Translations under genes and position numbers: made by a program | Notes under the pieces: model-generated | Told to the model about the DNA's origin: nothing | Seen by the model: only the letters and a program-made list of their open reading frames with translations | Databases searched by the model: none | Assembly (NCBI GenBank): GCA_017436525.1 | Contig: JAFSCX010000044.1 | Span: 1,267-65,266, forward strand | DNA from: Clostridia bacterium | Lineage (GTDB): Bacteria; Bacillota; Clostridia; Oscillospirales; QAKW01 | DNA: 64,000 nt | Reading direction: 5' to 3' | Shown: positions 1-64,000 of the stretch, one piece after another | How positions within the stretch are numbered: position 1 is the stretch's first letter | Layout of the letters: every line of letters starts with the position of its first letter

Positions 1-108
1 TGTAAACCATCAATTTTGCACCATTTCCGAAACAGACCCGTAGAATGGAGAGAAGATTGAACCGCTTTTTCGGCTCAATCTTCGAGATAATCGAAAGGAG
101 AATCGCAA

Positions 109-345
109 ATGGACGATTTTGATCTGCGGGATCTGCTGTCTCCCCCTCTGCGCCATTGCGCCGAAAACCAAGGCCGGCCCGCAACCCATAAAGAGCCCTC
201 CCTTGAGCCCATGGTCTTGGGAATGGCTTATGTACGCCCTCAAATTTGGGAGGATCTTTATGACACGGAGGATGCTTTTCGCAACGGCACCATCTTCCGC
301 GGATTAGACTATCCCTTTATGGGAAGAGGAGGGAATAAAGAATGA
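109..345 (+). CDS. cotJA: spore coat-associated protein CotJA
   Basis: 78-aa ORF. The C-terminal LGMAYVRPQIW..YDTEDAFRNGTIFRGLDYPF resembles the CotJA family signature. It overlaps the next ORF by 4 bp, as in cotJ operons. Confidence 0.8.
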   Translation: MDDFDLRDLLSPPLRHCAENQGRPATHKEPSLEPMVLGMAYVRPQIWEDLYDTEDAFRNGTIFRGLDYPFMGRGGNKE

Positions 346-593
346 GCGAGCAGGAAAGAATGATGCAGGCGGTTTATACCAATGGATTTGCCGCCGATGA
401 TGCCCGCCTCTTTCTGGATACCCATCCTCAAAGCCGCGAGGCACTGGATTATTATAAAAAGAAAATAGAGCTCTATAAAATCGCGCGGAATCGCTATGAG
501 GAAAAATACGGCCCCATCAGCGTAGAAAATGCCGCCGTCGGTGATCGCTGGGGCTGGGCAGAGCAACGCTGGCCCTGGGAAGGAGGAGAATGA
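342..593 (+). CDS. cotJB: spore coat protein CotJB
   Basis: 83-aa ORF with FAADDARLFLDTHPQSREALDYY, matching the CotJB motif (LYLDTHP..AL). It lies between cotJA and the cotJC start. Confidence 0.85.
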   Translation: MSEQERMMQAVYTNGFAADDARLFLDTHPQSREALDYYKKKIELYKIARNRYEEKYGPISVENAAVGDRWGWAEQRWPWEGGE

Positions 594-596
594 GTT

Positions 597-689
597 ATGT
601 GGAAATATGAAAAACGCTTGCAATACCCTGTAGACATTAAAAAGCCCGACGCGCGCCTTGCCAAGGTCATCATGTCGCAGTTTGGAGGT
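597..689 (+). pseudogene. cotJC: cotJC 5' fragment (codons 1-31), interrupted by prophage insertion
   Basis: ATG at 597 gives MWKYEKRLQYPVDIKKPDARLAKVIMSQFGG, which parallels the CotJC (Mn-catalase-family spore coat protein) N-terminus MWVYEKKLQYPV...EQYGG as I recall it. After G31 the frame runs into phage DNA (LNCKRL) and stops at 708-710. Confidence 0.85.
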
Positions 690-710
690 CTTAACTGCAA
701 AAGGTTATAA
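665..710. other. attL (host arm / central GG 687-688 / phage arm)
   Basis: GGAGG (684-688) is shared with attR (34290-34294). The phage arm carries AAAGGTTATAA (700-710), the exact reverse complement of TTATAACCTTT at 34271-34281. Confidence 0.75.
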
Positions 711-834
711 TTTTATATAGTCAATGGTGAAAGGTCAAAGCCGAGAAATGTCGAACTACGCCCGCAAAAGACGATGATCGGGAAGATTCGATATTTTTCA
801 CTATCATTTAGTTAACCCATATAGGAGGATTAAA

Positions 835-1179
835 ATGACCAACACCATCTATCAATTACTACATCATTTAAGTGCAACCGGTAACTACCGAGGCTTTAAG
901 CTCACGGTGATTGCACTGAGGCTTGTTTTGCAAGATGAAGATTGGCTTCTTCAGATTACCGAGTTATGCCGAGAGGTTGCAAGAATCGCAGGCTGCCCCG
1001 AATGTACCGTAGAGCGAAACATCCGGACGCTGATCAATCGGGTGTGGAAAAATTGCTCGAAACGATTGATTGAGATCGCCGGCTTTCATATGTATGCGCC
1101 GCCCAATGTATCCGAATTCTTGGATATCCTTGCAAATCATATCCGCCGCACCTGCCGCGTTTCGATTTCAAAAGAATAG
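835..1179 (+). CDS. Spo0A C-terminal (DNA-binding) domain-only protein, prophage-encoded
   Basis: 114 aa. YRGFKLTVIALRLVL..LLQITELCREVA....CTVERNIRTLINRVW....IEIAGF.....PPNVSEFLDILANHIR aligns motif by motif with the Spo0A effector domain (KGY.YLREAI..LLGSITK.LY..IA....VERAIRHAIEVAW....FGY...KPTNSEFIA). There is no receiver domain. RBS AGGAGG lies upstream. Confidence 0.75.
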   Translation: MTNTIYQLLHHLSATGNYRGFKLTVIALRLVLQDEDWLLQITELCREVARIAGCPECTVERNIRTLINRVWKNCSKRLIEIAGFHMYAPPNVSEFLDILANHIRRTCRVSISKE

Positions 1180-1182
1180 AAG

Positions 1183-1217
1183 AAAGGCTCTCCTTTGCGG
1201 GAGAGCCTTTCTTTTTT
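1183..1217. terminator. bidirectional intrinsic terminator
   Basis: AAAGGCTCTCC-tttgc-GGGAGAGCCTTT hairpin followed by CTTTTTT. It sits between the convergent 835-1179 (+) and 1216-10626 (-) genes. Confidence 0.8.
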
Positions 1218-4200
1218 AATCCTCTTCGTGAGCCTTCTTATAAGCTTTGATCTTCGCGACCGTCTCCCAGCCCGTAGAAACCGAGAACGGATTATTCTTT
1301 GCAGAGGTCGAGCCGGTAAAGAGTTGCCAGAGAATTGCCTGCTGGCGCCGAGTCAGGCCATCGGTGGAAGCAATGGCCGCTTGAATCCTGCCATTAGATG
1401 CACTATTCTTACCTGCCGCATCATTGGCATCCTCAAGATTCTCTTTGACCATGATAAATTGATCAAGAGAAATATCATGCTCCGTTCCGATTGCAATCCT
1501 GCGCCGATCGGAATCAGATGCAAATAGGCTCATTGCATAAAGTTTTTCGCTCTCATCAACATCGGCGCTTGCAATCGCCTTATACTTTTGCAGATAAGAG
1601 ATACTTTCCTCGCCCTGCTCCGGTGCTATCGCCTCAAGACCTCTCGCGATCTTAACAGCACTTTCTTTTGGAAGCCCCTCACCAATCATTTTGGCCGCCT
1701 TATCGGTATCCACCGAAGAATCGAAATAAATATCATAGAAGGTATCAAAATCAATATTATTCTCTTTTACCACCTTTTGAGCCCGCTCATAGGTGCTCTT
1801 CCCTTCGATCTGCAGAGCCATTTCGGCACCATAGATCTCTCGATTCACCTCCCGATAAATCTCTTCGGCAGATGCTGAAGGATCATTGGCCAGACGCTCA
1901 TCCACTGCTTTGATATACCGTTCATACTCTTCTTCTGATTGAAGCAAAAGAGCATTTCTTGCAGCATATTGGATTTTCAATGCTTCTTCCTTATCCTTTT
2001 TACTAAGAGAGACATTGCCCTGAATCTGCTTGATTTCCTTGCTGATCTCGGAGATCGCCTTAGCTTTATGATTCCACCACCGATATTTCACCTCATCGGC
2101 AGCGGTTGCCTTGCTACTGTTCTTCTTTTCCGTCAGCAGATCCTTTGTATCATAAAAATCACCCTGCAGACGATTAGAATACTCCGAATCAATAACAAAT
2201 GCTTTAGTCAGGAAATTCTGCTGGCTTGCCACCGAAAGCATGGGTAAAATAATATCTCCGGCAACACCGGTATAAGAATCCAGCAGATAATTGATCTTCT
2301 TGGGAGAGATATTCAATGCTCCGCCGATCGCAATAGAGAACTTATCGGTAGTGGCATCATACTGCTCCGCCTTGGGATCATCTTGCATGCTCTGGGGCAC
2401 AATATCTCCGCCATACCAATTTTTATTGAAAGCAATGGCGGTCAGCGCAGATGCAAAGACATTATCCGTCAGCGGATTCATCGGTGCAACCTGATCGGCG
2501 GCCGTGGAGATAAATTCACCCCAGCCAATCTCTTCTCCCTCGATCAACTGCTTAATCCGATATATCGGCATCCCCATTACGGAAAGAACTCTTCCTTTCG
2601 GAATCTTCAGCCAAGAATGATCTCCCGCTTTTATCAGGAAATTTACATCCTTATCCCGCTGCTTGATCTTCTCATATTCATCATCATCTCCGAAAAGAAT
2701 ATCATTGATCAGCGAAGGAGCGATTCCCAAAAGGGCAACCTTTGCAATCAGCCCCACCCATTGGCGGGCGCTTTTTGTCTCTGTCAGCAGGCGGCAAGCT
2801 TTGGACCATCCCTGAATGCTTGGGTTAAAGAAGGGTACCCAATTCTGATTTAAGCGCTTCCCAAGCGTTCCGCTCCGGCCGAAATTAACCGTAATATCCG
2901 CAGCGTTATACATAGCTTCCATCAAGCTATCCATGCTGCCATCGCCTTTTTTAACTGTGGCCATAAATTCCGCCAATCTCGGTGCCTGCTCTATGGCGCG
3001 ATTCAACCATTCAATTCTGTTACCGATATTCCGCTTGATCCATCCGCCTTCCTCTTTGATGATCCCTTGATTATAATCGAATACAGAAGAATAAGTGCCT
3101 CCAAGCGCCTGATACTTCTGCCAATACTCTCCGTTTCGTGCAATCTCCTTCCATGCTGCAGGGTAGTTTCGCAAGAATCCTTTTAGATCCTTCGAATAAA
3201 GAGAAGCATCCTGAATATCTCTTGCAAAGTTTCTCACCGCAAAGGCAGGGTTGTAGCTGGTGATCAACGCTTTATAGAGATTAACCGCTTTATGAGACTG
3301 CTCTTCCAGCCAAAATGTTTTTTCTTTTTCCGGCGAGAGTGCCTTGACCGCCTCCAAGAGCTCCGGCGTTACCGAAAGGGTGTATTGAGTGCCATGGTCA
3401 TATACCATAAAAAGATTTTCCCACTCCTCTTGTTGGAAGGGATCCATCTTGTCGATTGCACCCTCAAACTCCGAAAGCCCGATCATACGATCGGCAGATT
3501 GCTCAAAGTCAACCACCTCTTTGAACTTTCCTTGGCGCGCAAGATCCAAGAGCCTCATTCCAAACCGATTCTTGCTTCCCTCACGCACCACCGATAAAGT
3601 CTGATCGGCGATCTGCTTATGGAGCGGCACCAAATCGGCCACACCGTCCTCCGCTCTGCCTACCGTCTTTCCGATGGATGCCCGATTGCTCTTTCTCGCC
3701 TCAACGCTCTCTTCCGCTTGCACCCTGCGGGTCGGCACATAATGAGGATAAATCGCCCTCAGCTCCTCGGCAAAATCCTTGGAAATCAATCCGCTATCCA
3801 CTCGATATTGCAAAAGATTATCAAGATATCGCCGCACTGCATCTCCAAGCTCCTTAAATTCCGGATGCTCTCGAAGGAGATCCTGCGCCTTACCTTCGCT
3901 GACCTCGGCAGTAACATCAGGGCCGAATACAGGAATATTTCGAATTTCCTCCATCCGCTCCTTAAAATCCAATGCCTTGATATATTCCAACGCTGCAGGC
4001 TGAGATGGATCGCTCCAATCTCCCGCTTTTCTGCGAATATCCCGTTCCGATAGATTGGCAAATTCCGGATAACATTCCGCAATCAGCTCAAAATCTGCCC
4101 GAGCCTGCTCGGTTCTTTCAATGCTCTCGCGGCTCATGCGGTCGATATTATGAAGATGGTAAAGGTAATATTGGAATTGCTCATAATAAGCCTTACCCTT

Positions 4201-7200
4201 CTTCATGATCGGCGAGAAAATCTCATTGAGCCCTTTTCCAATGGTATCGCCAAATATATTGGTCTGCTTGTTTTGAATCATGCTGATTCCCGCATTGGAG
4301 GAAGAACGTGCCATATTGAAATATTGATAGAGATGCTCATCCCCTTTTCTTCGGCCAATATCATAAACCGCATCGCCGGAATCTACCAGCTTCCGCTGGA
4401 TCATATTCCAGCTCTCGCTCATCTTCTCTCCAAAGGTCTTGCGTTCCTCCTGCACCTCAGTAGAAACGCCCGCCTCCGGTGAAGCATTTTCCTCCGCAAA
4501 GCTCGAAGCGGTTCGGGAAAGAAGCGCCATATAACTGCTTGCGTTTTGGCTTGCTCTCTTTGCCTCGCCGCTCTCCATCTCAAAGAGCGCATCGATCTCC
4601 GCCTGCCGATCGGCCGCAAACTGCGCTTGTTCAAAGGGATCCATATCGACAAAGTCTTTGGCGAAATCTGCACCATCATTCTGCGCCGCCACCTCCTCCG
4701 AGGTAAAGAGGGAATCAATGGCATCTGTTTCTGGATCAAAATCCGTTCCGGGGCGGATCTGATCTCCGCCATTTTTCCAGCCATATTCCCTCGCCCGCTG
4801 CTCCTTTACCTTGTTTTCCAACTGAGCGATGATATCCCCGCTCACCTTGCTCTCGCCAAGATGCTGCTCAATGGCTCCCAATACCTTCCGCAGCATCTCC
4901 GCCGATTCGATATCGGTATCCGCCAAGCGATCCACTCCAGCATATGCATTTTCTAAAAAAGCGTCGGCATCCACGCCTCCAAGTCCTTGGGCTTCTTGCA
5001 AAATTCCCTCTTGGCGGTAAAGCTCTGCCAGCTCCACTACCACATCATTGCGGCCGGGGGCAATTAAGGAAGAGACTTTTCGCTGTTTTGGAGTGGAATT
5101 ATTTTTTTCTTGACTATTTTGATTGTTTTGTGATATATTATTATTGGAAGTATTCATTCCATAGCTAGCGGCAATTGGCGCCGTCGGCTCACTGGTTTGG
5201 ATGCTTCTGTTTTTTATTCTAACAATATTTCCTTTTCTCAATTCTTTTTGGATATACCCGCGCAGATCTTCTTTACCAAATACAGTAGCCACCTTATTCA
5301 CATCTATCATCACTCTGTTGCAGTTTGCGTGTTCATTAATATAAACAGGGACATTGATAGTATCTCCGTTTTGATTTTTATGTTGAGAGATAAGGAGAAA
5401 ATATTTTTCTCTTCTGTTTGGATTATCAGCGTTTTTGGTTCCTCGATACGCCTCCGTAACATCCTCTAAGCTATCCATAACCTTCAAAAACAGAGTATCT
5501 CCAAGGCCGTGATAATTAGTTTTACCGTCAACCTTTAACCCCATTGCTTGCGCTTCTTTTTCAGTAAGGATGTTTTCTCTGATATGCGACGCCTTCATGG
5601 CCATCGGAAGATTTTTAGCACCTTTTTGAGAAACTACAATTGACGGTGTAGTTTCTGTTAGCTCAATATCGCCTCCATAATATTTATTGTTTATCGCCTT
5701 TTTAACCTCGGTCGCCGCTCCGTCTTTTAATGAATATTTCATCGCCCCCTCAAGATCCACCGCACCTTCCGCCGCCTGATAATTGGAAGCCGCATCGAGG
5801 GCGGCATCTTCAAAAAGCGCATAGAATTGATCCAATACGCCTTCCATCTGCTGCAGGGCTTGCGCCTCGGCAGATGCGGGGGCGTAATTATTTTTGGAAT
5901 ATTCTGCACGGATTCTTTTCAAAAGGCTTTTGATATGATTGATGATCCGGCTGAAAAGGCTCTGATCCTTCTGCTTCAGTGCGGCAAGCTTCTCCACCGC
6001 CTTGCTATCCAGCAGCATCCGCTCGCAGGCATCACAAACGACCTCCTCATAAGCCAAAGCGGGATCCTCGATCCCTAAAGCCTCTTGCTTTGCCTTAACC
6101 AGCTCATCCATGGAGATCCCATGCTCCCCATATTGCTCCTCTAAGAATTTTGCAAAGGCATCGAATTTTTCTACCGACCACTGCTTAATAAAGTGGGTCA
6201 GTTCATGGCTCATGGTTAAAGCGATGGTCTTTCGATCATCCAAATTCTTCTGCAGATCTAAATGGATGCTGCTATCGGCCTCATTAAAGAAACCATTTGC
6301 ATTAGCGCCATAAGTACCTTCAATAGTGGAATCATAGAAAACAATATCAATCCCGATGGCATTGGCAACCACTTTTGCAAGCTTCACCGCTTGCTTTTGG
6401 GATTCGGTGATGGCTTCTGCCCCCTTTTCAAAACGCACCGCGCCGGTACCAGCCACCGCCTCGGGTGCTTCCGCTTGCTCATCATAGATCATCTCCCGAG
6501 CGATTCTTTGCTCCTGCTCAGTTACTCGATTTTCATTGCAAAAAGCCTCGATCTGCTTCCGCACCGCCGCAAGCTCTGTCCGATCAACCGTATAGGCTTC
6601 CTGCGTTAGCATAACGGAATAATACCGAGCGCAAAACTCATCCTCTGCCATTGAGCGTGAATAATCCAAGCCGCTCACAGCCTTTTGCTGCAGAATGGTA
6701 TTGATCTCCTCTGCAACACCCTCTTCTCCGAGGGTGTTTTTTGCTGCCTGCAGGATGGTTTCTCGAAAGTTCTTTCCCTTTTCCGGCTCCAGCTGCATGA
6801 TCATCTGATAGGCCTGATGGCCGATGGCATAAAAAATCCCCTGATCCAGATCGGTAAGATTCACCGCCATTAAGCCGGAAGCAAGAAAATCTCCCGTTTG
6901 ATGATGATCGGTAACAAGGAAATGAATCCCGCTCATCTCCGAGAGAATATTCAAGGTCTCTGCCGCCTCTTGCTGGGTTTCATTCAAATCAGCTCTGCCT
7001 TCCACGATCACGCCTTCTTTCATGAAGCCTGCCATGGAATCATAATATAAGATCTGCTCAATGGCTTGGGTATCGAATTCCCCGAAAGTATCCTTAAAGA
7101 GGGCAAGGCGGGCTTTAGAAACCTTTCCATTCTCATCGGTAAAGGAAGCAAGGCGGGCAAGGAGTGCGATCTGCCGAGGGGAGATATCCTTTCCCAAGAG

Positions 7201-10200
7201 TTCCTCTCCCATCATCCCCTCAAGGATCGAAAGCAGCCGCTCATCCTTGGCAATGGTCGAAGCTTCTTCTAAGGTGAGGGTTTTTGCAGTCAGCACCTTG
7301 CGGAAGATCTCCTTCGCCCGCTTGATCTCGGCAGGATCTGCACCTTCCATATTGGCCTCGATCATGGTGGAAAGAGTTTTGGCCGCGCCCTTCACTCTGC
7401 GCTTGCGGATGCTCTTTTGGATATTTACAATATCCTTTGCCGAAACGAACGCTGCAGCCCCCTCTTTCCCTTTATATCGGGGTTGCTGATTCTGCTTCGC
7501 TTCTTTGATCTTAAGGGCTGTTTTATTCTCAAGCTGCGCTCCGAGGGAGATCAGCTGATCCACCTCGCCAAGCTGCAGGGTGCGGGCCGCTTCGATTTCT
7601 ATGGCACGATTTTCAAAAGGAGCATAAGCCACCGAGAAGGCACCGCCGGTAATGGCGCCCAAAAGGAAGCTTCTGCCGGCCTCTTCCCAATCGATTTCTT
7701 CCAGCTCAGCATCAGAGATCCCATTAAGATCGGAAGCGATCTTAGAAAGGAAAGGGCTGATCACCTCCTGCAGGAATTCCTCAAAGCCTTCAGCGCCCAT
7801 GGAGGAGGCGATCTTGATAGCGGTTTTTGCGCCTTTGGTAAGTGCAAGCTTCTCAATGCTGCCCTTCAGCTTTGTAAAGAGCCCATTTTTCGAAGTGAGC
7901 CCCGGAATACCACCCAAGATCTTCTCCATTGCCACCTCTGCGGTACCCGATAGCACACCGTGGGTCAGCGCTTCATCAGACCGCTTGCCTGCGGCAATAT
8001 CCTCGGTATAGGTGGTGGCCATGGATTTGGCAAAGATATAACCGGAGGCTGCCGCCTGCCCCACGACCGGCACAAAGGAAACCGCTACCGCAGGCACCAT
8101 ATCTAAAATAGTATAGCCACCCATGTAGATCGTCTCCAATGCCTCGCCGCCGAATCCCATCTGATCCAGTTTTTCTACCGTTACCTGATGAGAAGCGGTC
8201 CCCAAGGTTCCCGCCATCCGCTCATAACTGCCTGCGGCCATATTTTCAAGCATATAGCCGCCTTGTGTTAAGAAACGGGTCAAGCCGGAAAATGCACCTT
8301 TTGTTCCTGCCCACCAATCATTGAGGGAATCAGCCTCAGCTAAAAGGGCCTGCTCCCGCACATTGGCATAATAGGAGAAAGCAAGCTCATGCTCCCCTTC
8401 TGCCAAAAGGGCAAGGACCCGATCCGCCTGCTCTTTTTCAAAGAAGCCGTAATCTCCTTTTGCAAATCCTTCCACATCGGTTTCAAAATCCCGATAATTG
8501 CCATCAAAATATTTTCCTCCATGGCGATATTGCTTCGCAATTTCCGAAAATCCCTCCAAGGAAAATTCCTTCGCTTTTTCTGCCGCCTGATCATCCGGAA
8601 TCAGTTCTTCTGCATATTGCACCACATTCCGATGATAAGCGCCGGTAATCTTCTGCTCTTTTTGGGAAAGCTCTCCGATCTCACCCTGCACCCTTGCAAG
8701 AGTTTCCTCGTTGCCCTCAAGCACACCGGGGAGCCGCTCACCGTCCCGCGTAATATAAACCGCCTTTCCGTCTGCATCATATTCCAGCCGCAAGGTCATC
8801 TGATCCCGTGCATATTGAGCATTCCCGCTCATGATGGTGCTATATTGCATCAGATCTTCCCAACGCCGGCGCACATCGGAATGAAGCTTGCTCACCTTCT
8901 CGGCCCAATTCTTGCCGGCATAAGATTTAGCCCATTGCTCCACTTCTTGATCCTCGGCAGCATTCTTCTCATTGGTCTTTCGGTTCTCAATATATTTTGC
9001 AAGTTTATCAGTTTCTTTTTTATACTCCGAATATTTCTTTTCTTGACCATCCACAATAACATCCGCCAACGAATTCTCTGCATAGTTCGTTTTCTTCAGC
9101 CATTGCACATATCCGGGAAGCCGTGCATTGATCATTTTTTCCTGTTCAGCCTGCAGTGCCTCTAACTCCTCAACAGAATACCCTCCATAGATATCATCCA
9201 TCTTCCGGTATTCTTTTTGGCTCTCATAGGATTCTTCATTCTCCTCATAAGTAACAGCATATTCCTGCATCTGTTTCAAAGCAGGAAGGCTCTTTTTAAG
9301 ATATTCCGCAGCGCCGGAGACAATCTCCTGCTGATCTACGGTGAGATCTACATTCTTCAAAGCATTCTCCAAAGCGGCAACCATACCCTCCGAGGTCTTG
9401 ATATGAATCTCAAGTTCCTTTTTCTCCTCATCGGAGAGTTTCTCCAGCTGATCAAATTTTTCTTTTGCCTTGGTATAGATCTGCTCTGTGGCGGCGGTGG
9501 TGCTGCCGATCCCTTTCTCCAAGCGGTCCAGATAATAAGAATAGGCAGCGTTACGATCCTCAACCGTCTCCGCTTCTTGAAGCATCACATAAGCATCCGC
9601 GATGCGGAAGGTTTCCTTTTCCTTTGCACTCTCAAGGGAACCGGCAGTATCAATGATCTTTTCCAGCCTCTTCACCGTCTCCTTCGCCCATTCAGGCGCC
9701 TTTTCCTGCACTTGAACCGATAAGGCTTCCTTCTTGGTTTTTACATTTTTTACCGAAGGAGCAGCAAGCTTCTCAAGGGCGGTATATCCTTCAGCAGTCA
9801 TTCCCGAAAGCCGTTTCTTGAGCACCCGCTCTTCCATGGCATAATCAAAATACCGCAAGGCCGCCTCCATCTGGCTCCTGCTTCTGCTATCAATTCCGCT
9901 TCGGAATGCAATCCATTCCCGCGCCTCTTGAAGATCCTTAAAGGATTGCCCCGTTTTTTCGGCATACTCAATCGCTTCCCGAACTCCCGATTTAATCTTT
10001 TCGGGTGTTTCATCATCAACAGAAACCTTTTCTTTTTTCTGCTCCACCTTCTTTTGAATCGATACCGTCTCTCCGGCCTTAATAGCCGCAATCGCCTGCT
10101 CATAATCCGCCTTCGCCTTAGCAGCCTTGGCTTTGGCGGCCTGTTTTTGCTGAAATTCCGCGTTTTTCTTCTCGGCAAACGTTCTTACCACGCTATCCTT

Positions 10201-10626
10201 AAAGCCGAGATCTGCCGAAAAAGAGGGATCGTAGATCCCAAGCGCCAGCATATCCATTGCCTCTTGCCGGCGATCGGCAAGCTCTTGCGCTTCCACCGAG
10301 CGAATAGAGCGGCGCTCCTGCTCAACCAAGGAACGATCGGCGCGGCGTTTTTGCTCTGAGCGGTTTCGCTCTGATCGTTCAAAGGAAAGGCGGCTTTGCT
10401 CCATGGAGATTTCCTGCCCCGCCTGCGCCATAGCGATCTGCGCCGCCCTATTTTGGGCTGCAATCTCCTCATCACGGCGGATTTTGGCCGTTTCTGTTTT
10501 GGTTTTAAGGATATTTCGCCCCGAAATGGCGGAAAGAGCCGTCCGAGAGGACTCGGAGGCTCTTTCAAATTCATTCATCATCTGATCCCTTGCTAAAAGG
10601 ACTTGCTTCAAAGTATTATCGCTCAT
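1216..10626 (-). CDS. giant (3136 aa) multidomain virion/ejection ('polyvalent') protein with Zn-metallopeptidase motif
   Basis: Single uninterrupted ORF and last gene of the structural operon. It has an N-terminal K/E/R-rich coiled-coil region, a Gly/Ala-rich hydrophobic segment (..YMGGYTILDMVPAVAVSFVPVVGQAAASGY..), an HELTH motif at nt 6193-6207 (aa 1474-1478) inside ..NGFFNEADSSIHLDL....ALTMSHELTHFIKQW, and a large C-terminal region (..VNFGRSGTLGKRLNQNWVPFFNPSIQGW..). Confidence 0.7.
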   Translation of the reverse strand: MSDNTLKQVLLARDQMMNEFERASESSRTALSAISGRNILKTKTETAKIRRDEEIAAQNRAAQIAMAQAGQEISMEQSRLSFERSERNRSEQKRRADRSLVEQERRSIRSVEAQELADRRQEAMDMLALGIYDPSFSADLGFKDSVVRTFAEKKNAEFQQKQAAKAKAAKAKADYEQAIAAIKAGETVSIQKKVEQKKEKVSVDDETPEKIKSGVREAIEYAEKTGQSFKDLQEAREWIAFRSGIDSRSRSQMEAALRYFDYAMEERVLKKRLSGMTAEGYTALEKLAAPSVKNVKTKKEALSVQVQEKAPEWAKETVKRLEKIIDTAGSLESAKEKETFRIADAYVMLQEAETVEDRNAAYSYYLDRLEKGIGSTTAATEQIYTKAKEKFDQLEKLSDEEKKELEIHIKTSEGMVAALENALKNVDLTVDQQEIVSGAAEYLKKSLPALKQMQEYAVTYEENEESYESQKEYRKMDDIYGGYSVEELEALQAEQEKMINARLPGYVQWLKKTNYAENSLADVIVDGQEKKYSEYKKETDKLAKYIENRKTNEKNAAEDQEVEQWAKSYAGKNWAEKVSKLHSDVRRRWEDLMQYSTIMSGNAQYARDQMTLRLEYDADGKAVYITRDGERLPGVLEGNEETLARVQGEIGELSQKEQKITGAYHRNVVQYAEELIPDDQAAEKAKEFSLEGFSEIAKQYRHGGKYFDGNYRDFETDVEGFAKGDYGFFEKEQADRVLALLAEGEHELAFSYYANVREQALLAEADSLNDWWAGTKGAFSGLTRFLTQGGYMLENMAAGSYERMAGTLGTASHQVTVEKLDQMGFGGEALETIYMGGYTILDMVPAVAVSFVPVVGQAAASGYIFAKSMATTYTEDIAAGKRSDEALTHGVLSGTAEVAMEKILGGIPGLTSKNGLFTKLKGSIEKLALTKGAKTAIKIASSMGAEGFEEFLQEVISPFLSKIASDLNGISDAELEEIDWEEAGRSFLLGAITGGAFSVAYAPFENRAIEIEAARTLQLGEVDQLISLGAQLENKTALKIKEAKQNQQPRYKGKEGAAAFVSAKDIVNIQKSIRKRRVKGAAKTLSTMIEANMEGADPAEIKRAKEIFRKVLTAKTLTLEEASTIAKDERLLSILEGMMGEELLGKDISPRQIALLARLASFTDENGKVSKARLALFKDTFGEFDTQAIEQILYYDSMAGFMKEGVIVEGRADLNETQQEAAETLNILSEMSGIHFLVTDHHQTGDFLASGLMAVNLTDLDQGIFYAIGHQAYQMIMQLEPEKGKNFRETILQAAKNTLGEEGVAEEINTILQQKAVSGLDYSRSMAEDEFCARYYSVMLTQEAYTVDRTELAAVRKQIEAFCNENRVTEQEQRIAREMIYDEQAEAPEAVAGTGAVRFEKGAEAITESQKQAVKLAKVVANAIGIDIVFYDSTIEGTYGANANGFFNEADSSIHLDLQKNLDDRKTIALTMSHELTHFIKQWSVEKFDAFAKFLEEQYGEHGISMDELVKAKQEALGIEDPALAYEEVVCDACERMLLDSKAVEKLAALKQKDQSLFSRIINHIKSLLKRIRAEYSKNNYAPASAEAQALQQMEGVLDQFYALFEDAALDAASNYQAAEGAVDLEGAMKYSLKDGAATEVKKAINNKYYGGDIELTETTPSIVVSQKGAKNLPMAMKASHIRENILTEKEAQAMGLKVDGKTNYHGLGDTLFLKVMDSLEDVTEAYRGTKNADNPNRREKYFLLISQHKNQNGDTINVPVYINEHANCNRVMIDVNKVATVFGKEDLRGYIQKELRKGNIVRIKNRSIQTSEPTAPIAASYGMNTSNNNISQNNQNSQEKNNSTPKQRKVSSLIAPGRNDVVVELAELYRQEGILQEAQGLGGVDADAFLENAYAGVDRLADTDIESAEMLRKVLGAIEQHLGESKVSGDIIAQLENKVKEQRAREYGWKNGGDQIRPGTDFDPETDAIDSLFTSEEVAAQNDGADFAKDFVDMDPFEQAQFAADRQAEIDALFEMESGEAKRASQNASSYMALLSRTASSFAEENASPEAGVSTEVQEERKTFGEKMSESWNMIQRKLVDSGDAVYDIGRRKGDEHLYQYFNMARSSSNAGISMIQNKQTNIFGDTIGKGLNEIFSPIMKKGKAYYEQFQYYLYHLHNIDRMSRESIERTEQARADFELIAECYPEFANLSERDIRRKAGDWSDPSQPAALEYIKALDFKERMEEIRNIPVFGPDVTAEVSEGKAQDLLREHPEFKELGDAVRRYLDNLLQYRVDSGLISKDFAEELRAIYPHYVPTRRVQAEESVEARKSNRASIGKTVGRAEDGVADLVPLHKQIADQTLSVVREGSKNRFGMRLLDLARQGKFKEVVDFEQSADRMIGLSEFEGAIDKMDPFQQEEWENLFMVYDHGTQYTLSVTPELLEAVKALSPEKEKTFWLEEQSHKAVNLYKALITSYNPAFAVRNFARDIQDASLYSKDLKGFLRNYPAAWKEIARNGEYWQKYQALGGTYSSVFDYNQGIIKEEGGWIKRNIGNRIEWLNRAIEQAPRLAEFMATVKKGDGSMDSLMEAMYNAADITVNFGRSGTLGKRLNQNWVPFFNPSIQGWSKACRLLTETKSARQWVGLIAKVALLGIAPSLINDILFGDDDEYEKIKQRDKDVNFLIKAGDHSWLKIPKGRVLSVMGMPIYRIKQLIEGEEIGWGEFISTAADQVAPMNPLTDNVFASALTAIAFNKNWYGGDIVPQSMQDDPKAEQYDATTDKFSIAIGGALNISPKKINYLLDSYTGVAGDIILPMLSVASQQNFLTKAFVIDSEYSNRLQGDFYDTKDLLTEKKNSSKATAADEVKYRWWNHKAKAISEISKEIKQIQGNVSLSKKDKEEALKIQYAARNALLLQSEEEYERYIKAVDERLANDPSASAEEIYREVNREIYGAEMALQIEGKSTYERAQKVVKENNIDFDTFYDIYFDSSVDTDKAAKMIGEGLPKESAVKIARGLEAIAPEQGEESISYLQKYKAIASADVDESEKLYAMSLFASDSDRRRIAIGTEHDISLDQFIMVKENLEDANDAAGKNSASNGRIQAAIASTDGLTRRQQAILWQLFTGSTSAKNNPFSVSTGWETVAKIKAYKKAHEED

Positions 10627-11249
10627 GATTTATTCTCCTTATATTTTCTGTAGTATTCCTTCAGGACCGAGATCGGCCGCCCGATCTGTTTGGCGATTTC
10701 CGCATTGATTACGCCGGCCCGCACCATCTCCCACGCCTCATTTTTAAGCTGAGCCGCTTGATTTGCATGATAGGTCCGATCGGAATTTGCTTGATCCGCC
10801 TTAAACTGCCGATCTGCATTTTCCTTCTGCCAAGCAAAATCCCGCTGATCCGTCTCAAAGGAAAGCTTGCCCTGCTCCATTTCAATAATATTGGCCGATT
10901 TTTGAAGCTCACCCTCCGCTCGGGCCTGCTCTTTTTGAATCCCAAGCTGAGAGATCTGCCGATCCCGCTCCAGCAGAGCATTGGTACGATTGGTATTATA
11001 ATTTGCCGCAAGAGCTACCGCCGCGCTCTCAGAGGCACCGCCGGTGATCCCCGCAGCCTTTTGCGCTTGGGCCTGCAGCCTCTTTTGCCGCTCATTTTGC
11101 AAATATAGACTCTGCAATTGATCCGCCGCCGAATCTCTCACATCGCTGATCTGCGCATCATAAGCGTTGCCTTGCGCCGCCACGCTTTGATCAATGGCCG
11201 CATTTTTCTTTTTGTATGCCTCAATGAGGCTCTTATTGCTTACTGCCAT
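10623..11249 (-). CDS. Q/A/K-rich virion internal protein (hypothetical)
   Basis: Start chosen at MAVSNKSL (ATG 11249) behind AGGAGG, rather than the upstream ORF-track start. It overlaps the giant ORF by 4 bp. Coiled-coil-like composition. Its position corresponds to internal virion proteins of podoviruses. Confidence 0.5.
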   Translation of the reverse strand: MAVSNKSLIEAYKKKNAAIDQSVAAQGNAYDAQISDVRDSAADQLQSLYLQNERQKRLQAQAQKAAGITGGASESAAVALAANYNTNRTNALLERDRQISQLGIQKEQARAEGELQKSANIIEMEQGKLSFETDQRDFAWQKENADRQFKADQANSDRTYHANQAAQLKNEAWEMVRAGVINAEIAKQIGRPISVLKEYYRKYKENKS

Positions 11250-11251
11250 GT

Positions 11252-13417
11252 TTATTCCTCCTGCACATAATCCAGCCCCCATTGATTCAAAATGAGGGTT
11301 TTATTGATCAAATCGTTTGAAAAACGAAGCTTAAACCGTGTTGCTTTTTTGATTCTAATCTTGCGCTTAATATCTAAATTCTTCGGCGCCGTTGCATAGG
11401 TGAAGAATTGATAATCTATATCATCATAATCAAAGGAGCAAAGGGCGCCGTCATAATCAAAAAGAATCTTCCAATCCTCTTGATTTTTCTTTCCTTCCAC
11501 CCGTACTACCGAATCAACGCCCGCCAAAAGATCCGGAAGAAGCCCCAGCCTTCTGAAATTCTTTCTGAGGTAAAATTTCGTGCCGAGGATCCATGGCGTT
11601 TCCCAAAAAGCTTTGATCGCTGTTCCTTCGCCGGTGGAATTCACATCCTTATAGTGTTCCTTCTTTGTCCCATCGGTCCACTTTAGATGTCTATTATTTT
11701 TAACCATCATCAATTGACCATCTTCATCGATAAAAGCAAAATCAGCATCAAAGCCATCCATCCGATACCCTTCATATTGGTGGGCAGCGTAGGGCTTATC
11801 GCCTTCCGTATTCGGTTGATTCTCATCAAAGAGCCAGCAGATCCCGCTCTCGCAGAATACCAGCAAAAAGCGCCCCATCCCCAGCATAAAGCGAGGCCTG
11901 TCTGCAAGCATCTTTTTATCCACCGTAGCGGATCGATGCTCCGCATATCGCTCCGAATATTGATCCTTGGAGGTTACTGCGATCACCCCATCCTCCGAAA
12001 GATATACAAGCTCACCGCCGAAGACCTCTACATTTCCGATGTTAAGCGGTTTTGGCGCCGGTACAAGGTTGCCGACCGTAAAGAGCGCATCCGTCGCGAA
12101 TAAGCTTCCTTCTCCGTCGCTCACCTGCCCGCTCACAAAATAGATCCCCTTCTGCGTCAGTGCCACCAGATGATCGGCAATCCCCGAAAGCGCCATCACC
12201 TGCGATCCCTGCTCAAGATCAATATGGCTCGACTCCATAATATAGTAAGGATTCTCCATTTCAGAATAATAGATCTTGTTATTAAATTCTCCGCCGCCCA
12301 AAAATAATCGATCCTTGAAGCCCGCCACGCCATAGGTGGTCGCGCATTTTGCGGCGCAAAGATCATAAAAAGCCTTTCGAAAACCTTTTCTTATGTATGT
12401 AATCCTTACATTGTCCTGCCCTTCAATGGGGCTGGGGGGAATCTTATTGTTGTGTTCGGTGCCAATCTTATTTCCTTCTTCATCCTTGTTGCTTTCCGGT
12501 CGTAGCCAAAGATAATTTCCCGAAGCGCGATACCCATCAACCGTTTTGCCGCCGTCTTCAAAGGGCCTCCGCACCCATTTTGTAGTTTCACCATCCCCCT
12601 CTTCCACAGTGCAAGATACCAGCACCTCCACACAAAACACATCGTTGAGTTGCTCGCCTCTGTACACATCCGAATCTTCTTCCTCGGGCTCAAGTAGCAA
12701 GTCCGCATCCACCTCTCCTTGAAGATGAAACGTTGTCTCTCCCTGAATCACCTCTTCGCCGTTCACGATTACCGTTTTCTTTTTAACACAAAAGCTTTCG
12801 GTTACCCACGGGCTCAGAAGATTGATTCCTTCGAAAGGAGTGCCGCCGCCAAGGGGATCGCAGCCATGCATCACGATCGGAGTTTTAACATATTTATCGT
12901 CATATTTAATGCTATTACCATCATCAAAAAGAACCCATTTTTCCTCGTCTGCTCTGAATTCATAATAAGATAGATTACTGGAATATATCCTCACAATTCT
13001 CTCTTCAACAATTAGCATATCAGACGCAGTTTCGTTTTCGGCTGCAAAAACAAGAATTTTATCACCTTGCTCGAGTATAAGTGGTCTCCTCGCGTTCCTA
13101 AGGATCTGTTTCCATTTATTAATACCGTCGGAGTTGTACGAAAAATACACTACAAAAATTTTGTCGTCTATGCCTTGGACTACTTTACAGCAACCTTTTT
13201 CCTCAATCAATCGATAACTCCAGTTCTCAGGAGTAAATTCAGAAGAAATCGATGCATCTCCCGCATCCCACACACCGGGGCGCTTGCGGATCTGGCCCAC
13301 CGCACCGGGGATCATATTCAGCGAATCAGTGGCTCTGTAGAGATCGACCCGATCCTCCGGTACCGAGACATCGATTCCCCGAAATTGGTTGATTTTAATA
13401 GAGTTTTGCTCTGCCAC
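11252..13417 (-). CDS. large tail/nozzle-like structural protein (721 aa)
   Basis: Follows the adaptor-like gene in the structural operon. Its size and position correspond to tail tubular protein B/nozzle of T7-like podoviruses. No motif-level identification was made. Confidence 0.45.
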   Translation of the reverse strand: MAEQNSIKINQFRGIDVSVPEDRVDLYRATDSLNMIPGAVGQIRKRPGVWDAGDASISSEFTPENWSYRLIEEKGCCKVVQGIDDKIFVVYFSYNSDGINKWKQILRNARRPLILEQGDKILVFAAENETASDMLIVEERIVRIYSSNLSYYEFRADEEKWVLFDDGNSIKYDDKYVKTPIVMHGCDPLGGGTPFEGINLLSPWVTESFCVKKKTVIVNGEEVIQGETTFHLQGEVDADLLLEPEEEDSDVYRGEQLNDVFCVEVLVSCTVEEGDGETTKWVRRPFEDGGKTVDGYRASGNYLWLRPESNKDEEGNKIGTEHNNKIPPSPIEGQDNVRITYIRKGFRKAFYDLCAAKCATTYGVAGFKDRLFLGGGEFNNKIYYSEMENPYYIMESSHIDLEQGSQVMALSGIADHLVALTQKGIYFVSGQVSDGEGSLFATDALFTVGNLVPAPKPLNIGNVEVFGGELVYLSEDGVIAVTSKDQYSERYAEHRSATVDKKMLADRPRFMLGMGRFLLVFCESGICWLFDENQPNTEGDKPYAAHQYEGYRMDGFDADFAFIDEDGQLMMVKNNRHLKWTDGTKKEHYKDVNSTGEGTAIKAFWETPWILGTKFYLRKNFRRLGLLPDLLAGVDSVVRVEGKKNQEDWKILFDYDGALCSFDYDDIDYQFFTYATAPKNLDIKRKIRIKKATRFKLRFSNDLINKTLILNQWGLDYVQEE

Positions 13418-13952
13418 GTATAATCACCTTCGCTTTCTTCGTGGTATTCTTTGCCCGCTCCATCATGGCAATCTGATCATTATATTGCTGCATAAATACA
13501 TTGTAGGCCCGCGCCTCGCTTTCCAGCTCCCGATCTCTGGTAAGAGCGGCCACCCGATAGCAAAGGGCGTTATGGTATTCTCGCGGAAGCTGAATCACCG
13601 TCTCGCCGTCATCATCGTCAATTTCATTCGGGTAGGCTTTATAGTAAATGGTGTAGACGCCGTTTTCACTGCCATAGAGGGTAACACCCGGCACAAACCC
13701 TTCCGCCGTCTCCGCCAGCTCCTCTTCGTAGCTCCCGCCCTTTATTCTCTCAATGGCGTAGCAATCCTCCGGAAGAGCAATCGTCTCTCCGGCCTCAGCA
13801 CCGACCACCGTCTTTTTATGTATAAAGCCCCATTGGGTGGCGATCTCCCGCTGAGCACTATCGATCAGCCGATACATTCGATCATTATAATCGCTGACCC
13901 CCACCTCATCCAAAAGCCTCAATACCTGCGCTTCACATTCTGCCACTGTCAT
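13395..13952 (-). CDS. head-tail connector/adaptor (gp6-like) protein
   Basis: Start at MTVAECEAQVLRLLDE (ATG 13952) behind AAGGAGGA. The N-terminal pattern (..eAkaqlRl.d..) is typical of gp6-like head-tail connectors. It lies immediately downstream of the capsid gene. Confidence 0.5.
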   Translation of the reverse strand: MTVAECEAQVLRLLDEVGVSDYNDRMYRLIDSAQREIATQWGFIHKKTVVGAEAGETIALPEDCYAIERIKGGSYEEELAETAEGFVPGVTLYGSENGVYTIYYKAYPNEIDDDDGETVIQLPREYHNALCYRVAALTRDRELESEARAYNVFMQQYNDQIAMMERAKNTTKKAKVIIRGRAKLY

Positions 13953-14061
13953 AATAAAGATCCTCCTTGCCTTTATTTTCATATCAAAAGCGAGCCGCCG
14001 CTCCTCATATCAAAATAAAGGGCTTGTCCCTCCCGCTCAAAGGAGCGGGAGGGAACGATTC

Positions 14062-14880
14062 TTATTTATGGGCTTTAATTACATAAAGCTCCTTGGGGCG
14101 TACAATCTTACCGCCGAAAACGTTAAGGCCCTTTACCGCATCGGAGAAGAACTTCTCAGGGCGATATGCCTCAGTCTCATCGATGCAGGAGGCAAAGGCA
14201 ATGGCACGATTGGTGCGGATCATGCAGTAATCATCGACGCCGTCGTTGTAGAGGCAGTTGCTCATGCGCACCTTTGCCCCGTCATACATACCAACGATAC
14301 CGCGGTTGATAATATCCACATTATCGGTTTTGAGTTCCACAATATCATCGCGGAACAGCTGATAGAAGAAGGGAGAAACCTCAATATAAACGCTGTCGTC
14401 CAGCGCCACATCGTGCTCTCTCAGCACCAACAGGCCATTATCCACTGCAGCCTTGGCGGCCTTCGGGGTGCTGATAGAAATAGAATTAGAAATGTAACTG
14501 GCACCTTGAGCCAAAGAGCCAACGAATTTTTCACGATGCCACAGCATCTTGCGGCCTGCCTCAACCATGATAGATTCCATCAGACCATCCATGCTCTGCA
14601 TCCGGTCGATATCATCTACCATAAAGTTGAAGGCCCTGGCCTGATCCAAATCCAGATAAACGCTGTTTCCATCCCCCAACACCTGAGGATCGTCCAAACC
14701 TTCGTTTTGAGAATAGTCAAAAACATCGGGAGAGAGTGCATCCAAGATTTTAACCCTGGCCCCCTGCTTAGCTTCACCCTCAAACTTTCTGTTGCAGGCA
14801 TCAACCAACTTCGATTTCTTTTCCAGCTCATGCTGAATAAATTTGCTCCAAATAATGGGCTTAAAATTTGCATAACTCAT
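14062..14880 (-). CDS. major capsid protein
   Basis: 272 aa with a strong RBS (AGGAGGA). It follows the acidic scaffold-like gene directly, has no TM segments, and has a typical MCP position. Confidence 0.7.
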   Translation of the reverse strand: MSYANFKPIIWSKFIQHELEKKSKLVDACNRKFEGEAKQGARVKILDALSPDVFDYSQNEGLDDPQVLGDGNSVYLDLDQARAFNFMVDDIDRMQSMDGLMESIMVEAGRKMLWHREKFVGSLAQGASYISNSISISTPKAAKAAVDNGLLVLREHDVALDDSVYIEVSPFFYQLFRDDIVELKTDNVDIINRGIVGMYDGAKVRMSNCLYNDGVDDYCMIRTNRAIAFASCIDETEAYRPEKFFSDAVKGLNVFGGKIVRPKELYVIKAHK

Positions 14881-14898
14881 GATAAAAATCCTCCTAAA

Positions 14899-15672
14899 TT
14901 ATCGTAATCCTCGAAGGCTGCGAAGAGCCTTCTTCAAAATGCTCGGATCATCAAGATCCTTGCCGGTCAGATGATCCAACTCCTCGCCGGTAAAATCTCT
15001 ACCGGTCTCATCCGTGCCGCCAACCTTTCCGGGTGAGGGCGGCATTGCGGCGGCCTGCGCCGCTTTCTTTCCCTGCAAGAGATAATAAGCATCCACGCCG
15101 GTGATCCCTCGCTCTACCAAGTCGGTATACCCTTCCAAGGATTCCAGACTCTTGACATTGGGATCCACCGCCTGAATCGCCGCAAGATCCTCTTGCATCT
15201 GTCTTTGTACTCTGTAGCTTTCCGCATCGGCAGCATCCTGCTCCGCTTTACGTTGAAGTTCCTGATAATATCGGGAGCCCTTCACCAGCCGCTCCTCGGC
15301 GGCCGCGGCAGTCTCCTGTTCGGTGCGGTATTCCTCCAGAGTTTGTCCCTTATGATCAGCCTGAAGCATCTCTAAAGCCTCGCTCGCATCCTTCGGCTGC
15401 AGTCCTTTGGATCGGGCAAGAGCCATGATTCCTTCCGATTGGCTGTCATAAGAATCTGCCTTTCGGCGCAGCTTTGCGTAGTGATCGTTCTTCCCTCGCG
15501 ATTGCTTAGGCTTCTCACTACCCTCGGTCGGTTGATTTCCTTCCGTCGCTTGCTGCTCGGCCCCCTGCTGAGCAGACTCCTCCTGCGGAGCCACGACCTC
15601 CGCCGCCGCTGCGTTATCAGCGGTTTCTGCTGCGGTTTCCGCAGCAGTACCCATGATTTGATTCTCTTCCAT
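14899..15672 (-). CDS. capsid scaffolding protein
   Basis: Acidic, Ala/Glu/Gln-rich and predicted helical (..AAETAAETADNAAAAEVVAPQEES..). It is immediately upstream of the MCP. Start taken at MEENQ (15672) behind AAGGAG; the alternative start is 15690. Confidence 0.65.
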   Translation of the reverse strand: MEENQIMGTAAETAAETADNAAAAEVVAPQEESAQQGAEQQATEGNQPTEGSEKPKQSRGKNDHYAKLRRKADSYDSQSEGIMALARSKGLQPKDASEALEMLQADHKGQTLEEYRTEQETAAAAEERLVKGSRYYQELQRKAEQDAADAESYRVQRQMQEDLAAIQAVDPNVKSLESLEGYTDLVERGITGVDAYYLLQGKKAAQAAAMPPSPGKVGGTDETGRDFTGEELDHLTGKDLDDPSILKKALRSLRGLR

Positions 15673-15757
15673 GGTTATCTCCTTTCCCATGATTAGAGCA
15701 CTCTCGGCTCACGCTTTCGGTGCGAAATTTAATCATATTCCCAAGCGTTTGGGAATA

Positions 15758-16492
15758 TCAAAGCATCTCAAGGCGCTGCAAAACCAGCGCAAGCTGTGCC
15801 CGTGTTACCGGCTCATTGGGATTAAAGTTGCCCTTATCATCCCCTACCATCAGGCCCGCTTTGGTTACCTTCTCCACAGCCTCTCTCGCCCACTTGGGGA
15901 TCTCTTTTGCATCGTTATAGGCCACCGCTCTCACCTCCTCCTTATAAGGGATTCCAAGGCTTTTCAAAAAGCCTTTTGCAATCGCTTTTCCGAAAGCCTT
16001 CTGCTCTGCAGCGGTATCGATTGCCGCAAAATCCTTTTTATTATCGATAAATGCGCTCTCGATGATCACGGCAGGAGCTTTGGTATTCCGGATAAAAGCA
16101 AAATAATCTTTGCCGTCGGAGCGAGCCTTCGTCTTGCACCCTCGGCTGTTCTGCCCCGCTTCCTCCAAAGCTTCAAGGATATCGGTGCCAAGGGTTCTGC
16201 CCCTGCCGCCGGATACCGAATGAAACACCTCTGCACCATCCCCGCCGCCGGCATTGATATGGAGATCTGCCGCAAGATCAGGTCCAAAGGAATTACATTC
16301 ATTCACCTTGGCGGCAATGGTCATATCCTTATCCTTCTCCCGCGAGATCTTCACCGTTACGCCATGCCGACGCAGCTCCTCGGCGCAAGCCTTCCCGATA
16401 GAAAGGGCAATCTCTTTTTCCTTAAAACCACCGGACACCGCCCCCGAATCTGCGCCGCCGTGGCCGATTCCCAAATAAACCTTCGCCATCAT
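15758..16492 (-). CDS. endolysin: N-acetylmuramoyl-L-alanine amidase (Amidase_3) with C-terminal SLH domain
   Basis: GIGHGGADSGAV....EKEIAL....ADLHINAGGGDGAEVFH are amidase_3 motifs. The C-terminal YNDAKEIPKWAREAVEKVTKAGLMVGDDKGNFNPNEPVTRAQLALVLQRL is an SLH repeat. Confidence 0.9.
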   Translation of the reverse strand: MMAKVYLGIGHGGADSGAVSGGFKEKEIALSIGKACAEELRRHGVTVKISREKDKDMTIAAKVNECNSFGPDLAADLHINAGGGDGAEVFHSVSGGRGRTLGTDILEALEEAGQNSRGCKTKARSDGKDYFAFIRNTKAPAVIIESAFIDNKKDFAAIDTAAEQKAFGKAIAKGFLKSLGIPYKEEVRAVAYNDAKEIPKWAREAVEKVTKAGLMVGDDKGNFNPNEPVTRAQLALVLQRLEML

Positions 16493-16728
16493 TTTGCTCC
16501 TTTCAGCTTATGCATGTATCCATCCGCTTCGATCGCCTCTTTGGTGAAGGAATTATTCTTCCACCAGCTCCAAAGGCTTGTCCCTACCGTTACGAGAATT
16601 GAAATCCCTTCATAAAGCTCTTCATCGCTGAAGGGCAAAGGATTCGCCCCCAACACCGTAAGAAGCTGATTGATCAATGCGATGATCAATGCAAATGTTC
16701 TGATAATTGTCATTTTTGAAATATTCAT
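16489..16728 (-). CDS. holin (phiLC3/SPP1-type)
   Basis: 79 aa with two hydrophobic helices and the WWKNNSFTKEA signature of this holin family. It overlaps the endolysin gene by 4 bp. Confidence 0.85.
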   Translation of the reverse strand: MNISKMTIIRTFALIIALINQLLTVLGANPLPFSDEELYEGISILVTVGTSLWSWWKNNSFTKEAIEADGYMHKLKGAK

Positions 16729-16973
16729 TTTGCTTTCTCCTTTTCGATTACTTTGATTCGCGCCTCATGGTCGCTCAGTTTTTTTCCGTGCTCATCCAGC
16801 TCATGAAAGATCTCCTTGTGGGTCTGCCGGCTGTTGTTTTCAAATTTATTGAAGGTTCCCTTAAGACCATTCACCGCGCCCACCAATTCTCCGGCCGCCT
16901 TCGAAAACCTAAAAACCGCCGTTAGCACCGCCACCGCAAAAGATGCCGCCGCAACGATTACCGCCCAATTCAT
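16725..16973 (-). CDS. small membrane protein (N-terminal TM + coiled coil), lysis-associated
   Basis: 82 aa. MNWAVIVAAASFAVAVLTAVF is a TM segment, followed by a charged helix. It is translationally coupled (ATGA overlap) to the holin. Confidence 0.45.
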   Translation of the reverse strand: MNWAVIVAAASFAVAVLTAVFRFSKAAGELVGAVNGLKGTFNKFENNSRQTHKEIFHELDEHGKKLSDHEARIKVIEKEKAK

Positions 16974-17215
16974 TCCTCGCTCACCTCCCCGCTCAAAAGC
17001 GCTGCGCTATCTTCTGTAGGTGCATCAACCTCATACCACCCATCAACACAATCTACATCAACAACAGCTCGCAAATCTTCACCATTAAGGGTGATCGCCT
17101 TTCCTTCATCGGCAATGATGCGGAATAACTCTGTATAAGTGCAATCCGGTCTCTCTGTGGAAACCGTAACACCGCCGCCCTCTCTCTCATATCTGTATAA
17201 GGTTTTGATCTCCAT
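16970..17215 (-). CDS. hypothetical protein
   Basis: 81-aa ORF in an operon, with a 4-bp overlap downstream. No recognisable motif. Confidence 0.4.
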   Translation of the reverse strand: MEIKTLYRYEREGGGVTVSTERPDCTYTELFRIIADEGKAITLNGEDLRAVVDVDCVDGWYEVDAPTEDSAALLSGEVSEE

Positions 17216-17217
17216 GA

Positions 17218-17823
17218 TTATTCCTCCTTGTAGTTATAATTGATGGTTGCATTGGTAGCACCCCAAGGAGCATTTGCTACCTCACCCTCCGCCCAGGGGA
17301 CGTTTATAACGGTTAGGTTATCGCATTTTTGAAAAGCGTTGCTTGCAATGCTCATCGGTGTACTCCTAAATGTTATATTTGTTAATCCTTTGCAACCGCT
17401 AAAAGCAAGAGAATATATTTTTGTAGTATTTAATTTTGTAAGTGCGATTTTCTCGCAACCATAAAAAGTCGCCGCGCAAATAGCACCTTGAAATTTCAGC
17501 AATTCCGTTAAAACAAGATTTTTGCAATTATAAAAGGCATACTCGCCAATCCATGTAATCTCGTTAATGCCCTCAACGCTTTCGAGATTTTCGTGGTTCA
17601 TAAATGCATATTGTTGTATACTTGTTATTCCCTCGGGCAAGGTAAAATGTGTTGCAGTTTTCCGCCAATACTCTTCCCATTGACTATCTCCACCGCCTGT
17701 TTGAATATTAGAGATTGCAGCAGGGAGATCGCCCACTAATATCAGGTCGCTTGTTCCGCTCTTCTCCCGAACTGCATCAGCAATGTCGGTCAAGGTTTTT
17801 TCTTGGATGATGTATGCACTCAT
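17218..17823 (-). CDS. BspA-type leucine-rich-repeat protein (virion appendage candidate)
   Basis: Repeats of the form I..I..YAF..C.NL (ITSIQQYAFMNHENLESV, ITWIGEYAFYNCKNLVLT, FYGCEKIALT, IYSLAFSGCKGLTNI, IASNAFQKCDNLTVI). AT-rich gene that overlaps the fibre-like gene by 4 bp. Confidence 0.7.
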   Translation of the reverse strand: MSAYIIQEKTLTDIADAVREKSGTSDLILVGDLPAAISNIQTGGGDSQWEEYWRKTATHFTLPEGITSIQQYAFMNHENLESVEGINEITWIGEYAFYNCKNLVLTELLKFQGAICAATFYGCEKIALTKLNTTKIYSLAFSGCKGLTNITFRSTPMSIASNAFQKCDNLTVINVPWAEGEVANAPWGATNATINYNYKEE

Positions 17824-19226
17824 ACACTCACCTCCTCAGCAAGAGTGAACGAACCGATAATATCCTCTTTAATCGTTACACGCTCATTTTCTAATATTTC
17901 TGCCAAGCGAGTAGGGCTTATAGCGGTTTTATCCTCCTGCTCTTTCGTCATGACCAGGGTTGCTTTTCGGGGGCAGCCCCCTTCAAATAGGTTTCCCGCC
18001 TTCCACATGGTTGCCGCAAGTTCTTGGTCGGCTAAATCATCAGGAAACGTGAAGGGGCTTGTCGCGGAATCTTTAACATACATCTGGGTTTCTTGCGAAA
18101 GATCCGGGAGACCCATATAGATATACCTGATTTCCGTTTCAGATACGATCTTTACATCATCGGAGGGGAGAGCGTAAGTGATTGCTTTTTCAGTAATATC
18201 CTCCTCATAAATTTGCGTAGGCGGGAAAAGAGAATCGATCACTTTTTCTTTGGTGGTCAGTTCTCCATCCTTCGATGAAACACTTCCGGCATATACTGCA
18301 TTGCCTTCCCAATCCAATGTATAAGCATTGGATCGTTCATCATCAGAATCGCCAGTGCCATTGCCCACAATATCAGCATATTTTTCATCAAAATCCTTCT
18401 CATTGAATTTTCCGGCCACTCGCTGTGCGTTAGATCCGGCATAAGTCCCTTCGCCTGTTTCAACCGAATTTTCACCGCTCCCTTTTCGAATTGGAAGCCC
18501 ATCCAACGCCTCCTTAACCCCTTTTCCGCTGATAGGATCCTCACTTTCGGCATTATAGGAGTCCCGCACAACATCCTTTCCAAGATAAGTGTTTTCAGCA
18601 TCTACCTTTTTAAGATAATCTGCCTCCGCGCTTTCTTTTCTCAGAAAGGCTTCGGAAGCCAATTGCTCAACCACAGATTCCCTTGGAAATGCAGTCAACC
18701 CAAACGGGTAGCTTAAATCCATCAATGCACTTTGAAATAAATACGAATAGCTGGTATAGAATAAATCCCCTGTATCTTTTGCTCTCAAAAATACTTTTGT
18801 ATTCTTTTGCTCTTCCGTTATATCATTAATGTTTTCAATCCCCATCGCTTGGGCTATAGCTATCGGTCCTACGATTCTCATCGATTCGCCGTTTGGAATG
18901 CTGACAAAAATATCGTTTTTTCTAAGATAATCCTTTTCTGCCGCTGTTTTTTCAAGATAAGTTTCTTTCGCATCACTTTTACTGAGATAAGCATTTTTAA
19001 TTCCATTGAGTACATTGGTAATCGCCCGCAGCCATGGTAAAAACACATGAAGGTTGATATAATCATAAAACTTTTTTACCCGCGCGCTTGTCTCTCCCTC
19101 AACGTAATCCTCCTGCTCTTGATGAAGGTAATCATTGATTTCACTTTTATCCACCGTAGCAATCGTTCCATCATCATTTTCAAAAGATTTGATATTATCG
19201 TCCAAGTTCTTCGCCTTAAGCGCCAT
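17820..19226 (-). CDS. tail fibre/appendage-like protein
   Basis: 468 aa. ..ADIVGNGTGDSDDERSNAYTLDWEGNAVYAGSV.. resembles the GNG..(x)RSNA.tldw.GN motif that recurs in phage fibre proteins. Located after the portal gene. Confidence 0.5.
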   Translation of the reverse strand: MALKAKNLDDNIKSFENDDGTIATVDKSEINDYLHQEQEDYVEGETSARVKKFYDYINLHVFLPWLRAITNVLNGIKNAYLSKSDAKETYLEKTAAEKDYLRKNDIFVSIPNGESMRIVGPIAIAQAMGIENINDITEEQKNTKVFLRAKDTGDLFYTSYSYLFQSALMDLSYPFGLTAFPRESVVEQLASEAFLRKESAEADYLKKVDAENTYLGKDVVRDSYNAESEDPISGKGVKEALDGLPIRKGSGENSVETGEGTYAGSNAQRVAGKFNEKDFDEKYADIVGNGTGDSDDERSNAYTLDWEGNAVYAGSVSSKDGELTTKEKVIDSLFPPTQIYEEDITEKAITYALPSDDVKIVSETEIRYIYMGLPDLSQETQMYVKDSATSPFTFPDDLADQELAATMWKAGNLFEGGCPRKATLVMTKEQEDKTAISPTRLAEILENERVTIKEDIIGSFTLAEEVSV

Positions 19227-19229
19227 CTC

Positions 19230-20903
19230 TTAAAATCCTCCTTCCATCATGCCAAAAAAATCATTTTCAGCAGAAGCTCCTTCCAAAGCAGCAAGTTCCT
19301 GCTCCTCCTGAATCTCATCGGTTATAGCCTCTGCCTTAAGATTCTCCATTTCCATCGCTTTCTCTTGGTTTTCTTTTCGAAGCGCCTTGATCTTTGCGAT
19401 TGGAAGATTGCTTGCATCATCCGCTAAATCCAAAAATTCTTCAAAGGTGATACACCCTTTATCAAGCAGCATATAAAGGTTATTGGTTCTGGCATACACC
19501 GTATCCGGTAAAGCCGAGCTCACCTCCGCCTTAACATCCGTGCAAAGCGTCTTCATCTCCTCGGCGCTGATCCTTCCGTTTTTTCCCTGATAGCCGGTTG
19601 GATTATAGGCTTTGATCATGTGATACCAAAGGATCGCAACATCCTCAACCATTTGCTGAAATGCTGCAATCGCCCGATTCAGCGGAATATCTGCTTGATT
19701 CTGCACCGCCTTAATAGCGGCGCCCGAGGCCTGCTCGGGATTGATGTTGCCCAGAGCCGCATCTCCCGCGCCGGCAAGTTCCTTGGCCATGGAGATCATC
19801 TCATTTTCCAAATTCACAACATCACTGCTGACCCCCGCCGGCTGGATATATCCAAACGCATCCTTAATCGAAGCAAGGCCCTGCGTATCATGCATCTCGA
19901 TCGTAGCGCCCACTTGATCCAAGAGGGAAGCATCATCGATCATATCTTTGTTGTATACCCTTGTGGGATAGCAGCATTGCTCCACTACATCCGTGCGGCG
20001 CACCAATGTTTTATTGATCTCGATCTGATTCGGAATCATATTCTTGACAGTACCAAGCCCTCTCGCCTTGCCCTGCTGCCTTGCCACCACATAAGGCACC
20101 AACGGATAATAATCCAATCCCTTGATCACCTGCATCGGCTGAAAGATTACATCCTTGGTGCATCTGCAGAAAGCAATTCCTGCATCTGTCCGTTCAAAAT
20201 ATAGGATGCAGGTGGTCATATCATCCCCCTGCTGCTCCGTTTTATTGCCGGTGGTCAGATGAGCATCGCTTCGCTCATCCGAAAGAATCTGATCAATCAG
20301 CCCTTTATCGACACCATTCTTTTTCGCCTCTCGGCGCACATCCCGCACCGCCAGCCGTTCCTCGATGATGATATAGGGTTGCTCCTGCAGATCCTCCTCT
20401 TCCTCGTTTCCGAGAAATACGCGGGATCCCGGCAAAACCTGAACGATTTTCTTTCGGCGGACGCATCTTGTAATCTTATCGCCTTGCGTAAAGAAGCTTC
20501 CGTCATGAAAATATAGAAAGGCGGTCCCTTCTACAAATCCATTCTGTGTGATATCCCAACACCGATCCTCCATCTTGCTGAAATCCCAAGCAGACCTCAC
20601 CTGCTCATTCAAAGCTTCCATAATGCCCTTCGGATCTTCACCATTGACAGAAAAAGTAATGATTTTTTCTGCCATGGCGACACGCGCCGTCTTAAAATTC
20701 ACAACAGGATCAATGACATTGTAGAAAGGCAGCGGCGAATCTGAATTCTTGATGCCGTTCCATTGATCTCCCTCAAAGAATCTCCAGCACTTTTCTGCAT
20801 CAGCAAATCTGCCGCAAAGGCGCCCATATTCGAGCCCCCGCTCAAATTTCCGCCAAAGGTCCTGCGCCTCCCATTGGCATTCTTTATCCTGCATAGGTAT
20901 CAA
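19230..20903 (-). CDS. portal protein
   Basis: 557 aa, immediately downstream of the large terminase. FFEGDQWNG-type N-terminal motif and acidic C-terminus. The size is typical of portals. Confidence 0.7.
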   Translation of the reverse strand: MIPMQDKECQWEAQDLWRKFERGLEYGRLCGRFADAEKCWRFFEGDQWNGIKNSDSPLPFYNVIDPVVNFKTARVAMAEKIITFSVNGEDPKGIMEALNEQVRSAWDFSKMEDRCWDITQNGFVEGTAFLYFHDGSFFTQGDKITRCVRRKKIVQVLPGSRVFLGNEEEEDLQEQPYIIIEERLAVRDVRREAKKNGVDKGLIDQILSDERSDAHLTTGNKTEQQGDDMTTCILYFERTDAGIAFCRCTKDVIFQPMQVIKGLDYYPLVPYVVARQQGKARGLGTVKNMIPNQIEINKTLVRRTDVVEQCCYPTRVYNKDMIDDASLLDQVGATIEMHDTQGLASIKDAFGYIQPAGVSSDVVNLENEMISMAKELAGAGDAALGNINPEQASGAAIKAVQNQADIPLNRAIAAFQQMVEDVAILWYHMIKAYNPTGYQGKNGRISAEEMKTLCTDVKAEVSSALPDTVYARTNNLYMLLDKGCITFEEFLDLADDASNLPIAKIKALRKENQEKAMEMENLKAEAITDEIQEEQELAALEGASAENDFFGMMEGGF

Positions 20904-21072
20904 TCTCCTCTCTCAATGCTTCTTTTTTAGCCCTCAGCGCCTGCATCTGCCGCCTTGCCTTCCTCTCCTTCATCGGTACCCATTTCGGCGCCAAAAACAA
21001 AACTAAAAAGACAAAAAATGCTGTCTGCACGATCAGCAAAAGCAATAAAACAATGAAAATTCCGATTTCCAT
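20884..21072 (-). CDS. small membrane protein
   Basis: 62 aa with one strong TM (IGIFIVLLLLLIVQTAFFVFLVLFL) and a basic tail. Located between terL and portal. Confidence 0.4.
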   Translation of the reverse strand: MEIGIFIVLLLLLIVQTAFFVFLVLFLAPKWVPMKERKARRQMQALRAKKEALREEIDTYAG

Positions 21073-21081
21073 TTTTCCTCC

Positions 21082-22491
21082 TTAAATTGGCTTGATCCGC
21101 CTGCCTTTTCCGCCGGCATGAGGTTTCGGCCGCTGAAATTCAAAATCATATCGCGGCGCGGGCTTTGGCATCGTTTTTTCTCTCGGCCGCCCTGCGAAGA
21201 AATATCGCAGCGCATCCGGCGCATGAGTCAGTTCATGGGGCTCTGTTGCCACATCGTTGGGATCGTGGGGATCCACCGCCACCGCAGGCAGCGTACGGAT
21301 CAAATGCCTGCAGCAGGAAAAGATCTTGAGATCTGCAGTCCTTCCGCCCTGCTCGTCCGTTTTTACCTGCAGCATTTCCTTCAGGTGTAGCCATCCCGCC
21401 ACCCTGCTGCTCTTTACCTGCCGCAGAGGTACACCATTTTCCCGAAACACCTCTGCAATGGATTTGCCCGTATCGCGGCTTTTGCCCCAAAGATCGGGCG
21501 GGGCAAAGATGCTGCGCACCGTATAGCCTGCCATCAATCCTTTAATGGCAGCGGCCGCTTCCGATACAATCAGCCCCTTATGCTCTCCATCCGGATGCTG
21601 ATTGCCATCGTAAAACTCATCCACCACGTAGAATTTATTTCCCGGCGCCACGCCCACCAAAAGCGCCGCCAGCATATCTAAGCCATAGTCGATTGCCACA
21701 TAAAATTGCCAATCGCTTGGGATATTCCCTTTGGTAAAGAGCGGATCCACCACATGGACCTCCCGCTCAAAATTATCAAAATACTGCCCGTCAAAGAGAT
21801 CCCATTCCCCATAGAGCAGTGCTTTTTTATTTCGATCATCCAACGTTTCAAGATTCCGCAGATATCCCTCATCGTTTTCCATCAGAAAAGCATTGTCTTG
21901 CACCTTTGCCGGAATAAAGATCCTTGTCCCGGTATAAATACCCTTTTTGTTGTACCCTTCAAAAACCGTATCCGGTGGCGCAGGATCAATAAAACGCTCC
22001 TTTACCCAAGTGTGTCCCACCCCGCCGGGGTTGGTACTGCTCTTGATACTACGCGGAAAAGGCGCTGTTCCCCGCAAGCGGGAAAACATATAGATATACA
22101 TAAACTCCGTAAAATGGGTCAGCTCATCAAAGCGGATCACATCGTATTCCGCGCCCTGATACCGATAAACATCGGCCTCCTTATCCATGTATCCAAAATC
22201 AATGATCGATCCGTTGTTGAATTTTCCAGAGTGCTTGCTTGCGTTGTATTTGAAAAGCTCCCGAGGCAAATTACCCTCGAAATATCGGATGATGCTCTGC
22301 TCTAACTCAGGAAAGGTGCGCCGGAAGATGATCTGCCTGCTGCCGGGATATTTCCCCGCATAGATCACCGCATCCAAAAACTGCCCAAAACTCTTTCCGC
22401 CTCCTGCCGCTCCACCGTAAAGAACCTCATCTGCATCGGCAAATACAAATTGCTCCTGCCGCTTGGTATATTGAAAATTAAGCTGCCGCAC
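21082..22491 (-). CDS. terminase large subunit
   Basis: Walker A in LYGGAAGGGKSFG, a Walker B-like VIRFDELTHF, and a C-terminal nuclease-like region. GTG start overlaps the terS stop. Confidence 0.9.
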   Translation of the reverse strand: MRQLNFQYTKRQEQFVFADADEVLYGGAAGGGKSFGQFLDAVIYAGKYPGSRQIIFRRTFPELEQSIIRYFEGNLPRELFKYNASKHSGKFNNGSIIDFGYMDKEADVYRYQGAEYDVIRFDELTHFTEFMYIYMFSRLRGTAPFPRSIKSSTNPGGVGHTWVKERFIDPAPPDTVFEGYNKKGIYTGTRIFIPAKVQDNAFLMENDEGYLRNLETLDDRNKKALLYGEWDLFDGQYFDNFEREVHVVDPLFTKGNIPSDWQFYVAIDYGLDMLAALLVGVAPGNKFYVVDEFYDGNQHPDGEHKGLIVSEAAAAIKGLMAGYTVRSIFAPPDLWGKSRDTGKSIAEVFRENGVPLRQVKSSRVAGWLHLKEMLQVKTDEQGGRTADLKIFSCCRHLIRTLPAVAVDPHDPNDVATEPHELTHAPDALRYFFAGRPREKTMPKPAPRYDFEFQRPKPHAGGKGRRIKPI

Positions 22492-22492
22492 C

Positions 22493-22900
22493 TTATTCCT
22501 CTCTTCGCTCTACCTTGATCGAGAATCCATTTCCCTCGATCTCCCGCTTCTCCGTCAGCTCTCCGCAGAGCTTGGCCTGCAGCTCTACCGCCTTGGCAGC
22601 ACCCCGCAGATCCTTCTCCTCGATGCTCTTGCGATAGATCCGCTCCGCCTTTGCAAGCAATGTATTTTTATTCACATTGATTTCCTCGGCCACCGCCTCC
22701 TGCAAGGCATCCCGATAGGCCCGCACTGCAGGCTCCAAAAGCCAGCGGCTGGCAATCGTTGAAGCACTTCTTCGATTTTCTGTAACGCCCGCCCGAATGA
22801 TCGCCTCTACCCGATCCTCGCACTCCATCAAATGCTCCACAAATACCGCTCTCTTCCCTTTGCAAGCCTTTTTCAACTCTTTCAAGCGCTCCTGATCCAC
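22493..22900 (-). CDS. terminase small subunit
   Basis: 135 aa. An N-terminal HTH-like segment (FVEHLMECEDRVEAIIRAGVTENRRSASTIASRWL) resembles Terminase_2/P27-family small subunits. Directly upstream of terL. Confidence 0.75.
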   Translation of the reverse strand: MDQERLKELKKACKGKRAVFVEHLMECEDRVEAIIRAGVTENRRSASTIASRWLLEPAVRAYRDALQEAVAEEINVNKNTLLAKAERIYRKSIEEKDLRGAAKAVELQAKLCGELTEKREIEGNGFSIKVERREE

Positions 22901-22982
22901 CCGCTCACCTTCTTTCTATCTAACATCCTAAAGCAAAAAACGATTTCTACAGTCCAACTTTCAAATTCACCCTTGACAAAAG

Positions 22983-23015
22983 AAAAAGCGCACCGAGATG
23001 GTGCGCTTTTTCTTT
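22983..23015. terminator. hairpin terminator between regulator gene and packaging operon
   Basis: AAAAAGCGCACC-gagat-GGTGCGCTTTTT, with A/T runs on both sides. Confidence 0.7.
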
Positions 23016-23018
23016 TGC

Positions 23019-23297
23019 CTATAAACTTTCCGGAAACTCCTCATAATACCGCTTGATCTTACGCTTCAATGTGCTTTCCGATACATAAAACCGCCTGCAA
23101 GCCGTCTGCAGCCCGATCTCCCGCGTCATAAAGGCAAAGAGCGCCTCCCAATAGTCCTCCCCGCCGATCCGCTTGCAATGATCAATAATCTTCTTCTGCT
23201 GCCCCTCTGTCAGCTCTCCGAAGCGCTTGGAGGCAAAATAGATATACCCCTGCCGCTGATAGGATACCCGAATTGCCTTCCGATACCGAAATGCCAT
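23019..23297 (-). CDS. putative late-gene transcriptional regulator (C-terminal HTH, sigma region-4-like)
   Basis: 92 aa. ..LQTACRRFYVSESTLKRKIKRYY.. is HTH-like. It sits immediately upstream of the terminase genes, as RinA/ArpU-type activators do. Confidence 0.4.
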   Translation of the reverse strand: MAFRYRKAIRVSYQRQGYIYFASKRFGELTEGQQKKIIDHCKRIGGEDYWEALFAFMTREIGLQTACRRFYVSESTLKRKIKRYYEEFPESL

Positions 23298-23579
23298 GTT
23301 GATCCCCTCCCTTCTCTGCCTTTCAATGTTCCCGCACTATGCGCATAAATAATCCGCCCGCGCCCCACGCGAGCAATGTCAACAATTCTCAACAAAACAC
23401 GCCAAAAAGAGCGTTCAGGTTCTCCTGCGCTCTTTTCATCAATCCTCAAAGCTCCGCTCTCCCCGATCAGACCCTTGACCTTACGCCTGCGGCGCTTCTC
23501 TCTTTTCACCCTGCCCCTTCCCTTCAAGAGAAAGCGAAACCGCTTCTCTCTCGAGGGGAGGTGTTTTGGTTCTAAAACT

Positions 23580-24344
23580 TTACACATCTACAAGGCACTT
23601 CCAACGGGCCTCTCGGTCCGCCTTCTTTTTCTTTGGATCTATTATATATTTGAAGTAAAAGTACCCGTATTTGGTCTTTTTACTCTCAACCAATATGTAC
23701 CCCTTCGGAGCTCTCGGAGGCTTTTTCTCGTTGTATTCTCGCAATGCTACGGTTGCTTCCTCCCGCTCAGGACGCTTTGCGTTGCGCGTCATCTTCCATC
23801 GATGGCCACCCTGTTCCTCCGTCCAATGGTTAAAAAGGTAATTGGCAAGACCTGTATAATCCTGACCGTGGTCTACGCCTTTATATGTATTGTGTGCCCG
23901 AAGATTCACAATCCGCTTGATCTCTCCGCATTTCCACTTCTGCCCGATATATTCCGCAGGTATTCCCAAAGATACCATGTGGAAATGGATCCGCTCCGTG
24001 CTCTTACCACGTCCCATATAAAGAAAGATCACTGCATCAGGATATTTATACCGAAGCCGCCGCATATAATTGGCGGCGATCCGATCTGCATCTCTAAAAT
24101 CATGAACCTCGTGAAAATCATCAAAGGTTAGTGTGCTGTAGAGAGCTTTGGGTGAAAAATTTTCATTAAAAAGTCGGGTATGATTGCGTCGTGAGATCTC
24201 AACCCGATGTATTGCACGCTCTTCTTCATTTTCAAATCGGATCGTCGGCTCCGCTTTTCCAATATTTTTTGCTTTCGCCGAAATATGATAGACCTCCTGC
24301 TCACAAACACAGCCGGAAAATGTCCTTCTTTTTACCCTAAGCAT
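23580..24344 (-). CDS. HUH-superfamily rolling-circle replication initiator (Rep)-like protein
   Basis: Three ordered motifs: YSTLTFD (motif I, FxTLT-like), RIHFHMVSL (HUH) and GLANYLFNH (catalytic Tyr candidate). Confidence 0.55.
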   Translation of the reverse strand: MLRVKRRTFSGCVCEQEVYHISAKAKNIGKAEPTIRFENEEERAIHRVEISRRNHTRLFNENFSPKALYSTLTFDDFHEVHDFRDADRIAANYMRRLRYKYPDAVIFLYMGRGKSTERIHFHMVSLGIPAEYIGQKWKCGEIKRIVNLRAHNTYKGVDHGQDYTGLANYLFNHWTEEQGGHRWKMTRNAKRPEREEATVALREYNEKKPPRAPKGYILVESKKTKYGYFYFKYIIDPKKKKADREARWKCLVDV

Positions 24345-24385
24345 CCTCTCTTTTTCCTTTCCTTTAATAGCTCCTCAAAATGCCC

Positions 24386-24423
24386 TAAAATCCGCAGGGC
24401 CTTTCAGCCCTACGGATTTTTTA
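24386..24423. terminator. hairpin upstream of rep (terminator and/or origin candidate)
   Basis: AAAATCCGCAGGGC-ctttca-GCCCTACGGATTTTTT: an 11-bp stem with one mismatch, flanked by A and T runs. Confidence 0.55.
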
Positions 24424-24426
24424 GCT

Positions 24427-24756
24427 TTACGCCGTAGCTTTTCTCTGCTCCTTGCGGATCAATTTAATATCAGCTTTGTCCCATTTAATAGTTACTGTCC
24501 CGCCATGGGGAAGTGTGGCCGAAACCTGCAATAGCCGCCCTGTGCCAACATCCTCAATCAGATTCAGAATCATTTCAACAGATATCTCATCCAAAGGCTC
24601 AAAATCAATCTCTGCCTTTTGGCGGTTGATTAGGTCAAGGCTTTCTATCAAAATCCATTTAGGCACACCATCGCAATATGCTCTAAAATTGCCCGTATTG
24701 TTTTGATTTATAAAAATTTCGTTGTCCAAAGCCTTTACAATATCGTTATCGGTCAT
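24427..24756 (-). CDS. hypothetical early protein
   Basis: Start chosen at MTDNDIVKAL (24756) behind a GGAGG-like RBS. In an operon with neighbouring small ORFs. Confidence 0.4.
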   Translation of the reverse strand: MTDNDIVKALDNEIFINQNNTGNFRAYCDGVPKWILIESLDLINRQKAEIDFEPLDEISVEMILNLIEDVGTGRLLQVSATLPHGGTVTIKWDKADIKLIRKEQRKATA

Positions 24757-24937
24757 TGAACTCCGCCCTCCGCCAATTCGGCTTCTCGGTGAAGGAAACA
24801 CCCCTCACATCCGAATATTCGGGATCCGCCGCTTCGATCTTTTCCACCGCCTTCTCCAGATCCTCTGCAAAGACCGTTCCGGTGCGAACGAATTCACCGC
24901 CATTTTCATAAGTATAATCAATTACAAACTTATACAT
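24746..24937 (-). CDS. hypothetical early protein
   Basis: 63-aa ORF, overlapping its neighbours by a few nt (translational coupling). Confidence 0.35.
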   Translation of the reverse strand: MYKFVIDYTYENGGEFVRTGTVFAEDLEKAVEKIEAADPEYSDVRGVSFTEKPNWRRAEFNDR

Positions 24938-25385
24938 TTTTTTCCTCCTGAAATTGTTTCATTAATCTTTTCTCAATCTCATCCATTCCGCTCTCCTCAG
25001 CTGCAGCCTGATAATAGCTTTCAAACTGTTCGCCGAAGAGTGTGGAAGGTCTGAGATAGATCTTCATCTTCGGATCCCGCCCCCACGCATCATTGCAGGT
25101 GCGGATCACTCTCTTGAGATCTTCTACCGAATATCCTTCTGAAAGCCGGCGAGAGATCAAGAGCGCCGTTTCCGCATTTTCTGCCGAAAAACTCTTTTTG
25201 CAGATCCCGTTGAGGGCATCCAAAACGCTGCGAATCTCAACGCTGTAATTCGGAAACTCCTCTCCTGCCGGCTCCTTGGCAAGAGCACCAAGCACCCGCT
25301 CACAAGCGCGGATCAGCACTCCCGTCTGCCGATGCAGCCCCATAAGCTGCCGCTTCATCACCAAAACCTCATCTCTTAGATTCAT
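24930..25385 (-). CDS. phage conserved C-terminal (DnaD-like) replication-associated protein
   Basis: ..GYSVEDLKRVIRTCNDAWGRDPKMKIYLRPSTLFGEQFESY resembles the 'conserved phage C-terminus' / DnaD-like domain (..W......yl.P.TLF....FekY). Confidence 0.55.
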   Translation of the reverse strand: MNLRDEVLVMKRQLMGLHRQTGVLIRACERVLGALAKEPAGEEFPNYSVEIRSVLDALNGICKKSFSAENAETALLISRRLSEGYSVEDLKRVIRTCNDAWGRDPKMKIYLRPSTLFGEQFESYYQAAAEESGMDEIEKRLMKQFQEEKNV

Positions 25386-25741
25386 ATCTTCGCTCCCAAT
25401 GCTCGATCAATCTGCTTCATCAGAAGGCCTGTCTCCCGCTCAATGAAAGCCTTGGTACATCCGCCATCATGCATCATGCGTACATGAGCGGCAAGATCCT
25501 CTGTCAGCTCTACGGTCTCCAACTGTAAAAGAGTTCTCTTATAATTACCGGTTGTCGTTCCCTTGGGTATCTTTCCGGCACGCTTCAACACATCAATTAC
25601 CGTCTTGATATCGCAGCCCGTCAAATCGGCAGTAACTTGAATCTGCTTCACAGGATCCTTACACCGCATAAACGAATCAATAATCTCATCCTCCCTGCTC
25701 ATCAGCGCACGCCCCCAATCCTTCCATGCATTTTGCTGCAA
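25382..25741 (-). CDS. hypothetical early protein (start uncertain: 25741 TTG or 25702 ATG)
   Basis: ORF in an operon with a 4-bp overlap downstream. Possible HTH (IKTVIDVLKRAGKI). Confidence 0.35.
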   Translation of the reverse strand: MQQNAWKDWGRALMSREDEIIDSFMRCKDPVKQIQVTADLTGCDIKTVIDVLKRAGKIPKGTTTGNYKRTLLQLETVELTEDLAAHVRMMHDGGCTKAFIERETGLLMKQIDRALGAKI

Positions 25742-26027
25742 AAGCCTTAAATATTTCTATCACCCATAGATGATATTCCTTCTTCTTCCCTTTGAGTTTT
25801 TCAATATTACGCATCAATCGCTCTTCCATGAATTCCCCAAAGGTCCGATAGTAGGTCGCCAAAGCGATTGCATCCTCTGTCGTCATCTCTTGAAATCGAC
25901 CTTGGTCTAATTTCAAAAGCTGGCAAAAAACACTCTCAATCGCCTCTTCGCTCCGCTCCGTTTCCATTGCTTCTCCAAGTTCAACAAAAGCCTTTATCGC
26001 CGCTCTTGCATCAATTATTCCTGCCAT
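25686..26027 (-). CDS. hypothetical early protein
   Basis: 113-aa acidic ORF in an operon. Confidence 0.35.
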   Translation of the reverse strand: MAGIIDARAAIKAFVELGEAMETERSEEAIESVFCQLLKLDQGRFQEMTTEDAIALATYYRTFGEFMEERLMRNIEKLKGKKKEYHLWVIEIFKAFAAKCMEGLGACADEQGG

Positions 26028-26239
26028 ACCGGCTCCACCTCCTCCATTCGAAAACTATGTAGGGCATTCTTGCCCTTCTCTAAAATATCGCAATAGGGCA
26101 GCTCCTTCCCGTCTCGATCCTTCCGATAGCCAACCGCCGCCACCGTTCCGGCAACGATCCGCTCATAGGTGGGCTCCTGTACCTTCGCCATCACCTTCCG
26201 GCCGGAAACCAACGCCGCCCGAAGTTCAAAGAATTCCAT
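26015..26239 (-). CDS. hypothetical early protein
   Basis: Start chosen at MEFFELRAAL (26239) behind AAGGAAGGA. Confidence 0.35.
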   Translation of the reverse strand: MEFFELRAALVSGRKVMAKVQEPTYERIVAGTVAAVGYRKDRDGKELPYCDILEKGKNALHSFRMEEVEPVWQE

Positions 26240-26675
26240 CGTATCCTTCCTTTCTGTCAAAAACTGTACCAATTACTTTGGCACGCTCCGCAAAGAAATT
26301 ATCAAGATCATCAGTTGCACCATTTTCCGTCCAAGCAACCTCAAAGCGACAAAGCGCATCATTCCAACGAACAATGAAATCTTCTCCTTCACCATCATCT
26401 CCGTAAAACCGGCAAATATCTCCTTCAAAGATAATTCCGCGCTTTGCCTTCATTCCGGTGCAGCTTCCTATTGTCTCCGGTATAACATTCCAGATTCGGC
26501 TCTTTTTGCCAAAATTTCGAATATAATAAACGGTTACCTCTCCTTTAGAGGCTACAATTCTTAAGTTACCTTTTACCCACCAACCTTTGATGAGTTGACC
26601 ATTTATGTAAATATTTTCTGATCCGCTTGAATCTTCATGAAATCCACGAAAAACAAATCTACTCTTTGAATTCAT
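26226..26675 (-). CDS. YopX-family phage protein
   Basis: ..VIPETIGSCTGMKAKRGIIFEGDICRF....VIGTVFD matches the YopX pattern (v.peTvgq.TGl.Dk.G..IyEGDI ... viGNi.d). Confidence 0.7.
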   Translation of the reverse strand: MNSKSRFVFRGFHEDSSGSENIYINGQLIKGWWVKGNLRIVASKGEVTVYYIRNFGKKSRIWNVIPETIGSCTGMKAKRGIIFEGDICRFYGDDGEGEDFIVRWNDALCRFEVAWTENGATDDLDNFFAERAKVIGTVFDRKEGYDGIL

Positions 26676-27696
26676 TCATTTCCTCCTTGATTCTTTTATC
26701 CATCGCAACGGATAGATTGTAACAATTTCCATGGGATATGTGATTCTTCCAAGCATTATAGGAAGCATTAAATTTATCTTTAGATAACCTTCCGCTCGCA
26801 ACCAACTTGGCCATTTTCAGATATTTGCGCTGGGCATTTCGCTTATTTTGATTTTTCAGCTTGCGGATCGCTCTGCCATTGGACGTTATATAGGTATGGA
26901 ATCCAAGATAATTAACCCCGTTTTTGAATGGAAATATTTGTGTTTTTTCGTTAAGCGTCAGATCCAGTGTTTTCAAAAACTCTGCGATCACCTCAAGGCA
27001 ATATTTCAGATATTCTTTGCTCGGATGTATTAAGTAGAAATCATCCATATACCTGCCGTAAAACTCTATTCCCAGTTCTCCCGTTATCAGCTTGTCCATG
27101 CCGTCTAAATACAACAGTGCCAAGCCTTGGTTGATCTGATTACCAAGCGGAAGGCCTTTGCCCTCGGTGCTATCAATAAAAAGATTGATCAACCAACAAA
27201 TATCTGGATCATACGAAAAATAAAAATCAACCATATCCTTTAATTGCTCATGGGAGATGTTATAAAAGAATTTTGAGATATCGCATTTAAGGATATAACC
27301 ACTTTTTTCATACCTACCGTAAAAAGCTCTCATCTGATCAGATAATCGATCAAGACCGAAGAGCGTTCCTTTCCCTTTTTGTCCGGCACAATTATCATAC
27401 AGAAACACCTCCTGCAGTTTCGGCAAGAGTACGTTATCGCAAAGGCTATGTTGTACAACCTTATCTTTGAAAGATGTTGTTTTAATGATCCGTTCTTTTG
27501 GCTCATACACCTTAAATTCATGATAATCAGATATCCGGTAGGTTTTATCTTTCAATTGCTGTATCAATGAATTAATTCCATCTAAGGCCATCACATTAAA
27601 CCTTGCGGCACTCTTTTTATAACCCTTGCCGCTTTTGGCTTTACGGTAAGCCTTATACAGATTGTTAAAGTCAATTACTTTCTCAAACTCGGTCAT
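26659..27696 (-). CDS. diversity-generating retroelement (DGR) reverse transcriptase
   Basis: 345 aa with RT motifs, including GLPLGNQINQGLALLYL (DGR-type I/LGxxxSQ-like motif 4) and YGRYMDDFYL (YMDD). It lies immediately 3' of an Avd gene and a TR that matches two VRs. Confidence 0.9.
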   Translation of the reverse strand: MTEFEKVIDFNNLYKAYRKAKSGKGYKKSAARFNVMALDGINSLIQQLKDKTYRISDYHEFKVYEPKERIIKTTSFKDKVVQHSLCDNVLLPKLQEVFLYDNCAGQKGKGTLFGLDRLSDQMRAFYGRYEKSGYILKCDISKFFYNISHEQLKDMVDFYFSYDPDICWLINLFIDSTEGKGLPLGNQINQGLALLYLDGMDKLITGELGIEFYGRYMDDFYLIHPSKEYLKYCLEVIAEFLKTLDLTLNEKTQIFPFKNGVNYLGFHTYITSNGRAIRKLKNQNKRNAQRKYLKMAKLVASGRLSKDKFNASYNAWKNHISHGNCYNLSVAMDKRIKEEMNEFKE

Positions 27697-27806
27697 ACAA
27701 CACGCCTTCTTTTTTGTTTATCCATACGGAAAGGCTGTATGTTCTTTTGATGAAGTGGTGTTCTGATTTCGGCTTTTGCCTACTCTGTCTGACGATCCAC
27801 CAATAC

Positions 27807-27871
27807 GGGCGCACGCCGTTATTGTTGTTGTAGTTGTTGTTATTGTTGATGTTGCCGCGGGGCGAGACACA
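27807..27871 (-). repeat. DGR template repeat (TR)
   Basis: Coding-strand sequence: TGTGTCTCGCCCCGCGGC AAC ATC AAC AAT AAC AAC AAC TAC AAC AAC AAT AAC GGCGTGCGCCCG. There are 22 adenines in the central 36 nt. The invariant flanks are identical to VR1 and VR2. Confidence 0.9.
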
Positions 27872-28268
27872 AAAAATACAACACACAGCCTATATTTAAT
27901 CTTTTTTTCTCTTTGCTCCTCCAAGCAATAGCCATATACTTAACATCAGAAGTAATCTTGGACCAATAAGATGCCGAATGATCCGCAAGCAACCCTAAAT
28001 TCATTGATAATTCAATAAAGAATAGCAGCTCATCGCAATAGGTTATAGCTCTCGTGATAGTTTCACAGCGTTGTCGCTTATCGGTAACATTATTGATCCG
28101 GTTCGCCTCAAAAAGCGTCTCGTAGATCTCCAAGCTCTTAATCTGAATCTTATCTACAAGAGAATGGCGATATTTCTTTGGATATCTATTGCAATTAGAT
28201 GTCAATTTGAAAGAATGTACCGCCAATTCCTTAGCCTTGACGATTACCTTCAATTCAGTATCTGCCAC
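27840..28268 (-). CDS. avd: DGR accessory variability determinant (Avd), four-helix-bundle family
   Basis: 142 aa with a GTG start. ..NRYPKKYRHSLVDKIQIKSLEIYETLFEANRI... resembles Avd and 23S-rRNA-IVS four-helix-bundle proteins. It lies between the targets and the TR, and its 3' end overlaps the TR. Confidence 0.8.
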   Translation of the reverse strand: MADTELKVIVKAKELAVHSFKLTSNCNRYPKKYRHSLVDKIQIKSLEIYETLFEANRINNVTDKRQRCETITRAITYCDELLFFIELSMNLGLLADHSASYWSKITSDVKYMAIAWRSKEKKRLNIGCVLYFLCLAPRQHQQ

Positions 28269-28273
28269 GATCC

Positions 28274-28813
28274 TCAGTCCTCACAAGATACAGAGATTGA
28301 AGATACAAAGCACAAAATCGGGCGCACGCCGAGACAGTCGTCGTTGCAGTCGCCGTCATTGAGGATGCCGCCGCGGGGCGAGACACAAAGTCGCCAAGAA
28401 GGATCACAGTGCGGCAGCGCAGTATCTGCAGTAGCAAGCCACCACCAATCATTTACCTTGTACATATCAAACAAATCAACATGCTTCCGGTAAAAATCAA
28501 AGGTCGGGATGCTGATTTTCGAATTTATTTTTCCATATCCTTTCAAGCCATCCAGCGTTGTAAGATCGGTTTCAAAATCACAAATATTTTCAGCACCCAC
28601 TTCTTTTTCGATCATTGGCAGAAACTCTTTATTCAGCCGTTCTAAAACCTTACTTTTTGAAAAATCATTGTTGCCATACTCAGATTTGAAAGCAACACCC
28701 TTTGCGACAACCGTAATTTTTCCATCATTATCCTCCATCTTGATGAAGGACTCTCCACCTACCCGGAAGGACTTTCCAATTTCAACTTCACTTAATTTAA
28801 CAGTATTTTTCAT
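28274..28813 (-). CDS. DGR target protein 1 (C-type-lectin/FGE-like variable C-terminus)
   Basis: Start at MKNTVKLSEV (28813) behind GGAGG. The C-terminus ..WWWLATAD....CVSPRGGILNDGDCNDDCLGVRP.. carries VR1. Paralogous to target 2. Confidence 0.85.
   Translation of the reverse strand: MKNTVKLSEVEIGKSFRVGGESFIKMEDNDGKITVVAKGVAFKSEYGNNDFSKSKVLERLNKEFLPMIEKEVGAENICDFETDLTTLDGLKGYGKINSKISIPTFDFYRKHVDLFDMYKVNDWWWLATADTALPHCDPSWRLCVSPRGGILNDGDCNDDCLGVRPILCFVSSISVSCED
28320..28387 (-). repeat. DGR variable repeat VR1 (68 nt, one codon longer than TR)
   Basis: Flanks are identical to the TR. All 14 substitutions relative to the TR fall at TR adenines. There is one extra GAC codon in the AAC run. 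Confidence 0.85.
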
Positions 28814-28814
28814 A

Positions 28815-29435
28815 TTATTTTTCCTCCACTTTAGATACAAAGATATTAGAATTTAAGATACAAAACGGGCGCACGCCGCTAATGATGTCGTAGCTGTCGC
28901 TATTGTGGATGCCGCCGCGGGGCGAGACACACTTCACCCATGAACTATTATCATGCTTCGGAGTGCTATATGCCGTAGCAGTCCACCACCAATCGTCGAT
29001 CTTATATTCATCCAGAAGATCAACATATTTTCTATAAAGATTTGCGGTAAGTAAAGACATTTTCCTTTCAATGCTGCCATAACATTTCAAACCATCATCA
29101 GCAGTCAGATTCACCGTATGTTTAATAAGGTTCTCCTCGCCGATGATCTTTTCGATCTCGCACCCAAAATCTTTGCAAATAGCATCTACATTTGAGCCAT
29201 CATAATTGTTGTTTTCACCAAAAAATTCACTATTACGATACAGAGCCTTAAGAATCACCGCCGCGGCATTTTCAGACTGCTCAAGTACGATAAATTCGTA
29301 GTCGCCAACCTTAAATGTTTTCCCTGCCTCAATATCCGCAAGTTTGATTTGCGTTTTTTCAAAGCTACGCTTGATCTCCTCAGCCTGCTCAGCGGTTAAT
29401 TCGATTTTCTTTCCGTTCAACATCATGTAATTCAT
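28815..29435 (-). CDS. DGR target protein 2 (paralog of target 1)
   Basis: 206 aa. The C-terminus ..WWWTATAY....CVSPRGGIHNSDSYDIISGVRP.. carries VR2. Confidence 0.85.
   Translation of the reverse strand: MNYMMLNGKKIELTAEQAEEIKRSFEKTQIKLADIEAGKTFKVGDYEFIVLEQSENAAAVILKALYRNSEFFGENNNYDGSNVDAICKDFGCEIEKIIGEENLIKHTVNLTADDGLKCYGSIERKMSLLTANLYRKYVDLLDEYKIDDWWWTATAYSTPKHDNSSWVKCVSPRGGIHNSDSYDIISGVRPFCILNSNIFVSKVEEK
28867..28931 (-). repeat. DGR variable repeat VR2 (65 nt, same length as TR)
   Basis: 10 substitutions relative to the TR, all at TR adenine positions. Flanks GTGTCTCGCCCCGCGGC and GGCGTGCGCCCG are identical. Confidence 0.9.
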
Positions 29436-29517
29436 TTTCTAAAACTCTCCTTGCAAATATTCTCCCCTCATGCTAAAATATACATGAGGTTCATTCTTGA
29501 CCGTTTGTCCTCGTTTC

Positions 29518-29550
29518 GCCGCTGAGCAGTTCCTTTGCTCAGCGGCTTTT
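29518..29550. terminator. GC-rich hairpin at the upstream edge of the DGR cassette
   Basis: GCCGCTGAGCA-gttcctt-TGCTCAGCGGC, with TTTT on the + strand and AAAA on the other side. Confidence 0.5.
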
Positions 29551-29551
29551 C

Positions 29552-29944
29552 TCATACAATCTCCAAAAATCCGGGGTTATCAATGGCATTGCCGATGATC
29601 TCAAAATTGGAAGATGGCTCTTCAAAGAAATTGATCTGCCGCCCATCCTTGGTCATCAGAGCAAACATTCCATCTTCCTCTGCATATTCCACCACTCCGG
29701 CAAGGCCTCTCTCCTTATCCAGGATAATATCCTGATCGAAGAGTACCCGCTCATCCTTTGCTTGCAACCCGCTGCAGGCGCATACCGTTTTCGGATCCAC
29801 CGGATAGCAGAATACCTTGTCCCCCTCAAAGCCGTAGATCGCAGGACCAATCTCCGGTACCGTCGGATGCTTCGGCAGATAATAGCCTTCCACCCATCCC
29901 TGCGCCGCCTTTCCGCGGCAAATCAAATGCTTCTTCTCGTTCAT
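29552..29944 (-). CDS. YopX-family phage protein (second copy)
   Basis: ..VDPKTVCACSGLQAKDERVLFDQDII....FEIIGNAIDNPGFLE fits the YopX pattern. Confidence 0.65.
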   Translation of the reverse strand: MNEKKHLICRGKAAQGWVEGYYLPKHPTVPEIGPAIYGFEGDKVFCYPVDPKTVCACSGLQAKDERVLFDQDIILDKERGLAGVVEYAEEDGMFALMTKDGRQINFFEEPSSNFEIIGNAIDNPGFLEIV

Positions 29945-30240
29945 TTTTCTTCAACCTCTCTTTCATCATTTGTATTTGCTTCAATGAACATAAAAGCCAA
30001 AAATAATCCGGCGCCGCCCACCATAAATAGCGGCACCCGCCAAAGCGGTCCCTCATAGCTGCAGGCCGCCACCGTGAAAATCCCCGAAAGGATCATCCCC
30101 ATCATGCTCAAGCCATTCACCATCAGCCGCATCACCGGCCGCCATCCTCGGCGGTCTTTTTCTTTTTTTAGTATGTATAGATTTTTCATCCTTAAGCTTG
30201 TCCTTCCCAAGCGCCTGAGGCGCTTTTTAGATAAATCCAT
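29941..30240 (-). CDS. small membrane protein (start uncertain)
   Basis: Two hydrophobic segments (LSMMGMILSGIFTVAA, VPLFMVGGAGLFLAFMFI). 4-bp overlap downstream. Confidence 0.4.
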   Translation of the reverse strand: MDLSKKRLRRLGRTSLRMKNLYILKKEKDRRGWRPVMRLMVNGLSMMGMILSGIFTVAACSYEGPLWRVPLFMVGGAGLFLAFMFIEANTNDEREVEEK

Positions 30241-30526
30241 GCTCCCGATCGTATTCCTTCACCATCTCACTCTGGCAGAATTTATGATATTCCTCCGGAT
30301 GATCCGTCCAATATTGGCTGATCACCTTCGAGAGCCGCCGCTCCCGCTTTGCTTTATGCGCTGCCTTCTGCTCCTCGCTCATTTCCTCAAAGCGGATATA
30401 CTTCTGATCCCGCTCCTCCGGCGCCACATCCTCATAATTCAGATCCTCCTCCGGATTCCTTGGAAAATAACAAACGCAGGGCAGAATATCATTCCGCTTA
30501 CGCTTCTTCTTTGTCTCGGCCATCAT
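30227..30526 (-). CDS. hypothetical early protein (charged, 99 aa)
   Basis: First ORF after the cro-like gene on the early (-) strand transcript. Confidence 0.35.
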   Translation of the reverse strand: MMAETKKKRKRNDILPCVCYFPRNPEEDLNYEDVAPEERDQKYIRFEEMSEEQKAAHKAKRERRLSKVISQYWTDHPEEYHKFCQSEMVKEYDREHGFI

Positions 30527-30586
30527 CAGCCCTCCTTTCTTATTACCTCTATTCCGCCCACCGCTTGGCCTATGCCCTGAACTTCC

Positions 30587-30775
30587 TTAGCCTTCCACAC
30601 CATAAAGCTCATCCAAGGTGCACCCCAACGCCCTCGCCAACTCCGGCAGCTGCTTCGCACGAGGACTCCGCACACCGCTCTCCCACTGACAAACCGTTGT
30701 CTGCCCCACCTTCATCACTTGGGCTAACTCACTTTGAGTTAGCCCTTTTTCTTTTCGAATTTCTTTAATCCTCAA
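30587..30775 (-). CDS. Cro-like XRE-family HTH regulator
   Basis: TTG start (30775) lies 7 nt after AGGAGG. LRIKEIRKEKGLTQSELAQVMKVGQTTVCQWESG is a canonical XRE HTH. The longer ORF-track start was rejected. Confidence 0.75.
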   Translation of the reverse strand: MRIKEIRKEKGLTQSELAQVMKVGQTTVCQWESGVRSPRAKQLPELARALGCTLDELYGVEG

Positions 30776-30813
30776 GTCATCACCTCCTAAAAAGCAAAAT
30801 ATTCTTTCGCTCT

Positions 30814-30831
30814 GTGATATTAAAATATCAC
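30814..30831. promoter_or_regulatory. operator: perfect 18-bp palindrome overlapping the early-promoter -10
   Basis: GTGATATTAAAATATCAC. Related half-sites TTGTGATAT (30905-30913) and TTGTGAGAAT (30866-30875) are present. Minus-strand promoter: TTGACA (30845-30850), 17 nt, TGaTATTTT (-10 at 30822-30827). Confidence 0.65.
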
Positions 30832-30887
30832 GATATGAAAGATTTGTCAAGTATTTTATTTCGTTTTGTGAGAATTTTCTTTTTGTG

Positions 30888-30916
30888 TTGATTTGCTTCA
30901 CATTTTGTGATATTTT
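30888..30916 (+). promoter_or_regulatory. candidate repressor (cI-like) promoter
   Basis: TTGATT, 17 nt, TGaTATTTT (extended -10), with the -10 overlapped by the GTGATAT half-site. Confidence 0.5.
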
Positions 30917-30941
30917 TAGAATTATAAGGAGGCGAGTTATT

Positions 30942-31367
30942 ATGTTTGAAAAAAATCTCAAGCAATTACGAAAAGAAAGAAATCTCACCCAAACCGAATT
31001 GGCACTTCATCTTCGGGTTTCTCTGGGCGCTATTGGTAATTGGGAAGCAGGAAACCGTACACCCGATGCACAAATGCTTTTAACCATCGCTGACTATTTC
31101 GGCGTTTCTACAGATCGCCTTTTGCGTGATCCAAATTTCACAGACACCCCTTTCTCCCAAAAAGAAAAACGGTTGATCTCTGCATATAGAAATCAACCGG
31201 ATATTCAATTAGCGGTAGATCGGCTCTTGGGGGTTGATACCCCACTGAAATTAATATCGGAAAATAAAAGCGCGGCTTTGGGAGGAGACGAGACCCCAAT
31301 TATCTCCAATGCAAGTTCTAACGAAATTGCATCAACAATCAGAAAAATAAAAAAAGAAGGGGAATAA
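30942..31367 (+). CDS. CI/ImmR-like XRE-family repressor
   Basis: ATG 30942 behind AAGGAGG. MFEKNLKQLRKERNLTQTELALHLRVSLGAIGNWEAGNRTP is an XRE HTH, followed by a C-terminal extension. Divergent from the cro-like gene. Confidence 0.8.
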   Translation: MFEKNLKQLRKERNLTQTELALHLRVSLGAIGNWEAGNRTPDAQMLLTIADYFGVSTDRLLRDPNFTDTPFSQKEKRLISAYRNQPDIQLAVDRLLGVDTPLKLISENKSAALGGDETPIISNASSNEIASTIRKIKKEGE

Positions 31368-31373
31368 ATTAAA

Positions 31374-31961
31374 ATGAATTTAGCAGAATTAGCTCAGAAA
31401 TTATATTTCGACGCTAAAAAGAGAACCCCTTTTACAGTTTCACCAGAAACCTTTCGATCACTTGCCGAACATTCCTTTTATACCGAAGATGAAATTAACG
31501 AAATGATTGTGAATTGTAATTTTCATATATGGAGTAGACGAACAACGCGTTTCTTAGCAAGAGCAAGCGAATATGGCATTTATTTTTCATGCCGCAACAA
31601 AACCACCATATCTGAATTAAAAAGTGCCATGGAGCAAACTTCTTCCTTGTTAAAAAGCGAAATTTCAATAAGTGCACATTTAAGCACAATGGATATCCAT
31701 CATCAAGTTGACATCGAGCTTGATAATATCGCTCGCATTTACATTTATCATCAAAACCGAATTATTTATTCAAACAAGCACTTTTTTAATAAACATGGCA
31801 AAACGATCTTCGAAAAAGAAATTGCTCTGCGCAAAGAATTAGAGACCGAAGAAACTCAACGGATTGCAGCAGAGGGCGGCACTACCATTCCCGTAACCCC
31901 AAAAGTAGACGAAAATACTTTAGTCCAGCTATATAAAAAGGCTTCGAAAGAGAAAAAATAA
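31374..31961 (+). CDS. hypothetical protein (195 aa) in the lysogeny operon
   Basis: AT-rich ORF 6 nt after the repressor gene. No motif recognised. Confidence 0.5.
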   Translation: MNLAELAQKLYFDAKKRTPFTVSPETFRSLAEHSFYTEDEINEMIVNCNFHIWSRRTTRFLARASEYGIYFSCRNKTTISELKSAMEQTSSLLKSEISISAHLSTMDIHHQVDIELDNIARIYIYHQNRIIYSNKHFFNKHGKTIFEKEIALRKELETEETQRIAAEGGTTIPVTPKVDENTLVQLYKKASKEKK

Positions 31962-32030
31962 ATAGAACTATAGATTTTCGACATTATTTGCGGTAACCTT
32001 AAGTTAAATCATTATTAACGGAGGTTACCC

Positions 32031-32759
32031 ATGAAGCTGTTGAAATTTTATCTTCGCTATTTTCTTTTTCGTTCTACAAAAAAACTCAAAAACATCATTC
32101 AGATCATCGAATCCCAGGGCTTTCATGTTTTTTCCTACCTTTTAGAGGATGAGAAAGACGATACAACCATCCTCATTAACCAATGGGGATGCCATGAGCA
32201 CGCAAAGCACCACAGCGCTTTTATCATTTCCAACTCGTTTGCCAAAGGTCTCTTTATCAAAGAAAACCTAAATGACGATGATCGTCTTGAATTATATTTT
32301 CATGAAGAAGCCCACATTTTATACGATCATCCCTTCTATGATGGCTATACCAACAATACCACCGTTCAGCAGGAAAAGGTTGCTAATTTCTTCCTCTTCC
32401 GCCTGCGATTGCTGAAGGCAGCGACCTACACCCTGTTCTTTGCTGCTCTTTTATCTGCAGCCTTCCTACTCCACCCGCTCAAGGGTGCGGAGGTTGCCGA
32501 TGAGGAGCCCCAAGCAGTTCTGCAGACCGCCGTCTACACTGCACCGGAGGAGGATCCGATCCCTGCAGATCTGCTGATCGCCGAAGCCTCGGCAGAGCCG
32601 GCAATCAAACCCACCGGCGCCACCGTCTATATCACCCCCTCCGGTGAACGCTATCACCGCCCCGATTGTTACCACATCGAAGGCCGCACCACCCTGCCCT
32701 TGACTATCCCCGAAGCGGAGCAATTCAACAAAACCCCTTGTAAAACCTGTCAACCTTGA
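32031..32759 (+). CDS. ImmA/IrrE-like metalloprotease fused to a TM segment and a C-terminal Cys/His module
   Basis: ..AKGLFIKENLNDDDRLELYFHEEAHILYDH matches the ImmA/IrrE pattern (HExxH). Then comes TM ATYTLFFAALLSAAFLL, an acidic/Pro linker, and ..VYITPSGERYHRPDCYH....PCKTCQP. Confidence 0.6.
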   Translation: MKLLKFYLRYFLFRSTKKLKNIIQIIESQGFHVFSYLLEDEKDDTTILINQWGCHEHAKHHSAFIISNSFAKGLFIKENLNDDDRLELYFHEEAHILYDHPFYDGYTNNTTVQQEKVANFFLFRLRLLKAATYTLFFAALLSAAFLLHPLKGAEVADEEPQAVLQTAVYTAPEEDPIPADLLIAEASAEPAIKPTGATVYITPSGERYHRPDCYHIEGRTTLPLTIPEAEQFNKTPCKTCQP

Positions 32760-32774
32760 AAGGAGGTGAAAACT

Positions 32775-34226
32775 ATGGAAATCTTTGCAGGCTATATCCG
32801 CGTCAGCACTGATGATCAAACCGAATACTCCCCCGATAGCCAGATGAAGCTCCTGCGGGAACGCGCCGAAAAGGACGGCGGCATGATTCCGGAAGAATAT
32901 ATGTTCGCAGATCCCGGCATCAGCGGCAAGGATGCCGCCCACCGCCCCGAATTCAACCGCATGATTGCTTTAGCAAAGCAAAAAGATCCCCCTTTTCGGA
33001 GGATCTATGTTTGGAAATTCAGCCGCTTCGCCCGCAACCAAGAGGAAAGCATTGTATTTAAGAATATGCTCCGCAAAAACGGAGTAGAGATCGTCAGCAT
33101 CTCCGAGCCTTTAGTGGAGGGTGCCTTCGGCTCCCTGATAGAGCGCATTATCGAATGGCAAGATGAATATTACCTGATCAACCTTTCCGGCGAGGTAAAG
33201 CGCGGCATGATGGAAAAAGCAAGCCGCGGCGAGGCCATGTGCCGGGTATTCGGTCTCGATATCAAAGATCTCTCCTATGTCAAAAATGCCGATAACCCCC
33301 ATGTGGTTGATATCTTTGAATCCTTTGATCAAGGAGAGAACCTTCGCTCTATCGCCAAGCGTCTCGATGCCGCAGGGGTACGCACCCCAAGAGGAAACTC
33401 GCCCGATATTCGCTTTGTGGAATATATCCTTCGCAACCCTATCTATATTAAAAAGCTTCGATGGAGCTCCGAGGGAAATCCTTGCTCCAAGCGCCGCTAT
33501 GACGATCCAAACATTAAGATTTTCGATGCAAAAGCACCTCGCACGGTTTCCGATGAGCTTTTCTATCGAGTGCAAAAGCGCCTCGATGATCGCAAGGCAC
33601 TCTATGCCAGATCGGACCGCCCCAATACCGGCCGCCCTTGGCTCCTAAAAGGAATTGCCAAATGCGACTGCGGCGGATCCTTAGTGTTTGCATCTGCCAA
33701 AGAGCCCTCTGTTCAATGTAATAACTATAACCATATGCGCGGTTGCACCGTCAGCCACCATATTTCCCAAAGAAAACTGTTTGAATCCTTTGTAATCGGT
33801 CTTAGAAACTGCTGTGCCCTCGATCGCTACGATACCGATCCCGATGCACCTATCAAAAAAGCCTCCGAAAGCGCCCCCGCCGATTTTCAAAAACTCATCG
33901 CCGCCGAGGAGCGCAAGCTCGCTCGCTGCGCCGCCGCCTTTCAGGCCGGCATTGATACGATGGAGGAATACGCAAAAAATAAGGCCGAGATCCAAAAGCG
34001 AATCAACGCCCTTGAGCAGGAAGCTTCCCGCCAAGCGAATAAACTCTCCCCCGAATCAGCAAAAGCCGCCTCTATCGAGGATTACCGCACCCGCACCATG
34101 GCGCTGATCCACACCCTTGAAGATCCGGAGATCCCTATCCCCTTAAAAAACGATGCCACCCGCTCCCTGATCTCCCGCGTCGTCTTCCACAAACCGGATA
34201 ACACCCTATCCATCTTCTTCAAATAA
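32775..34226 (+). CDS. large serine recombinase (prophage integrase)
   Basis: ATG 32775 lies 8 nt after AGGAGG. AGYIRVSTDDQ carries the catalytic Ser motif of the resolvase domain. A recombinase/zinc-ribbon region (CDCGGSL....C..YNHMRGC) and a C-terminal coiled coil follow. It is the last gene before attR. Confidence 0.9.
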   Translation: MEIFAGYIRVSTDDQTEYSPDSQMKLLRERAEKDGGMIPEEYMFADPGISGKDAAHRPEFNRMIALAKQKDPPFRRIYVWKFSRFARNQEESIVFKNMLRKNGVEIVSISEPLVEGAFGSLIERIIEWQDEYYLINLSGEVKRGMMEKASRGEAMCRVFGLDIKDLSYVKNADNPHVVDIFESFDQGENLRSIAKRLDAAGVRTPRGNSPDIRFVEYILRNPIYIKKLRWSSEGNPCSKRRYDDPNIKIFDAKAPRTVSDELFYRVQKRLDDRKALYARSDRPNTGRPWLLKGIAKCDCGGSLVFASAKEPSVQCNNYNHMRGCTVSHHISQRKLFESFVIGLRNCCALDRYDTDPDAPIKKASESAPADFQKLIAAEERKLARCAAAFQAGIDTMEEYAKNKAEIQKRINALEQEASRQANKLSPESAKAASIEDYRTRTMALIHTLEDPEIPIPLKNDATRSLISRVVFHKPDNTLSIFFK

Positions 34227-34270
34227 CCACCCCTTGAAATCTCAAAATCGACCCTTTACCATACCTATTT

Positions 34271-34316
34271 TTATAACCTTTAACATTTCGGAGGCCCCGA
34301 TGGAGAACTGGGCGCA
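34271..34316. other. attR (phage arm / central GG 34293-34294 / host arm)
   Basis: TTATAACCTTT-aacatttcgga-GG, then cotJC sequence. It mirrors the attL phage arm: the reconstructed attP has 11-bp inverted repeats placed 11 nt either side of GG. Confidence 0.75.
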
Positions 34317-34802
34317 TCTCAGCGTTATCTTTCCCAGCGCTATTCCATGCCCTATCGGGAGGTTTCCGCCCTGCTCACCGATATCGGTACCGAGGAGCTG
34401 GCCCATATGGAAATTGTATCTACCATTGTGCGGCAGCTCTTAAAGGGGCTCTCTGCCGATGAGATCCAAGCCCAAGGCTTTGCCGACTATTATACCGACC
34501 ATACCGCCGGAATCTGGCCGCAGGCGGCAAGCGGTGAGCCTTGGAGCGCCACCACCTTCCAATCCAAAGGAGATCCCATCACCGATCTTTTTGAGGATAT
34601 GGGCGCGGAGCAAAAGGCCCGTACCACCTATGATAACCTGCTGCGGTTGATTAAGGATCCGGATGTACGGGATCCCATCAAATTCCTCCGCCAGCGGGAG
34701 ATCAACCATTTCCAACGTTTCGGTGAAGCCCTCGGCCAAGTCCGCCGCCATCTGGACAGCAAAAACTACTATCGCTTCAACCCTGCCTTTGATAAAAAAT
34801 AA
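34290..34802 (+). pseudogene. cotJC: cotJC 3' fragment (resumes at Gly30/31)
   Basis: In-frame GGPDGELGASQRYLSQRYSMPYREVSALLTDIGTEELAHMEIV....KGDPITDLFEDMGAEQKARTTY....FLRQREINHFQRF is the CotJC/Mn-catalase family. No start codon or RBS of its own lies upstream. Confidence 0.9.
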
Positions 34803-34807
34803 AAGGC

Positions 34808-34849
34808 TCCCCCACCTGCTCCTCTCTGATAAGCAGGTGGGGGATTTTT
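34808..34849 (+). terminator. cotJ operon terminator
   Basis: CCCCCACCTGCT-cctctctgata-AGCAGGTGGGGG followed by ATTTTT. Confidence 0.85.
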
Positions 34850-34898
34850 GCATAATTCCTTTTCTTCTTCCATATATTAAATACACATATAGGAAGAG

Positions 34899-35378
34899 GT
34901 GATTTTTTTGAAAAAAGTTTCTTGGAAATTGATCATCATCAGCATCTTGATTGCGGAAGGGGTGGGGCTGCTCTCCTCCTTTTTGGCAGGCGGCACCGCC
35001 GTCTACAAGGACCTCAATCAACCGCCCTTTGCCCCGCCCGGCTGGGTCTTCCCCATTGCATGGGGAATCCTTTACGCCCTGATGGGGGCTGCTGCCGCGC
35101 TGATTCCCACCGCCCGCGCCTCCGATGAAGATAAAAAGAGAGCGCTGACCCTCTACGGCCTGCAGCTTCTTTTTAATTTTTCCTGGAGCATTATTTTCTT
35201 TCGATTTGAATTATATTGGCTCTCGGTGGTCATTATTTTGATTTTGCTGATTTTAGTAACCCTCACTCTTCTGCGCTTTTGGCAGATCCGCCCATTGGCG
35301 GGGGCACTTCTGATCCCCTATCTCCTCTGGCTGCTCTATGCCACCTATCTGAACATCGGCGTTGCATTGCTCAATTAA
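34899..35378 (+). CDS. tspO: TspO/MBR family tryptophan-rich sensory protein
   Basis: PPFAPPGWVFPIAWGILYALMG and LLFNFSWSIIFF motifs. Five TM segments. Confidence 0.85.
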   Translation: MIFLKKVSWKLIIISILIAEGVGLLSSFLAGGTAVYKDLNQPPFAPPGWVFPIAWGILYALMGAAAALIPTARASDEDKKRALTLYGLQLLFNFSWSIIFFRFELYWLSVVIILILLILVTLTLLRFWQIRPLAGALLIPYLLWLLYATYLNIGVALLN

Positions 35379-35381
35379 ACT

Positions 35382-35423
35382 AAAAAGCGGTAAAAAATCA
35401 AATGATTTTTTACCGCCTTTTTT
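35382..35423. terminator. bidirectional terminator
   Basis: GCGGTAAAAAATCA-aat-GATTTTTTACCGC with flanking A/T runs, between convergent genes. Confidence 0.75.
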
Positions 35424-35850
35424 AATTTAAGATTTGAAATTTTCCGATTACGGGAAGTTCCTTTTTCTCTCCTTTACATGCATTCACAATCCCGATGATT
35501 GCCAATACCAAAAGAAGCAATTCTGCAAGTTCCAACAGCTCTCCCACGATTCCGAATCCGAGAACGGCAAAAATACCGCCCACAATTCCGCTCACAATTC
35601 CCCACGCCAGCTCCACAATAAAGAGGACTAAGCCCTGATTGGCATGGAAGCGGGCAAAGGGGCGCTCCTTGGCCGCAAAAATCGGGATCAATACCAAGAG
35701 CCCGAAATAGGAAAGGACAGCCATCAGCTTATCATCACCGCCGACCTTCTCTTCCGCAGCCGCAGGAGATTCCCCTTGGGAAGCGCCGCAGAAGGGGCAA
35801 AAATTTTGATTTTCTTCGATTTCTTTTCCGCATTGACCGCAAAAAGCCAT
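35422..35850 (-). CDS. zinc-ribbon + DUF4870-like membrane protein
   Basis: CGQCGKEIEENQNFCPFCG zinc ribbon, followed by LSYFGLLVLIPIFAAKERPFARFHANQGLVL. Confidence 0.75.
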   Translation of the reverse strand: MAFCGQCGKEIEENQNFCPFCGASQGESPAAAEEKVGGDDKLMAVLSYFGLLVLIPIFAAKERPFARFHANQGLVLFIVELAWGIVSGIVGGIFAVLGFGIVGELLELAELLLLVLAIIGIVNACKGEKKELPVIGKFQILN

Positions 35851-35911
35851 TTTTCATCCCTCCATATTTTTCTATATTCCATTTTATCCAAAAACGCAAA
35901 TATTGTCAATA

Positions 35912-36220
35912 TCACAAAAAGAATTCCGTTACAAAAACGGCTGCGCAAGAAAGAAGCGCCACCGGCAAAAGCCCCAGATCAAAGCAAGCGCTTACCACTG
36001 CAACTCCCAAGCCGATCGCGGCTGAGATGGGAGAGGCAGTCGATTGCAGGATAGCCGGAAAGGTCATTGCCGCAAGGACGGCATAAGGGATATAATGCAA
36101 AAAGGAGCGGATAAACCGATTAGTAATCTTTTTGCGAAAAATCGCCAGCGGCACCATCCGCACAAGATAGGTTACCACCGCCATGACGATGATATGAAGA
36201 ATCAAAGGTAAAATTTCCAT
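35912..36220 (-). CDS. azlD: branched-chain amino acid transport protein AzlD
   Basis: Start at MEILPL (36220) behind GGAGG. Small 4-TM protein immediately downstream of azlC. Confidence 0.75.
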   Translation of the reverse strand: MEILPLILHIIVMAVVTYLVRMVPLAIFRKKITNRFIRSFLHYIPYAVLAAMTFPAILQSTASPISAAIGLGVAVVSACFDLGLLPVALLSCAAVFVTEFFL

Positions 36221-36224
36221 CCGC

Positions 36225-36914
36225 TTAATCCTCCACCGGCCGAACGACCGCCCCAAACACTGCCGCAAGGCAAGCGCAGATAATGATGCAGAATCCATCC
36301 GACAGCCGATTGATCAGCGGCAGCCATTCAAAGGCGCAAGAAAGCGCCACCGCCACCGCCACAACGCCGATCACGGCAAGGCTTTTTTTCATGGCGGGAA
36401 TCACAATCGCCACAAACATTCCGTAGATGGCGATTCCAAAAGCCGAAAGGATCGCCGCGGGCAAGAGTGCGCTTGCCGAGGCACCGGCCAAAGTCCCGCC
36501 GGACCAGCAAAGCCAAGGAAGGGTCATCAGCCCATAAAAATATGCAGGAGTGATTGCACCTTTCTGACCGGAAGCAAGAGCAAAAATCTCATCGGTATTT
36601 CCAAAGGCCATAATCAGCCGCTCAAAGGGGCGAACGCCCTCTTTAAGCTTTTGGGAAAGGGAGATAGACATCAGCGCATAGCGAAGATTGATGATCAGCT
36701 GGGTCAGGGCATTTTCCAAATAACTGCCTGCCGCTAAAATGACAGTGAGCCCTGCAAACTGCCCCGCAGAGGTCATATTGCTCATGGAAATGGCCACCGC
36801 CGCCCAAATCGGCATCCCCGATTGCACCGCGGCCATGCCAAAAGCCATCGACACGGAAAAATAGCCAAGCCCAATCGGCAATCCATCCCTGAATCCTTTC
36901 CAATATTCATTCAT
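36225..36914 (-). CDS. azlC: AzlC family branched-chain amino acid exporter component
   Basis: Start at MNEYWKGFRDGLPIGLGYFSVSMAFG behind GAAGGAAGG. SNMTSAGQFAG is a typical AzlC motif. Confidence 0.8.
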   Translation of the reverse strand: MNEYWKGFRDGLPIGLGYFSVSMAFGMAAVQSGMPIWAAVAISMSNMTSAGQFAGLTVILAAGSYLENALTQLIINLRYALMSISLSQKLKEGVRPFERLIMAFGNTDEIFALASGQKGAITPAYFYGLMTLPWLCWSGGTLAGASASALLPAAILSAFGIAIYGMFVAIVIPAMKKSLAVIGVVAVAVALSCAFEWLPLINRLSDGFCIIICACLAAVFGAVVRPVED

Positions 36915-36967
36915 GATTTGCGCCTTCCTTCTCTTTCTCATTAAGGGCTATTCTATCATATTGCAAC

Positions 36968-37011
36968 AAAAAAATCAACCTGCACTTCATAAGAAGTGCA
37001 GGTTGATTTTT
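36968..37011. terminator. bidirectional terminator
   Basis: ATCAACCTGCACTTC-ataa-GAAGTGCAGGTTGAT flanked by A and T runs. Confidence 0.8.
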
Positions 37012-38461
37012 AACCTACTATTTCTTTCAAAAGTTTCTGATTGCAAGGGGTCATGGTGCGCATATATTCCTCAATATAGGGGGTAATGATATCATAACCG
37101 GAAGCGCTGATATGGACCATGTTTTTGGTATCATATGTATGCTTTTCGGTGGTCAAATCCAGCTCATGGGTAATCTCCTTATGATTATACATATCAAAAT
37201 AGGTAATACCCCATTTTTCGCAGATCTTCTTGGCGGTATTAAAATATTCGCTCATATCGGCGCAGCGGCCGGGCTTTGCGGCAGGCATCTTAAAATTCAT
37301 CAAGTAGCCGATCGCAGCCGTATCGCCGTAATATTTCACTGCATTATAAAGATTCCATTCCAAGCCGCCTGCATAGGTGCTCAGATCGAATTCATCGGGA
37401 TCAAAGCCATCGGAGATCAACCCTACTTCGGCACTCTCCCACGCATCGTTTACCCCGCCATGGATCAAGACATAATCAAAATCTTCATTCTTACTCTTGA
37501 GAATCTGATCGACAATCCAAAGATTCCGCGCAGTAGAGAGGGAGGAGCCGCTTACACCGTTATTGATGGCTTCCATGCCGGTAAGGGTCAATCGAGAAGC
37601 CCAACCGCCGGAGCCCACACAGATGGAATCGCCCACAAATAAGCCTCTCTTCCCATAAAGGCAATCGCTGAAATAGCCGGAATTCACACCGGTCAGCTTT
37701 TCAAAATCCTTCATGGAGAAGGTATTATTGCGCGCGATTACAAACTCTCCCTTTACAGAAGAGGGCACATTCAGCACTACTTTCTCCGCATTTTTTGGCA
37801 CTGCATAAGTATAAATCTTCATGCCGCCCTCAAAGGTGGCCTCTTCCTCCAGCAGCGTAGCATTGATCAGCTCCACCGCTTTTCCATTTTTATCGAAAGC
37901 AAAGCCGACCACAACCTGCGCAGGGGTAACCGGCCCAAAGGTCAGAGAATCGCCGTATTTCACGCCTACCTCATCAGATAGGCAGGTGCCCTGCTGAATT
38001 CCTTTTTTGCCTTTAAGATTGAGGCCCATATTATTGCTCTTGGCCACAAACAGATTCTTCAGCGCCTCTTCGGGAGAGACAGGAGCAGAATCACCGGAAG
38101 GTTCTTCATCGGTGGAGGAATCGGAGTCTTTGGAAGGCTGATCGGAGGAATCATCGGGAGAACTATCCTCTTTTTCATCGGAAGAATCATCCCCTTGGTT
38201 TTGATTCTGATTTTGGTTTTGGTTTTGATTTTGATTATTATTCGAAGAAGAATCTCCGCCATCGTTGGAATTGCCGGAAGAAGATTCCTGATCATCGGAA
38301 GAGTTGCTTCCACTGCCGCCGCTGATAATGCCGCCGCCCGAAGAAGCCTCGCCTTCCACATAAGAATCCGCAGAAGCGCTTTCCTCTTGGGGCTTTGCTC
38401 CGCAGCCTGCAAGCATGGAAAGAAGCATCGCTAAAATCATAATCCCTGCGAATCTTTTCAT
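37010..38461 (-). CDS. lipoprotein with disordered S/D/N/Q-rich linker and C-terminal SGNH/GDSL hydrolase domain
   Basis: Signal peptide plus lipobox MLSMLAGC. (NQ)7 run. GLFVGDSICVGSGGW (block I), GVSGSS and IHGGVNDAW (block III/V-like) are SGNH motifs. Confidence 0.75.
   Translation of the reverse strand: MKRFAGIMILAMLLSMLAGCGAKPQEESASADSYVEGEASSGGGIISGGSGSNSSDDQESSSGNSNDGGDSSSNNNQNQNQNQNQNQNQGDDSSDEKEDSSPDDSSDQPSKDSDSSTDEEPSGDSAPVSPEEALKNLFVAKSNNMGLNLKGKKGIQQGTCLSDEVGVKYGDSLTFGPVTPAQVVVGFAFDKNGKAVELINATLLEEEATFEGGMKIYTYAVPKNAEKVVLNVPSSVKGEFVIARNNTFSMKDFEKLTGVNSGYFSDCLYGKRGLFVGDSICVGSGGWASRLTLTGMEAINNGVSGSSLSTARNLWIVDQILKSKNEDFDYVLIHGGVNDAWESAEVGLISDGFDPDEFDLSTYAGGLEWNLYNAVKYYGDTAAIGYLMNFKMPAAKPGRCADMSEYFNTAKKICEKWGITYFDMYNHKEITHELDLTTEKHTYDTKNMVHISASGYDIITPYIEEYMRTMTPCNQKLLKEIVG
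38195..38236 (-). repeat. hexanucleotide (CAAAAY)7 tract encoding (NQ)7
   Basis: The + strand reads TTGGTTTTGATTCTGATTTTGGTTTTGGTTTTGATTTTGATT. Confidence 0.8.
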
Positions 38462-38475
38462 ATTGTCGCCATCCT

Positions 38476-39393
38476 TTACTTAATTTTCTTCAGATCATAT
38501 GGTGTTGTCTGATAGACAAAATAATTGAGCCAATTGCTATAAAGCAGATTAGCGCAGGAGCGCCAGGTTACCTTGGGCTTCTTGGTGGGATCATCATCGG
38601 GATAATAATTTTTGGGGATACTGATGGGGCGGCCAAGGCCCAAATCCCGCTGATATTCGCTATCCAAGGTCATGGCATCATATTCCGAATGGCCGGTGAT
38701 AAAAATCTGCTTTCCCTTCTTGGTGGCCACTGCATAGACCCCCGCCTCCTTGGAGGAAGCAAGAATCTTCAACTCAGGAACCGCCTCAATTTTTTCTCTC
38801 GCCACGGTTGTATGGCGGGAATGGGGGACCATAAAGGTATCATCGAAGCCGCGGAAAAGAATGGACTTTTTATGATCCAGCTTATGGGGAAAGATGCCAA
38901 ACATCTTCTCGGGCAGCGGCTCTTTATCAATCCCAAAATGATAATAAAGCCCCGCTTGAGCGCCCCAGCAGATATGGAAGGTGCTATGGACATGGGTCTT
39001 GCTCCATTCCATGATCTCGCAGAGCTCTTCCCAATATTCCACCTCTTCAAAGGGAATCTGCTCCACCGGCGCACCGGTAATGATCAGACCATCAAAATTC
39101 CGATCCTTCACATCATCGAAGGTCTTATAGAAGGAAAGCAGATGCTCTTTGGATACATTCTTGGATTCATGGCTTTTGGTATGGATCAGCTCCAGCTCCA
39201 CCTGCAGAGGCGTATTTCCAAGCAAGCGGGAAAGCTGCGTCTCTGTCTCCACCTTTTTGGGCATCAGATTCAAAAGCAGAATCTGCAAGGGGCGGATCTC
39301 TTGGACCTGCGCCCGTGTCTCTGTCATGACAAAGATATTTTCTTTTCTCAATACATCCGTTGCCGGTAAGGCATTCGGGATTTTAATCGGCAT
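38476..39393 (-). CDS. metA: homoserine O-acyltransferase MetA
   Basis: [23 protein letters not shown]....[12 protein letters not shown]....HICWGAQAG shows full-length family similarity. Confidence 0.9.
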
Positions 39394-39417
39394 AGGGTAA
39401 TCCCCCTTTATTCATCA

Positions 39418-40701
39418 TTATACATTTGCCAAAGCGTTCTCAATATCGGCGATCAGATCCTCTGCATTCTCAAGACCGACAGAGAACCGTACCAAATCGC
39501 CGGGAACTCCTGCAGCAATCAATTCCTCATCGCTCATCTGCCGATGGGTGGCGGTGGCGGGATGGAGACAGCAGCTTCTGGCATCGGCCACATGGGTCTC
39601 AATCGCAGCAATCTTCAGCCCTTTCATAAATTCGGCAGCGGCCGCTTTCCCGCCCTTTACGCCGAAGCTGATGACACCGCAGCTTCCCTTGGGCAGATAT
39701 TTCTTGGCCCGCTCATGCTCGGGATCTCCCTCCAGACCGGGATAGCGCACCCAGCCTACCTTGGGATGATCTTTCAGATACTCAGCGATTCTTTGCGCAT
39801 TCTCGCAATGGCGCGCCATCCGCACATGGAGGCTCTCCAGCCCAAGATTCAAAAGATAGGCGCTTTGCGGAGATTGGACGCAGCCAAGATCCCGCATCAG
39901 CTGAGCGGTGGCCTTGGTAATGAACGCCCCTTCCAAGCCGAAGCGCTCGGTATAGGTTACGCCGTGATAGCTATCATCAGGGGTGCAAAGTCCGGGGAAT
40001 TTTTCGGGATATTGGGTCCAATCAAATTTTCCGGAATCTACAATGCAGCCGCCTACTGCCGCACCATGGCCATCCATATATTTGGTGGTGGAATGGGTTA
40101 CGATATCGGCGCCCCATTCGATGGGCCGGCAATTTACGGGGGTAGCAAAGGTATTATCAATAATCAAGGGCACCCCATGGGCATGGGCGGCATTGGCAAA
40201 CCGCTCGATATCCAAAACATTCAAAGCAGGGTTGGCAATGGTCTCGCCAAAGACTGCTTTGGTATTGGGGCGGAAGGCTGCCTCTAATTCCTCATCGGAG
40301 CAATCGGGGGCCACAAAAGTAAAATCAATTCCCATCCGCTTCATGGTAACGGCAAAAAGATTATAGGTGCCGCCATAGATGGCAGAACTCGCCACAACGT
40401 GATCCCCGATGGAAGCAATATTAAATACTGCGAAGAAGGAAGCCGCCTGCCCGGAGCCGGTCAGCATAGCGGCGCTGCCGCCTTCCATCTCGCAGATCTT
40501 GGCTGCCACAGTATCGCAGGTGGGATTTTGCAATCTGGAATAGAAATAGCCGCTGGCCTCCAAATCAAAAAGCTTGCCCATATCCTCGCTGGTGGCATAC
40601 TTAAAGGTGGTGCTCTGAATAATCGGCACCTGACGGGGCTCCCCATTGCCGGGGGTATAGCCCCCTTGGACACATTTGGTCTCGATCTTAAAATCGCTCA
40701 T
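39418..40701 (-). CDS. metY: O-acetylhomoserine aminocarboxypropyltransferase/sulfhydrylase (MetY family)
   Basis: PLP-dependent Cys/Met-metabolism family: FKYATSEDMGKLFDL..GYFYSRLQNPT and HSTTKYMDGHG (PLP lysine). Confidence 0.9.
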   Translation of the reverse strand: MSDFKIETKCVQGGYTPGNGEPRQVPIIQSTTFKYATSEDMGKLFDLEASGYFYSRLQNPTCDTVAAKICEMEGGSAAMLTGSGQAASFFAVFNIASIGDHVVASSAIYGGTYNLFAVTMKRMGIDFTFVAPDCSDEELEAAFRPNTKAVFGETIANPALNVLDIERFANAAHAHGVPLIIDNTFATPVNCRPIEWGADIVTHSTTKYMDGHGAAVGGCIVDSGKFDWTQYPEKFPGLCTPDDSYHGVTYTERFGLEGAFITKATAQLMRDLGCVQSPQSAYLLNLGLESLHVRMARHCENAQRIAEYLKDHPKVGWVRYPGLEGDPEHERAKKYLPKGSCGVISFGVKGGKAAAAEFMKGLKIAAIETHVADARSCCLHPATATHRQMSDEELIAAGVPGDLVRFSVGLENAEDLIADIENALANV

Positions 40702-40718
40702 GTTATATTCCTCCTAAA

Positions 40719-40960
40719 TAAAAAATCTCAAGGCTGATTTGCCTTGAGACGAAAAAATTTCCGCGGTACCACTCAATTTGCACAATTTCTTGCGCCGCTC
40801 TTTATGCCTTAACGCAGCATCTGCGGGCGCGCCCTACCTATCGAACGCACCGGCTCAAAAGCCATAGACCCCCTGCCTCTCTCAGCTTGCCGCACTCGCA
40901 CCGACCGGCGGCTCTCTTCTTTGCCGAAATTCCGCAGAATCCTCTTCATCACAGCCATTA
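40719..40960 (-). promoter_or_regulatory. T-box leader (tRNA-sensing riboswitch) of the metY-metA operon
   Basis: Minus strand shows GTGATGAAGAGG (GA/K-turn-like), AGAGAGCCGCCGGTCGGTGCGAG (AG bay plus distal-loop consensus) and AAATTGAGTGGTACCGCGG (T-box sequence, 40761-40779). A terminator TCTCAAGGC-aaatca-GCCTTGAGA+TTTTTT (40719-40750) follows. Confidence 0.75.
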
Positions 40961-40965
40961 ACTGC

Positions 40966-40994
40966 ATTATATCAATATAAAATCTATTTGTCAA
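40966..40994 (-). promoter_or_regulatory. sigma-A-type promoter of the met operon
   Basis: Perfect TTGACA (40989-40994), 17 nt, TATAAT (40966-40971) on the minus strand. Confidence 0.75.
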
Positions 40995-41092
40995 TATTGA
41001 AAAAAATACCCAATCTCTTTGAGCCCTTGAAAATCTTTTTTCAATTTGGTATAGTATGAATAAACGATTTTTTTGATAAAGGAGCGAATTCG

Positions 41093-41677
41093 ATGGATCG
41101 TATTCTTTTGCATATCTGCTGCGCCCCCTGCTCGGTGGCGGTCATCGAGCAATTAAAGGAAGAGGGCCTCTCCCCCACAGGCTTTTGGTATAATCCCAAT
41201 ATCCATCCCTATCAGGAATATAAAGCCCGCAGAGATACCCTGATCGAATATGCCAAATTGATTGGGCTTCCCCTTCATATCAAAGAAGAATACGGATTGG
41301 ATGCCTTTACCAAGGCGGTAAGCCCGAATATTGAGCAGCGCTGCAATTATTGCTATGCGGTGCGGATGGAAGAGACGGCAAGGGCCGCAAAAAACTTGGG
41401 GTTCTCCGCCTTTACCACCAGCCTCACTGTCTCCCCTTATCAAAATCATGAGCTGATTCATAAGGCGGCCCAAGCGGCGGCAAAGCGCCACGGAGTTGCC
41501 TATCGGCCCTATGATTTCTCGCCCCGCTTTCGCCAAGGGCAGGCAAAGGCAAGAGAACTTGCGCTTTATATGCAGAAATACTGCGGCTGCATTTATTCCG
41601 AGGAGGAGCGCTATCAATCAAAGATCCAAAAGGATCTTAACCGCTTTGAGAAAGAGAATTTTTTTGAAAATAAATAA
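41093..41677 (+). CDS. queH: epoxyqueuosine reductase QueH (DUF208)
   Basis: LLHICCAPCS, CNYCYAVRMEETA and YCGCIYSEEE are conserved Cys motifs of QueH. Confidence 0.85.
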   Translation: MDRILLHICCAPCSVAVIEQLKEEGLSPTGFWYNPNIHPYQEYKARRDTLIEYAKLIGLPLHIKEEYGLDAFTKAVSPNIEQRCNYCYAVRMEETARAAKNLGFSAFTTSLTVSPYQNHELIHKAAQAAAKRHGVAYRPYDFSPRFRQGQAKARELALYMQKYCGCIYSEEERYQSKIQKDLNRFEKENFFENK

Positions 41678-41680
41678 AAA

Positions 41681-41711
41681 AGTCGAAGGAAAAATCCTTC
41701 GACTTTTTTTC
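41681..41711. terminator. bidirectional terminator
   Basis: AGTCGAAGGA-aaaa-TCCTTCGACT followed by TTTTTTT and preceded by AAAAA. Confidence 0.85.
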
Positions 41712-41713
41712 TT

Positions 41714-42355
41714 TTATAATTTAGAAATGCCGTAGCTATTGACCAAAGCATCCAATTTTACCCCATTATTGCATAACGGGCATTCATGGGAATGATAGCT
41801 TTGATAGCCCTCCAGATCCTTCGGGCCAAAGACGGCTCTTACAGGAAGATCATCGCATTGATCGATGGTCGAGAAGAAGGCAGAGACGCCGGAAACCTTG
41901 CCGCCGTAATAACGCACTGCATTGATGGCGCTCTGGGCCATCTTGCCCGATGCGATTGTAGCCGCGAGGATCATCACATTCTTTCCTGCGATCATCGGCA
42001 CAATATTATCCCGAAAGAAGATCTGGTTGCCGCCCGTAATCTCGGGAGTTACCACATAGATGGTCTTATGGGAATTCATATTGGCAAAATCGCCCTTGGA
42101 AAGGCTGTCTGCAAGGCATGCGCCGATGACCTCGGTACCATCTAAGCAAAGGATGGTATCCACGACGGTATCTGCATAATAATAAGAGCAAATCTTCTCA
42201 GCAACCGCTCTTGCCTCGGAAAGGCGGGCTTTTTGCCATGCCACATCAATATAATAATTGCTATGGCGATTCCCTGTCGCAAAATGGCCTGCTGCTACTC
42301 TTAAATGAAGATCCGTACCCTTGCTTGCATATTTCAAGATATCCAAAGTTGACAT
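41714..42355 (-). CDS. phosphoribosyltransferase-family protein
   Basis: PRPP-loop-like KNVMILAATIASGKM. Overall type-I PRTase-like layout; substrate unknown. Confidence 0.6.
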   Translation of the reverse strand: MSTLDILKYASKGTDLHLRVAAGHFATGNRHSNYYIDVAWQKARLSEARAVAEKICSYYYADTVVDTILCLDGTEVIGACLADSLSKGDFANMNSHKTIYVVTPEITGGNQIFFRDNIVPMIAGKNVMILAATIASGKMAQSAINAVRYYGGKVSGVSAFFSTIDQCDDLPVRAVFGPKDLEGYQSYHSHECPLCNNGVKLDALVNSYGISKL

Positions 42356-42423
42356 GCTTGATCCTCCTTCAATGCTTTTATATTATTATATTACACTATT
42401 TTTGCTTTTACTGCAAGATTTTT

Positions 42424-43527
42424 TTACTGCTGATAGACACATTCCCCGCCGATAAAGGTGGCATAGATCCTGCATTCCTCATCCAGCAGGATAAAATCCG
42501 CAAGATTGCCCTCCTTGAGGCAGCCCATCTCCGAAAGACCCAAAAGGCGGGCGGGGTTTTCTGTGGCCATCATCAGGGCCTCCGGCAGCGAGACCTCACC
42601 GAAGCGGGCCATATTTCGGACTCCTTCATTGAGCCGCAATACCGAGCCTGCCAAAGTGCCGTCCAAAAGCCTTGCCGCCCGATCCTTCACCACCACCGGC
42701 TGACCGCCCAGTGCATAGCGCCCATCGGGCAGCCCTCCTGCCTCCATGCAATCGGTAATGAGGCAGATCCGCTCTTTTTTCAGGCGGGTGAGGATGGGGA
42801 AAAGATGAGGCGCCACATGGATGGTATCGGCAATCAATTCAATATAAGCATCCCCTTCGAGGGCGGCGCCGATGACCCCTGCATCCCGATGATGAAGGGG
42901 CGGCATGGCATTGAAGAAATGGGTGGTGCTTTGAGCACCGCCTTCATATGCCGCCTTTGCTTGGGCATAGGTAGCGGTGGTATGGCCCACCGATAAGATG
43001 ACCCCTCGCTCCTTCATCGCCTTGGCAAAGGATTGATCTTGATCCTGCTCCGGCGCATAGGTAACCAAGCGCACGACATCCTCTACTATTTTCTCTTGCG
43101 GGGGCAGGATATATTCCTCATTCTGCGCCCCTTTTTTTGCGGGATGGATAAAAGGCCCTTCCATATGAGCACCCAAAATTCTGGCCCCGCTTTTTGCTTT
43201 CATCCCTTCGCGAATCCGCCCAAAGGCCGCAGAAATCTCCTCGGCCTCTTGGGTCATGGTGGTGGGCAGGAAAGCAGTAACGCCGTTTTGAGGAAGTTTT
43301 TTTGCCATCCCTTCGGGGGAATGGGTCATGGTATCCTCTCCCTCGTAGCCATGGATATGCTGATCGATCAGCCCCGCAGAAAGATAAAGGCCGCCGCCAT
43401 CGGTAATCTTGGCGCCATGGGGAATTTCCTTGGAAAAGCCCACAATCCGATCTCCCTCATAAAGAAAGACCGACTCTTCTAAAATCTTTCCGCCTTTTAC
43501 GATTTTTACATTCTTAATTGCATTCAT
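42424..43527 (-). CDS. nagA: N-acetylglucosamine-6-phosphate deacetylase
   Basis: Start at MNAIKNVKIV (43527). GLIDQHIHGYEG and THFFNAMPPLHHRDAGVIGA are NagA motifs. Confidence 0.85.
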   Translation of the reverse strand: MNAIKNVKIVKGGKILEESVFLYEGDRIVGFSKEIPHGAKITDGGGLYLSAGLIDQHIHGYEGEDTMTHSPEGMAKKLPQNGVTAFLPTTMTQEAEEISAAFGRIREGMKAKSGARILGAHMEGPFIHPAKKGAQNEEYILPPQEKIVEDVVRLVTYAPEQDQDQSFAKAMKERGVILSVGHTTATYAQAKAAYEGGAQSTTHFFNAMPPLHHRDAGVIGAALEGDAYIELIADTIHVAPHLFPILTRLKKERICLITDCMEAGGLPDGRYALGGQPVVVKDRAARLLDGTLAGSVLRLNEGVRNMARFGEVSLPEALMMATENPARLLGLSEMGCLKEGNLADFILLDEECRIYATFIGGECVYQQ

Positions 43528-43538
43528 CTCAATATTCC

Positions 43539-44132
43539 CTATTTTTTCGAAACGGCTTCTACTACGCGGAAGATGGCGGGAGCAACCAAAAGATTCACTG
43601 CCAGCTCCAGCAGAAAATTCCAACCTGCGCAGACAAAAATAAGAAAATAAAGCACCGTAGTCCCTTCTCCCACAAAGTTGGCCGCTAAAATATCAGAAAG
43701 GGTCAGCGCACCCAAAATAAAGAGGCCTGTATTGATGATAGGCGCAGCAGCCGCCGCGCAAAAGACCCCGCCGTATCTGCTCTTCTTAGAAACGAGCTTA
43801 TAAACAAGGCCTGCTCCGAGGCCTGCAAAAAGGCCCTTCCCCAAGCAGATGGCACCGGTCATCCAAGGGGCATTTTGAAAGAGGGTGGCGGTGAAAAAGT
43901 CTGTCCCGCTGATTCCTGCGGAAAGGGTAATGATTCCAAAGAACAGCCCAAGGACCGCGCCGCCCCAAGGGCCAACCATGATCCCGCCCAATACAATGGG
44001 GATCAGCACCAGTGAAAGGGACGTCGCCCCGATCTTAATGCCGCTGCCCCAAAGCTGGAGCACCAATACCAAAGCCAATAAAATGGCCATCTGCACCATC
44101 TTCAAGGTGCGTTGCTTTGCTGCTTGATTCAT
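43539..44132 (-). CDS. ECF-transporter S component (substrate unknown; adjacent to coaX)
   Basis: Start at MNQAAKQ (44132) behind AAGGAG. About six TM helices with a Gly-rich S-component-like pattern. Confidence 0.6.
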   Translation of the reverse strand: MNQAAKQRTLKMVQMAILLALVLVLQLWGSGIKIGATSLSLVLIPIVLGGIMVGPWGGAVLGLFFGIITLSAGISGTDFFTATLFQNAPWMTGAICLGKGLFAGLGAGLVYKLVSKKSRYGGVFCAAAAAPIINTGLFILGALTLSDILAANFVGEGTTVLYFLIFVCAGWNFLLELAVNLLVAPAIFRVVEAVSKK

Positions 44133-44228
44133 CGCAAATTCTCCTTTTCGGGACTTCACCCGATGCTGACGCCCTGCCCTTATTTTACAGGTGCATCGCA
44201 GTTCTTTTTTATATCAAAGCATGGTTGC

Positions 44229-45011
44229 TTATGATATCTTGATTTTACGGGTCTTCCCATAAATAATGCGAAGGCCTTTTAAGGTAAGATGCGGATCTTT
44301 TTCAAAGCCGAGAGTCGTATGGGGCAGGATCAAAGAGGCAAGGCCGCCTGTCGCAATCAGCCGAGGCGCGCCGCCTAATAGAGCGCGAAAACGCTCTGCA
44401 AAGCCTTCTATTGCGTATACATGCCCCAAAAGCACACCATTGGCAATGCAATCCGCTGTATTCTTTCCGATCAGTTCCTTGCCCGCTTGCAACGGCACTG
44501 CAGGCAGTTGGGCGGCGGAGGCACGAAGGCTCTCAGCCGAAGCGCGAAGCCCTGTCAGAATTGCGCCGCCCAAAAGCTCATTTTTGGCGTTTACCGCAAA
44601 GATGGTCGTGGCGGTGCCGAAATCCGCAATGATAGCACCTTCTTGGCTTTTTGCGGCGGCTGCCGCCGCATTGGCGATAATATCCGCCCCAACCTCTGCG
44701 GGGGAATCGGTCCGCACTGAAATCCCTGTCCGGACCCCTGCGCCAAGCTCCAAGATCCGGCAGGAGCAAAGCGCCTGCATGGCAGAAGCCATAAGCGGCG
44801 TCAGCGCGGGGACCACCGACGCAATGGCGCAATCGGTAATTTTTGAGAGTTCTATTTTCCTCTCCTTCAGCCCCATGCGCAGGGCATTGGCATATTCATC
44901 GGCAGAACGCGGCTCCAAGGCCGAGAGGCTCATGGTAAAGATCGGCTCTTCTTCCGCCGAAAATCCGCCGATTTTAATATTCGAATTTCCGATATCTATC
45001 GCGATTAACAT
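44229..45011 (-). CDS. coaX: type III pantothenate kinase
   Basis: MLIAIDIGNSNIKIG N-terminus and ..ADFGTATT.. motif. Confidence 0.9.
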   Translation of the reverse strand: MLIAIDIGNSNIKIGGFSAEEEPIFTMSLSALEPRSADEYANALRMGLKERKIELSKITDCAIASVVPALTPLMASAMQALCSCRILELGAGVRTGISVRTDSPAEVGADIIANAAAAAAKSQEGAIIADFGTATTIFAVNAKNELLGGAILTGLRASAESLRASAAQLPAVPLQAGKELIGKNTADCIANGVLLGHVYAIEGFAERFRALLGGAPRLIATGGLASLILPHTTLGFEKDPHLTLKGLRIIYGKTRKIKIS

Positions 45012-45012
45012 A

Positions 45013-45912
45013 TCAATCGATCTCTTTCATTAATTCAGCAATTTTGGGGGCGATGGCAAGATCCTCGGAGGAGGCAGTAGCACCGCCTGCGGCGCTTGCT
45101 AATTTCAAGGCATATTCATAGCCCCGATCAAGGCCTGCCAAAAAGCCTGCCACCATGGAATCTCCCGCTCCTACCGTATTGACAGGCTTTCCGCCCACTG
45201 CAGGCATTGTATGAATTTTACCCTGCTCATCCAAAAGCAGAGCCCCTTCGCTCCCAAGGGAGACCAATACATTTTGAGCGCCTTTTTCCCTCAGCTCGGC
45301 CGCCGCATTTGCAATCTCTTCCCGCGTGGGAAGGGCTCTGCCTGCCAGCTCCTCCAGCTCCCGATGATTGGGCTTGATTAAAAAGGGCTTATAGGGCAAT
45401 CCATTCTCCAAAAGAGAGCCGGTGGCATCCACCACGCAGCGCACCCCTTTGCCGGCAAGTGCGCCCATCATCTCAGAATAAATATCCTTCGGCACAGAGG
45501 CGGGCACACTTCCTGCCAGCACCAAGAAATCCCCTTCCTTGAGCGCCCCCAGCTTTTCCATCATCGCCGCCAAAGCTTCCTTTGGAATTTCGGGGCCGCC
45601 GGCGTTGATCTCCGTCTCCTTCTCAGCCTTGAGCTTGAGATTGATGCGGGTACGCCCCTCGGGCAGGCGGATAAAATCCGCCTTGATTCCCTTCTTGAGA
45701 AGGCCCGCTTCCAGCGCTTCCCCTGTAAACCCCGCAATAAAGCCGAGAGCGGTATTCTCCACCCCCAGCTCCTTCAAGACCAAAGAAACATTGATGCCCT
45801 TGCCGCCAAAATACAGTTCTTCCTTTTGCGCGCGATTGGTCTGCCCCTCCTCCAAACGGGAAAGAAAAACCACATAATCAAGGGCAGGATTAAAGGTTAC
45901 GGTATAAATCAT
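45013..45912 (-). CDS. 1-phosphofructokinase-family (PfkB) hexose-phosphate kinase
   Basis: MIYTVTFNPALDY, GGKGINVS and GAGDSMVAGF are PfkB signatures. Confidence 0.85.
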   Translation of the reverse strand: MIYTVTFNPALDYVVFLSRLEEGQTNRAQKEELYFGGKGINVSLVLKELGVENTALGFIAGFTGEALEAGLLKKGIKADFIRLPEGRTRINLKLKAEKETEINAGGPEIPKEALAAMMEKLGALKEGDFLVLAGSVPASVPKDIYSEMMGALAGKGVRCVVDATGSLLENGLPYKPFLIKPNHRELEELAGRALPTREEIANAAAELREKGAQNVLVSLGSEGALLLDEQGKIHTMPAVGGKPVNTVGAGDSMVAGFLAGLDRGYEYALKLASAAGGATASSEDLAIAPKIAELMKEID

Positions 45913-45976
45913 CTTCCATCTGATTCCTTTGAGACATCATTTTTCATTGCCATTATATCTTATTTTCATAAAAGCG

Positions 45977-46525
45977 TCAACTGCACAGACTCTTTGCGAT
46001 CTCTTTAATCTGAGCCTCTAAAGAGGCATCCTCTTTGGCGGGGCGGAAATCGGTATCGGAAGCAACGACCTTTGGGATCTCTCCCTCTACGCCCATCTCC
46101 CGCAAAAGGATTTCTGCGGTGCGAAAAGCAGCCTCTTTGCCGCCGCTGCCTCCGCCTGCCAGCAAAACCGCTCCTTTTTTACCCCAAAAGGAAGCACCCT
46201 CGCCCCGAAATTTGCGGGCAGAAAAAAAGCACTGCATACGGCTCATAGCAGAGAGGAAGGGGCCGGGCAGAGTGCCGAACCAAATGGGAGACGCAAGGAC
46301 CACTGCATCTGCCACCTGAATGATCTGCGCATAGGGCTCAAAATCATCGCCAAGGGCGCAGCCCTTCTGCTTTCGGCAGGCTCTGCAATCGATGCAGGGG
46401 GCAATTTTTTCATCAGTAAGGCGAAGGATTTCCACCTCGCCGGGCAAATGCTTTGCCAGAAGAGCAGCCATATAAGCAGTATCCCCCTCCTTGCGAGGTG
46501 ATGCATTTAAGATCAATATTTTCAT
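45977..46525 (-). CDS. iron-sulfur flavoprotein / NADPH-dependent FMN reductase family
   Basis: MKILILNASPRKEGDT flavodoxin-like N-terminus and a CIDCRACRKQKGC cluster motif. Confidence 0.75.
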   Translation of the reverse strand: MKILILNASPRKEGDTAYMAALLAKHLPGEVEILRLTDEKIAPCIDCRACRKQKGCALGDDFEPYAQIIQVADAVVLASPIWFGTLPGPFLSAMSRMQCFFSARKFRGEGASFWGKKGAVLLAGGGSGGKEAAFRTAEILLREMGVEGEIPKVVASDTDFRPAKEDASLEAQIKEIAKSLCS

Positions 46526-46608
46526 TGTTTTTTTCCCAAGAATTGCCTCCTCAAGGGAGGGGCAATTCCATTATTCCTTAATTATGTCATTACAGACATT
46601 TTTCAAGA

Positions 46609-47277
46609 TTATTTTTCGACCTTTGAAAGAAGCGCATAGGTTTGCTCCGAGGGCTTTGCCACAAAGCGATTGATGGGCACGCCCATGGAAGAAAAGCGCT
46701 CTTCATACTCGGTCATGATATTGGGCGTATCGGTTGCATGAAGATCATAGGTCAGCTCCGATAGCTCAAAGCCCAAATCCTTGAATTCTTCCACCGAAAA
46801 ATCAAAAAGATCCCGATTATCCGTCTTAAAGCAGATCTTGCCCCCCTTCTTCAAAAGGGGCAAATAGCACTTCACCATCCGCCGATGGGTCAGCCTGCGC
46901 TTGGCATAGCGGCTTTTAGGCCAAGGATCGGAAAAATTAAGATAGATGATATCCATGGATTCTTCCGGCATATATTCCAAAAGATCTTCCGCATTGAGGC
47001 AGAAAAATTTGATATTGGAAAGCCCCTTGGCAAGGGCCTTCTCCATCCCCATGATCAGGCAATCTTTCACCCGCTCAATGGAAATATACTGCCGATCGGG
47101 GTTTTCCCGGGCATGGGCCACGATAAAGCGCCCCTTTCCCGAGCCGATCTCCATTTCAATGGGCTTCTTTGGATCAAAATGGCTGTAGAACTGCTCTTTG
47201 AGCCCCTCGGTCTCGATGGTCCACCCCGCGCACCGCTCAAAGCGCAGGTCTCCGTTTTTCTTTTTTCTCATCCGCAT
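46609..47277 (-). CDS. trmB: tRNA (guanine46-N7)-methyltransferase
   Basis: EIGSGKGRF SAM motif and NFSDPWPKSRYAKRRL signature. Confidence 0.9.
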   Translation of the reverse strand: MRMRKKKNGDLRFERCAGWTIETEGLKEQFYSHFDPKKPIEMEIGSGKGRFIVAHARENPDRQYISIERVKDCLIMGMEKALAKGLSNIKFFCLNAEDLLEYMPEESMDIIYLNFSDPWPKSRYAKRRLTHRRMVKCYLPLLKKGGKICFKTDNRDLFDFSVEEFKDLGFELSELTYDLHATDTPNIMTEYEERFSSMGVPINRFVAKPSEQTYALLSKVEK

Positions 47278-47289
47278 GATTCTATTTCC

Positions 47290-48396
47290 TCAGGTTTCAT
47301 TAAAATTTCTGTAATAGGCAAGCAAGAGATCGATCATCTCTCCATAGCTTTTGGTGCCGCTCTCCTGCCCGTTGGATTGCAAATATCCTTCATAGATTGC
47401 CCCCGATGCATTGCTGATCGGAGTCCCCCGATAGGGCTTCCAATATTCATCCTCACACCGAATATCCGAAAGCACCCTCTGATCGCAAAGCTTTGCGATT
47501 TTTTGAGCCAATGCCTGATCCTCTTTATAAAGGGCGGAGAAGGCATATTCAAAGGCCAGCAGAGAGCCGCTGTAGCGAAAATCCTCCCGCTCCGATTTTA
47601 AGCAGGCAAGATAGGCCAGAAAGTTTGCCTCGTCCTCCCGCATAAAGCCGCGAAAATGAGTCAGCTCATGGCACATGGTAGCGGGAATGGTAAAGGCCGG
47701 CACATCCACATTGATTCCCGATTCAAAGGGGATATAGATTCCCGTTGTCAGCACCATGGAGAAAATCTTCGAGGTCAAAAGCGGCTTATTACGCACATTC
47801 GCCGCCTGCAATACGGGGATCTCCTCCCCCAATGCCCGATAGGCATCCCTTGCAGAACGGGCGGTTTCATAAAAGCCCTCATCCGAAAGGGCGGCCACAC
47901 CCTGCGCATCCTCTTCCATCTGCCGGCGATAAAAATTACAATCGTATATCAAAATTTCGCAAAGATCATAAAGTTCCTCTTTGCTGCTCTCCCGCACCGA
48001 AAGATCCAAGTATTCGGTAATGGACGAGCGATGATAATTGAGCCCCATGAAAAGGACAAAGCAAAAATAGACAACGCTTGCTCCCCCTGCAAGATTCAGA
48101 AAGAGCCGCCAGAGGCGGTTTTTTCTTTTTTCCTTTTTGCGGATCAGCTGCGCTATTTCCCATCCAATATAAAAAAGCAGCGCGCCGCCTCCCAAAAGGA
48201 TCAAAATTTCCAGCACCGAAAAGGGCAAAAGGGAGAGCAACCACCCCATTGAATTGGCAAAAACAGGGTAGATTTTGGTGGCATAAACGGTTTCTACCCA
48301 ATCTCCGTGAACCTGCGCCATCAAGGTCAAAAGCAGGCCCAAGGGAGCAAGTAAAAGAAGCCATATTCTTTTGTATCGAAAAATTCTCTTGATCAT
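47290..48396 (-). CDS. DUF3810-family membrane metalloprotease-like protein
   Basis: N-terminal TMs and MCHELTHFRGFMREDEANFLAYLAC. Confidence 0.75.
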   Translation of the reverse strand: MIKRIFRYKRIWLLLLAPLGLLLTLMAQVHGDWVETVYATKIYPVFANSMGWLLSLLPFSVLEILILLGGGALLFYIGWEIAQLIRKKEKRKNRLWRLFLNLAGGASVVYFCFVLFMGLNYHRSSITEYLDLSVRESSKEELYDLCEILIYDCNFYRRQMEEDAQGVAALSDEGFYETARSARDAYRALGEEIPVLQAANVRNKPLLTSKIFSMVLTTGIYIPFESGINVDVPAFTIPATMCHELTHFRGFMREDEANFLAYLACLKSEREDFRYSGSLLAFEYAFSALYKEDQALAQKIAKLCDQRVLSDIRCEDEYWKPYRGTPISNASGAIYEGYLQSNGQESGTKSYGEMIDLLLAYYRNFNET

Positions 48397-48470
48397 AAAT
48401 TCAGTATACCATAAACCAAAGAAAAGTCAAAAAAATCTTTTATGAATAATATAAACAGAGGTGATTCCAT

Positions 48471-49058
48471 ATGAATTTTACATTACAAACGACAAACGGT
48501 CCCTTCCGATACCCTGAAGATCTCGAAAATCTCTGGACCGTCCTTTTCTACTACGGCAAGGATTTCACACCTGTCGCCGCCACCGAGCTTGCCGCCCTTG
48601 CCGCTTTGCAGGAGGAATTTGCCCGCCATCAAGGGCGCATCCTTGCCATCGGCCCCGATTCCCTCTCGGCTCATCTTGCCTTCTTAGATTCTTTGGCACG
48701 CTATCGCTTTGAGCAGCGCCCTACTCCGCCCATCGCCTTTCCCCTTGCCACCGAGGAAGGGCTGCCCTTTCTTCCCCTGCCGGATCGAAAATATATTTGG
48801 CTTCTCTCCCCCGCGGGAGAGATGATGGCGCATTTTTCTTATCCTGCCGATACGGGTGTCAATTTCACAGAGGTCCTGCGGACCCTCATTGCCCTGCAGC
48901 AGGATCGGCCCACTCCCCATGCTTGGGTCCCCGAAGCGCCCACGCTTCTGCCGCCCCCTGCCACCCGCGAAGAGCAGATCACCCATATCAACCGGATCGA
49001 ATCGGCCGGCAACTATTGCATCGATTGGTATATCTGCTTTGAAGGAGATCCGGAATAA
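48471..49058 (+). CDS. peroxiredoxin-fold protein lacking the peroxidatic cysteine
   Basis: ..WTVLFYYGKDFTPVAATELAAL.. corresponds to the Prx motif DFTPVCTTE, with Cys replaced by Ala. Confidence 0.7.
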   Translation: MNFTLQTTNGPFRYPEDLENLWTVLFYYGKDFTPVAATELAALAALQEEFARHQGRILAIGPDSLSAHLAFLDSLARYRFEQRPTPPIAFPLATEEGLPFLPLPDRKYIWLLSPAGEMMAHFSYPADTGVNFTEVLRTLIALQQDRPTPHAWVPEAPTLLPPPATREEQITHINRIESAGNYCIDWYICFEGDPE

Positions 49059-49096
49059 AAAATGCCCGCGGAAAAAACTTCCGCGGGCATTTTTTA
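49056..49096. terminator. bidirectional terminator
   Basis: ATGCCCGCGG-aaaaaactt-CCGCGGGCAT with flanking A/T runs. Confidence 0.8.
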
Positions 49097-50452
49097 GTTT
49101 CTCAAAGAATGAATGGGGGCAGGGATTCTGCCGCCGCGATTGATAAATTTTTCGCTGCTTTCCTGATGGACGGGCATAATAGGTGCTTCGCCCAGCAGAC
49201 CGCCGAATTCCACCACATCCCCTACGCCTTTTCCGATGGCAGGGATTACACGTACGGCGGTGGTCTTATTATTGATCACCCCGATGCTGATTTCATCGGC
49301 AATAATGGCCGAGATGGTGGAGGCAGAGGTATCGCCGGGGATGGCGATCATATCAAGGCCCACCGAGCAGACAGCCGTCATCGCCTCCAGCTTATCAAGG
49401 GTCAATACCCCTTCGGAGGCGGCGCGGATCATGCCCGCATCCTCCGAGACGGGGATAAAGGCGCCGGAAAGGCCGCCCACATGGGAGGAGGCCATAGTGC
49501 CCCCCTTCTTAACCGCATCATTGAGCAGCGCAAGGCAGGCGGTGGTGCCATGGGTGCCGCAACGCTCCAAGCCCATCTCCTCTAAAATATGGGCCACCGA
49601 ATCTCCGACAGCCGGAGTCGGCGCCAAGGAAAGATCGACGATCCCAAAGGGCACATTCAGGCGGCGGCAGGCTTCATTGGCCACCATCTGACCCATGCGG
49701 GTGATCTTAAAGGCGGTCTTTTTCACCACATCGGCAATCTCGGTAATATTGGCATCCGGCATCTTTTTGATGGCGCTGCTGACCACACCGGGGCCGGAAA
49801 CGCCCACATTGATGACGCACTCCCCTTCGCCCACGCCATGGAAGGCGCCTGCCATAAAGGGGTTATCCTCGGGCACATTGGCAAAGACCACCAACTTGGC
49901 GCAGCCGATGGAATCCTCCTCGGCTGTTGCCTCAGCGCACTCTTTGATGATCTCGCCCATCAGCTTGACCGCATCCAGATTGATGCCGGCTTTGGTGGTT
50001 GCCACATTGATGGAAGAGCATACATTGGTGGTCTCCTTCAATACCCGAGGCAAAGAGCGAATCAGATTCAGATCACTCTCAGTGGCCGCTTTATGGACCA
50101 AAGCAGAAAATCCGCCGATAAAATTGATGCCGCAGGCCTCTGCCGCCCGCTGAAGGGCATGGGCCACTTTAACCATATCCTCCACCGAATAGCCGGGGGT
50201 AACCAGCCCGATGGGGGTAACCGAAACACGCTTATTGATGATGGGAATTCCATAGGTACGGGCGATTTCCTCCCCTGTGGCCACCAGATTGCCTGCAAGG
50301 CGGGTAATCTTCTCATAGATTCGCTCGCAAAATTGATCGGGATCCCGATCCACGCAATCCAGCAGGGAAATGCCCATGGTGATGGTGCGGATATCAAGAT
50401 GCTCCTCATCGATCATCTTGATGGTTTCCATGATATCGCTATGGTTTAGCAT
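49094..50452 (-). CDS. UPF0210 (DUF711) family protein
   Basis: Start at [11 protein letters not shown] (50452) behind [20 protein letters not shown] is a family N-terminal motif. Paired with the upstream ACT gene, as is usual. Confidence 0.85.
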
Positions 50453-50462
50453 GGCAACCTCC

Positions 50463-50732
50463 TTATATACGATGCATGGAGTCGAAAACATCCTCATGCA
50501 TGACATGGATGATCAGCCCCATCTCCTTGCCCGCCTCTTCCATTTCCTTGGCAAAATCAGCAAAATGCTTCTCGGAAGAGCGCACCTCTACCCACATAAT
50601 CATGGTAAAGGTCTCATGCAATACCTTTTGGGTAATATCGTTGATATTTATATTGTTCTCAGCGCAGATGGCGGAAAGGCGGGCAATAATTCCCACGCAA
50701 TCTCTGCCGATTACTGAAATGACAGCGTTCAT
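50463..50732 (-). CDS. ACT domain protein (UPF0237)
   Basis: [20 protein letters not shown]. 89 aa, upstream partner of UPF0210. Confidence 0.85.
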
Positions 50733-50856
50733 TTTCTTTAAGCACCTCTTTCAAAAAATCTCTCCTTTTATTTTACCATTTTTTCCTTGAAAAGCAATCC
50801 TTTATTGAAATTTTCCTCATTTATGGTAGAATAATAAAAAAGAAAGGAGAGATTTC

Positions 50857-51741
50857 ATGAATTCTGTAACCCTTCGGGCCTATGCAAAGATCAATCTCAG
50901 CTTGGATGTTACCGGCAAGCGGGAGGATGGCTATCATCTTCTGGAATCGGTCTTTCAGGGCATCTCTCTTTATGATAATATCAAGGTCTTCAAGGAAAAG
51001 GGAAGCGGCGGCATCTCCATCCGCTGCAATGTCCCCTATATACCCACCGATGAGCGCAATATTGTCCATAAGGTCGCTTCCGCCTTTTTCAAAGCGGCAA
51101 ACATTGAAAATTATCAAATTTCCATCGAGCTGAATAAAACCATCCCCTCAGGGGCGGGCTTCGGCGGCGGAAGTGCCGACGGTGCGGCGGTTTTTTCCGC
51201 CCTCTGCCGCCTTTATCAGCATCCCTTCTCCATTGAGGAGGCGATTGATATCCTTACCCCCTTGGGCGCAGATATTCCCTTCTTCTTATATAGCGGCACC
51301 ATGCTGGCAAGGGGGATCGGCGAAATTCTCTCCCCCGCTCCCGCCTTAAAGGATTGCTTTATTGTCCTGGCAAAGCCCAAGGCCGGCGCCTCCACCAAGC
51401 TGATCTTCCAAAAGCTGGCGGAAGAAGGAATTCAAAAGCGCCCTGATACCCAAAAGGTGCTTCAGGCTTTAGAAACAGGCGATCTTCCGGCGCTTGCCGC
51501 CTCCACCGCCAATGTATTGGAAAATGCCACTATCCCCTACTGCCCCAAGATCCAGGATTTGAAGGGTATTCTCTTGGAAAACGGAGCGATCCTTTCCATG
51601 ATGAGCGGAAGCGGCAGCGGCGTATTCGGCCTCTTTGAGGATGAGAGCGCCGCAAAAAAAGCAGCGAGAGCCTTGCGGCGCACCACCCGCTTTGTGCATA
51701 TTGCGCGGCCGGTTTGCCGCCCGATGAAAACCACATTCTAA
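50857..51741 (+). CDS. ispE: 4-diphosphocytidyl-2-C-methyl-D-erythritol kinase
   Basis: AYAKINLSLDV and IPSGAGFGGGSADGAA (GHMP kinase motif). Confidence 0.9.
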   Translation: MNSVTLRAYAKINLSLDVTGKREDGYHLLESVFQGISLYDNIKVFKEKGSGGISIRCNVPYIPTDERNIVHKVASAFFKAANIENYQISIELNKTIPSGAGFGGGSADGAAVFSALCRLYQHPFSIEEAIDILTPLGADIPFFLYSGTMLARGIGEILSPAPALKDCFIVLAKPKAGASTKLIFQKLAEEGIQKRPDTQKVLQALETGDLPALAASTANVLENATIPYCPKIQDLKGILLENGAILSMMSGSGSGVFGLFEDESAAKKAARALRRTTRFVHIARPVCRPMKTTF

Positions 51742-51744
51742 TAC

Positions 51745-51775
51745 AAAAAAAGGACTCGTCTTGAGTCCTTTTTGT
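51745..51775. terminator. bidirectional terminator
   Basis: AAAAAAAGGACTC-gtctt-GAGTCCTTTTT between the convergent ispE and asnA. Confidence 0.85.
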
Positions 51776-52789
51776 TTATAAAATGGGAATTCCTGCTTCC
51801 TTGCAGATTCTCTTTGTCTGCTCATCCCAAATGGATGCCTGCACCTCGCCGATATGGGCGCTGCCCATCAGCAGCATGCAAAGGCGGCTTTGGCCCACAC
51901 CTCCGCCGATGGTATAAGGAAGTTCCCCCTTAAGGAGTGCGCTATGGAAGGGAAGGCTTGAGCGATCCTCACAGCCTGCCATTTTCAGCTGCTTTTGAAG
52001 GCTCTCTGGGCTTACGCGGATTCCCATGGAGGAAATCTCAAAAGCCTGCTGCAAAGTCTCGTTCCAGAAAAGAATATCACCGTTGAGATCCCAATCATCA
52101 TAATCGGGCGCACGGCTATCGTGGGGCTTGCCGGATTTTAAGGCTCCTCCGATCTTCATTAAAAAGACCGTCTTATGCTCTTTCACAATGGCATTTTCCC
52201 GCTCCTTGGCAGAGAGATCGGGATAGCGGTCCTCCAGCTCCTGAGTCGTAATATAAGTAACCTCACGGGTAATGGCAGGGCGGATATTCAGCTGGGGAAA
52301 CATAATCCGAAGGGTCTGATCGGTCTCGCAAATAGCGCCCACAATCTTTTCTACTACGTTCTTTAAGTATGCTTCGGTGCGGTCTTCTTTTTGGATGATT
52401 TTTTCCCAATCCCATTGATCCACATAGATGGAATGAAGATTATCCAGCTCTTCATCTCTGCGGATCGCATTCATATCGGCATAAAGGCCGGTATCAATGG
52501 AAAAACCATATTCTTTCAGCGCGAGGCGCTTCCATTTGGCAAGGGAATGGACCACATCCGCATTGGTGCCGGTATCTCGGATTTCAAAGCGCACCGGCCG
52601 CTCCACGCCGCTCAGATCGTCATTTAATCCGGAGGCGGTTTCCACAAATAAAGGGGAGGATACCCGCCGAAGATTCAGCGCGCCGCAAAGCATATCTTCA
52701 AAAAGCCGCTTGACCAAGCCGATGGCTTTTTGGGTATCATAAAGGGATAAAACAGGGCGATAGCCCTCGGGGATCTTCACTTGACTCAT
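51776..52789 (-). CDS. asnA: aspartate--ammonia ligase
   Basis: Full-length AsnA-like sequence: ..[18 protein letters not shown]...., [20 protein letters not shown]. Confidence 0.9.
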
Positions 52790-52823
52790 TTTTTCAGATA
52801 ACTACCTTTCTTTTTTGAAAAAA

Positions 52824-54023
52824 TCATTTCTCGCGATGCTCCCGCCGCAGGATGCTATGGGCAGGAAGGGAAAAAGGAACTCTCACCCGCATTTGGGCAT
52901 GAGGCGCGCTCTCGATGGGCGCTCCGCTTTCATCTTCCATTGCGGAAATGACGATTTTTTGAGGCTCTTGATCGGGGGAAAGAATCCATAAGGGCTCCCC
53001 CACCGAGAATTTATTTTTTTGAATCAGCCAGCCCTCTTGCTCATCGGCCACCGCCACCACATCGGTGGTGCGCCGATAGCCGCTATCGGCAGGGTTTTGG
53101 GCATCGGCATCGGGGGTGCCGAAGAAAAAGCCGGTGGTATAATCCCGATGGGAGACCGCCTTCAGCTCTTCCAAAAGGCGCTCATCAAAGGGCTTGCCCG
53201 CTTTCAGATCATCCAGCGCTTTTCGATAGGCTCTGGCGGTGCAGGCGGCATAATAAAAGCTCTTCATCCGCCCCTCGATTTTAAGGGATTTGACCCCTGC
53301 CTCCTCCAGCTCTTTCAGATAAGGCATCAGGCATAGATCCTTGGAATTTAAGAGATAAGTGCCCCGCTCATCCTCTTGGATGGGGAAATATTCCCCCGGC
53401 CGCTGCTCTTCCATCAAGGCATAATTCCAGCGGCAAGGATGGGAGCAAGCGCCCCGATTGGCGCTGCGATCGGTCATGGCGGCTGATAGCAAGCATCTGC
53501 CGGAATAGGAGATGCACATCGCTCCGTGAACAAAGCACTCCAATTCCAGCGAGGAAGGAATTTTGCTGCCGATGGAGCGGATCTGCTCCAATGTAGCCTC
53601 CCTTGCCAATACCAATCGGCAAGCGCCCAGCTCATGATAGGCCATGGCCGCCTCATAATTGGTAACATTGGCTTGGGTAGAAATATGGATGGGGATGCTT
53701 GGCGCATAGCGCTTGGCAAGGCGAAGGATCCCAAGATCCGCGATAATCATTCCATCCGGACGCAAGGATTCTAAAAATTCCAAAAAGGCAGGCAAGGCTT
53801 TAAGATCCTCTTCCGTGGGATAAATATTGACCGCCACATAGATCTTTTTCCCCGCCTGATGGCAGAAATCCACCGCCTCTTGAAGCTGCTGCTCATCAAA
53901 ATTGCCCCCTGCCGCCCGCAGAGAAAAGGAGCGGAAAGCGCAATAAACCGCATCAGCCCCATACCAAACGGCATATTTCAACTTTTCAAAATTGCCTGCC
54001 GGCGCTAAAAGTTCCATGCTCAT
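52824..54023 (-). CDS. U32-family peptidase
   Basis: ELLAPAGNFEKLKYAVWYGADAVY N-terminus and the E.FVHGAMCISYSGRCLLS motif. Confidence 0.85.
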   Translation of the reverse strand: MSMELLAPAGNFEKLKYAVWYGADAVYCAFRSFSLRAAGGNFDEQQLQEAVDFCHQAGKKIYVAVNIYPTEEDLKALPAFLEFLESLRPDGMIIADLGILRLAKRYAPSIPIHISTQANVTNYEAAMAYHELGACRLVLAREATLEQIRSIGSKIPSSLELECFVHGAMCISYSGRCLLSAAMTDRSANRGACSHPCRWNYALMEEQRPGEYFPIQEDERGTYLLNSKDLCLMPYLKELEEAGVKSLKIEGRMKSFYYAACTARAYRKALDDLKAGKPFDERLLEELKAVSHRDYTTGFFFGTPDADAQNPADSGYRRTTDVVAVADEQEGWLIQKNKFSVGEPLWILSPDQEPQKIVISAMEDESGAPIESAPHAQMRVRVPFSLPAHSILRREHREK

Positions 54024-55282
54024 ACTACGGTCTCCGTCCCTCGGGGAGATTCTGCCTTTTTAAGATCATTGCGATGATCCGCCAGACTCTCGGAAAAATA
54101 CATTTCCCCCGTCTCGTCGGTTACAAAATATAAAGCATCGGTCTCCTCCGGAGAAAGCACCGCTCCAATGGCGTCCTTGCCCGGATTGCTAATGGGGCCG
54201 GGAGTAAGCCCTTCATTAAGATAGGTATTATAAGAATCCCGCGCCGTAAGATCCTCAGTTGTGATCTTCTCATGGCCGGCGGGTAAAATATAGGCAACCG
54301 TTGCTTGAGATTGCAGATAGGGGAAATCGCTCTTTAAGCGGTTGAAATAAACCTGCGCGCCCTTGGCAAGCTCCTTGCCGCCCTCCTCCTGCAGGATGGA
54401 GGCTAAGGTGATCAGCTCATCCAAAGAATATTTACTTCTCTTGATCAGCTTTTTATTTTCTTCGGTAAGGACCTGCTCCTCAAAGCGGTCCAGAATCCGC
54501 TCCACCACAGCCAAAGCCGATTCTCCTTTGACCATTTCATATTCGCCGGGATAGAGATACCCTTCCAGGCGATAATTACGCTCGGGCAGTTTTTTCAAGA
54601 AAGAATAATCGGAGAAATCATAGGTCTGCAATACCTTCTCCAGTTCTTCTCTCTTAAGATACTTTTTGGAATCGCAAAGATCTGCCACCAGCTCTTCCTG
54701 GGTCTGCCCTTCATGGATTTCGAAGGAAAGAACCTTCTTATCCTCAGAAGTTGCCCGCAGGGTGGCGATGATATGATTATAATCATCCTTGCAATTGACC
54801 GTAAACTCCCCATGCTCATATTTACCATCTGCTTTTTTCAGCATGCTGTAGAGCCGAAAGACAACAGGATGCTCAATGATCCCCGCCTTTTTCAATTCTC
54901 TTGCAATGGCGCCGGTGGAGCTGCCCTCCTCCAGCGTAACGACCACTTCCTTATCGGGGCGGATCAGACCCAAAACCTCATTCCCAACGCCGCAAAGGTA
55001 GGCGGCCAAAAAGATGCTGACCACCAAAATGCAGCTATAATAGATCAAGGTATTGCGATATTGCAGGAGATTTTCTTTGGAAAAGAGCATTTTAGCTTGA
55101 AATTTTTTAGGCCGCGCTGCCGGCTGCTCCAAAGGCCGCTCTTCCTTGATCTGATCTTTCACTAAAGGCTTTTTAGGGGCAGGATAAGAGCCTGCCGGAT
55201 TTTTAATTTTCTTGGCGGGGGATGCGCCGCCGGCTCCCGGATATGCACCGGTTATATTGCGTTTTTTCTGATCCATGTTCAA
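54020..55282 (-). CDS. mltG: endolytic murein transglycosylase MltG (YceG-like)
   Basis: N-terminal basic region plus one TM, then a YceG domain (..ASILQEEGG.., ..YNTYLNEGLTPGPISNPG..). Confidence 0.85.
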   Translation of the reverse strand: MNMDQKKRNITGAYPGAGGASPAKKIKNPAGSYPAPKKPLVKDQIKEERPLEQPAARPKKFQAKMLFSKENLLQYRNTLIYYSCILVVSIFLAAYLCGVGNEVLGLIRPDKEVVVTLEEGSSTGAIARELKKAGIIEHPVVFRLYSMLKKADGKYEHGEFTVNCKDDYNHIIATLRATSEDKKVLSFEIHEGQTQEELVADLCDSKKYLKREELEKVLQTYDFSDYSFLKKLPERNYRLEGYLYPGEYEMVKGESALAVVERILDRFEEQVLTEENKKLIKRSKYSLDELITLASILQEEGGKELAKGAQVYFNRLKSDFPYLQSQATVAYILPAGHEKITTEDLTARDSYNTYLNEGLTPGPISNPGKDAIGAVLSPEETDALYFVTDETGEMYFSESLADHRNDLKKAESPRGTETVV

Positions 55283-55370
55283 AACTCCTCAGAAATGATG
55301 CTTTATTGTTGTTTATAATTATACAGCATAATTATACATGATAGTTTGCGGAAAGTAAAGCAAAAAAATA

Positions 55371-55395
55371 CACCTTCGTTTGCAAAACGAAGGTG
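55371..55395. repeat. 25-bp palindromic hairpin, copy 1 (T-run on minus strand: terminator-like)
   Basis: CACCTTCGTTTGCAAAACGAAGGTG, identical to 55690-55714. Followed on the minus strand by TATTTTTTT. Confidence 0.8.
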
Positions 55396-55646
55396 TATGC
55401 AGACTGTCAAAAAAGGCACAGACCGCAGAAAATAAGAGAATAAAAGAATTCTGCTAATTCTGTAAATCCACATGGAAAAAGAAATCCCACTCTTTTTCCT
55501 TGCTTCTTGTTATACGAAAAAATCCACATGGCAATGCGGATTTTGATTAAAGCTTTCTGCTTTCCGCCGATCTGCTCTCTACCGTACCTATGTACGCCGA
55601 CGAGAACAGATCGACGAAATCTGCACTCTTTTTTGAGAGTCTCCCA

Positions 55647-55684
55647 GCGTGTCAAAACCCTCCGCAGGAGTTTTTTGACACGCT
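55647..55684. repeat. palindromic repeat element (dispersed; second partial copy at window end)
   Basis: AGCGTGTCAAAA-ccctccgcaggag-TTTTTTGACACGCT. Its right arm is the reverse complement of 63980-64000. Confidence 0.7.
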
Positions 55685-55689
55685 AAATG

Positions 55690-55714
55690 CACCTTCGTTT
55701 GCAAAACGAAGGTG
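55690..55714. repeat. 25-bp palindromic hairpin, copy 2
   Basis: Identical to 55371-55395. Lies just downstream of the stop of the 55722-56780 gene. Confidence 0.8.
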
Positions 55715-55721
55715 CATAAAA

Positions 55722-56780
55722 TCAGATGCGGTCTTTAATTAAAATGCCCTCGGCGGAAGATTTGAAGGCAGCTTCCATGATCTTCATGGAACGGCGTGCT
55801 TCATCGGGCTGGACAGCGACCTTCGAATAATCGCCGCTCTCCATTGCATCTACCAGCATTTCATGAAGCATATGATTGGATGATTTCTCGGCAATATCCA
55901 CATGATAGGTCTCGGTAGTACCCTTGGGTCTGGCTGCCATGGTGCGGGTGGGGCCTGCGGCAGTATAGACAATGCCCATCTCCCAATCCATTTCGGTATC
56001 CAACTCTCTTACTACTTCGGCACCGCTGGACCAATCCTGAATGGTCATGGAGCCGCCGTCGCAGTTGATATACCAGCGAGGCAGGGTGGTGAAATGATGG
56101 GTGCCGATCTCAATCAAAGCGTTGACCCCGTTTTCGAATTTCATCATCAGCTTGAAGTTATCGTCCACTTCCTCATATTTCAGCTTCAGCACCTGCGCAT
56201 AAAGCTCTACTACAGGGCTATCGATCAGCATCAAAAGCTGGTCGATGAGGTGAACGCCCCAATCCAGCATCATGCCGCCGCCTGCAACTTTCGTGCATCT
56301 CCAATCGCCGGGAATGCCGCGGGCGCCCTGCACACGGCTCTCAATGAAGAAGGGAGTACCGATTTTTTTATTTTGGATGATATCTTTGACAATTAAGTAA
56401 TCGCGATCCCAACGACGGTTTTGATGGACGGTAAAGATCTTGCCCGTCTCCTTGGCTACTGCCAAGACCTCTTCCAACTCCTCGGAATCCATCATAACCG
56501 GCTTCTCGCAAAGGACATGCTTCCCCGCTCTCAATGCCTTGATGGCATATTCCTTATGGAAATTATTGGGGGTGCTGATCAGCACCAGATCAATCTCGCG
56601 ATCCTGCAGCATCTCCTCGGCAGTCTCATAGGCGATCAACCCAAATTCTTCTAAATCCTCGTATTTCTTGGGGTTAATATCATAAACACCCTTTACTTCC
56701 ATACGGGAAATTTTATTCGTTACCAACTTTTCATGGAAATGGCCCATGCCACCCCATCCGATAATACCCATCTTAAACAT
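55722..56780 (-). CDS. Gfo/Idh/MocA-family oxidoreductase
   Basis: MGIIGWGGMGHFH Rossmann N-terminus and the HVLCEKPV motif. Confidence 0.85.
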   Translation of the reverse strand: MFKMGIIGWGGMGHFHEKLVTNKISRMEVKGVYDINPKKYEDLEEFGLIAYETAEEMLQDREIDLVLISTPNNFHKEYAIKALRAGKHVLCEKPVMMDSEELEEVLAVAKETGKIFTVHQNRRWDRDYLIVKDIIQNKKIGTPFFIESRVQGARGIPGDWRCTKVAGGGMMLDWGVHLIDQLLMLIDSPVVELYAQVLKLKYEEVDDNFKLMMKFENGVNALIEIGTHHFTTLPRWYINCDGGSMTIQDWSSGAEVVRELDTEMDWEMGIVYTAAGPTRTMAARPKGTTETYHVDIAEKSSNHMLHEMLVDAMESGDYSKVAVQPDEARRSMKIMEAAFKSSAEGILIKDRI

Positions 56781-56898
56781 ATAAATCTTCCTCCGGTTTA
56801 TGTTCTGATGTAAAAATTCTACATCCTTTTTCCTATAAATGCAATCTAAAAAATAAAAAACATCAAAAAATCAATCCATTCACGCAAATTCATATGAT

Positions 56899-57034
56899 GA
56901 TAGAAAAGGCAAAAAATAAAATAAAAGCGACCCAAACGAGTCGCTTTTGTTCCTTATTCTTTGGTTTTTGGCAGAGAAAAAATCAAAAAATTCTTTTTTC
57001 CCTTTTTGCCTTTTCGGTCTGCGCCGATACCGCA
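56899..57034. repeat. 136-bp MITE-like element, copy 1
   Basis: Terminal inverted repeats GATAGAAAAGGCAAAAA ... TTTTTGCCTTTTCGGTC. Internal hairpin AAAAGCGAC-ccaaacga-GTCGCTTTT. About 97% identical to copy 2. Confidence 0.75.
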
Positions 57035-57121
57035 CTTGATTAAGACCTGCAGGATTGGATGCAGAATTCGTCGAAAAAATCCCGACGGCGTATATAGATA
57101 CGCCGAGCGGTTTTTTCGGCG

Positions 57122-57257
57122 GATAGAAAAGGCAAAAAATAAAATAAAAGCGGCCCAAACGGGTCGCTTTTGTTCCTTATTCGTCGGTTTTTGGCAGAGA
57201 AAAAATCAAAAAATTCTTTTTTCCCTTTTTGCCTTTTCGGTCTGCGCCGATACCGCA
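57122..57257. repeat. 136-bp MITE-like element, copy 2
   Basis: Direct repeat of 56899-57034 after an 87-bp spacer. Only a few substitutions (gcgAcc/gcgGcc, gAgtc/gGgtc, ttcTTTgg/ttcGTCgg). Confidence 0.75.
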
Positions 57258-57261
57258 GGTC

Positions 57262-58227
57262 TTACGCCCAAAATACGTCAGCGTTGAGATCCTCAAACAT
57301 CATGGCTTCTTTCAGTACATTGATTGCCTTCTCCAAGCCTTCCTCGGTACTCATCAGCGCATCCTCATGCTCGATGGATACAGTGCCTTCATAGCCCACA
57401 AGACGCAGCTGGCTCATCATCTTCTTCCAGGTGAGCATATCATGGCCATAACCCAGAGAGCGGAAATACCAACGACGCTCAGCAAGATTCCCGAAGGAGC
57501 CGGGATCCAATACACCGTTTTTCTTGATCTCTGCTTCATCCAGATAGACATCCTTGGCATGGAAATGATGGATCGCACCCTTCAATTCCTTGATTGCCTC
57601 CACGGGATCAATGCCCTGCCAGAACAGATGGGAGGGATCAAAGTTTGCGCCGATAATATCGCCTACTGCTTCGCGCAGCTTCAGCAAGGTCTTGGGATTA
57701 TAAACGCAGAAGCCGGGATGCATCTCGAAGGCGATTTTCTTGATGCCATGGGCTTTGGCAAATTCTGCGGTCTCTTTCCAATATTTGATGATAATATCCC
57801 ATTGATAATCCAAAATTTCGCCGAAATCATTGGGCCAGGCGCAGGTAACCCAGTTGGGATATTTAGAGCCTTCGCTATCGCCGGGGCAGCCGGAGAAGCC
57901 GATAATGGTATCGACGCCCATGGCCTCGGCAAAAAGGATGGCGCCGATGAACTCATCATGATACATCTTGGCCTCTTCCTTATTGGGATGGACAGGGTTG
58001 CCATGGCAGGAAACCGCCGCAGCGCTCAGGCCGTATTTGGCCATAATATCCTTCATTTCCTGAATCTTTTCGGGCTGATCCATAATGGTATTGGGATCGG
58101 TATGATGCTTGCCGGTGGTGCCGCCGCAAGCAAGCTCCAGCGTCTGCACCCCTAATTTGCTCAGATAAGCGCAGGTCTCCTCAAAAGAGCGATCTCTGAA
58201 AAGAGCGGTAAATACGCCGAGTTTCAT
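57262..58227 (-). CDS. sugar phosphate isomerase/epimerase (xylose-isomerase-like TIM barrel)
   Basis: MKLGVFTALFRDRSFEE...., ..FEMHPG.., ..SIEHED.. show the typical family layout. Confidence 0.8.
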   Translation of the reverse strand: MKLGVFTALFRDRSFEETCAYLSKLGVQTLELACGGTTGKHHTDPNTIMDQPEKIQEMKDIMAKYGLSAAAVSCHGNPVHPNKEEAKMYHDEFIGAILFAEAMGVDTIIGFSGCPGDSEGSKYPNWVTCAWPNDFGEILDYQWDIIIKYWKETAEFAKAHGIKKIAFEMHPGFCVYNPKTLLKLREAVGDIIGANFDPSHLFWQGIDPVEAIKELKGAIHHFHAKDVYLDEAEIKKNGVLDPGSFGNLAERRWYFRSLGYGHDMLTWKKMMSQLRLVGYEGTVSIEHEDALMSTEEGLEKAINVLKEAMMFEDLNADVFWA

Positions 58228-58291
58228 GATAAAATTCCTCCTGAATGTAGATATTTCTTAATTCAAAGTATAAAGCAAGGCTTGGAAAAAA

Positions 58292-59479
58292 TCAATCCTT
58301 TTTAGCCTTTTTAATCATCTTTTTATCGATGGTAATAACCGCAAAATGATCCGGCCTTGCCGAGCAGAGGCGATCTGCAACCTTGGCACGCACCTGCTCA
58401 TCGCTCATAAAGAATCCAAAGGGCAATACAATGTCGAAAAGAATATTGGTATGGGTAGGGCCTTTTACCAATCTCAGATCATGAAAATCCAATTCTTCAT
58501 CGATGGCCGCCAGAATCTCGGTAATTTCTTCCCGCAGGATATGCAACTGAGGATCGTTGGTTACAATCGGATCCATATGGATGGTCAGAAAAATACCACG
58601 ATTGATGCGGAATTCCCGCTCAATATTATCGATCAGATCATGGCTTTCCAATACATCCCGATGAGCAGGCACCTCCGCATGAAGAGAGGCAAATAATCGG
58701 CCCGCACCGTAATTATGGACCTCCAGATCATGGACGCCTACAATCCCTTCATAGCCCATCACAGCCGCCTTGATCTCTTCGGCCAGATCTTCATCTGCTC
58801 CCTCACCTACCAAGATCTGAATGGTTTCCCACATCAGGGTAAGCCCCGAATAAAGGATCAAAATTGCCACCGCAACGCCCATCAGCCCATCGGCATTATA
58901 GCCGATCACCGGAGTCAGCAATACAGAGATCAAAATAGCAAGAGTCGCCGCAACGTCATTGCGGCTATCCTTCGCCCCTGCATACAGTGTCTCGCTATCG
59001 ATGGCTTTTCCCATCTTCCGATAAAAGAAATATTGCCAAAGCTTCAAAAGCACCGAGAGAATCAGCGCTGCCAGCATGGGCAGAGTAATCTTTGCCTCTT
59101 CGGGAGCAAAGATTTTCGGGAAGGATTCCCGAATCAGCAAAAAGCCTGCCACCGCCATCACCACCGCGATCAGCAAGGTGGTGATATATTCCATTCTTCC
59201 GTGGCCGTAAGGGTGATCCTCATCGGCTTGCTTGGCGGCAAGGCGAAAGCCCACCAAGGTCAGCACCGAGGAAAGGCCGTCGGTCAGATTATTGATTCCG
59301 TCTGCCACAATGGCAATGGCGCCGAAAATCGTGCCGATCAGAATCTTCCCTCCTGCCAGCAGCAGGTTGGTAACGATTCCAACCGCTCCCGCCACCGAGC
59401 CATAGCGGGCGCGGACCAGCGGATCGGCGGTATTCCGATAATCTTGAATGAATAATTTTTGGATCAATTTAGTAATCAT
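58292..59479 (-). CDS. cation diffusion facilitator family transporter
   Basis: Six TMs with ..ADGINNLTDGLSS.. and ..DSRNDVAAT.. (CDF TM2/TM5 Asp/His sites), plus a C-terminal cytoplasmic domain. Confidence 0.85.
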   Translation of the reverse strand: MITKLIQKLFIQDYRNTADPLVRARYGSVAGAVGIVTNLLLAGGKILIGTIFGAIAIVADGINNLTDGLSSVLTLVGFRLAAKQADEDHPYGHGRMEYITTLLIAVVMAVAGFLLIRESFPKIFAPEEAKITLPMLAALILSVLLKLWQYFFYRKMGKAIDSETLYAGAKDSRNDVAATLAILISVLLTPVIGYNADGLMGVAVAILILYSGLTLMWETIQILVGEGADEDLAEEIKAAVMGYEGIVGVHDLEVHNYGAGRLFASLHAEVPAHRDVLESHDLIDNIEREFRINRGIFLTIHMDPIVTNDPQLHILREEITEILAAIDEELDFHDLRLVKGPTHTNILFDIVLPFGFFMSDEQVRAKVADRLCSARPDHFAVITIDKKMIKKAKKD

Positions 59480-59491
59480 AAAATCTCCCTT

Positions 59492-59527
59492 AAAAAAGAG
59501 CAGGCGGACCTGCTCTTTTTATTTTTT
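59492..59527. terminator. terminator after the SLH-glucosaminidase gene
   Basis: AAAAAAGAGCAGG-cgga-CCTGCTCTTTTTATTTTTT. Confidence 0.8.
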
Positions 59528-61517
59528 ATGAAAGGGGTTGCTCTACAGTTGTTTGCTGAACCGGTGAAGTCTCTGCAGGGAGATCCTGCACAGGCGCATC
59601 CTGCAGCGTCTCTAAGGACGGCATATTCCGATAAACCGGCACAATGAAATGCGCCTTGGCATTGGGATCCGAATAGGCCTTTTTCAAAAGAACAGCCTCT
59701 TTCTTCGGCGCACCCTTATCCGACATATAGGCACTATCGGTCATATAGGCATAGCGCATGAAATAAGGGGTAACATCTCCCCGATCCAGATACCACTCTT
59801 TAATCCAGCTGGCCCCGCCGATAATGGCTTTTTGGGGCGTATTCCATCCATAATTCTTGGCTGCCACCATCGCATAATTGGGATTGCTGTTGTAGGCATA
59901 AATTCCATAGAAATTATAATGGGTTGCGCCCAGAGGATAGGTCTCATATTTATTTTCGGGCTTCACCGAATTGGGTACATATACATTGGGGACCACATCC
60001 ATCCCCTTTGCAAAGGCGGATGTGCCAAAGCCGGTTTCCAAGGCGATGCGGCAAGTAATATAAAGCGGATTCATCATTACCGATTTGGAGGCAGTCAGAA
60101 TCTCGGCCACCATTTCCTTTTCATTCAAGGCTGCGCCGTCCAGCTCTTCCCAAAGATCCTCGATCTGCTTCGCCGTCCAACTACCGAATTTATAAGTATC
60201 GATGTCCAGAAAGGCATAAATATCATTTTCATTGAAATAGTTCAGCGGATCTACAAGCTCTTGCGTAGAATTGTATTTCGCAGGGGCGCTTGCATAATCC
60301 ACCCCCACATCCACAAAGCTGAAGGTCCAATTCGGATGCGCTTTTTTCAAAGCTTCAATGCCTTCCTTATAGCGTTCCGGCATTTCCACCTCATCATAAG
60401 CCCATTTGACATAATCTTTATGAATATATCCTTTTTGACCGCCGTTGACAATCTGCACCCGGCACCAATCGCCTTCCATCCCATAGTAATAGATACGGGT
60501 ATTATTGGCAGCAATGGTCTTCACCACACTATGCTCCGAGCCGGCACCGCTGCGCATATTTACATTGGCACCTTTGGTGCGGGCGAAGGTATAATCAGCA
60601 TGAGAAGCATCGGTGATATCAATGGTATATTTCTTCTCGCCGATGGTCAAATAGATTTTTGCACGGCCTGCTCCGAGATCCAGCGGATCTCCAATCTTAT
60701 AAGGGGTAGTGCTATAGGGATTGGCCTCGGTGGGATAATGCTCCACCGCTAATTGAAGCGGTTCGGTCCCATTATATTTATTAATGCTGCATTTCTTAAA
60801 ATTCGCATTGGTTACCACATAATAATCCTGATCGGCGCGGAAATTGAGATAAAATCCGCTCACTTCCAAAATAGGAGCCGGCTGAGTCGATTTATGATAA
60901 CGATAAATAACGGCTGCCGCCTCTGCGCGGGTGGCATTATTGAGGGGATGGAATTTCCCTTCAGAGCCCACTATGATCCCTGCAGCGGCGCATTTATTGA
61001 CGGAAGAGCGGGCCCAAGAGGCAATTTTTGCTCCATCCTGAAAGCTGGGCCCACCGCCTTCGGGCAAGCTTCTTCCCAGCACCTTTTCGATGGTGCGGAC
61101 CAACATGGCGCACATTTCCTGGCGGGTGATATTTCGATCGGGGGCAAACTGCGTGGCGCTCACTCCGCTGACTACCCCTGCAGCATAGGCCCAGGCGATA
61201 TATTTACGCCCCCAATGCTTCCCCCCTACATCCTTGAAAGGAATCTCTCCGTAACCGCTCACATCTGCATTGCAGAGATTGGCCATGGCGGTGGCAAATT
61301 GAGCGCGGGTAATTTTTTTGGTCGGCTTAAAAGCATAATCGCTCATTCCGACAAAAAGGTTGTAATCCACCGCTCCTGCCACATCGTTATAATACCACGC
61401 TTTCGGATTCACATCCTCAAAGCGGTCTGCAGGTGCTGCGGCCGCCTCAAAGGTGATGGTGCTGAAAAGCAGCGCAATCACCATCATCAGTGCAATAAAA
61501 TTCTGTCTCTTCATCAT
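59526..61517 (-). CDS. S-layer-homology (3x SLH) + SH3 + GH73-like glucosaminidase cell-wall protein
   Basis: Signal peptide and three SLH repeats (FEDVNPKAWYY.., FKDVGGKHWGRKYIAWA.., FQDGAKIASWARSSV..). SH3-like VNMRSGAGSEHSVVKTI...GDWCRVQ. C-terminal ..ETGFGTS..NFYGIYAY.. region. Confidence 0.8.
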   Translation of the reverse strand: MMKRQNFIALMMVIALLFSTITFEAAAAPADRFEDVNPKAWYYNDVAGAVDYNLFVGMSDYAFKPTKKITRAQFATAMANLCNADVSGYGEIPFKDVGGKHWGRKYIAWAYAAGVVSGVSATQFAPDRNITRQEMCAMLVRTIEKVLGRSLPEGGGPSFQDGAKIASWARSSVNKCAAAGIIVGSEGKFHPLNNATRAEAAAVIYRYHKSTQPAPILEVSGFYLNFRADQDYYVVTNANFKKCSINKYNGTEPLQLAVEHYPTEANPYSTTPYKIGDPLDLGAGRAKIYLTIGEKKYTIDITDASHADYTFARTKGANVNMRSGAGSEHSVVKTIAANNTRIYYYGMEGDWCRVQIVNGGQKGYIHKDYVKWAYDEVEMPERYKEGIEALKKAHPNWTFSFVDVGVDYASAPAKYNSTQELVDPLNYFNENDIYAFLDIDTYKFGSWTAKQIEDLWEELDGAALNEKEMVAEILTASKSVMMNPLYITCRIALETGFGTSAFAKGMDVVPNVYVPNSVKPENKYETYPLGATHYNFYGIYAYNSNPNYAMVAAKNYGWNTPQKAIIGGASWIKEWYLDRGDVTPYFMRYAYMTDSAYMSDKGAPKKEAVLLKKAYSDPNAKAHFIVPVYRNMPSLETLQDAPVQDLPAETSPVQQTTVEQPLS

Positions 61518-62239
61518 TACATTTCCCAGTTATGTGCCACTTCCTGCACATCATCATCATCGTCCAGCGCATCCAGAAGCAGCTGCATCTTAAAGCGATC
61601 CTTTTCATCGGTAAGGCTCACATTATTATCTGCAATACGGGTGATCTCGGCGGTGGCGAATTGATAGCCGGCCTCCTCCAACGCTACGCGGACAGCAGAA
61701 AACTGCTCCGGGGCAGTGGTAATTTCAAAGGCTTCTCCTTCGCTATCGAAATCATCGGCACCGCTATCCAGCGCACACATCATCAGCTCATCCTCATCCA
61801 CATCTTCCTTCTCGATGATGATCAGGCCGCATTGCTTAAATTGCCAAAGCACACTGTTGCTGGCGCCTAAATTGCCGCCGAATTTATCGAAATAATGGCG
61901 CAGAGAGGCGGCGGTACGATTACGGTTATCAGTCAGGCAATCCACCACTACCGCAACCCCGCCGGGGCCGTAGCCTTCATAAACCAAGGATTCATAATTG
62001 CTGCTATCGCCCTCACCTGCGGCTTTTTTGATGGCGCGCTCAATATTATCGTTGGGCACATTGGCGGCCTTTGCCTTGGCAATGGCGTCTGCAAGGCGGG
62101 AATTGGCGGCAGGATTGGCGCCCCCTTCCTTTACAATGACCATGATCTCTTTTGCCATTTTGGTAAAGATCTTTGCCCGCTGGGCGTCGGTCTTTCCTTT
62201 CTTATTTTGAATGTTATGCCATTTGGAATGTCCGGACAT
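61517..62239 (-). CDS. yebC: YebC/PmpR-family transcriptional regulator
   Basis: MSGHSKWHNIQNKKGKTDAQRAKIFTK is a canonical family N-terminus. Confidence 0.9.
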   Translation of the reverse strand: MSGHSKWHNIQNKKGKTDAQRAKIFTKMAKEIMVIVKEGGANPAANSRLADAIAKAKAANVPNDNIERAIKKAAGEGDSSNYESLVYEGYGPGGVAVVVDCLTDNRNRTAASLRHYFDKFGGNLGASNSVLWQFKQCGLIIIEKEDVDEDELMMCALDSGADDFDSEGEAFEITTAPEQFSAVRVALEEAGYQFATAEITRIADNNVSLTDEKDRFKMQLLLDALDDDDDVQEVAHNWEM

Positions 62240-62381
62240 GAATTTTCGCTCCTTATCGATATTTTTCTCATTCTACATCATACCATAAGTCGGCCCCGAT
62301 TTCAAGAGCGAAATAATGGTTGAATTCACCATTTTTCCATGATATAATCGAGATGAAAATCAATCTTGGGAGTTTCCTTTT

Positions 62382-62933
62382 ATGAAGAATAAGAATCTTA
62401 AAAAAACCATCCTGTTCGGTGTGCTGATTTTAATCTTGATGCTGATCGGCCGCCCCACCGCCTTCGGCTATCTTCATCCCGCCGATCCGCTGGTGCTGCT
62501 GGCCGCTCTGATGCTTCCCGCCCCATCCGCCATGCTGGCGGCAGGAATTGCCGGAGCCGCCGCCGATCTTTTGAAAGGCTATTATCTGCTGGCCCCCCTT
62601 ACGCTGATCCTGCGCATTTTAATGGTCCTTTTGGTCAAAAAGCTCACCGCCCTTTCCCCTTCCGAAAAGCATGAGGAATTGCTTGCCGCGCCTGCCGCCT
62701 TTTTGCCGGTCCTCCTCTATTTCTTAGGCGAGCTGGTCTTCGGCCTCTTGGCAGGCACCAAAGAAGCCGCTTGGGCTTCCGCTTTGGGCACTTTGCCTAA
62801 GAATTTGATCCAAGCCGCCGCAAGCGTCTTGCTTTTCATTTTTATCTACGATATGGTCAAAGGTTTCTCTGCCGCCCGCGCTCAGATGAAGGCGGAAAAG
62901 GCATCTTCGGAAAGGAGCGAGAACGATGAATAA
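62382..62933 (+). CDS. integral membrane protein (ECF S-component-like)
   Basis: 183 aa with 5-6 TM helices. No specific motif recognised. Confidence 0.5.
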   Translation: MKNKNLKKTILFGVLILILMLIGRPTAFGYLHPADPLVLLAALMLPAPSAMLAAGIAGAAADLLKGYYLLAPLTLILRILMVLLVKKLTALSPSEKHEELLAAPAAFLPVLLYFLGELVFGLLAGTKEAAWASALGTLPKNLIQAAASVLLFIFIYDMVKGFSAARAQMKAEKASSERSENDE

Positions 62934-63942
62934 ATTGCGTTTTGCCATCGCAGGCTACGGCTCCATCGCCAAGGTCCATGCCTTAGCCTCCTGCCAGGCC
63001 GCCCTCTTTTTTGAGCAGGAGACCATCCCCGAGCTGGTGGGCGTCATGAGCCGCACACCAAAAGAATGTGGGCTCCCCCTTGTGAAGCATTATACCTCCC
63101 TGGAGGAGATGGTTCTCGCCACTCGCCCCGATTTTTTGGATCTTTGCATGCCCCACCATCTGAGAGAAGATGCGGTGGCCTTTGCCGCCGAGCGGGGATT
63201 GCCCATCTATTGCGAAAAGCCCTTGGCCTCCTCGCTGGAGCAAGCGGAGCAGCTGGCGGCTCTTGCCCGCGATCTGCCTACCGCCATGGCCTTTGAATAT
63301 CGCTTCATCCCTGCAGTAACGTTAATGAAGCGCAATCTTCATTTGATTGGAAAGCTCATTGATTTCAGAGCCGTCTATTTCCATGACACCTATCTTCTGC
63401 CTCGGGCAAAAACTTGGCGGATGACTTTGGAAAACGGCGGCGGTGCCCTTTTGGATTTAGGGGTCCATATGCTGAATCTTTTGGAATATCTTTTAGGGCC
63501 CTTGGAATACCGAAAGGCGGAAAAAACCATCTATTTCCCCGATCGCAATGAGGTCGATGAATATGGCATCATGCATCTTTCCAATGGCGAAGTCTTGGGC
63601 ACCATAGAGGCTTCCCGCGTTCATGCCAATGAGGGGCGCAATAAAATGGTTACCCTCTATGGAGAGACCGGCTCTCTGACCCTTGATCTGGATCGCCCCT
63701 ATGAGCTGCGCCATTATGATCTGCCCACCAAAACGACCACCATCCTTCGGGCAGATGATGCACTCCTCCAAGAGCTGATGTATCCCGCACCTCGGCAGAG
63801 CTTGGGCTTCTATCAGGATTCTCATACCTGCTCCCTTTTGCATTTTGCCAAATTCCTTTATACCGGCGAGGAGGACCCCCTGATCTCCACCTTTGAGGAC
63901 GGTCTTTCCGCTCAGGAATTACTCTCTCATATTTTAGAATAA
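62926..63942 (+). CDS. Gfo/Idh/MocA-family oxidoreductase
   Basis: LRFAIAGYGSIAKVH Rossmann N-terminus and IYCEKPLA motif. Confidence 0.8.
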   Translation: MNKLRFAIAGYGSIAKVHALASCQAALFFEQETIPELVGVMSRTPKECGLPLVKHYTSLEEMVLATRPDFLDLCMPHHLREDAVAFAAERGLPIYCEKPLASSLEQAEQLAALARDLPTAMAFEYRFIPAVTLMKRNLHLIGKLIDFRAVYFHDTYLLPRAKTWRMTLENGGGALLDLGVHMLNLLEYLLGPLEYRKAEKTIYFPDRNEVDEYGIMHLSNGEVLGTIEASRVHANEGRNKMVTLYGETGSLTLDLDRPYELRHYDLPTKTTTILRADDALLQELMYPAPRQSLGFYQDSHTCSLLHFAKFLYTGEEDPLISTFEDGLSAQELLSHILE

Positions 63943-63947
63943 AACAT

Positions 63948-63976
63948 GGCGGCAAGGACGAAATATCCTTGCCGCC
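63948..63976 (+). terminator. hairpin after the oxidoreductase gene
   Basis: GGCGGCAAGGA-cgaaata-TCCTTGCCGCC. The T-run is weak (TTCA). Confidence 0.5.
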
Positions 63977-63979
63977 TTC

Positions 63980-64000
63980 AGCGTGTCAAAAAACTCCTGC
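63980..64000. repeat. partial copy (cut by window end) of the palindromic repeat seen at 55647-55684
   Basis: AGCGTGTCAAAAAACTCCTGC is the exact reverse complement of 55665-55684 plus one base. Confidence 0.65.

Follow-up and report, generated by a model that had tools for sequence, protein, structure and literature searches.

The question of the locus and anatomy of the cassette

The locus described here raises the question of whether a phage-borne reverse transcriptase (RT) and the repeats beside it form a diversity-generating retroelement (DGR), whether this element is still at work, and what its two targets could serve for. The window is the whole 64,000-nucleotide stretch of DNA that was analysed, and all positions are counted from its first letter. 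The locus is very probably a canonical DGR, carried in an Oscillospirales gut bacterium by a temperate phage of podovirus-like type, and its two lectin-fold targets would be rewritten by a BPP-1-like mechanism. Its anatomy is directly observed: two targets, Avd, TR, a 110-nt spacer and the RT follow each other on the minus strand.

28815..29435, minus strand: T2, 206 aa, single-domain target assigned to DUF6273 / C-type-lectin-like (complete ORF; PHROG 9958, 1e-33)
28274..28813, minus strand: T1, 179 aa from ATG, T2 paralog with 44% identity (complete ORF and RBS; PHROG 9958, 3e-31)
27840..28268, minus strand: Avd accessory gene, 142-aa ORF (PHROG 3206 'Avd protein of DGR', 1e-19)
27806..27873, minus strand: TR, made of 10 AAY codons, one ATC and one TAC, with a 20-nt 5' homology flank on one side and the GC-rich GGCGTGCGCCCG on the other (repeat comparison)
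27697..27805, minus strand: spacer RNA between TR and RT (covariation in 56 loci)
26659..27696, minus strand: DGR RT, 345 aa, with YMDD and LGNQINQ (PHROG 1423, 2e-107; Pfam RVT_1; PDB 8ub7, 5e-32)

All the DGR parts that the initial annotation had placed here were re-located at their positions, and its canonical target-target-avd-TR-RT order was recovered on the same strand.

Adenine-specific differences between TR and the VRs

The TR core reads AAC ATC AAC AAT AAC AAC AAC TAC AAC AAC AAT AAC between the flanks GTGTCTCGCCCCGCGGC and GGCGTGCGCCCG, and repeat comparison agrees with the core and flanks that had been proposed for it. Its 22 adenines are all at codon position 1 or 2, and adenine mutagenesis can therefore not create stop codons. 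One VR is found in each target gene.

28866..28931, minus strand: VR2, encoding T2 residues about 169-190 (CVSPRG GIHNSDSYDIIS GVRP), 10 mismatches to TR, all at adenines
28319..28387, minus strand: VR1, one codon longer than TR (extra GAC), 13-14 mismatches, all at TR adenines after a 3-nt gap

VR2 has the same length as TR, and its 10 substitutions (7 A>G, 2 A>T and 1 A>C) are all at TR adenines (10/10). VR1 has 13 variable codons versus 12 in TR, its extra GAC adjoining another GAC, and only with a 3-nt gap opened are its 14 differences, or 13 in the best register, confined to TR adenines. When both VRs are combined, 24/24 differences from TR are at adenines; the chance of every substitution hitting one of the 22 adenines among the 65 TR bases is 3.6e-6 for VR2 and 5.2e-9 for VR1. 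The mismatch counts of the initial annotation (10 for VR2 and 14 for VR1, all on TR adenines) thus hold, with a gap in VR1 as a requirement: a length of 68 versus 65 nt was implied by the positions it gave, but the difference was absent from its text. Its estimate of diversity was right (15^10 x 4 x 4 = 9.2e12 peptides). A third VR was not found within 64 kb, where the TR pattern with all adenines degenerate matches only TR and VR2.

The same specificity is directly observed across the family. In 64 related loci (126 VRs), 1372 TR/VR mismatches are at adenines versus 46 elsewhere, and the VR sequences differ from locus to locus.

The GC-rich 3' element GGCGTGCGCCCG is identical in TR, VR1 and VR2, as in a GC-rich IMH, and occurs in exactly 3 copies in 64 kb versus 0.24 expected. 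Homology extends beyond this element, into GTATTGGTGG in TR, GTTTTGT in VR2 and GATTTTGT in VR1. The bases that follow GGCGTGCGCCCG are either VR-specific (TTTTGT / ATTTTGT) or TR-specific (TATTGGTGG), and this split is constant across the family; they behave as a fixed IMH*/IMH difference family-wide. No BPP-1-like hairpin or cruciform was found after VR1 or VR2.

Reverse transcriptase and Avd

Both motifs that had been read in the RT, YMDD and LGNQINQ, are present. Among solved structures, its best match is 8ub7 (E 5e-32), followed by a group II intron RT (1e-14) and a retron-type RT (6e-6). We take 8ub7, a 328-residue chain, to be the Bordetella phage DGR RT bRT, judging from its length and from the work of Handa et al. 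The RT is thus nearer to a DGR RT than to group II or retron RTs, a point on which the initial annotation had staked its reading, when ranked by PDB matches. The RT keeps the counterpart of bRT R74 and has Leu in the place of I181, a change permitted by the signature motif. When LGNQINQ is compared to the DGR RT signature consensus, [I/V/L]GxxxSQ, its first (L) and last (Q) residues fit, and N is found where the consensus has S. This N is shared by 65/83 RTs of the family (60 with exactly LGNQINQ), more distant RTs having S, and the members with the N-type motif that were compared keep the adenine pattern.

Avd matches curated models below their cut-offs (NCBIfam DivGenRetAVD, 31 bits for a cut-off of 80; Pfam 23S_rRNA_IVP also). 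Its ORF overlaps TR by 32 nt and its final 20 residues are a read-through: its closest relatives (>90% identical) end at 122 aa, and their stop codon is missing from the Avd of the window.

Conserved RNA structure around TR

Covariation in 56 loci supports four helices, all perfectly formed in the window sequence.

27880..27891, minus strand: 5' strand of the long-range duplex (helix 1, 11-bp, brackets TR), partner 27732-27743 (covariation)
27801 and 27800-27798, pairing with 27752-27749, minus strand: H2, composite stem-loop just 3' of TR
27793-27791, pairing with 27763 and 27761-27760, minus strand: H3, same composite stem-loop
27780-27778, pairing with 27773-27771, minus strand: H4, same composite stem-loop

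Over the spacer and duplex, 97.4% of the cells are paired and compensatory changes are found in 16/21 pairs; for helix 1, these values are 98% and 9/11. None of 500 shuffles reaches the observed values, and slid controls are 29-48% paired. The structure is thereby directly observed to be conserved. After the stem-loop, the spacer carries an invariant CAAAAG and next the 3' partner strand of the long-range duplex; a short hairpin (27730-27721), checked by folding each sequence, comes after it and is followed by an A-run. In BPP-1, the avd:Sp duplex, a stem-loop and adenosines constitute the 'cPRT stop', in addition to a stem-loop just downstream of TR, and such elements are predicted in 207/278 DGRs. 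The RNA flanking TR here matches this published architecture, helix 1 being the analogue of the avd:Sp duplex of the 'cPRT stop'.

The Rfam model RT-2 (RF03077) gives a sub-threshold match on the spacer (25 bits versus a gathering score of 40): its first ~90 positions align just 3' of TR, GUCAGACAGAGUAGGCAAAAGCCGAAAUCAG, small hairpin included, whereas its 3' half is unmatched here. No match at the gathering score was obtained in twelve relatives.

Proposed mechanism and comparison with BPP-1

The following steps, priming and homing included, are proposed by analogy with BPP-1. The transcript, made of the avd 3' end, TR and the 110-nt spacer, would fold so that the 11-bp avd-end/spacer duplex brackets TR. 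The RT-Avd complex would bind the spacer stem-loops, and cDNA could be primed in cis from the single-stranded, conserved CAAAAG at the TR 3' end. TR would then be copied faithfully except opposite adenines, until cDNA synthesis halts at the bracketing duplex. The adenine-mutagenised cDNA would replace the homologous VR at the 3' end of T2 or T1, the 3' boundary and direction being set by GGCGTGCGCCCG with the VR-specific bases that follow it, and the other boundary by the 17-20-nt 5' flank. Through each replacement, 12 codons for a surface loop of the small DUF6273 domain could be re-randomised, giving up to 9e12 peptides, and binding would be altered in consequence.

The BPP-1 DGR (mtd-avd-TR-brt) resembles this one in the order target-avd-TR-RT, in the adenine-specific TR-to-VR differences, in the VR placed at the C-terminus of a C-type-lectin-type fold and in the repeat ending in a GC-rich element. 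In both, moreover, the avd end and the spacer form a duplex with a short stem-loop and adenosines after it, and another stem-loop lies immediately 3' of TR. The differences are that BPP-1 has one target, versus two in tandem here, and that the present targets are single domains of ~200 aa, devoid of the beta-prism and beta-sandwich by which Mtd attaches to the tail fibre. Furthermore, the TR core has 36 nt here versus about 134 nt, the VRs lack a following hairpin, the cassette is away from tail genes, and the RT is distant (E 5e-32), with NQ in its motif instead of SQ.

The targets and their published relatives

T1 and T2 are paralogs (BLASTP 5e-46), T2 carrying in addition a 27-residue N-terminal beta-hairpin and helix absent from T1. 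Among 1456 homologs of T2, many have PF19789 in their precomputed annotation, including many at 60-67% identity; direct PF19789 scoring is weak for T1 (16.8 bits versus a cut-off of 23.5) and gives no match for T2. The AF2 model of T2 has a pLDDT of 82.6, with low values at the VR residues. Foldseek retrieves DUF6273 phage proteins from BFVD with this model (3e-8 to 3e-5, TM-scores up to 0.65), and only weak matches from the PDB, namely 9qa6, which has DUF6273 as its N-terminal domain, and the C-terminal domain of Lcl. Judged from these homologs and this model, T1 and T2 are to be assigned to DUF6273. The C-type-lectin-like label for the fold of T1 and T2 comes from the literature, in which DUF6273 is so described and is an established DGR target of gut phages (PMC10743442; PMC11792537; bioRxiv 10.1101/2024.10.15.618418). 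In the target family, the invariant motifs CVSP.G and GVRP exactly delimit the hypervariable columns. T1 and T2 would bind ligands, most likely as accessory virion proteins for receptor or adhesion binding.

The gut phages nd4 and nd12 (Baykov et al., 2023; PMC10743442) also have a single TR and two targets with a DUF6273 / C-lectin-like domain, and their tgt2 is, like T1 and T2, a small single-domain protein with a C-terminal VR. Both are recovered by tblastn as T2 relatives, but at an identity of only 29%. Their first target, a large 'tentaclin' of the Ig-domain type, has its VR near the N-terminus, whereas two small tandem paralogs with C-terminal VRs are found here, and they are myovirus-like (a tail sheath is encoded), in contrast to the present podovirus-like prophage. 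The Faecalibacterium phages Lelie, CP11 and Toutatis (PMC11792537; bioRxiv 10.1101/2024.10.15.618418) are, like this one, temperate phages of Oscillospirales hosts with two VRs in DUF6273 proteins, including 'small' targets, and an activity signal is often absent from their reads. T2 is however only 27-30% identical to their proteins, and in their pairs a large target goes with a small one, sometimes at a distance of 17 kb, instead of adjacent small paralogs. No DNA similarity was found between these three phages and the prophage of the window.

The initial annotation had hinted at an unusual target family, which is not borne out, DUF6273 being an already published DGR target in gut Firmicutes phages. 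Since DGRs with two targets are also common (about 13% of DGRs), the locus is a new example within a described element type: both element type and target family are known, and the find is well supported but fairly ordinary.

Prophage context and mobility of the cassette

The prophage setting proposed for the cassette is corroborated by the serine integrase, paired HTH repressors, replication initiators, TerS/TerL, P22-like portal, major head protein and endolysin that surround it.

32766..34226, plus strand: serine integrase (PHROG 95, 3e-86; in L083, a contig of the same lineage, this gene is annotated with the Pfam domains Resolvase and Recombinase)
21082..22491, minus strand: terminase large subunit (PHROG 979, 3e-49)

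The portal is P22-like, an SU10 adaptor domain is present, and the prophage is podovirus-like. The packaging and structural module begins 3.7 kb downstream of the RT. The cassette sits between the lysogeny switch (a cro-like gene and small early ORFs) and the replication initiators and packaging genes, and is flanked by YopX genes. This placement is repeated in relatives, with the integrase upstream and Rep/TerL downstream; in many of them, the downstream terminase is only 2-3 kb away.

Of the 80 related loci that were fetched, all from other Oscillospirales genomes, about 60 carry the T2-T1-Avd-TR-RT cassette, and related cassettes also occur in IMG/VR viral contigs. A sister cassette in L169 shares 74% DNA homology with it over exactly the following span.

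26682..29441, minus strand: putative exchangeable cassette module, from T2 start to RT end (span of DNA homology to the sister cassette)

The phage backbone of L169 is unrelated: the flanking proteins of the window have no homologs there, and the cassette adjoins recombination and methylase genes. Judged from this homology, the T2-to-RT span is to be regarded as an exchangeable module.

Alternative readings: nature, activity and role of the element

In principle, the RT could be that of a retron, group II intron or defence system, the three repeats being ordinary duplications in paralogous genes. The NCBIfam matches of the RT, all sub-threshold, are indeed to group II intron RT (84 bits versus a cut-off of 300) and Drt3a, in a library that apparently holds no DGR RT model. 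In its own frame, however, TR is non-coding and almost wholly composed of AAY codons, and its mismatches to both VRs are confined to adenines, a pattern that is family-wide; the closest structure is 8ub7, Avd is present, and neither group II intron RNA nor retron RNA was found by Rfam. This reading is therefore exceedingly improbable and was rejected. A DGR that looks intact might alternatively be quiescent or slowly decaying, its VRs having been fixed after past diversification and the out-of-register VR1 not having been rewritten since it gained its extra codon. The initial annotation had called the DGR complete, which holds for its anatomy and not for its current activity, as the same VRs are found in at least eight assemblies of the exact lineage. 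VR1, VR2 and TR are identical in all its readable assemblies (L001, L002 and L083-L088), which come from at least 6 samples, mostly of one study, and are consensus assemblies that hide minority variants; VRs and TR are likewise identical in the sister lineage (6 contigs, L169-L174). The GAC beside GAC of VR1 resembles a DNA-level duplication posterior to the last homing event, the normal Avd stop codon is lost, and in-frame VR/TR length differences are found in about 10 of the 64 related loci. On the other hand, the ORFs are all intact, with catalytic motifs present and perfect RNA helices, and the flanks can still direct the next replacement despite an internal indel. Homing is moreover rare per generation, published gut-phage DGRs also often lack a read-level signal, and two Logan contigs begin exactly 3 nt after VR2, which would fit read-level heterogeneity. 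Quiescence is rather unlikely, though it keeps some weight, and the element would still be active.

A further possibility accepts the DGR and concerns its targets, which might be soluble, non-structural binders produced early in infection or by the prophage, acting inside or for the host cell, for instance against a variable host or competitor factor. The T1 and T2 genes lie outside the structural module, not in the tail module but about 6 kb upstream of the TerS/TerL genes, in the early position described above, which recurs in relatives and, beside recombination and methylase genes, in the unrelated backbone. The proteins are short (about 180-206 aa) and single-domain, and neither a signal peptide nor a known tail-attachment domain was detected in them. 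In addition, a 2026 preprint reports that the bacterial secretome contains, without phage particles, a DUF6273 protein which is a DGR target of Faecalibacterium prophages. However, the published readings of small DUF6273 targets all favour receptor or adhesion binding by the virion, and late co-transcription is possible, the cassette being only 2-3 kb upstream of the terminase in many relatives. Soluble targets are unlikely. A more specific proposal, quite doubtful as it stands, is that T1 and T2 could form a conserved couple of soluble lectin-fold binders diversified by the DGR, of early or lysogeny-proximal expression, moving with RT-Avd as a self-contained module between unrelated backbones. 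If the targets were indeed soluble, hypermutation by the phage or lysogen would track a variable intracellular or host-side target, and not an adsorption receptor.

Organization of the two-target cassette

The element is a structurally complete diversity-generating retroelement (DGR) with two target genes, carried by a prophage; the interpretation made in the initial annotation is supported as regards structure. Reading of the minus strand, together with the ORF list, bears out the order proposed for its parts, which are the following:

28815-29435, minus strand: T2, target gene, 206 aa (minus-strand reading and ORF list)
28274-28813, minus strand: T1, target gene, 179 aa from an ATG behind GGAGG
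27840-28268, minus strand: ORF of Avd-like accessory protein (ORF list)
27806-27873, minus strand: template repeat, TR (minus-strand reading)
110 nt, minus strand: spacer from TR to RT (minus-strand reading)
26659-27696, minus strand: reverse transcriptase, RT, 345 aa (ORF list)

The cassette is compact, with a TR core of 36 nt and an overall length of 2.8 kb. Three repeat copies are recovered by a repeat finder, TR and the variable repeats of T1 (VR1) and T2 (VR2), and no third or remote VR is found within the 64-kb window. VR2 and TR are of equal length and, when aligned, show the 10 differences initially counted, each on a TR adenine. The 14 differences counted for VR1 (13 in the best register) also each fall on a TR adenine, but only if a 3-nt gap is opened, VR1 having 13 variable codons vs. 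12 in TR. With 22 adenines among 65 bases, the chance of all differences falling on adenines is 3.6e-6 for VR2 and 5.2e-9 for VR1. As TR adenines are confined to codon positions 1 and 2, stop codons cannot arise. The diversity of 9e12 previously estimated is correct.

Prophage context

The prophage is defined by PHROG and Pfam matches, which identify the following genes:

32766-34226: serine integrase
30587-31367: divergent HTH repressors
two replication initiators, TerS and TerL
P22-like portal, SU10-type adaptor, major head protein and endolysin
1216-10626, minus strand: polyvalent protein, 3136 aa, at the prophage end (LPD38 domain, Pfam 2e-31; PHROG 14770)

The 3136-aa ORF probably encodes a very large protein, ejected or polyvalent. 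On one side of the cassette are the cro-side early genes and on the other the replication genes, and the terminase genes lie about 6 kb downstream of it. The same order is found in its relatives, where the integrase is upstream and Rep or TerL follows downstream. The cassette is flanked on either side by a YopX-domain gene (26226-26675 and 29552-29944, minus strand). That it could have split a recently duplicated gene is rejected, as the two YopX genes share 36% identity over just 33 residues. Between T2 and the YopX gene upstream of it, a gap of 116 nt contains a strong 12-bp stem-loop (29518-29546) that resembles a terminator, with a T-run, only when read on the plus strand. Transcription of the cassette may thus begin independently, or antisense transcripts may end at this stem-loop.

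Reverse transcriptase and Avd

The RT matches the phage RT family PHROG 1423 at 2e-107 and Pfam RVT_1, and its best relative of solved structure is 8ub7 (a 328-residue reverse transcriptase; E 5e-32), which we take to be the Bordetella phage enzyme, bRT, of the cryo-EM work of Handa et al. By comparison, a group II intron RT scores 1e-14 and a retron-type RT 6e-6. A retron or group II identity is rejected, since 8ub7 ranks far better in PDB and Rfam returns nothing at gathering score in the window. A search of NCBIfam with the RT returns sub-threshold, non-DGR models only. In the alignment with 8ub7, the RT retains the equivalent of bRT Arg74 and has Leu in place of Ile181, both bRT residues being known to promote adenine mutagenesis. 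The signature motif of these enzymes, [I/V/L]GxxxSQ, permits Leu at its first position; in the window it reads LGNQINQ, with N replacing S. N occupies this position in 65 of 83 family RTs, and S is found in more distant relatives. The family offers a natural NQ-for-SQ variant of the signature motif, with which adenine mutagenesis is still associated.

The Avd ORF matches the PHROG "Avd protein of DGR" at 1e-19 but scores under the curated thresholds of NCBIfam and Pfam. Its closest relatives (>90% identical) end at residue 122, at a stop codon that the window Avd has lost, so that its last 20 residues (27840-27903, minus strand) are a read-through over the 5' strand of an RNA duplex and into TR.

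RNA structure around the template repeat

An alignment of 56 related loci, from the end of avd to the start of RT, supports four helices by covariation: 97.4% of cells are paired, compensatory changes occur in 16 of the 21 pairs, none of 500 shuffles is as good, and slid controls are 29-48% paired. Helix 1, an 11-bp long-range duplex that brackets TR, pairs the 3' end of avd (27880-27891) with spacer positions 27732-27743. On the spacer strand, it is followed by a short hairpin (27730-27721), whose stem sequence differs among loci, and then by an A-run. Helices H2-H4 form a composite stem-loop directly 3' of TR, followed by an invariant CAAAAG (27748-27743). An adenosine of this CAAAAG is predicted to prime cDNA synthesis, which would stop just ahead of the helix 1 duplex.

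In the Bordetella phage BPP-1, the solved structure comprises an avd:Sp duplex, the "cPRT stop", with a stem-loop and A-minor adenosines, as well as an Avd-binding stem-loop just downstream of TR, and an architecture of this type has been predicted in 207 of 278 DGRs. As predicted from the aligned loci, the RNA architecture of the window's family is that solved for BPP-1. It is evident only via covariation: the minimum free energy fold of the TR-spacer RNA alone is no better than that of shuffles (z = -0.2). Rfam returns nothing at gathering score in the window or in 12 relatives, and its only match, below threshold, is to RT-2 and covers the 5' part. In contrast to BPP-1, the hairpin/cruciform downstream of VR is absent after VR1 and VR2, where folds are no better than those of shuffled sequence.

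Target proteins

T1 and T2 are paralogs with 44% identity, T2 being longer by 27 N-terminal residues, and both belong to PHROG 9958, to which no function is assigned in PHROG. More than 1400 homologs of T2 are found, mostly of about 202 aa and 60-67% identical, many of them annotated as PF19789/DUF6273. In a 25-member alignment, the hypervariable columns lie between invariant CVSP.G and GVRP and the remainder is conserved. An AlphaFold model of T2 built from 89 sequences has a pLDDT of 82.6, with low confidence only near VR. Foldseek relates the target model to gut-phage DUF6273 proteins (E 3e-8 to 3e-5) and, weakly, among PDB entries, to a Thomasclavelia IgA peptidase, whose N-terminal domain is a DUF6273, and to the C-terminal domain of Legionella Lcl. 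Sequence and profile searches of T1 and T2 against PDB detect no real relative.

The target family had initially been hinted to be unusual, which does not hold. Published work describes DUF6273 as resembling C-type lectins and reports it among the DGR targets of gut Firmicutes phages, with small single-domain targets and two-target cassettes included (PMC10743442; PMC11792537; 10.1101/2024.10.15.618418), and two targets are present in about 13% of DGRs. T2 is only 27-35% identical to the published DUF6273 DGR targets.

Two other loci may be mentioned here. Within its structural module, the prophage encodes a BspA-type leucine-rich-repeat protein of 201 aa (17218-17823, minus strand; Pfam LRR_5, 2e-22), flanked by the portal-side genes and the endolysin, which apart from T1 and T2 is a possible adhesin/receptor-binding candidate. 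A human-faecal phage contig that has no annotation (MT839962.1, L175) carries, directly after early genes (4224-5429), tandem DUF6273-like proteins of 199 and 201 aa, 35% identical to T2, and ends ahead of any Avd or RT.

Relatives and module exchange

A scan of one genome per species yields 473 related RTs, and the best 80 of these come from MAGs of Oscillospiraceae, Acutalibacteraceae, Faecousia and Congzhengia, many from ruminant gut. The T2-T1-Avd-TR-RT cassette is present in about 60 of these 80, its VRs being placed about -1230 and -690 relative to the start of RT. Lachnospiraceae relatives, with an RT about 60% identical, have one VR only. Viral contigs of IMG/VR contain about 600 related RTs, and blastn of the cassette against GenBank phages gives essentially no match. 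As T1-type and T2-type orthologs are each kept, the duplication of the targets is old. In gapped TR/VR alignments of 126 VRs from 64 loci, 1372 mismatches fall on TR adenines vs. 46 elsewhere, and VR sequences are own to each locus among the 64 compared. This adenine-specific and locus-specific variation indicates that the family has diversified both targets repeatedly.

In-frame VR/TR length differences exist in about 10 of the 64 loci, window VR1 included. The nearly identical TR of a related locus (L013) likewise counts 12 codons, which makes gain of the extra GAC by VR1 more likely than its loss from TR. Length differences of 3 or 6 nt are seen in L041, L045, L046, L050, L051, L059, L060, L065 and L079; they lie within the AAC-repeat core, and VR is usually the longer copy.

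The cassette of a sister lineage (L169-L174), when compared to window 26682-29441, has an RT 86% identical, an Avd about 88%, a T2 64% and a T1 55%. Its VR2 and VR1 are shorter than its own TR, by 6 and 3 nt respectively. DNA homology stops exactly at the T2 start and at the RT stop, and the backbone around it (Sak/YqaJ, SSB, N6 methylase, Terminase_3) is unrelated. The cassette thus behaves as an exchangeable module, in which the machinery is more conserved than the targets.

Variation within the lineage

VR1, VR2 and TR are identical to those of the window in every other assembly of its lineage (L001, L002, L083-L088), and the six contigs of the sister lineage do not vary either. Samples that contain this prophage include SRR12529065, SRR12529058 and the runs underlying ERZ28653904, ERZ28654001 and ERZ28018789. 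Look-ups with the exact RT and the exact T1, for same-lineage copies with different VRs, return only identical VRs, and a degenerate TR/VR pattern search of JGI metagenomes and IMG/VR finds nothing.

Two Logan contigs of the lineage from different runs (L086, L088) both begin at 28863, 3 nt past the GC-rich element (IMH) of VR2. No 31-mer is repeated there, which makes read-level heterogeneity at VR2 a possible cause. The end of one of the two contigs, 27810, falls in the GC element of TR; sister-lineage Logan contigs L173 and L174 begin about 50 nt before the T1 gene. A further contig, L087, corresponds at 683-1415 to window 28992-28257: its T2 3' end diverges, in VR and flanks alike, up to about 28868-28869, and from there through T1 it does not differ from the window. 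The divergent T2 3' end is itself joined to 682 nt of unrelated, eukaryotic-looking sequence. L087 represents either a mosaic junction at the VR2 IMH or a chimeric assembly. The Logan starts and L087 may hint at present activity, being compatible with heterogeneity at VR2, but they also fit co-occurring relatives or assembly artefacts.

Significance

As a DGR the element adds little, two-target DUF6273 DGRs of temperate gut phages being already described; its value is that of a clean and compact example. The family supplies natural covariation evidence for an RNA architecture of DGRs that has to date been solved in BPP-1 alone. It also offers a case in which to test if small targets of a single lectin-fold domain, encoded away from the tail module, belong to the virion at all. 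Finally, the cassette belongs to a very large, uncharacterised family from gut Oscillospirales of ruminants and other animals.

Follow-up and report, generated by a model that had tools for sequence, protein, structure and literature searches.

A DGR in the early operon of an Oscillospirales prophage serves two small tandem C-type-lectin proteins, suggesting a binding role inside the cell

The window analysed here (the whole 64-kb stretch of DNA) holds a prophage of a gut Clostridia bacterium of the order Oscillospirales, and the complete DGR of this prophage lies in its early, cro-side operon, where two paralogous genes lying in tandem, target1 and target2, have 3' ends that match one 68-nt template repeat (TR). 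For the small lectin-like products of these genes we favour an intracellular, non-virion binding role on the grounds of genomic context, holding the case for it to be about evenly poised. Oscillospirales prophages harbor a common class of such DGRs, with the cassette in the early operon and serving only small soluble lectins, and the early placement of this class suggests intracellular action for its targets.

Results

Anatomy of the cassette

On the minus strand, the cassette runs target2, target1, Avd, TR and RT (Table 1), and it combines an RT beside the repeats, TR and variable repeat (VR) pairs with adenine-confined differences, an Avd-type protein and 3' VRs within a C-type-lectin-fold domain. 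It is phrog_3206 ("Avd protein of DGR", E 1.3e-19) that identifies the Avd gene product, whose matches to Avd models of NCBIfam and Pfam stay under the cut-offs (NF033474, E 2.5e-7; bAvd, E 0.015). The only NCBIfam matches of the RT are sub-threshold ones, to RTs of group II introns, retrons and Drt. The longest ORF for target1 starts at a TTG codon and would give 188 aa.

Table 1. Features of the DGR cassette and of its surroundings in the prophage
Feature	Position	Strand	Remarks
Large serine recombinase (prophage integrase)	32766-34226	+	Resolvase and Recombinase Pfam matches
cI-like HTH repressor	30942-31367	+	141 aa; divergent from cro
Cro-like HTH	30587-30775	-	62 aa; HTH_3 family and RstR/DicA-type matches; first gene of the leftward early operon holding the cassette
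YopX-family early gene	29552-29944	-	PF09643, E 2.3e-5; directly upstream of the cassette
G+C-rich 12-bp hairpin	29518-29546		Inside the 116-nt gap upstream of target2
target2 (DGR target)	28815-29435	-	206 aa; ORF with ribosome-binding site
VR2	28866-28933	-	Encodes CVSPRG-GIHNSDSYDIIS-GVRP
target1 (DGR target)	28274-28813	-	179 aa, from ATG after a GGAGG ribosome-binding site
VR1	28319-28389	-	71 nt, TR length plus one codon
Avd accessory protein	27840-28268	-	142 aa; 3' end overlaps the TR
TR	27806-27873	-	68 nt, 22 A; would encode NINNNNNYNNNN between CVSPRG and GVRP
DGR RT	26659-27696	-	345 aa; RVT_1, E 7.5e-17; YMDD and LPLGNQINQ motif
Second YopX-family gene	26226-26675	-	PF09643, E 2.2e-6; directly downstream of the RT
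Replication initiation protein	23580-24344	-	phrog_3584, E 1.9e-35; downstream edge of the early region

All differences between the TR core and either repeat fall at TR adenines, both for VR2 (10/10, chance P ~2e-6) and for VR1 (13/13, chance P ~2e-8, with a 3-nt alignment gap set in an AAC run). The mutable TR codons are ten AAY, one ATC and one TAC, a set from which each target could take some 9e12 forms. The repeat-end 15-mer GTCTCGCCCCGCGGC and 13-mer CGGCGTGCGCCCG each occur in exactly three copies in the 64 kb, confined to the TR, VR1 and VR2, so that the window contains no third VR and, by the same search, no structural-protein target of the DGR. A direct repeat downstream of both VRs (D3), considered as a separate DNA element, reflects instead the conserved C-terminal ..FVS.. 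coding sequence.

The cI/cro switch is followed by the DGR cassette and then by the replication genes, the second of which lies at 24930-25385. An earlier note on this DNA had located the targets between the lysogeny switch and the replication genes, away from the virion module, and this position is confirmed: the divergent HTH pair lies at 30587-31367, the replication genes lie within 23580-25385, and terminase, portal, LRR protein and capsid are all encoded within 22.9-13.4 kb. The virion genes of this stretch include those for the LRR protein (17218-17823), a 468-aa protein (17820-19226) and the adaptor (13395-13982). To judge by its gene matches (P22 portal, SU10 adaptor and a weak T7 gp14 match), the virion looks podovirus-like. 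No minus-strand sigma-70-like site that could serve as a separate cassette promoter was found in the 116-nt gap before target2, and the hairpin in this gap is ruled out as a terminator of the early transcript, its T-run being present on the plus strand only.

The target proteins

The two targets share 44% identity over 177 residues (E 5e-46), and both are soluble-type, single-domain proteins of roughly 180-200 aa with a predicted DUF6273 C-type-lectin fold. Both match phrog_9958 over their full length, target2 with E ~1e-34 to 1.1e-33 and target1 with E ~1e-31 to 3.3e-31. Against Pfam DUF6273 (PF19789), target1 scores 16.8 bits, under the 23.5 cut-off, and target2 gives no match; many homologs with 60-67% identity have a precomputed PF19789 match. 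Homologs of the targets differ mainly within the VR, and in the AF2 models (pLDDT 91 and pTM 0.82 for target2; pLDDT 93 and pTM 0.89 for target1) the variable residues make up a beta-hairpin flanked by two invariant motifs, CVSP.G and GVRP, with strands at residues 176-179 and 185-188 for VR2. Target2 has in addition a conserved N-terminal extension (residues 1-27), modelled as a beta-hairpin plus helix.

Foldseek matches comprise DUF6273 viral proteins, the DUF1566/Lcl C-terminal domain and C-type lectins. The top PDB fold match, the DUF6273 N-terminal domain of the T. ramosa IgA protease, was considered as a functional clue and yielded no lead, and no credible sequence relatives of the targets were found in the PDB. 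A simple hydropathy test detected no signal peptide or transmembrane segment (highest 19-residue Kyte-Doolittle means of 1.38 and 0.99), no anchor domain was found in either protein, and their pI is acidic (~5).

These results bear out the description of the targets in the earlier note as short tandem paralogs with common sequence motifs, devoid of signal peptide, transmembrane segment or fibre-like N-terminal domain. Its reading of the variable domain as C-type-lectin/FGE-like, with GVRP in the closing strand, stands for the C-type-lectin-like fold and for the GVRP element; the modelled fold is DUF6273, a C-type-lectin variant, and not FGE-like (FGE-sulfatase). The structural likeness to Mtd that the same note had raised for examination with AlphaFold did not emerge, as Mtd is absent from the top 50 PDB fold matches.

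The same layout in related phages

Homologs of the targets occur in at least 152 species-level genomes. The order target2-target1-Avd-RT is found at 58 of 80 species-level Oscillospirales genome loci, and Avd and RT lie immediately downstream of the targets at 47 of 79 viral loci. The RTs of relatives at this position are 57-83% identical, and one TR again matches both paralogs with A-biased mismatches. Some relatives keep targets with no RT nearby, an arrangement likewise noted in the Toutatisvirus preprint (10.1101/2024.10.15.618418). Most "long" homolog ORFs are artefacts of longest-ORF gene calling; one locus (L077) has an apparent N-terminal extension, assigned to phrog_9820.

Around the targets of 47 dereplicated viral loci, 130 flanking ORFs were scanned upstream and 137 downstream. 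The families encountered most often are SSB (12), Rep (7), DNA methylases, RecT/Sak/YqaJ, replisome organiser, Prim-Pol, HTH/cro, ANT and PcfJ/DUF3102. Of the 25 most frequent families per side, those unrelated to DNA metabolism or regulation are represented only by a single tail-related ORF (Prophage_tail) and by a pair of ORFs for cell-wall hydrolases (Hydrolase_2). The target pair also comes straight after the repressor/cro switch in another three prophages, which differ in their integrases and replication modules. The family thus keeps its early/DNA-metabolism place in dozens of unrelated phages that vary in virion type, integrase and replication module, and in none of the phage loci examined was a target gene seen within the virion module. 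In FP_Brigit, which encodes a tail sheath, gp06 lies immediately after cro as a remote target, ~41 kb from its TR, and in nd4, also described as having a tail sheath (PMC10743442), tgt2 precedes the PolIII-exonuclease, SSB and DnaC genes. In both Brigit and Toutatis, target2 matches the early gene only, and not the Hoc-like target. The gp06 and gp24 homologs of cultured Faecalibacterium phages are DGR targets at this same position, making a direct test feasible there.

A sister clade fused to MazG-like domains

Homologs with 31-36% identity that occupy the corresponding place in their genomes carry an in-frame fusion to MazG-like NTP pyrophosphohydrolases, which span two different PHROG families. 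They form a sister clade, separate from target1 and target2, in which the full-length fusion is represented by more than 100 protein clusters, and they are located in early regions. The C-terminal extensions in two representative loci (L079 and L080) gave no identification against Pfam, and are MazG-like by PHROGs and by precomputed Pfam matches. No RT lies within 10 kb of the MazG-fused genes at 16 loci, and no TR-like copy was found in L079 or L080; it is their residue pattern that marks the members of this clade as putative DGR targets.

Discussion

An intracellular role for the targets

The placement of the targets among early rather than tail genes suggests that they act inside the infected cell. 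On the standard DGR mechanism, RT and Avd would copy TR RNA into adenine-mutagenised cDNA, which would replace VR1 and VR2. As non-virion proteins made early after infection or induction, the targets could then constitute adjustable cytoplasmic modules that bind some variable factor of the host or of a competitor, acting in host takeover or counter-defence, and the link between genotype and phenotype would be kept by expression of each variant gene from the genome carrying it. This intracellular option is favoured by the retention of the early/DNA-metabolism place across dozens of unrelated phages, by the range of virion types, integrases and replication modules that accompany the family, and by the fusion of a large sister clade to a cytoplasmic MazG-like enzyme domain; the lack of signal peptide and transmembrane segment and the acidic pI are further support for it. 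It is weakened by the mostly extracellular or virion setting of DUF6273 elsewhere (tentaclin/Hoc-like proteins, receptor-binding proteins and a secreted IgA protease), and by the fact that the MazG fusions belong to the sister clade and not to target1 or target2. Furthermore, the missing signal peptide is also compatible with incorporation into the virion or with release at lysis.

The main rival is that the targets are virion-associated accessory receptor-binding or adhesion modules, that is, separately made small lectins that would dock on the capsid or tail, Mtd- or tentaclin-like without a built-in anchor, leaving the DGR to switch tropism or mucus/glycan adherence. DGR targets classically bind their ligands through a C-type-lectin fold that bears a variable hairpin, the occurrence of DUF6273 in Hoc-like, tentaclin and receptor-binding proteins fits such a role, and the N-terminal hairpin-plus-helix of target2 could be a docking element. 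The authors describing the nearest relatives, nd4_tgt2 and nd12_tgt2, propose an Mtd-like receptor-binding role (PMC10743442), and this proposal counts against intracellular action, as does the sharing of one TR in Brigit, Toutatis and nd4 with a capsid or tentacle protein (in Brigit, a Hoc-like protein), since both targets could bind the same kind of external ligand. Nonetheless, across dozens of phages the gene keeps to the early/DNA-metabolism module and was never seen in the virion module, no anchor domain or resemblance to Mtd among the top fold matches was detected, a sister clade is joined to a cytoplasmic enzyme, and the association of the family with both podovirus-like and myovirus virion modules makes a conserved docking partner unlikely. 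We regard virion association as unlikely, if a serious contender. Between the adaptor and the intracellular binder that the earlier note had set side by side, neither is proven and context favours the latter, but the note overstated the novelty of a non-adsorption role, as small DUF6273-only targets and the non-structural target of Quimbyvirus (PMC8008677) are already published.

Soluble lectins acting extracellularly once the cell has lysed, or else serving in the lysogen, through receptor masking, binding of matrix or host-animal glycans or some service to the lysogen, would call for a promoter of their own rather than early lytic expression. The 116-nt gap and strong hairpin ahead of target2 might allow separate regulation, and a 2026 preprint finds prophage DGR-target lectins (tentaclins) in bacterial vesicles without particles; yet the gap lacks a minus-strand promoter-like site, the targets lack a secretion signal, the MazG fusions point to a cytoplasmic setting, and a freely released protein would presumably tie phenotype to genotype too weakly for efficient DGR selection, and to this explanation we give little credence. 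It is also conceivable, though very improbable, that the DGR is decaying or silent, with the VRs as a record of past mutagenesis and the proteins now of fixed function. No VR diversification is visible among five independent assemblies of the prophage, the four other metagenome contigs being 100% identical across the cassette, which leaves present-day DGR activity only putative; moreover, VR1 no longer equals the TR in length, and certain relatives retain targets with no RT nearby. Against decay, RT (with its YMDD), Avd and both targets are intact, the TR/VR differences are confined to adenines and the other bases show no decay, most related prophages retain the cassette, and assemblies are consensus sequences in which minority variants would stay hidden.

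Phage DGRs are usually read as tropism switches, and large surveys tie them to host range via adsorption (PMC8144416; PMC12636319). If the targets act inside the cell, part of this link between DGRs and host range would operate after DNA entry, and the cassettes would amount to a natural system of programmable intracellular binders. By tentative extension, for which the chances seem to us somewhat short of even, gut Clostridia phages may run an antibody-like DGR repertoire inside the cell, in which stand-alone or MazG-fused C-type-lectin domains, first expressed after the lysogeny switch, would be hypermutated against variable proteins of host defence or competitor phages. Selection on a widespread class of phage DGR would then be for counter-defence or host takeover, and not for adsorption.

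Comparison with known systems

Small DUF6273-only DGR targets are known in nd4 and nd12 (PMC10743442), Lelie and CP11 (PMC11792537) and Toutatisvirus (10.1101/2024.10.15.618418). By tblastn, nd4_tgt2/nd12_tgt2, their Lelie/CP11 counterparts and FP_Toutatis gp24 are 27-30% identical to target2 over 81-93% of its length (E 4e-15 to 1e-6), and the nd4 match (30935-31492, E 4e-15), together with the modelled single domain and C-terminal VR hairpin, places target2 among small targets of the nd4_tgt2 type. These gut Clostridia phage proteins share with the window targets a single C-type-lectin domain, a VR at the C-terminal hairpin and a location in the early/replication region. They differ in layout: the DGR of those phages has a tentaclin/Hoc-like virion protein as a target as well, the small protein being its second target and often a remote one, and its RT lies near structural or lysis genes, whereas the phage in the window has its whole cassette in the early operon, two tandem small paralogs and no structural target within the window. 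Co-targeting with a tentaclin/Hoc-like protein is hence a trait of the published loci, absent from the 64 kb of the window phage, and does not define the family. No discussion of the early-module position was found in the available parts of these three papers, nor did literature searches yield a report of a DGR serving only early-region targets, of the remote-target status of FP_Brigit gp06 at the equivalent early position, or of a large sister clade in which the protein is joined to a cytoplasmic MazG pyrophosphatase.

Precedents for targets away from the virion exist. Quimbyvirus carries a non-structural DGR target in a defence/counter-defence neighbourhood, a diversified C-type-lectin protein among nuclease, methyltransferase and tRNA-ligase genes, and its authors proposed a part in phage-host conflict for this second target (Benler et al., 2021; PMC8008677); the likeness is one of description, and Quimbyvirus is a Bacteroides phage with a structural target as well and a frameshifted RT. 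Cellular DGR targets that carry fused domains for intracellular signalling or conflict, such as the cyanobacterial kinase/STAND-type proteins (refs 119 and 120 in PMC8008677), set a precedent for diversified C-type-lectin domains inside cells, although they are cellular and multidomain and the window targets phage-encoded and stand-alone.

With the Mtd-Avd-TR-Brt system of Bordetella phage BPP-1, the cassette shares its target/Avd/TR/RT logic, adenine mutagenesis and C-terminal C-type-lectin variable surface. Mtd, however, is a virion protein of 381 aa, encoded among the tail genes, whose N-terminal beta-prism and beta-sandwich fasten a trimer to the tail fibre; judged from their genes, the window targets show no such features, being single-domain proteins encoded between cro and the replication genes. 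Tentaclins present an N-terminal C-type-lectin domain followed by Ig-like domains and a C-terminal anchor motif, whereas the window targets have no Ig-like domains and carry their VR at the C-terminus. A DGR target of unknown function is reportedly also described for the Roseburia phage Shimadzu. The cassette in the window is a variant of a known system and not a new system, its target family being already known as a DGR target.

Anatomy of the DGR cassette

The prophage in the window carries a diversity-generating retroelement (DGR) whose genes form one tight array on the minus strand, and the earlier description of its targets as two small tandem paralogs in the early region holds in full. 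The repeat ends GTCTCGCCCCGCGGC and CGGCGTGCGCCCG each occur as three exact copies in the 64-kb window, corresponding to the template repeat (TR) and the variable repeats of target 1 (VR1) and target 2 (VR2); since an exact search with both ends returned no third VR in the window, the number of targets is just two. Translated in frame, the TR would give CVSPRG-NINNNNNYNNNN-GVRP, and its ten AAY codons, together with one ATC and one TAC, give it a capacity of about 9e12 peptides per target. All differences from the TR core fall at TR adenines, both in VR1 (13 of 13; chance P ~2e-8) and in VR2 (10 of 10; P ~2e-6). VR1 corresponds to the TR plus one codon, which can be placed anywhere within an AAC run. 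Among relatives, roughly one VR in ten likewise differs from its TR by 3 nt in length (e.g., loci L015, L017, L027, and L034). Such differences could have arisen by slippage of the reverse transcriptase (RT) along AAC repeats, or because the TR changed after the latest round of homing. The cassette, including both VRs, is 100% identical in four other metagenome contigs, among which there is no sign of recent diversification at the consensus level, and the exact target proteins are present on 11–14 contigs.

Features of the DGR cassette, its prophage, and related loci
Feature	Record	Coordinates	Strand	Remarks
Target 2	Window	28815-29435	-	206 aa
Target 1	Window	28274-28813	-	179 aa, from the ATG behind a GGAGG site
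Avd (accessory protein)	Window	27840-28268	-	phrog_3206 "Avd protein of DGR", E 1.3e-19
TR	Window	27806-27873	-	Carried by 143-nt gap between Avd and RT
VR1	Window	28319-28389		Compared with TR 27806-27873
RT	Window	26659-27696	-	RVT_1 E 7.5e-17; YMDD present
Segment identical in contigs L004-L007	Window	26600-29500		
YopX-family gene	Window	26226-26675	-	
YopX-family gene	Window	29552-29944	-	
Hairpin	Window	29518-29546		12 bp, 8 G-C pairs; between YopX gene and target 2
Promoter-like site	Window	29451-29479	+	Just upstream of hairpin
Serine integrase	Window	32766-34226		Prophage start
LRR_5 protein	Window	17218-17823	-	BspA-type, 201 aa; within virion module; no VR
T7 gp14-like protein (weak)	Window	10623-11282		
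LPD38 "large polyvalent protein" ORF	Window	1216-10626	-	3136 aa; closes virion module
MazG-fused homolog	L079 (viral)	2972-3832		
MazG-fused homolog	L080 (viral)	9573-10409		
Three consecutive small genes	L184 (related prophage)	10001-11749		202, 195, 178 aa; after cro
gp06	FP_Brigit (L002)	3948-4559		Annotated hypothetical
TR	FP_Brigit (L087)	~33400-33500		At ~45.5 kb of the FP_Brigit record

Family and fold of the target proteins

The two targets share 44% identity and match over their full length phrog_9958, a phage family of unknown function (E 1e-31 and 1e-34). The Pfam match of target 1 to DUF6273, a C-type-lectin-fold family, falls below threshold, and many homologs at 60–67% identity carry the domain. 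AlphaFold models each protein with confidence (pLDDT 91 and 93, pTM 0.82 and 0.89) as a single compact alpha/beta domain whose variable residues build a beta-hairpin, target 2 having an additional 27-residue N-terminal hairpin plus helix. A sequence search found no relatives in the PDB. Foldseek retrieved DUF6273 phage proteins (E down to 4e-9) and DUF1566 proteins from a viral library and, from the PDB, the Thomasclavelia ramosa IgA peptidase, the N-terminal domain of which is annotated as DUF6273, the Legionella Lcl C-terminal domain, and classical C-type lectins. Mtd, with which the earlier note proposed a comparison, is absent from the top 50 PDB matches. As that note had stated, the proteins are short and have neither a hydrophobic segment nor a signal-like N-terminus; both are acidic. 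In alignments of homologs, entropy is highest precisely in the stretch bounded by CVSP.G and GVRP.

Genomic position and spread

Divergent cI-like and cro-like HTH genes follow the serine integrase, and a leftward operon then runs through cro, two small ORFs, YopX, the DGR cassette, a second YopX, small ORFs, a Phg_2220_C replication protein, and a Rep protein (phrog_3584), before reaching the small and large terminases, a P22-type portal, a 468-aa protein, the LRR_5 protein, endolysin, capsid, an SU10-type adaptor, the weak T7 gp14-like protein, and the LPD38 polyvalent protein. This virion module appears podovirus-like, and its nearest gene lies ~9 kb from the cassette, which is upstream, in agreement with the distance noted earlier. 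The LPD38 protein, preceded by the gp14-like protein and a 721-aa protein, is possibly a giant protein of the internal or ejected type, and among the proteins of this phage LRR_5 is the likeliest candidate for receptor binding. No minus-strand promoter-like site was found between the early genes and the cassette; the strong hairpin upstream of target 2 has its T-run only on the plus strand, antisense to all local genes. The two YopX genes bracket the cassette as if it had been inserted between duplicated copies, and in relatives YopX is an infrequent neighbor, accounting for 2 of 137 ORFs on the downstream side.

Homologs number over 1,400 for target 2 and 340 for target 1. At least 152 loci in species-representative genomes encode a relative, all of them in Clostridia MAGs of animal and human gut origin (Oscillospiraceae, Acutalibacteraceae, Faecousia, Congzhengia, Ruminococcus, and others), and the order target 2-target 1-Avd-RT is kept in 58 of the best 80 of them. 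Avd and RT come immediately downstream at 47 of the 79 loci from IMG/VR, and 49 of the 79 encode two or more target homologs; in relatives with an RT, a single TR matches both paralogs with A-biased mismatches. When the viral loci were dereplicated to 47 and the three ORFs flanking the block to either side were compared with Pfam and PHROGs, the neighbors were SSB (12), rolling-circle Rep (7), DNA methylases, RecT/Sak/YqaJ, replisome organizer, G39P, Prim-Pol, ligase, dUTPase, HTH/cro, antirepressor, and PcfJ/DUF3102. Apart from DNA metabolism and regulation, the 25 most frequent families per side included just one tail-related ORF (Prophage_tail) and two cell-wall-hydrolase ORFs (Hydrolase_2). 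Three more prophages, with tyrosine integrases and different replication modules, again carry the target pair directly after the repressor/cro switch. L184 has no called RT in the 10 kb downstream of its three small genes, so targets persist without an adjacent DGR.

Target 2 also matches one gene each in the Faecalibacterium phages FP_Brigit, FP_Toutatis, and Lelie, and in nd4 and nd12, and never their Hoc-like or tentaclin targets. FP_Brigit gp06 follows cro and a regulator and precedes exonuclease and RecT genes, the nd4 homolog lies upstream of PolIII-exonuclease, SSB, and DnaC genes, and in Toutatis the homolog is surrounded by early genes, with Rep downstream. In the myovirus FP_Brigit, the DGR follows the tail-fiber genes and adjoins a Hoc-like target; the TR of this DGR, ~41 kb away, matches gp06 over 80 nt with seven of nine differences at adenines, indicating that gp06 is a remote second target. 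A preprint on Toutatisvirus likewise describes a remote target, 17.5 kb from the TR (10.1101/2024.10.15.618418). The small early-region lectin is hence diversified by DGRs with the RT near or far, and in any virion type.

A sister clade fused to MazG

Homologs in L079 and L080 carry an in-frame C-terminal extension of ~100 residues. A direct Pfam scan of these extensions gave no match, and PHROGs assigns them to two different families of MazG-like NTP pyrophosphohydrolases (E 2e-23 and 4e-20). A search with the L080 protein returned over 100 clusters of ~280 aa with full-length coverage (P0241-P0360), bearing precomputed DUF6273 and MazG matches and in one case the NCBI name "MazG-like family protein". 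Their lectin domain shares 31–36% identity with targets 1 and 2 and retains the WWWLATP and GVRP motifs, and the genes again occupy the early region, after methylases and before SSB or Rep (L168-L172 among others). In the P0241 subgroup, the variable columns are filled nearly exclusively by residues that AAY codons can give rise to; in a second subgroup they contain K, E, Q, W, and M. The codon pattern suggests that the P0241 subgroup may be targeted by a DGR through an internal VR, a reading kept provisional because no RT lies within 10 kb of the fused genes. MazG enzymes act on cytoplasmic nucleotides, and the lectin domain should therefore work in the cytoplasm, at least in these proteins.

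Possible roles of the targets

The DGR anatomy, the target fold, and the conserved place in the early module are demonstrated here. As to function, we infer, with about even confidence, that the targets are soluble binding modules that are not part of the virion, are produced early, and act within the cell on a variable host or competitor factor. This reading is favored because the gene keeps company with the early module rather than with a virion module of any kind, because the targets have no anchor domain, because they occur alongside both podovirus-like and myovirus virions and several kinds of integrase and replication module, and because a sister clade is fused to a cytoplasmic enzyme. 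These same observations weigh upon the main alternative, a separately encoded virion adaptor or adhesin, which we consider rather unlikely; such a role is proposed by the describers of nd4_tgt2 (PMC10743442) and fits the mostly extracellular use of DUF6273 elsewhere. It is improbable that the targets are lectins released at lysis or expressed in the lysogen, and very improbable that the DGR is silent, a reading for which the identity of the cassette, with both VRs, across the four other contigs and the length mismatch between VR1 and TR speak.

In the literature searched on DUF6273 and on DGRs with MazG or counter-defence, we found no earlier report of an early-operon cassette with two tandem small paralogs as its only targets, of a systematic early-module position of small DGR targets, of Brigit gp06 as a remote target, or of the MazG-fused lectin clade. 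Small DUF6273-only DGR targets are already described (PMC10743442; PMC11792537; 10.1101/2024.10.15.618418), and so is, in Quimbyvirus, a non-structural phage DGR target among defence-related genes (PMC8008677). In large surveys, the targets of viral DGRs are still presented chiefly as tail proteins (PMC8144416; PMC12636319). With the present findings, the question of whether phage DGRs diversify intracellular proteins becomes directly testable in cultured Faecalibacterium phages.
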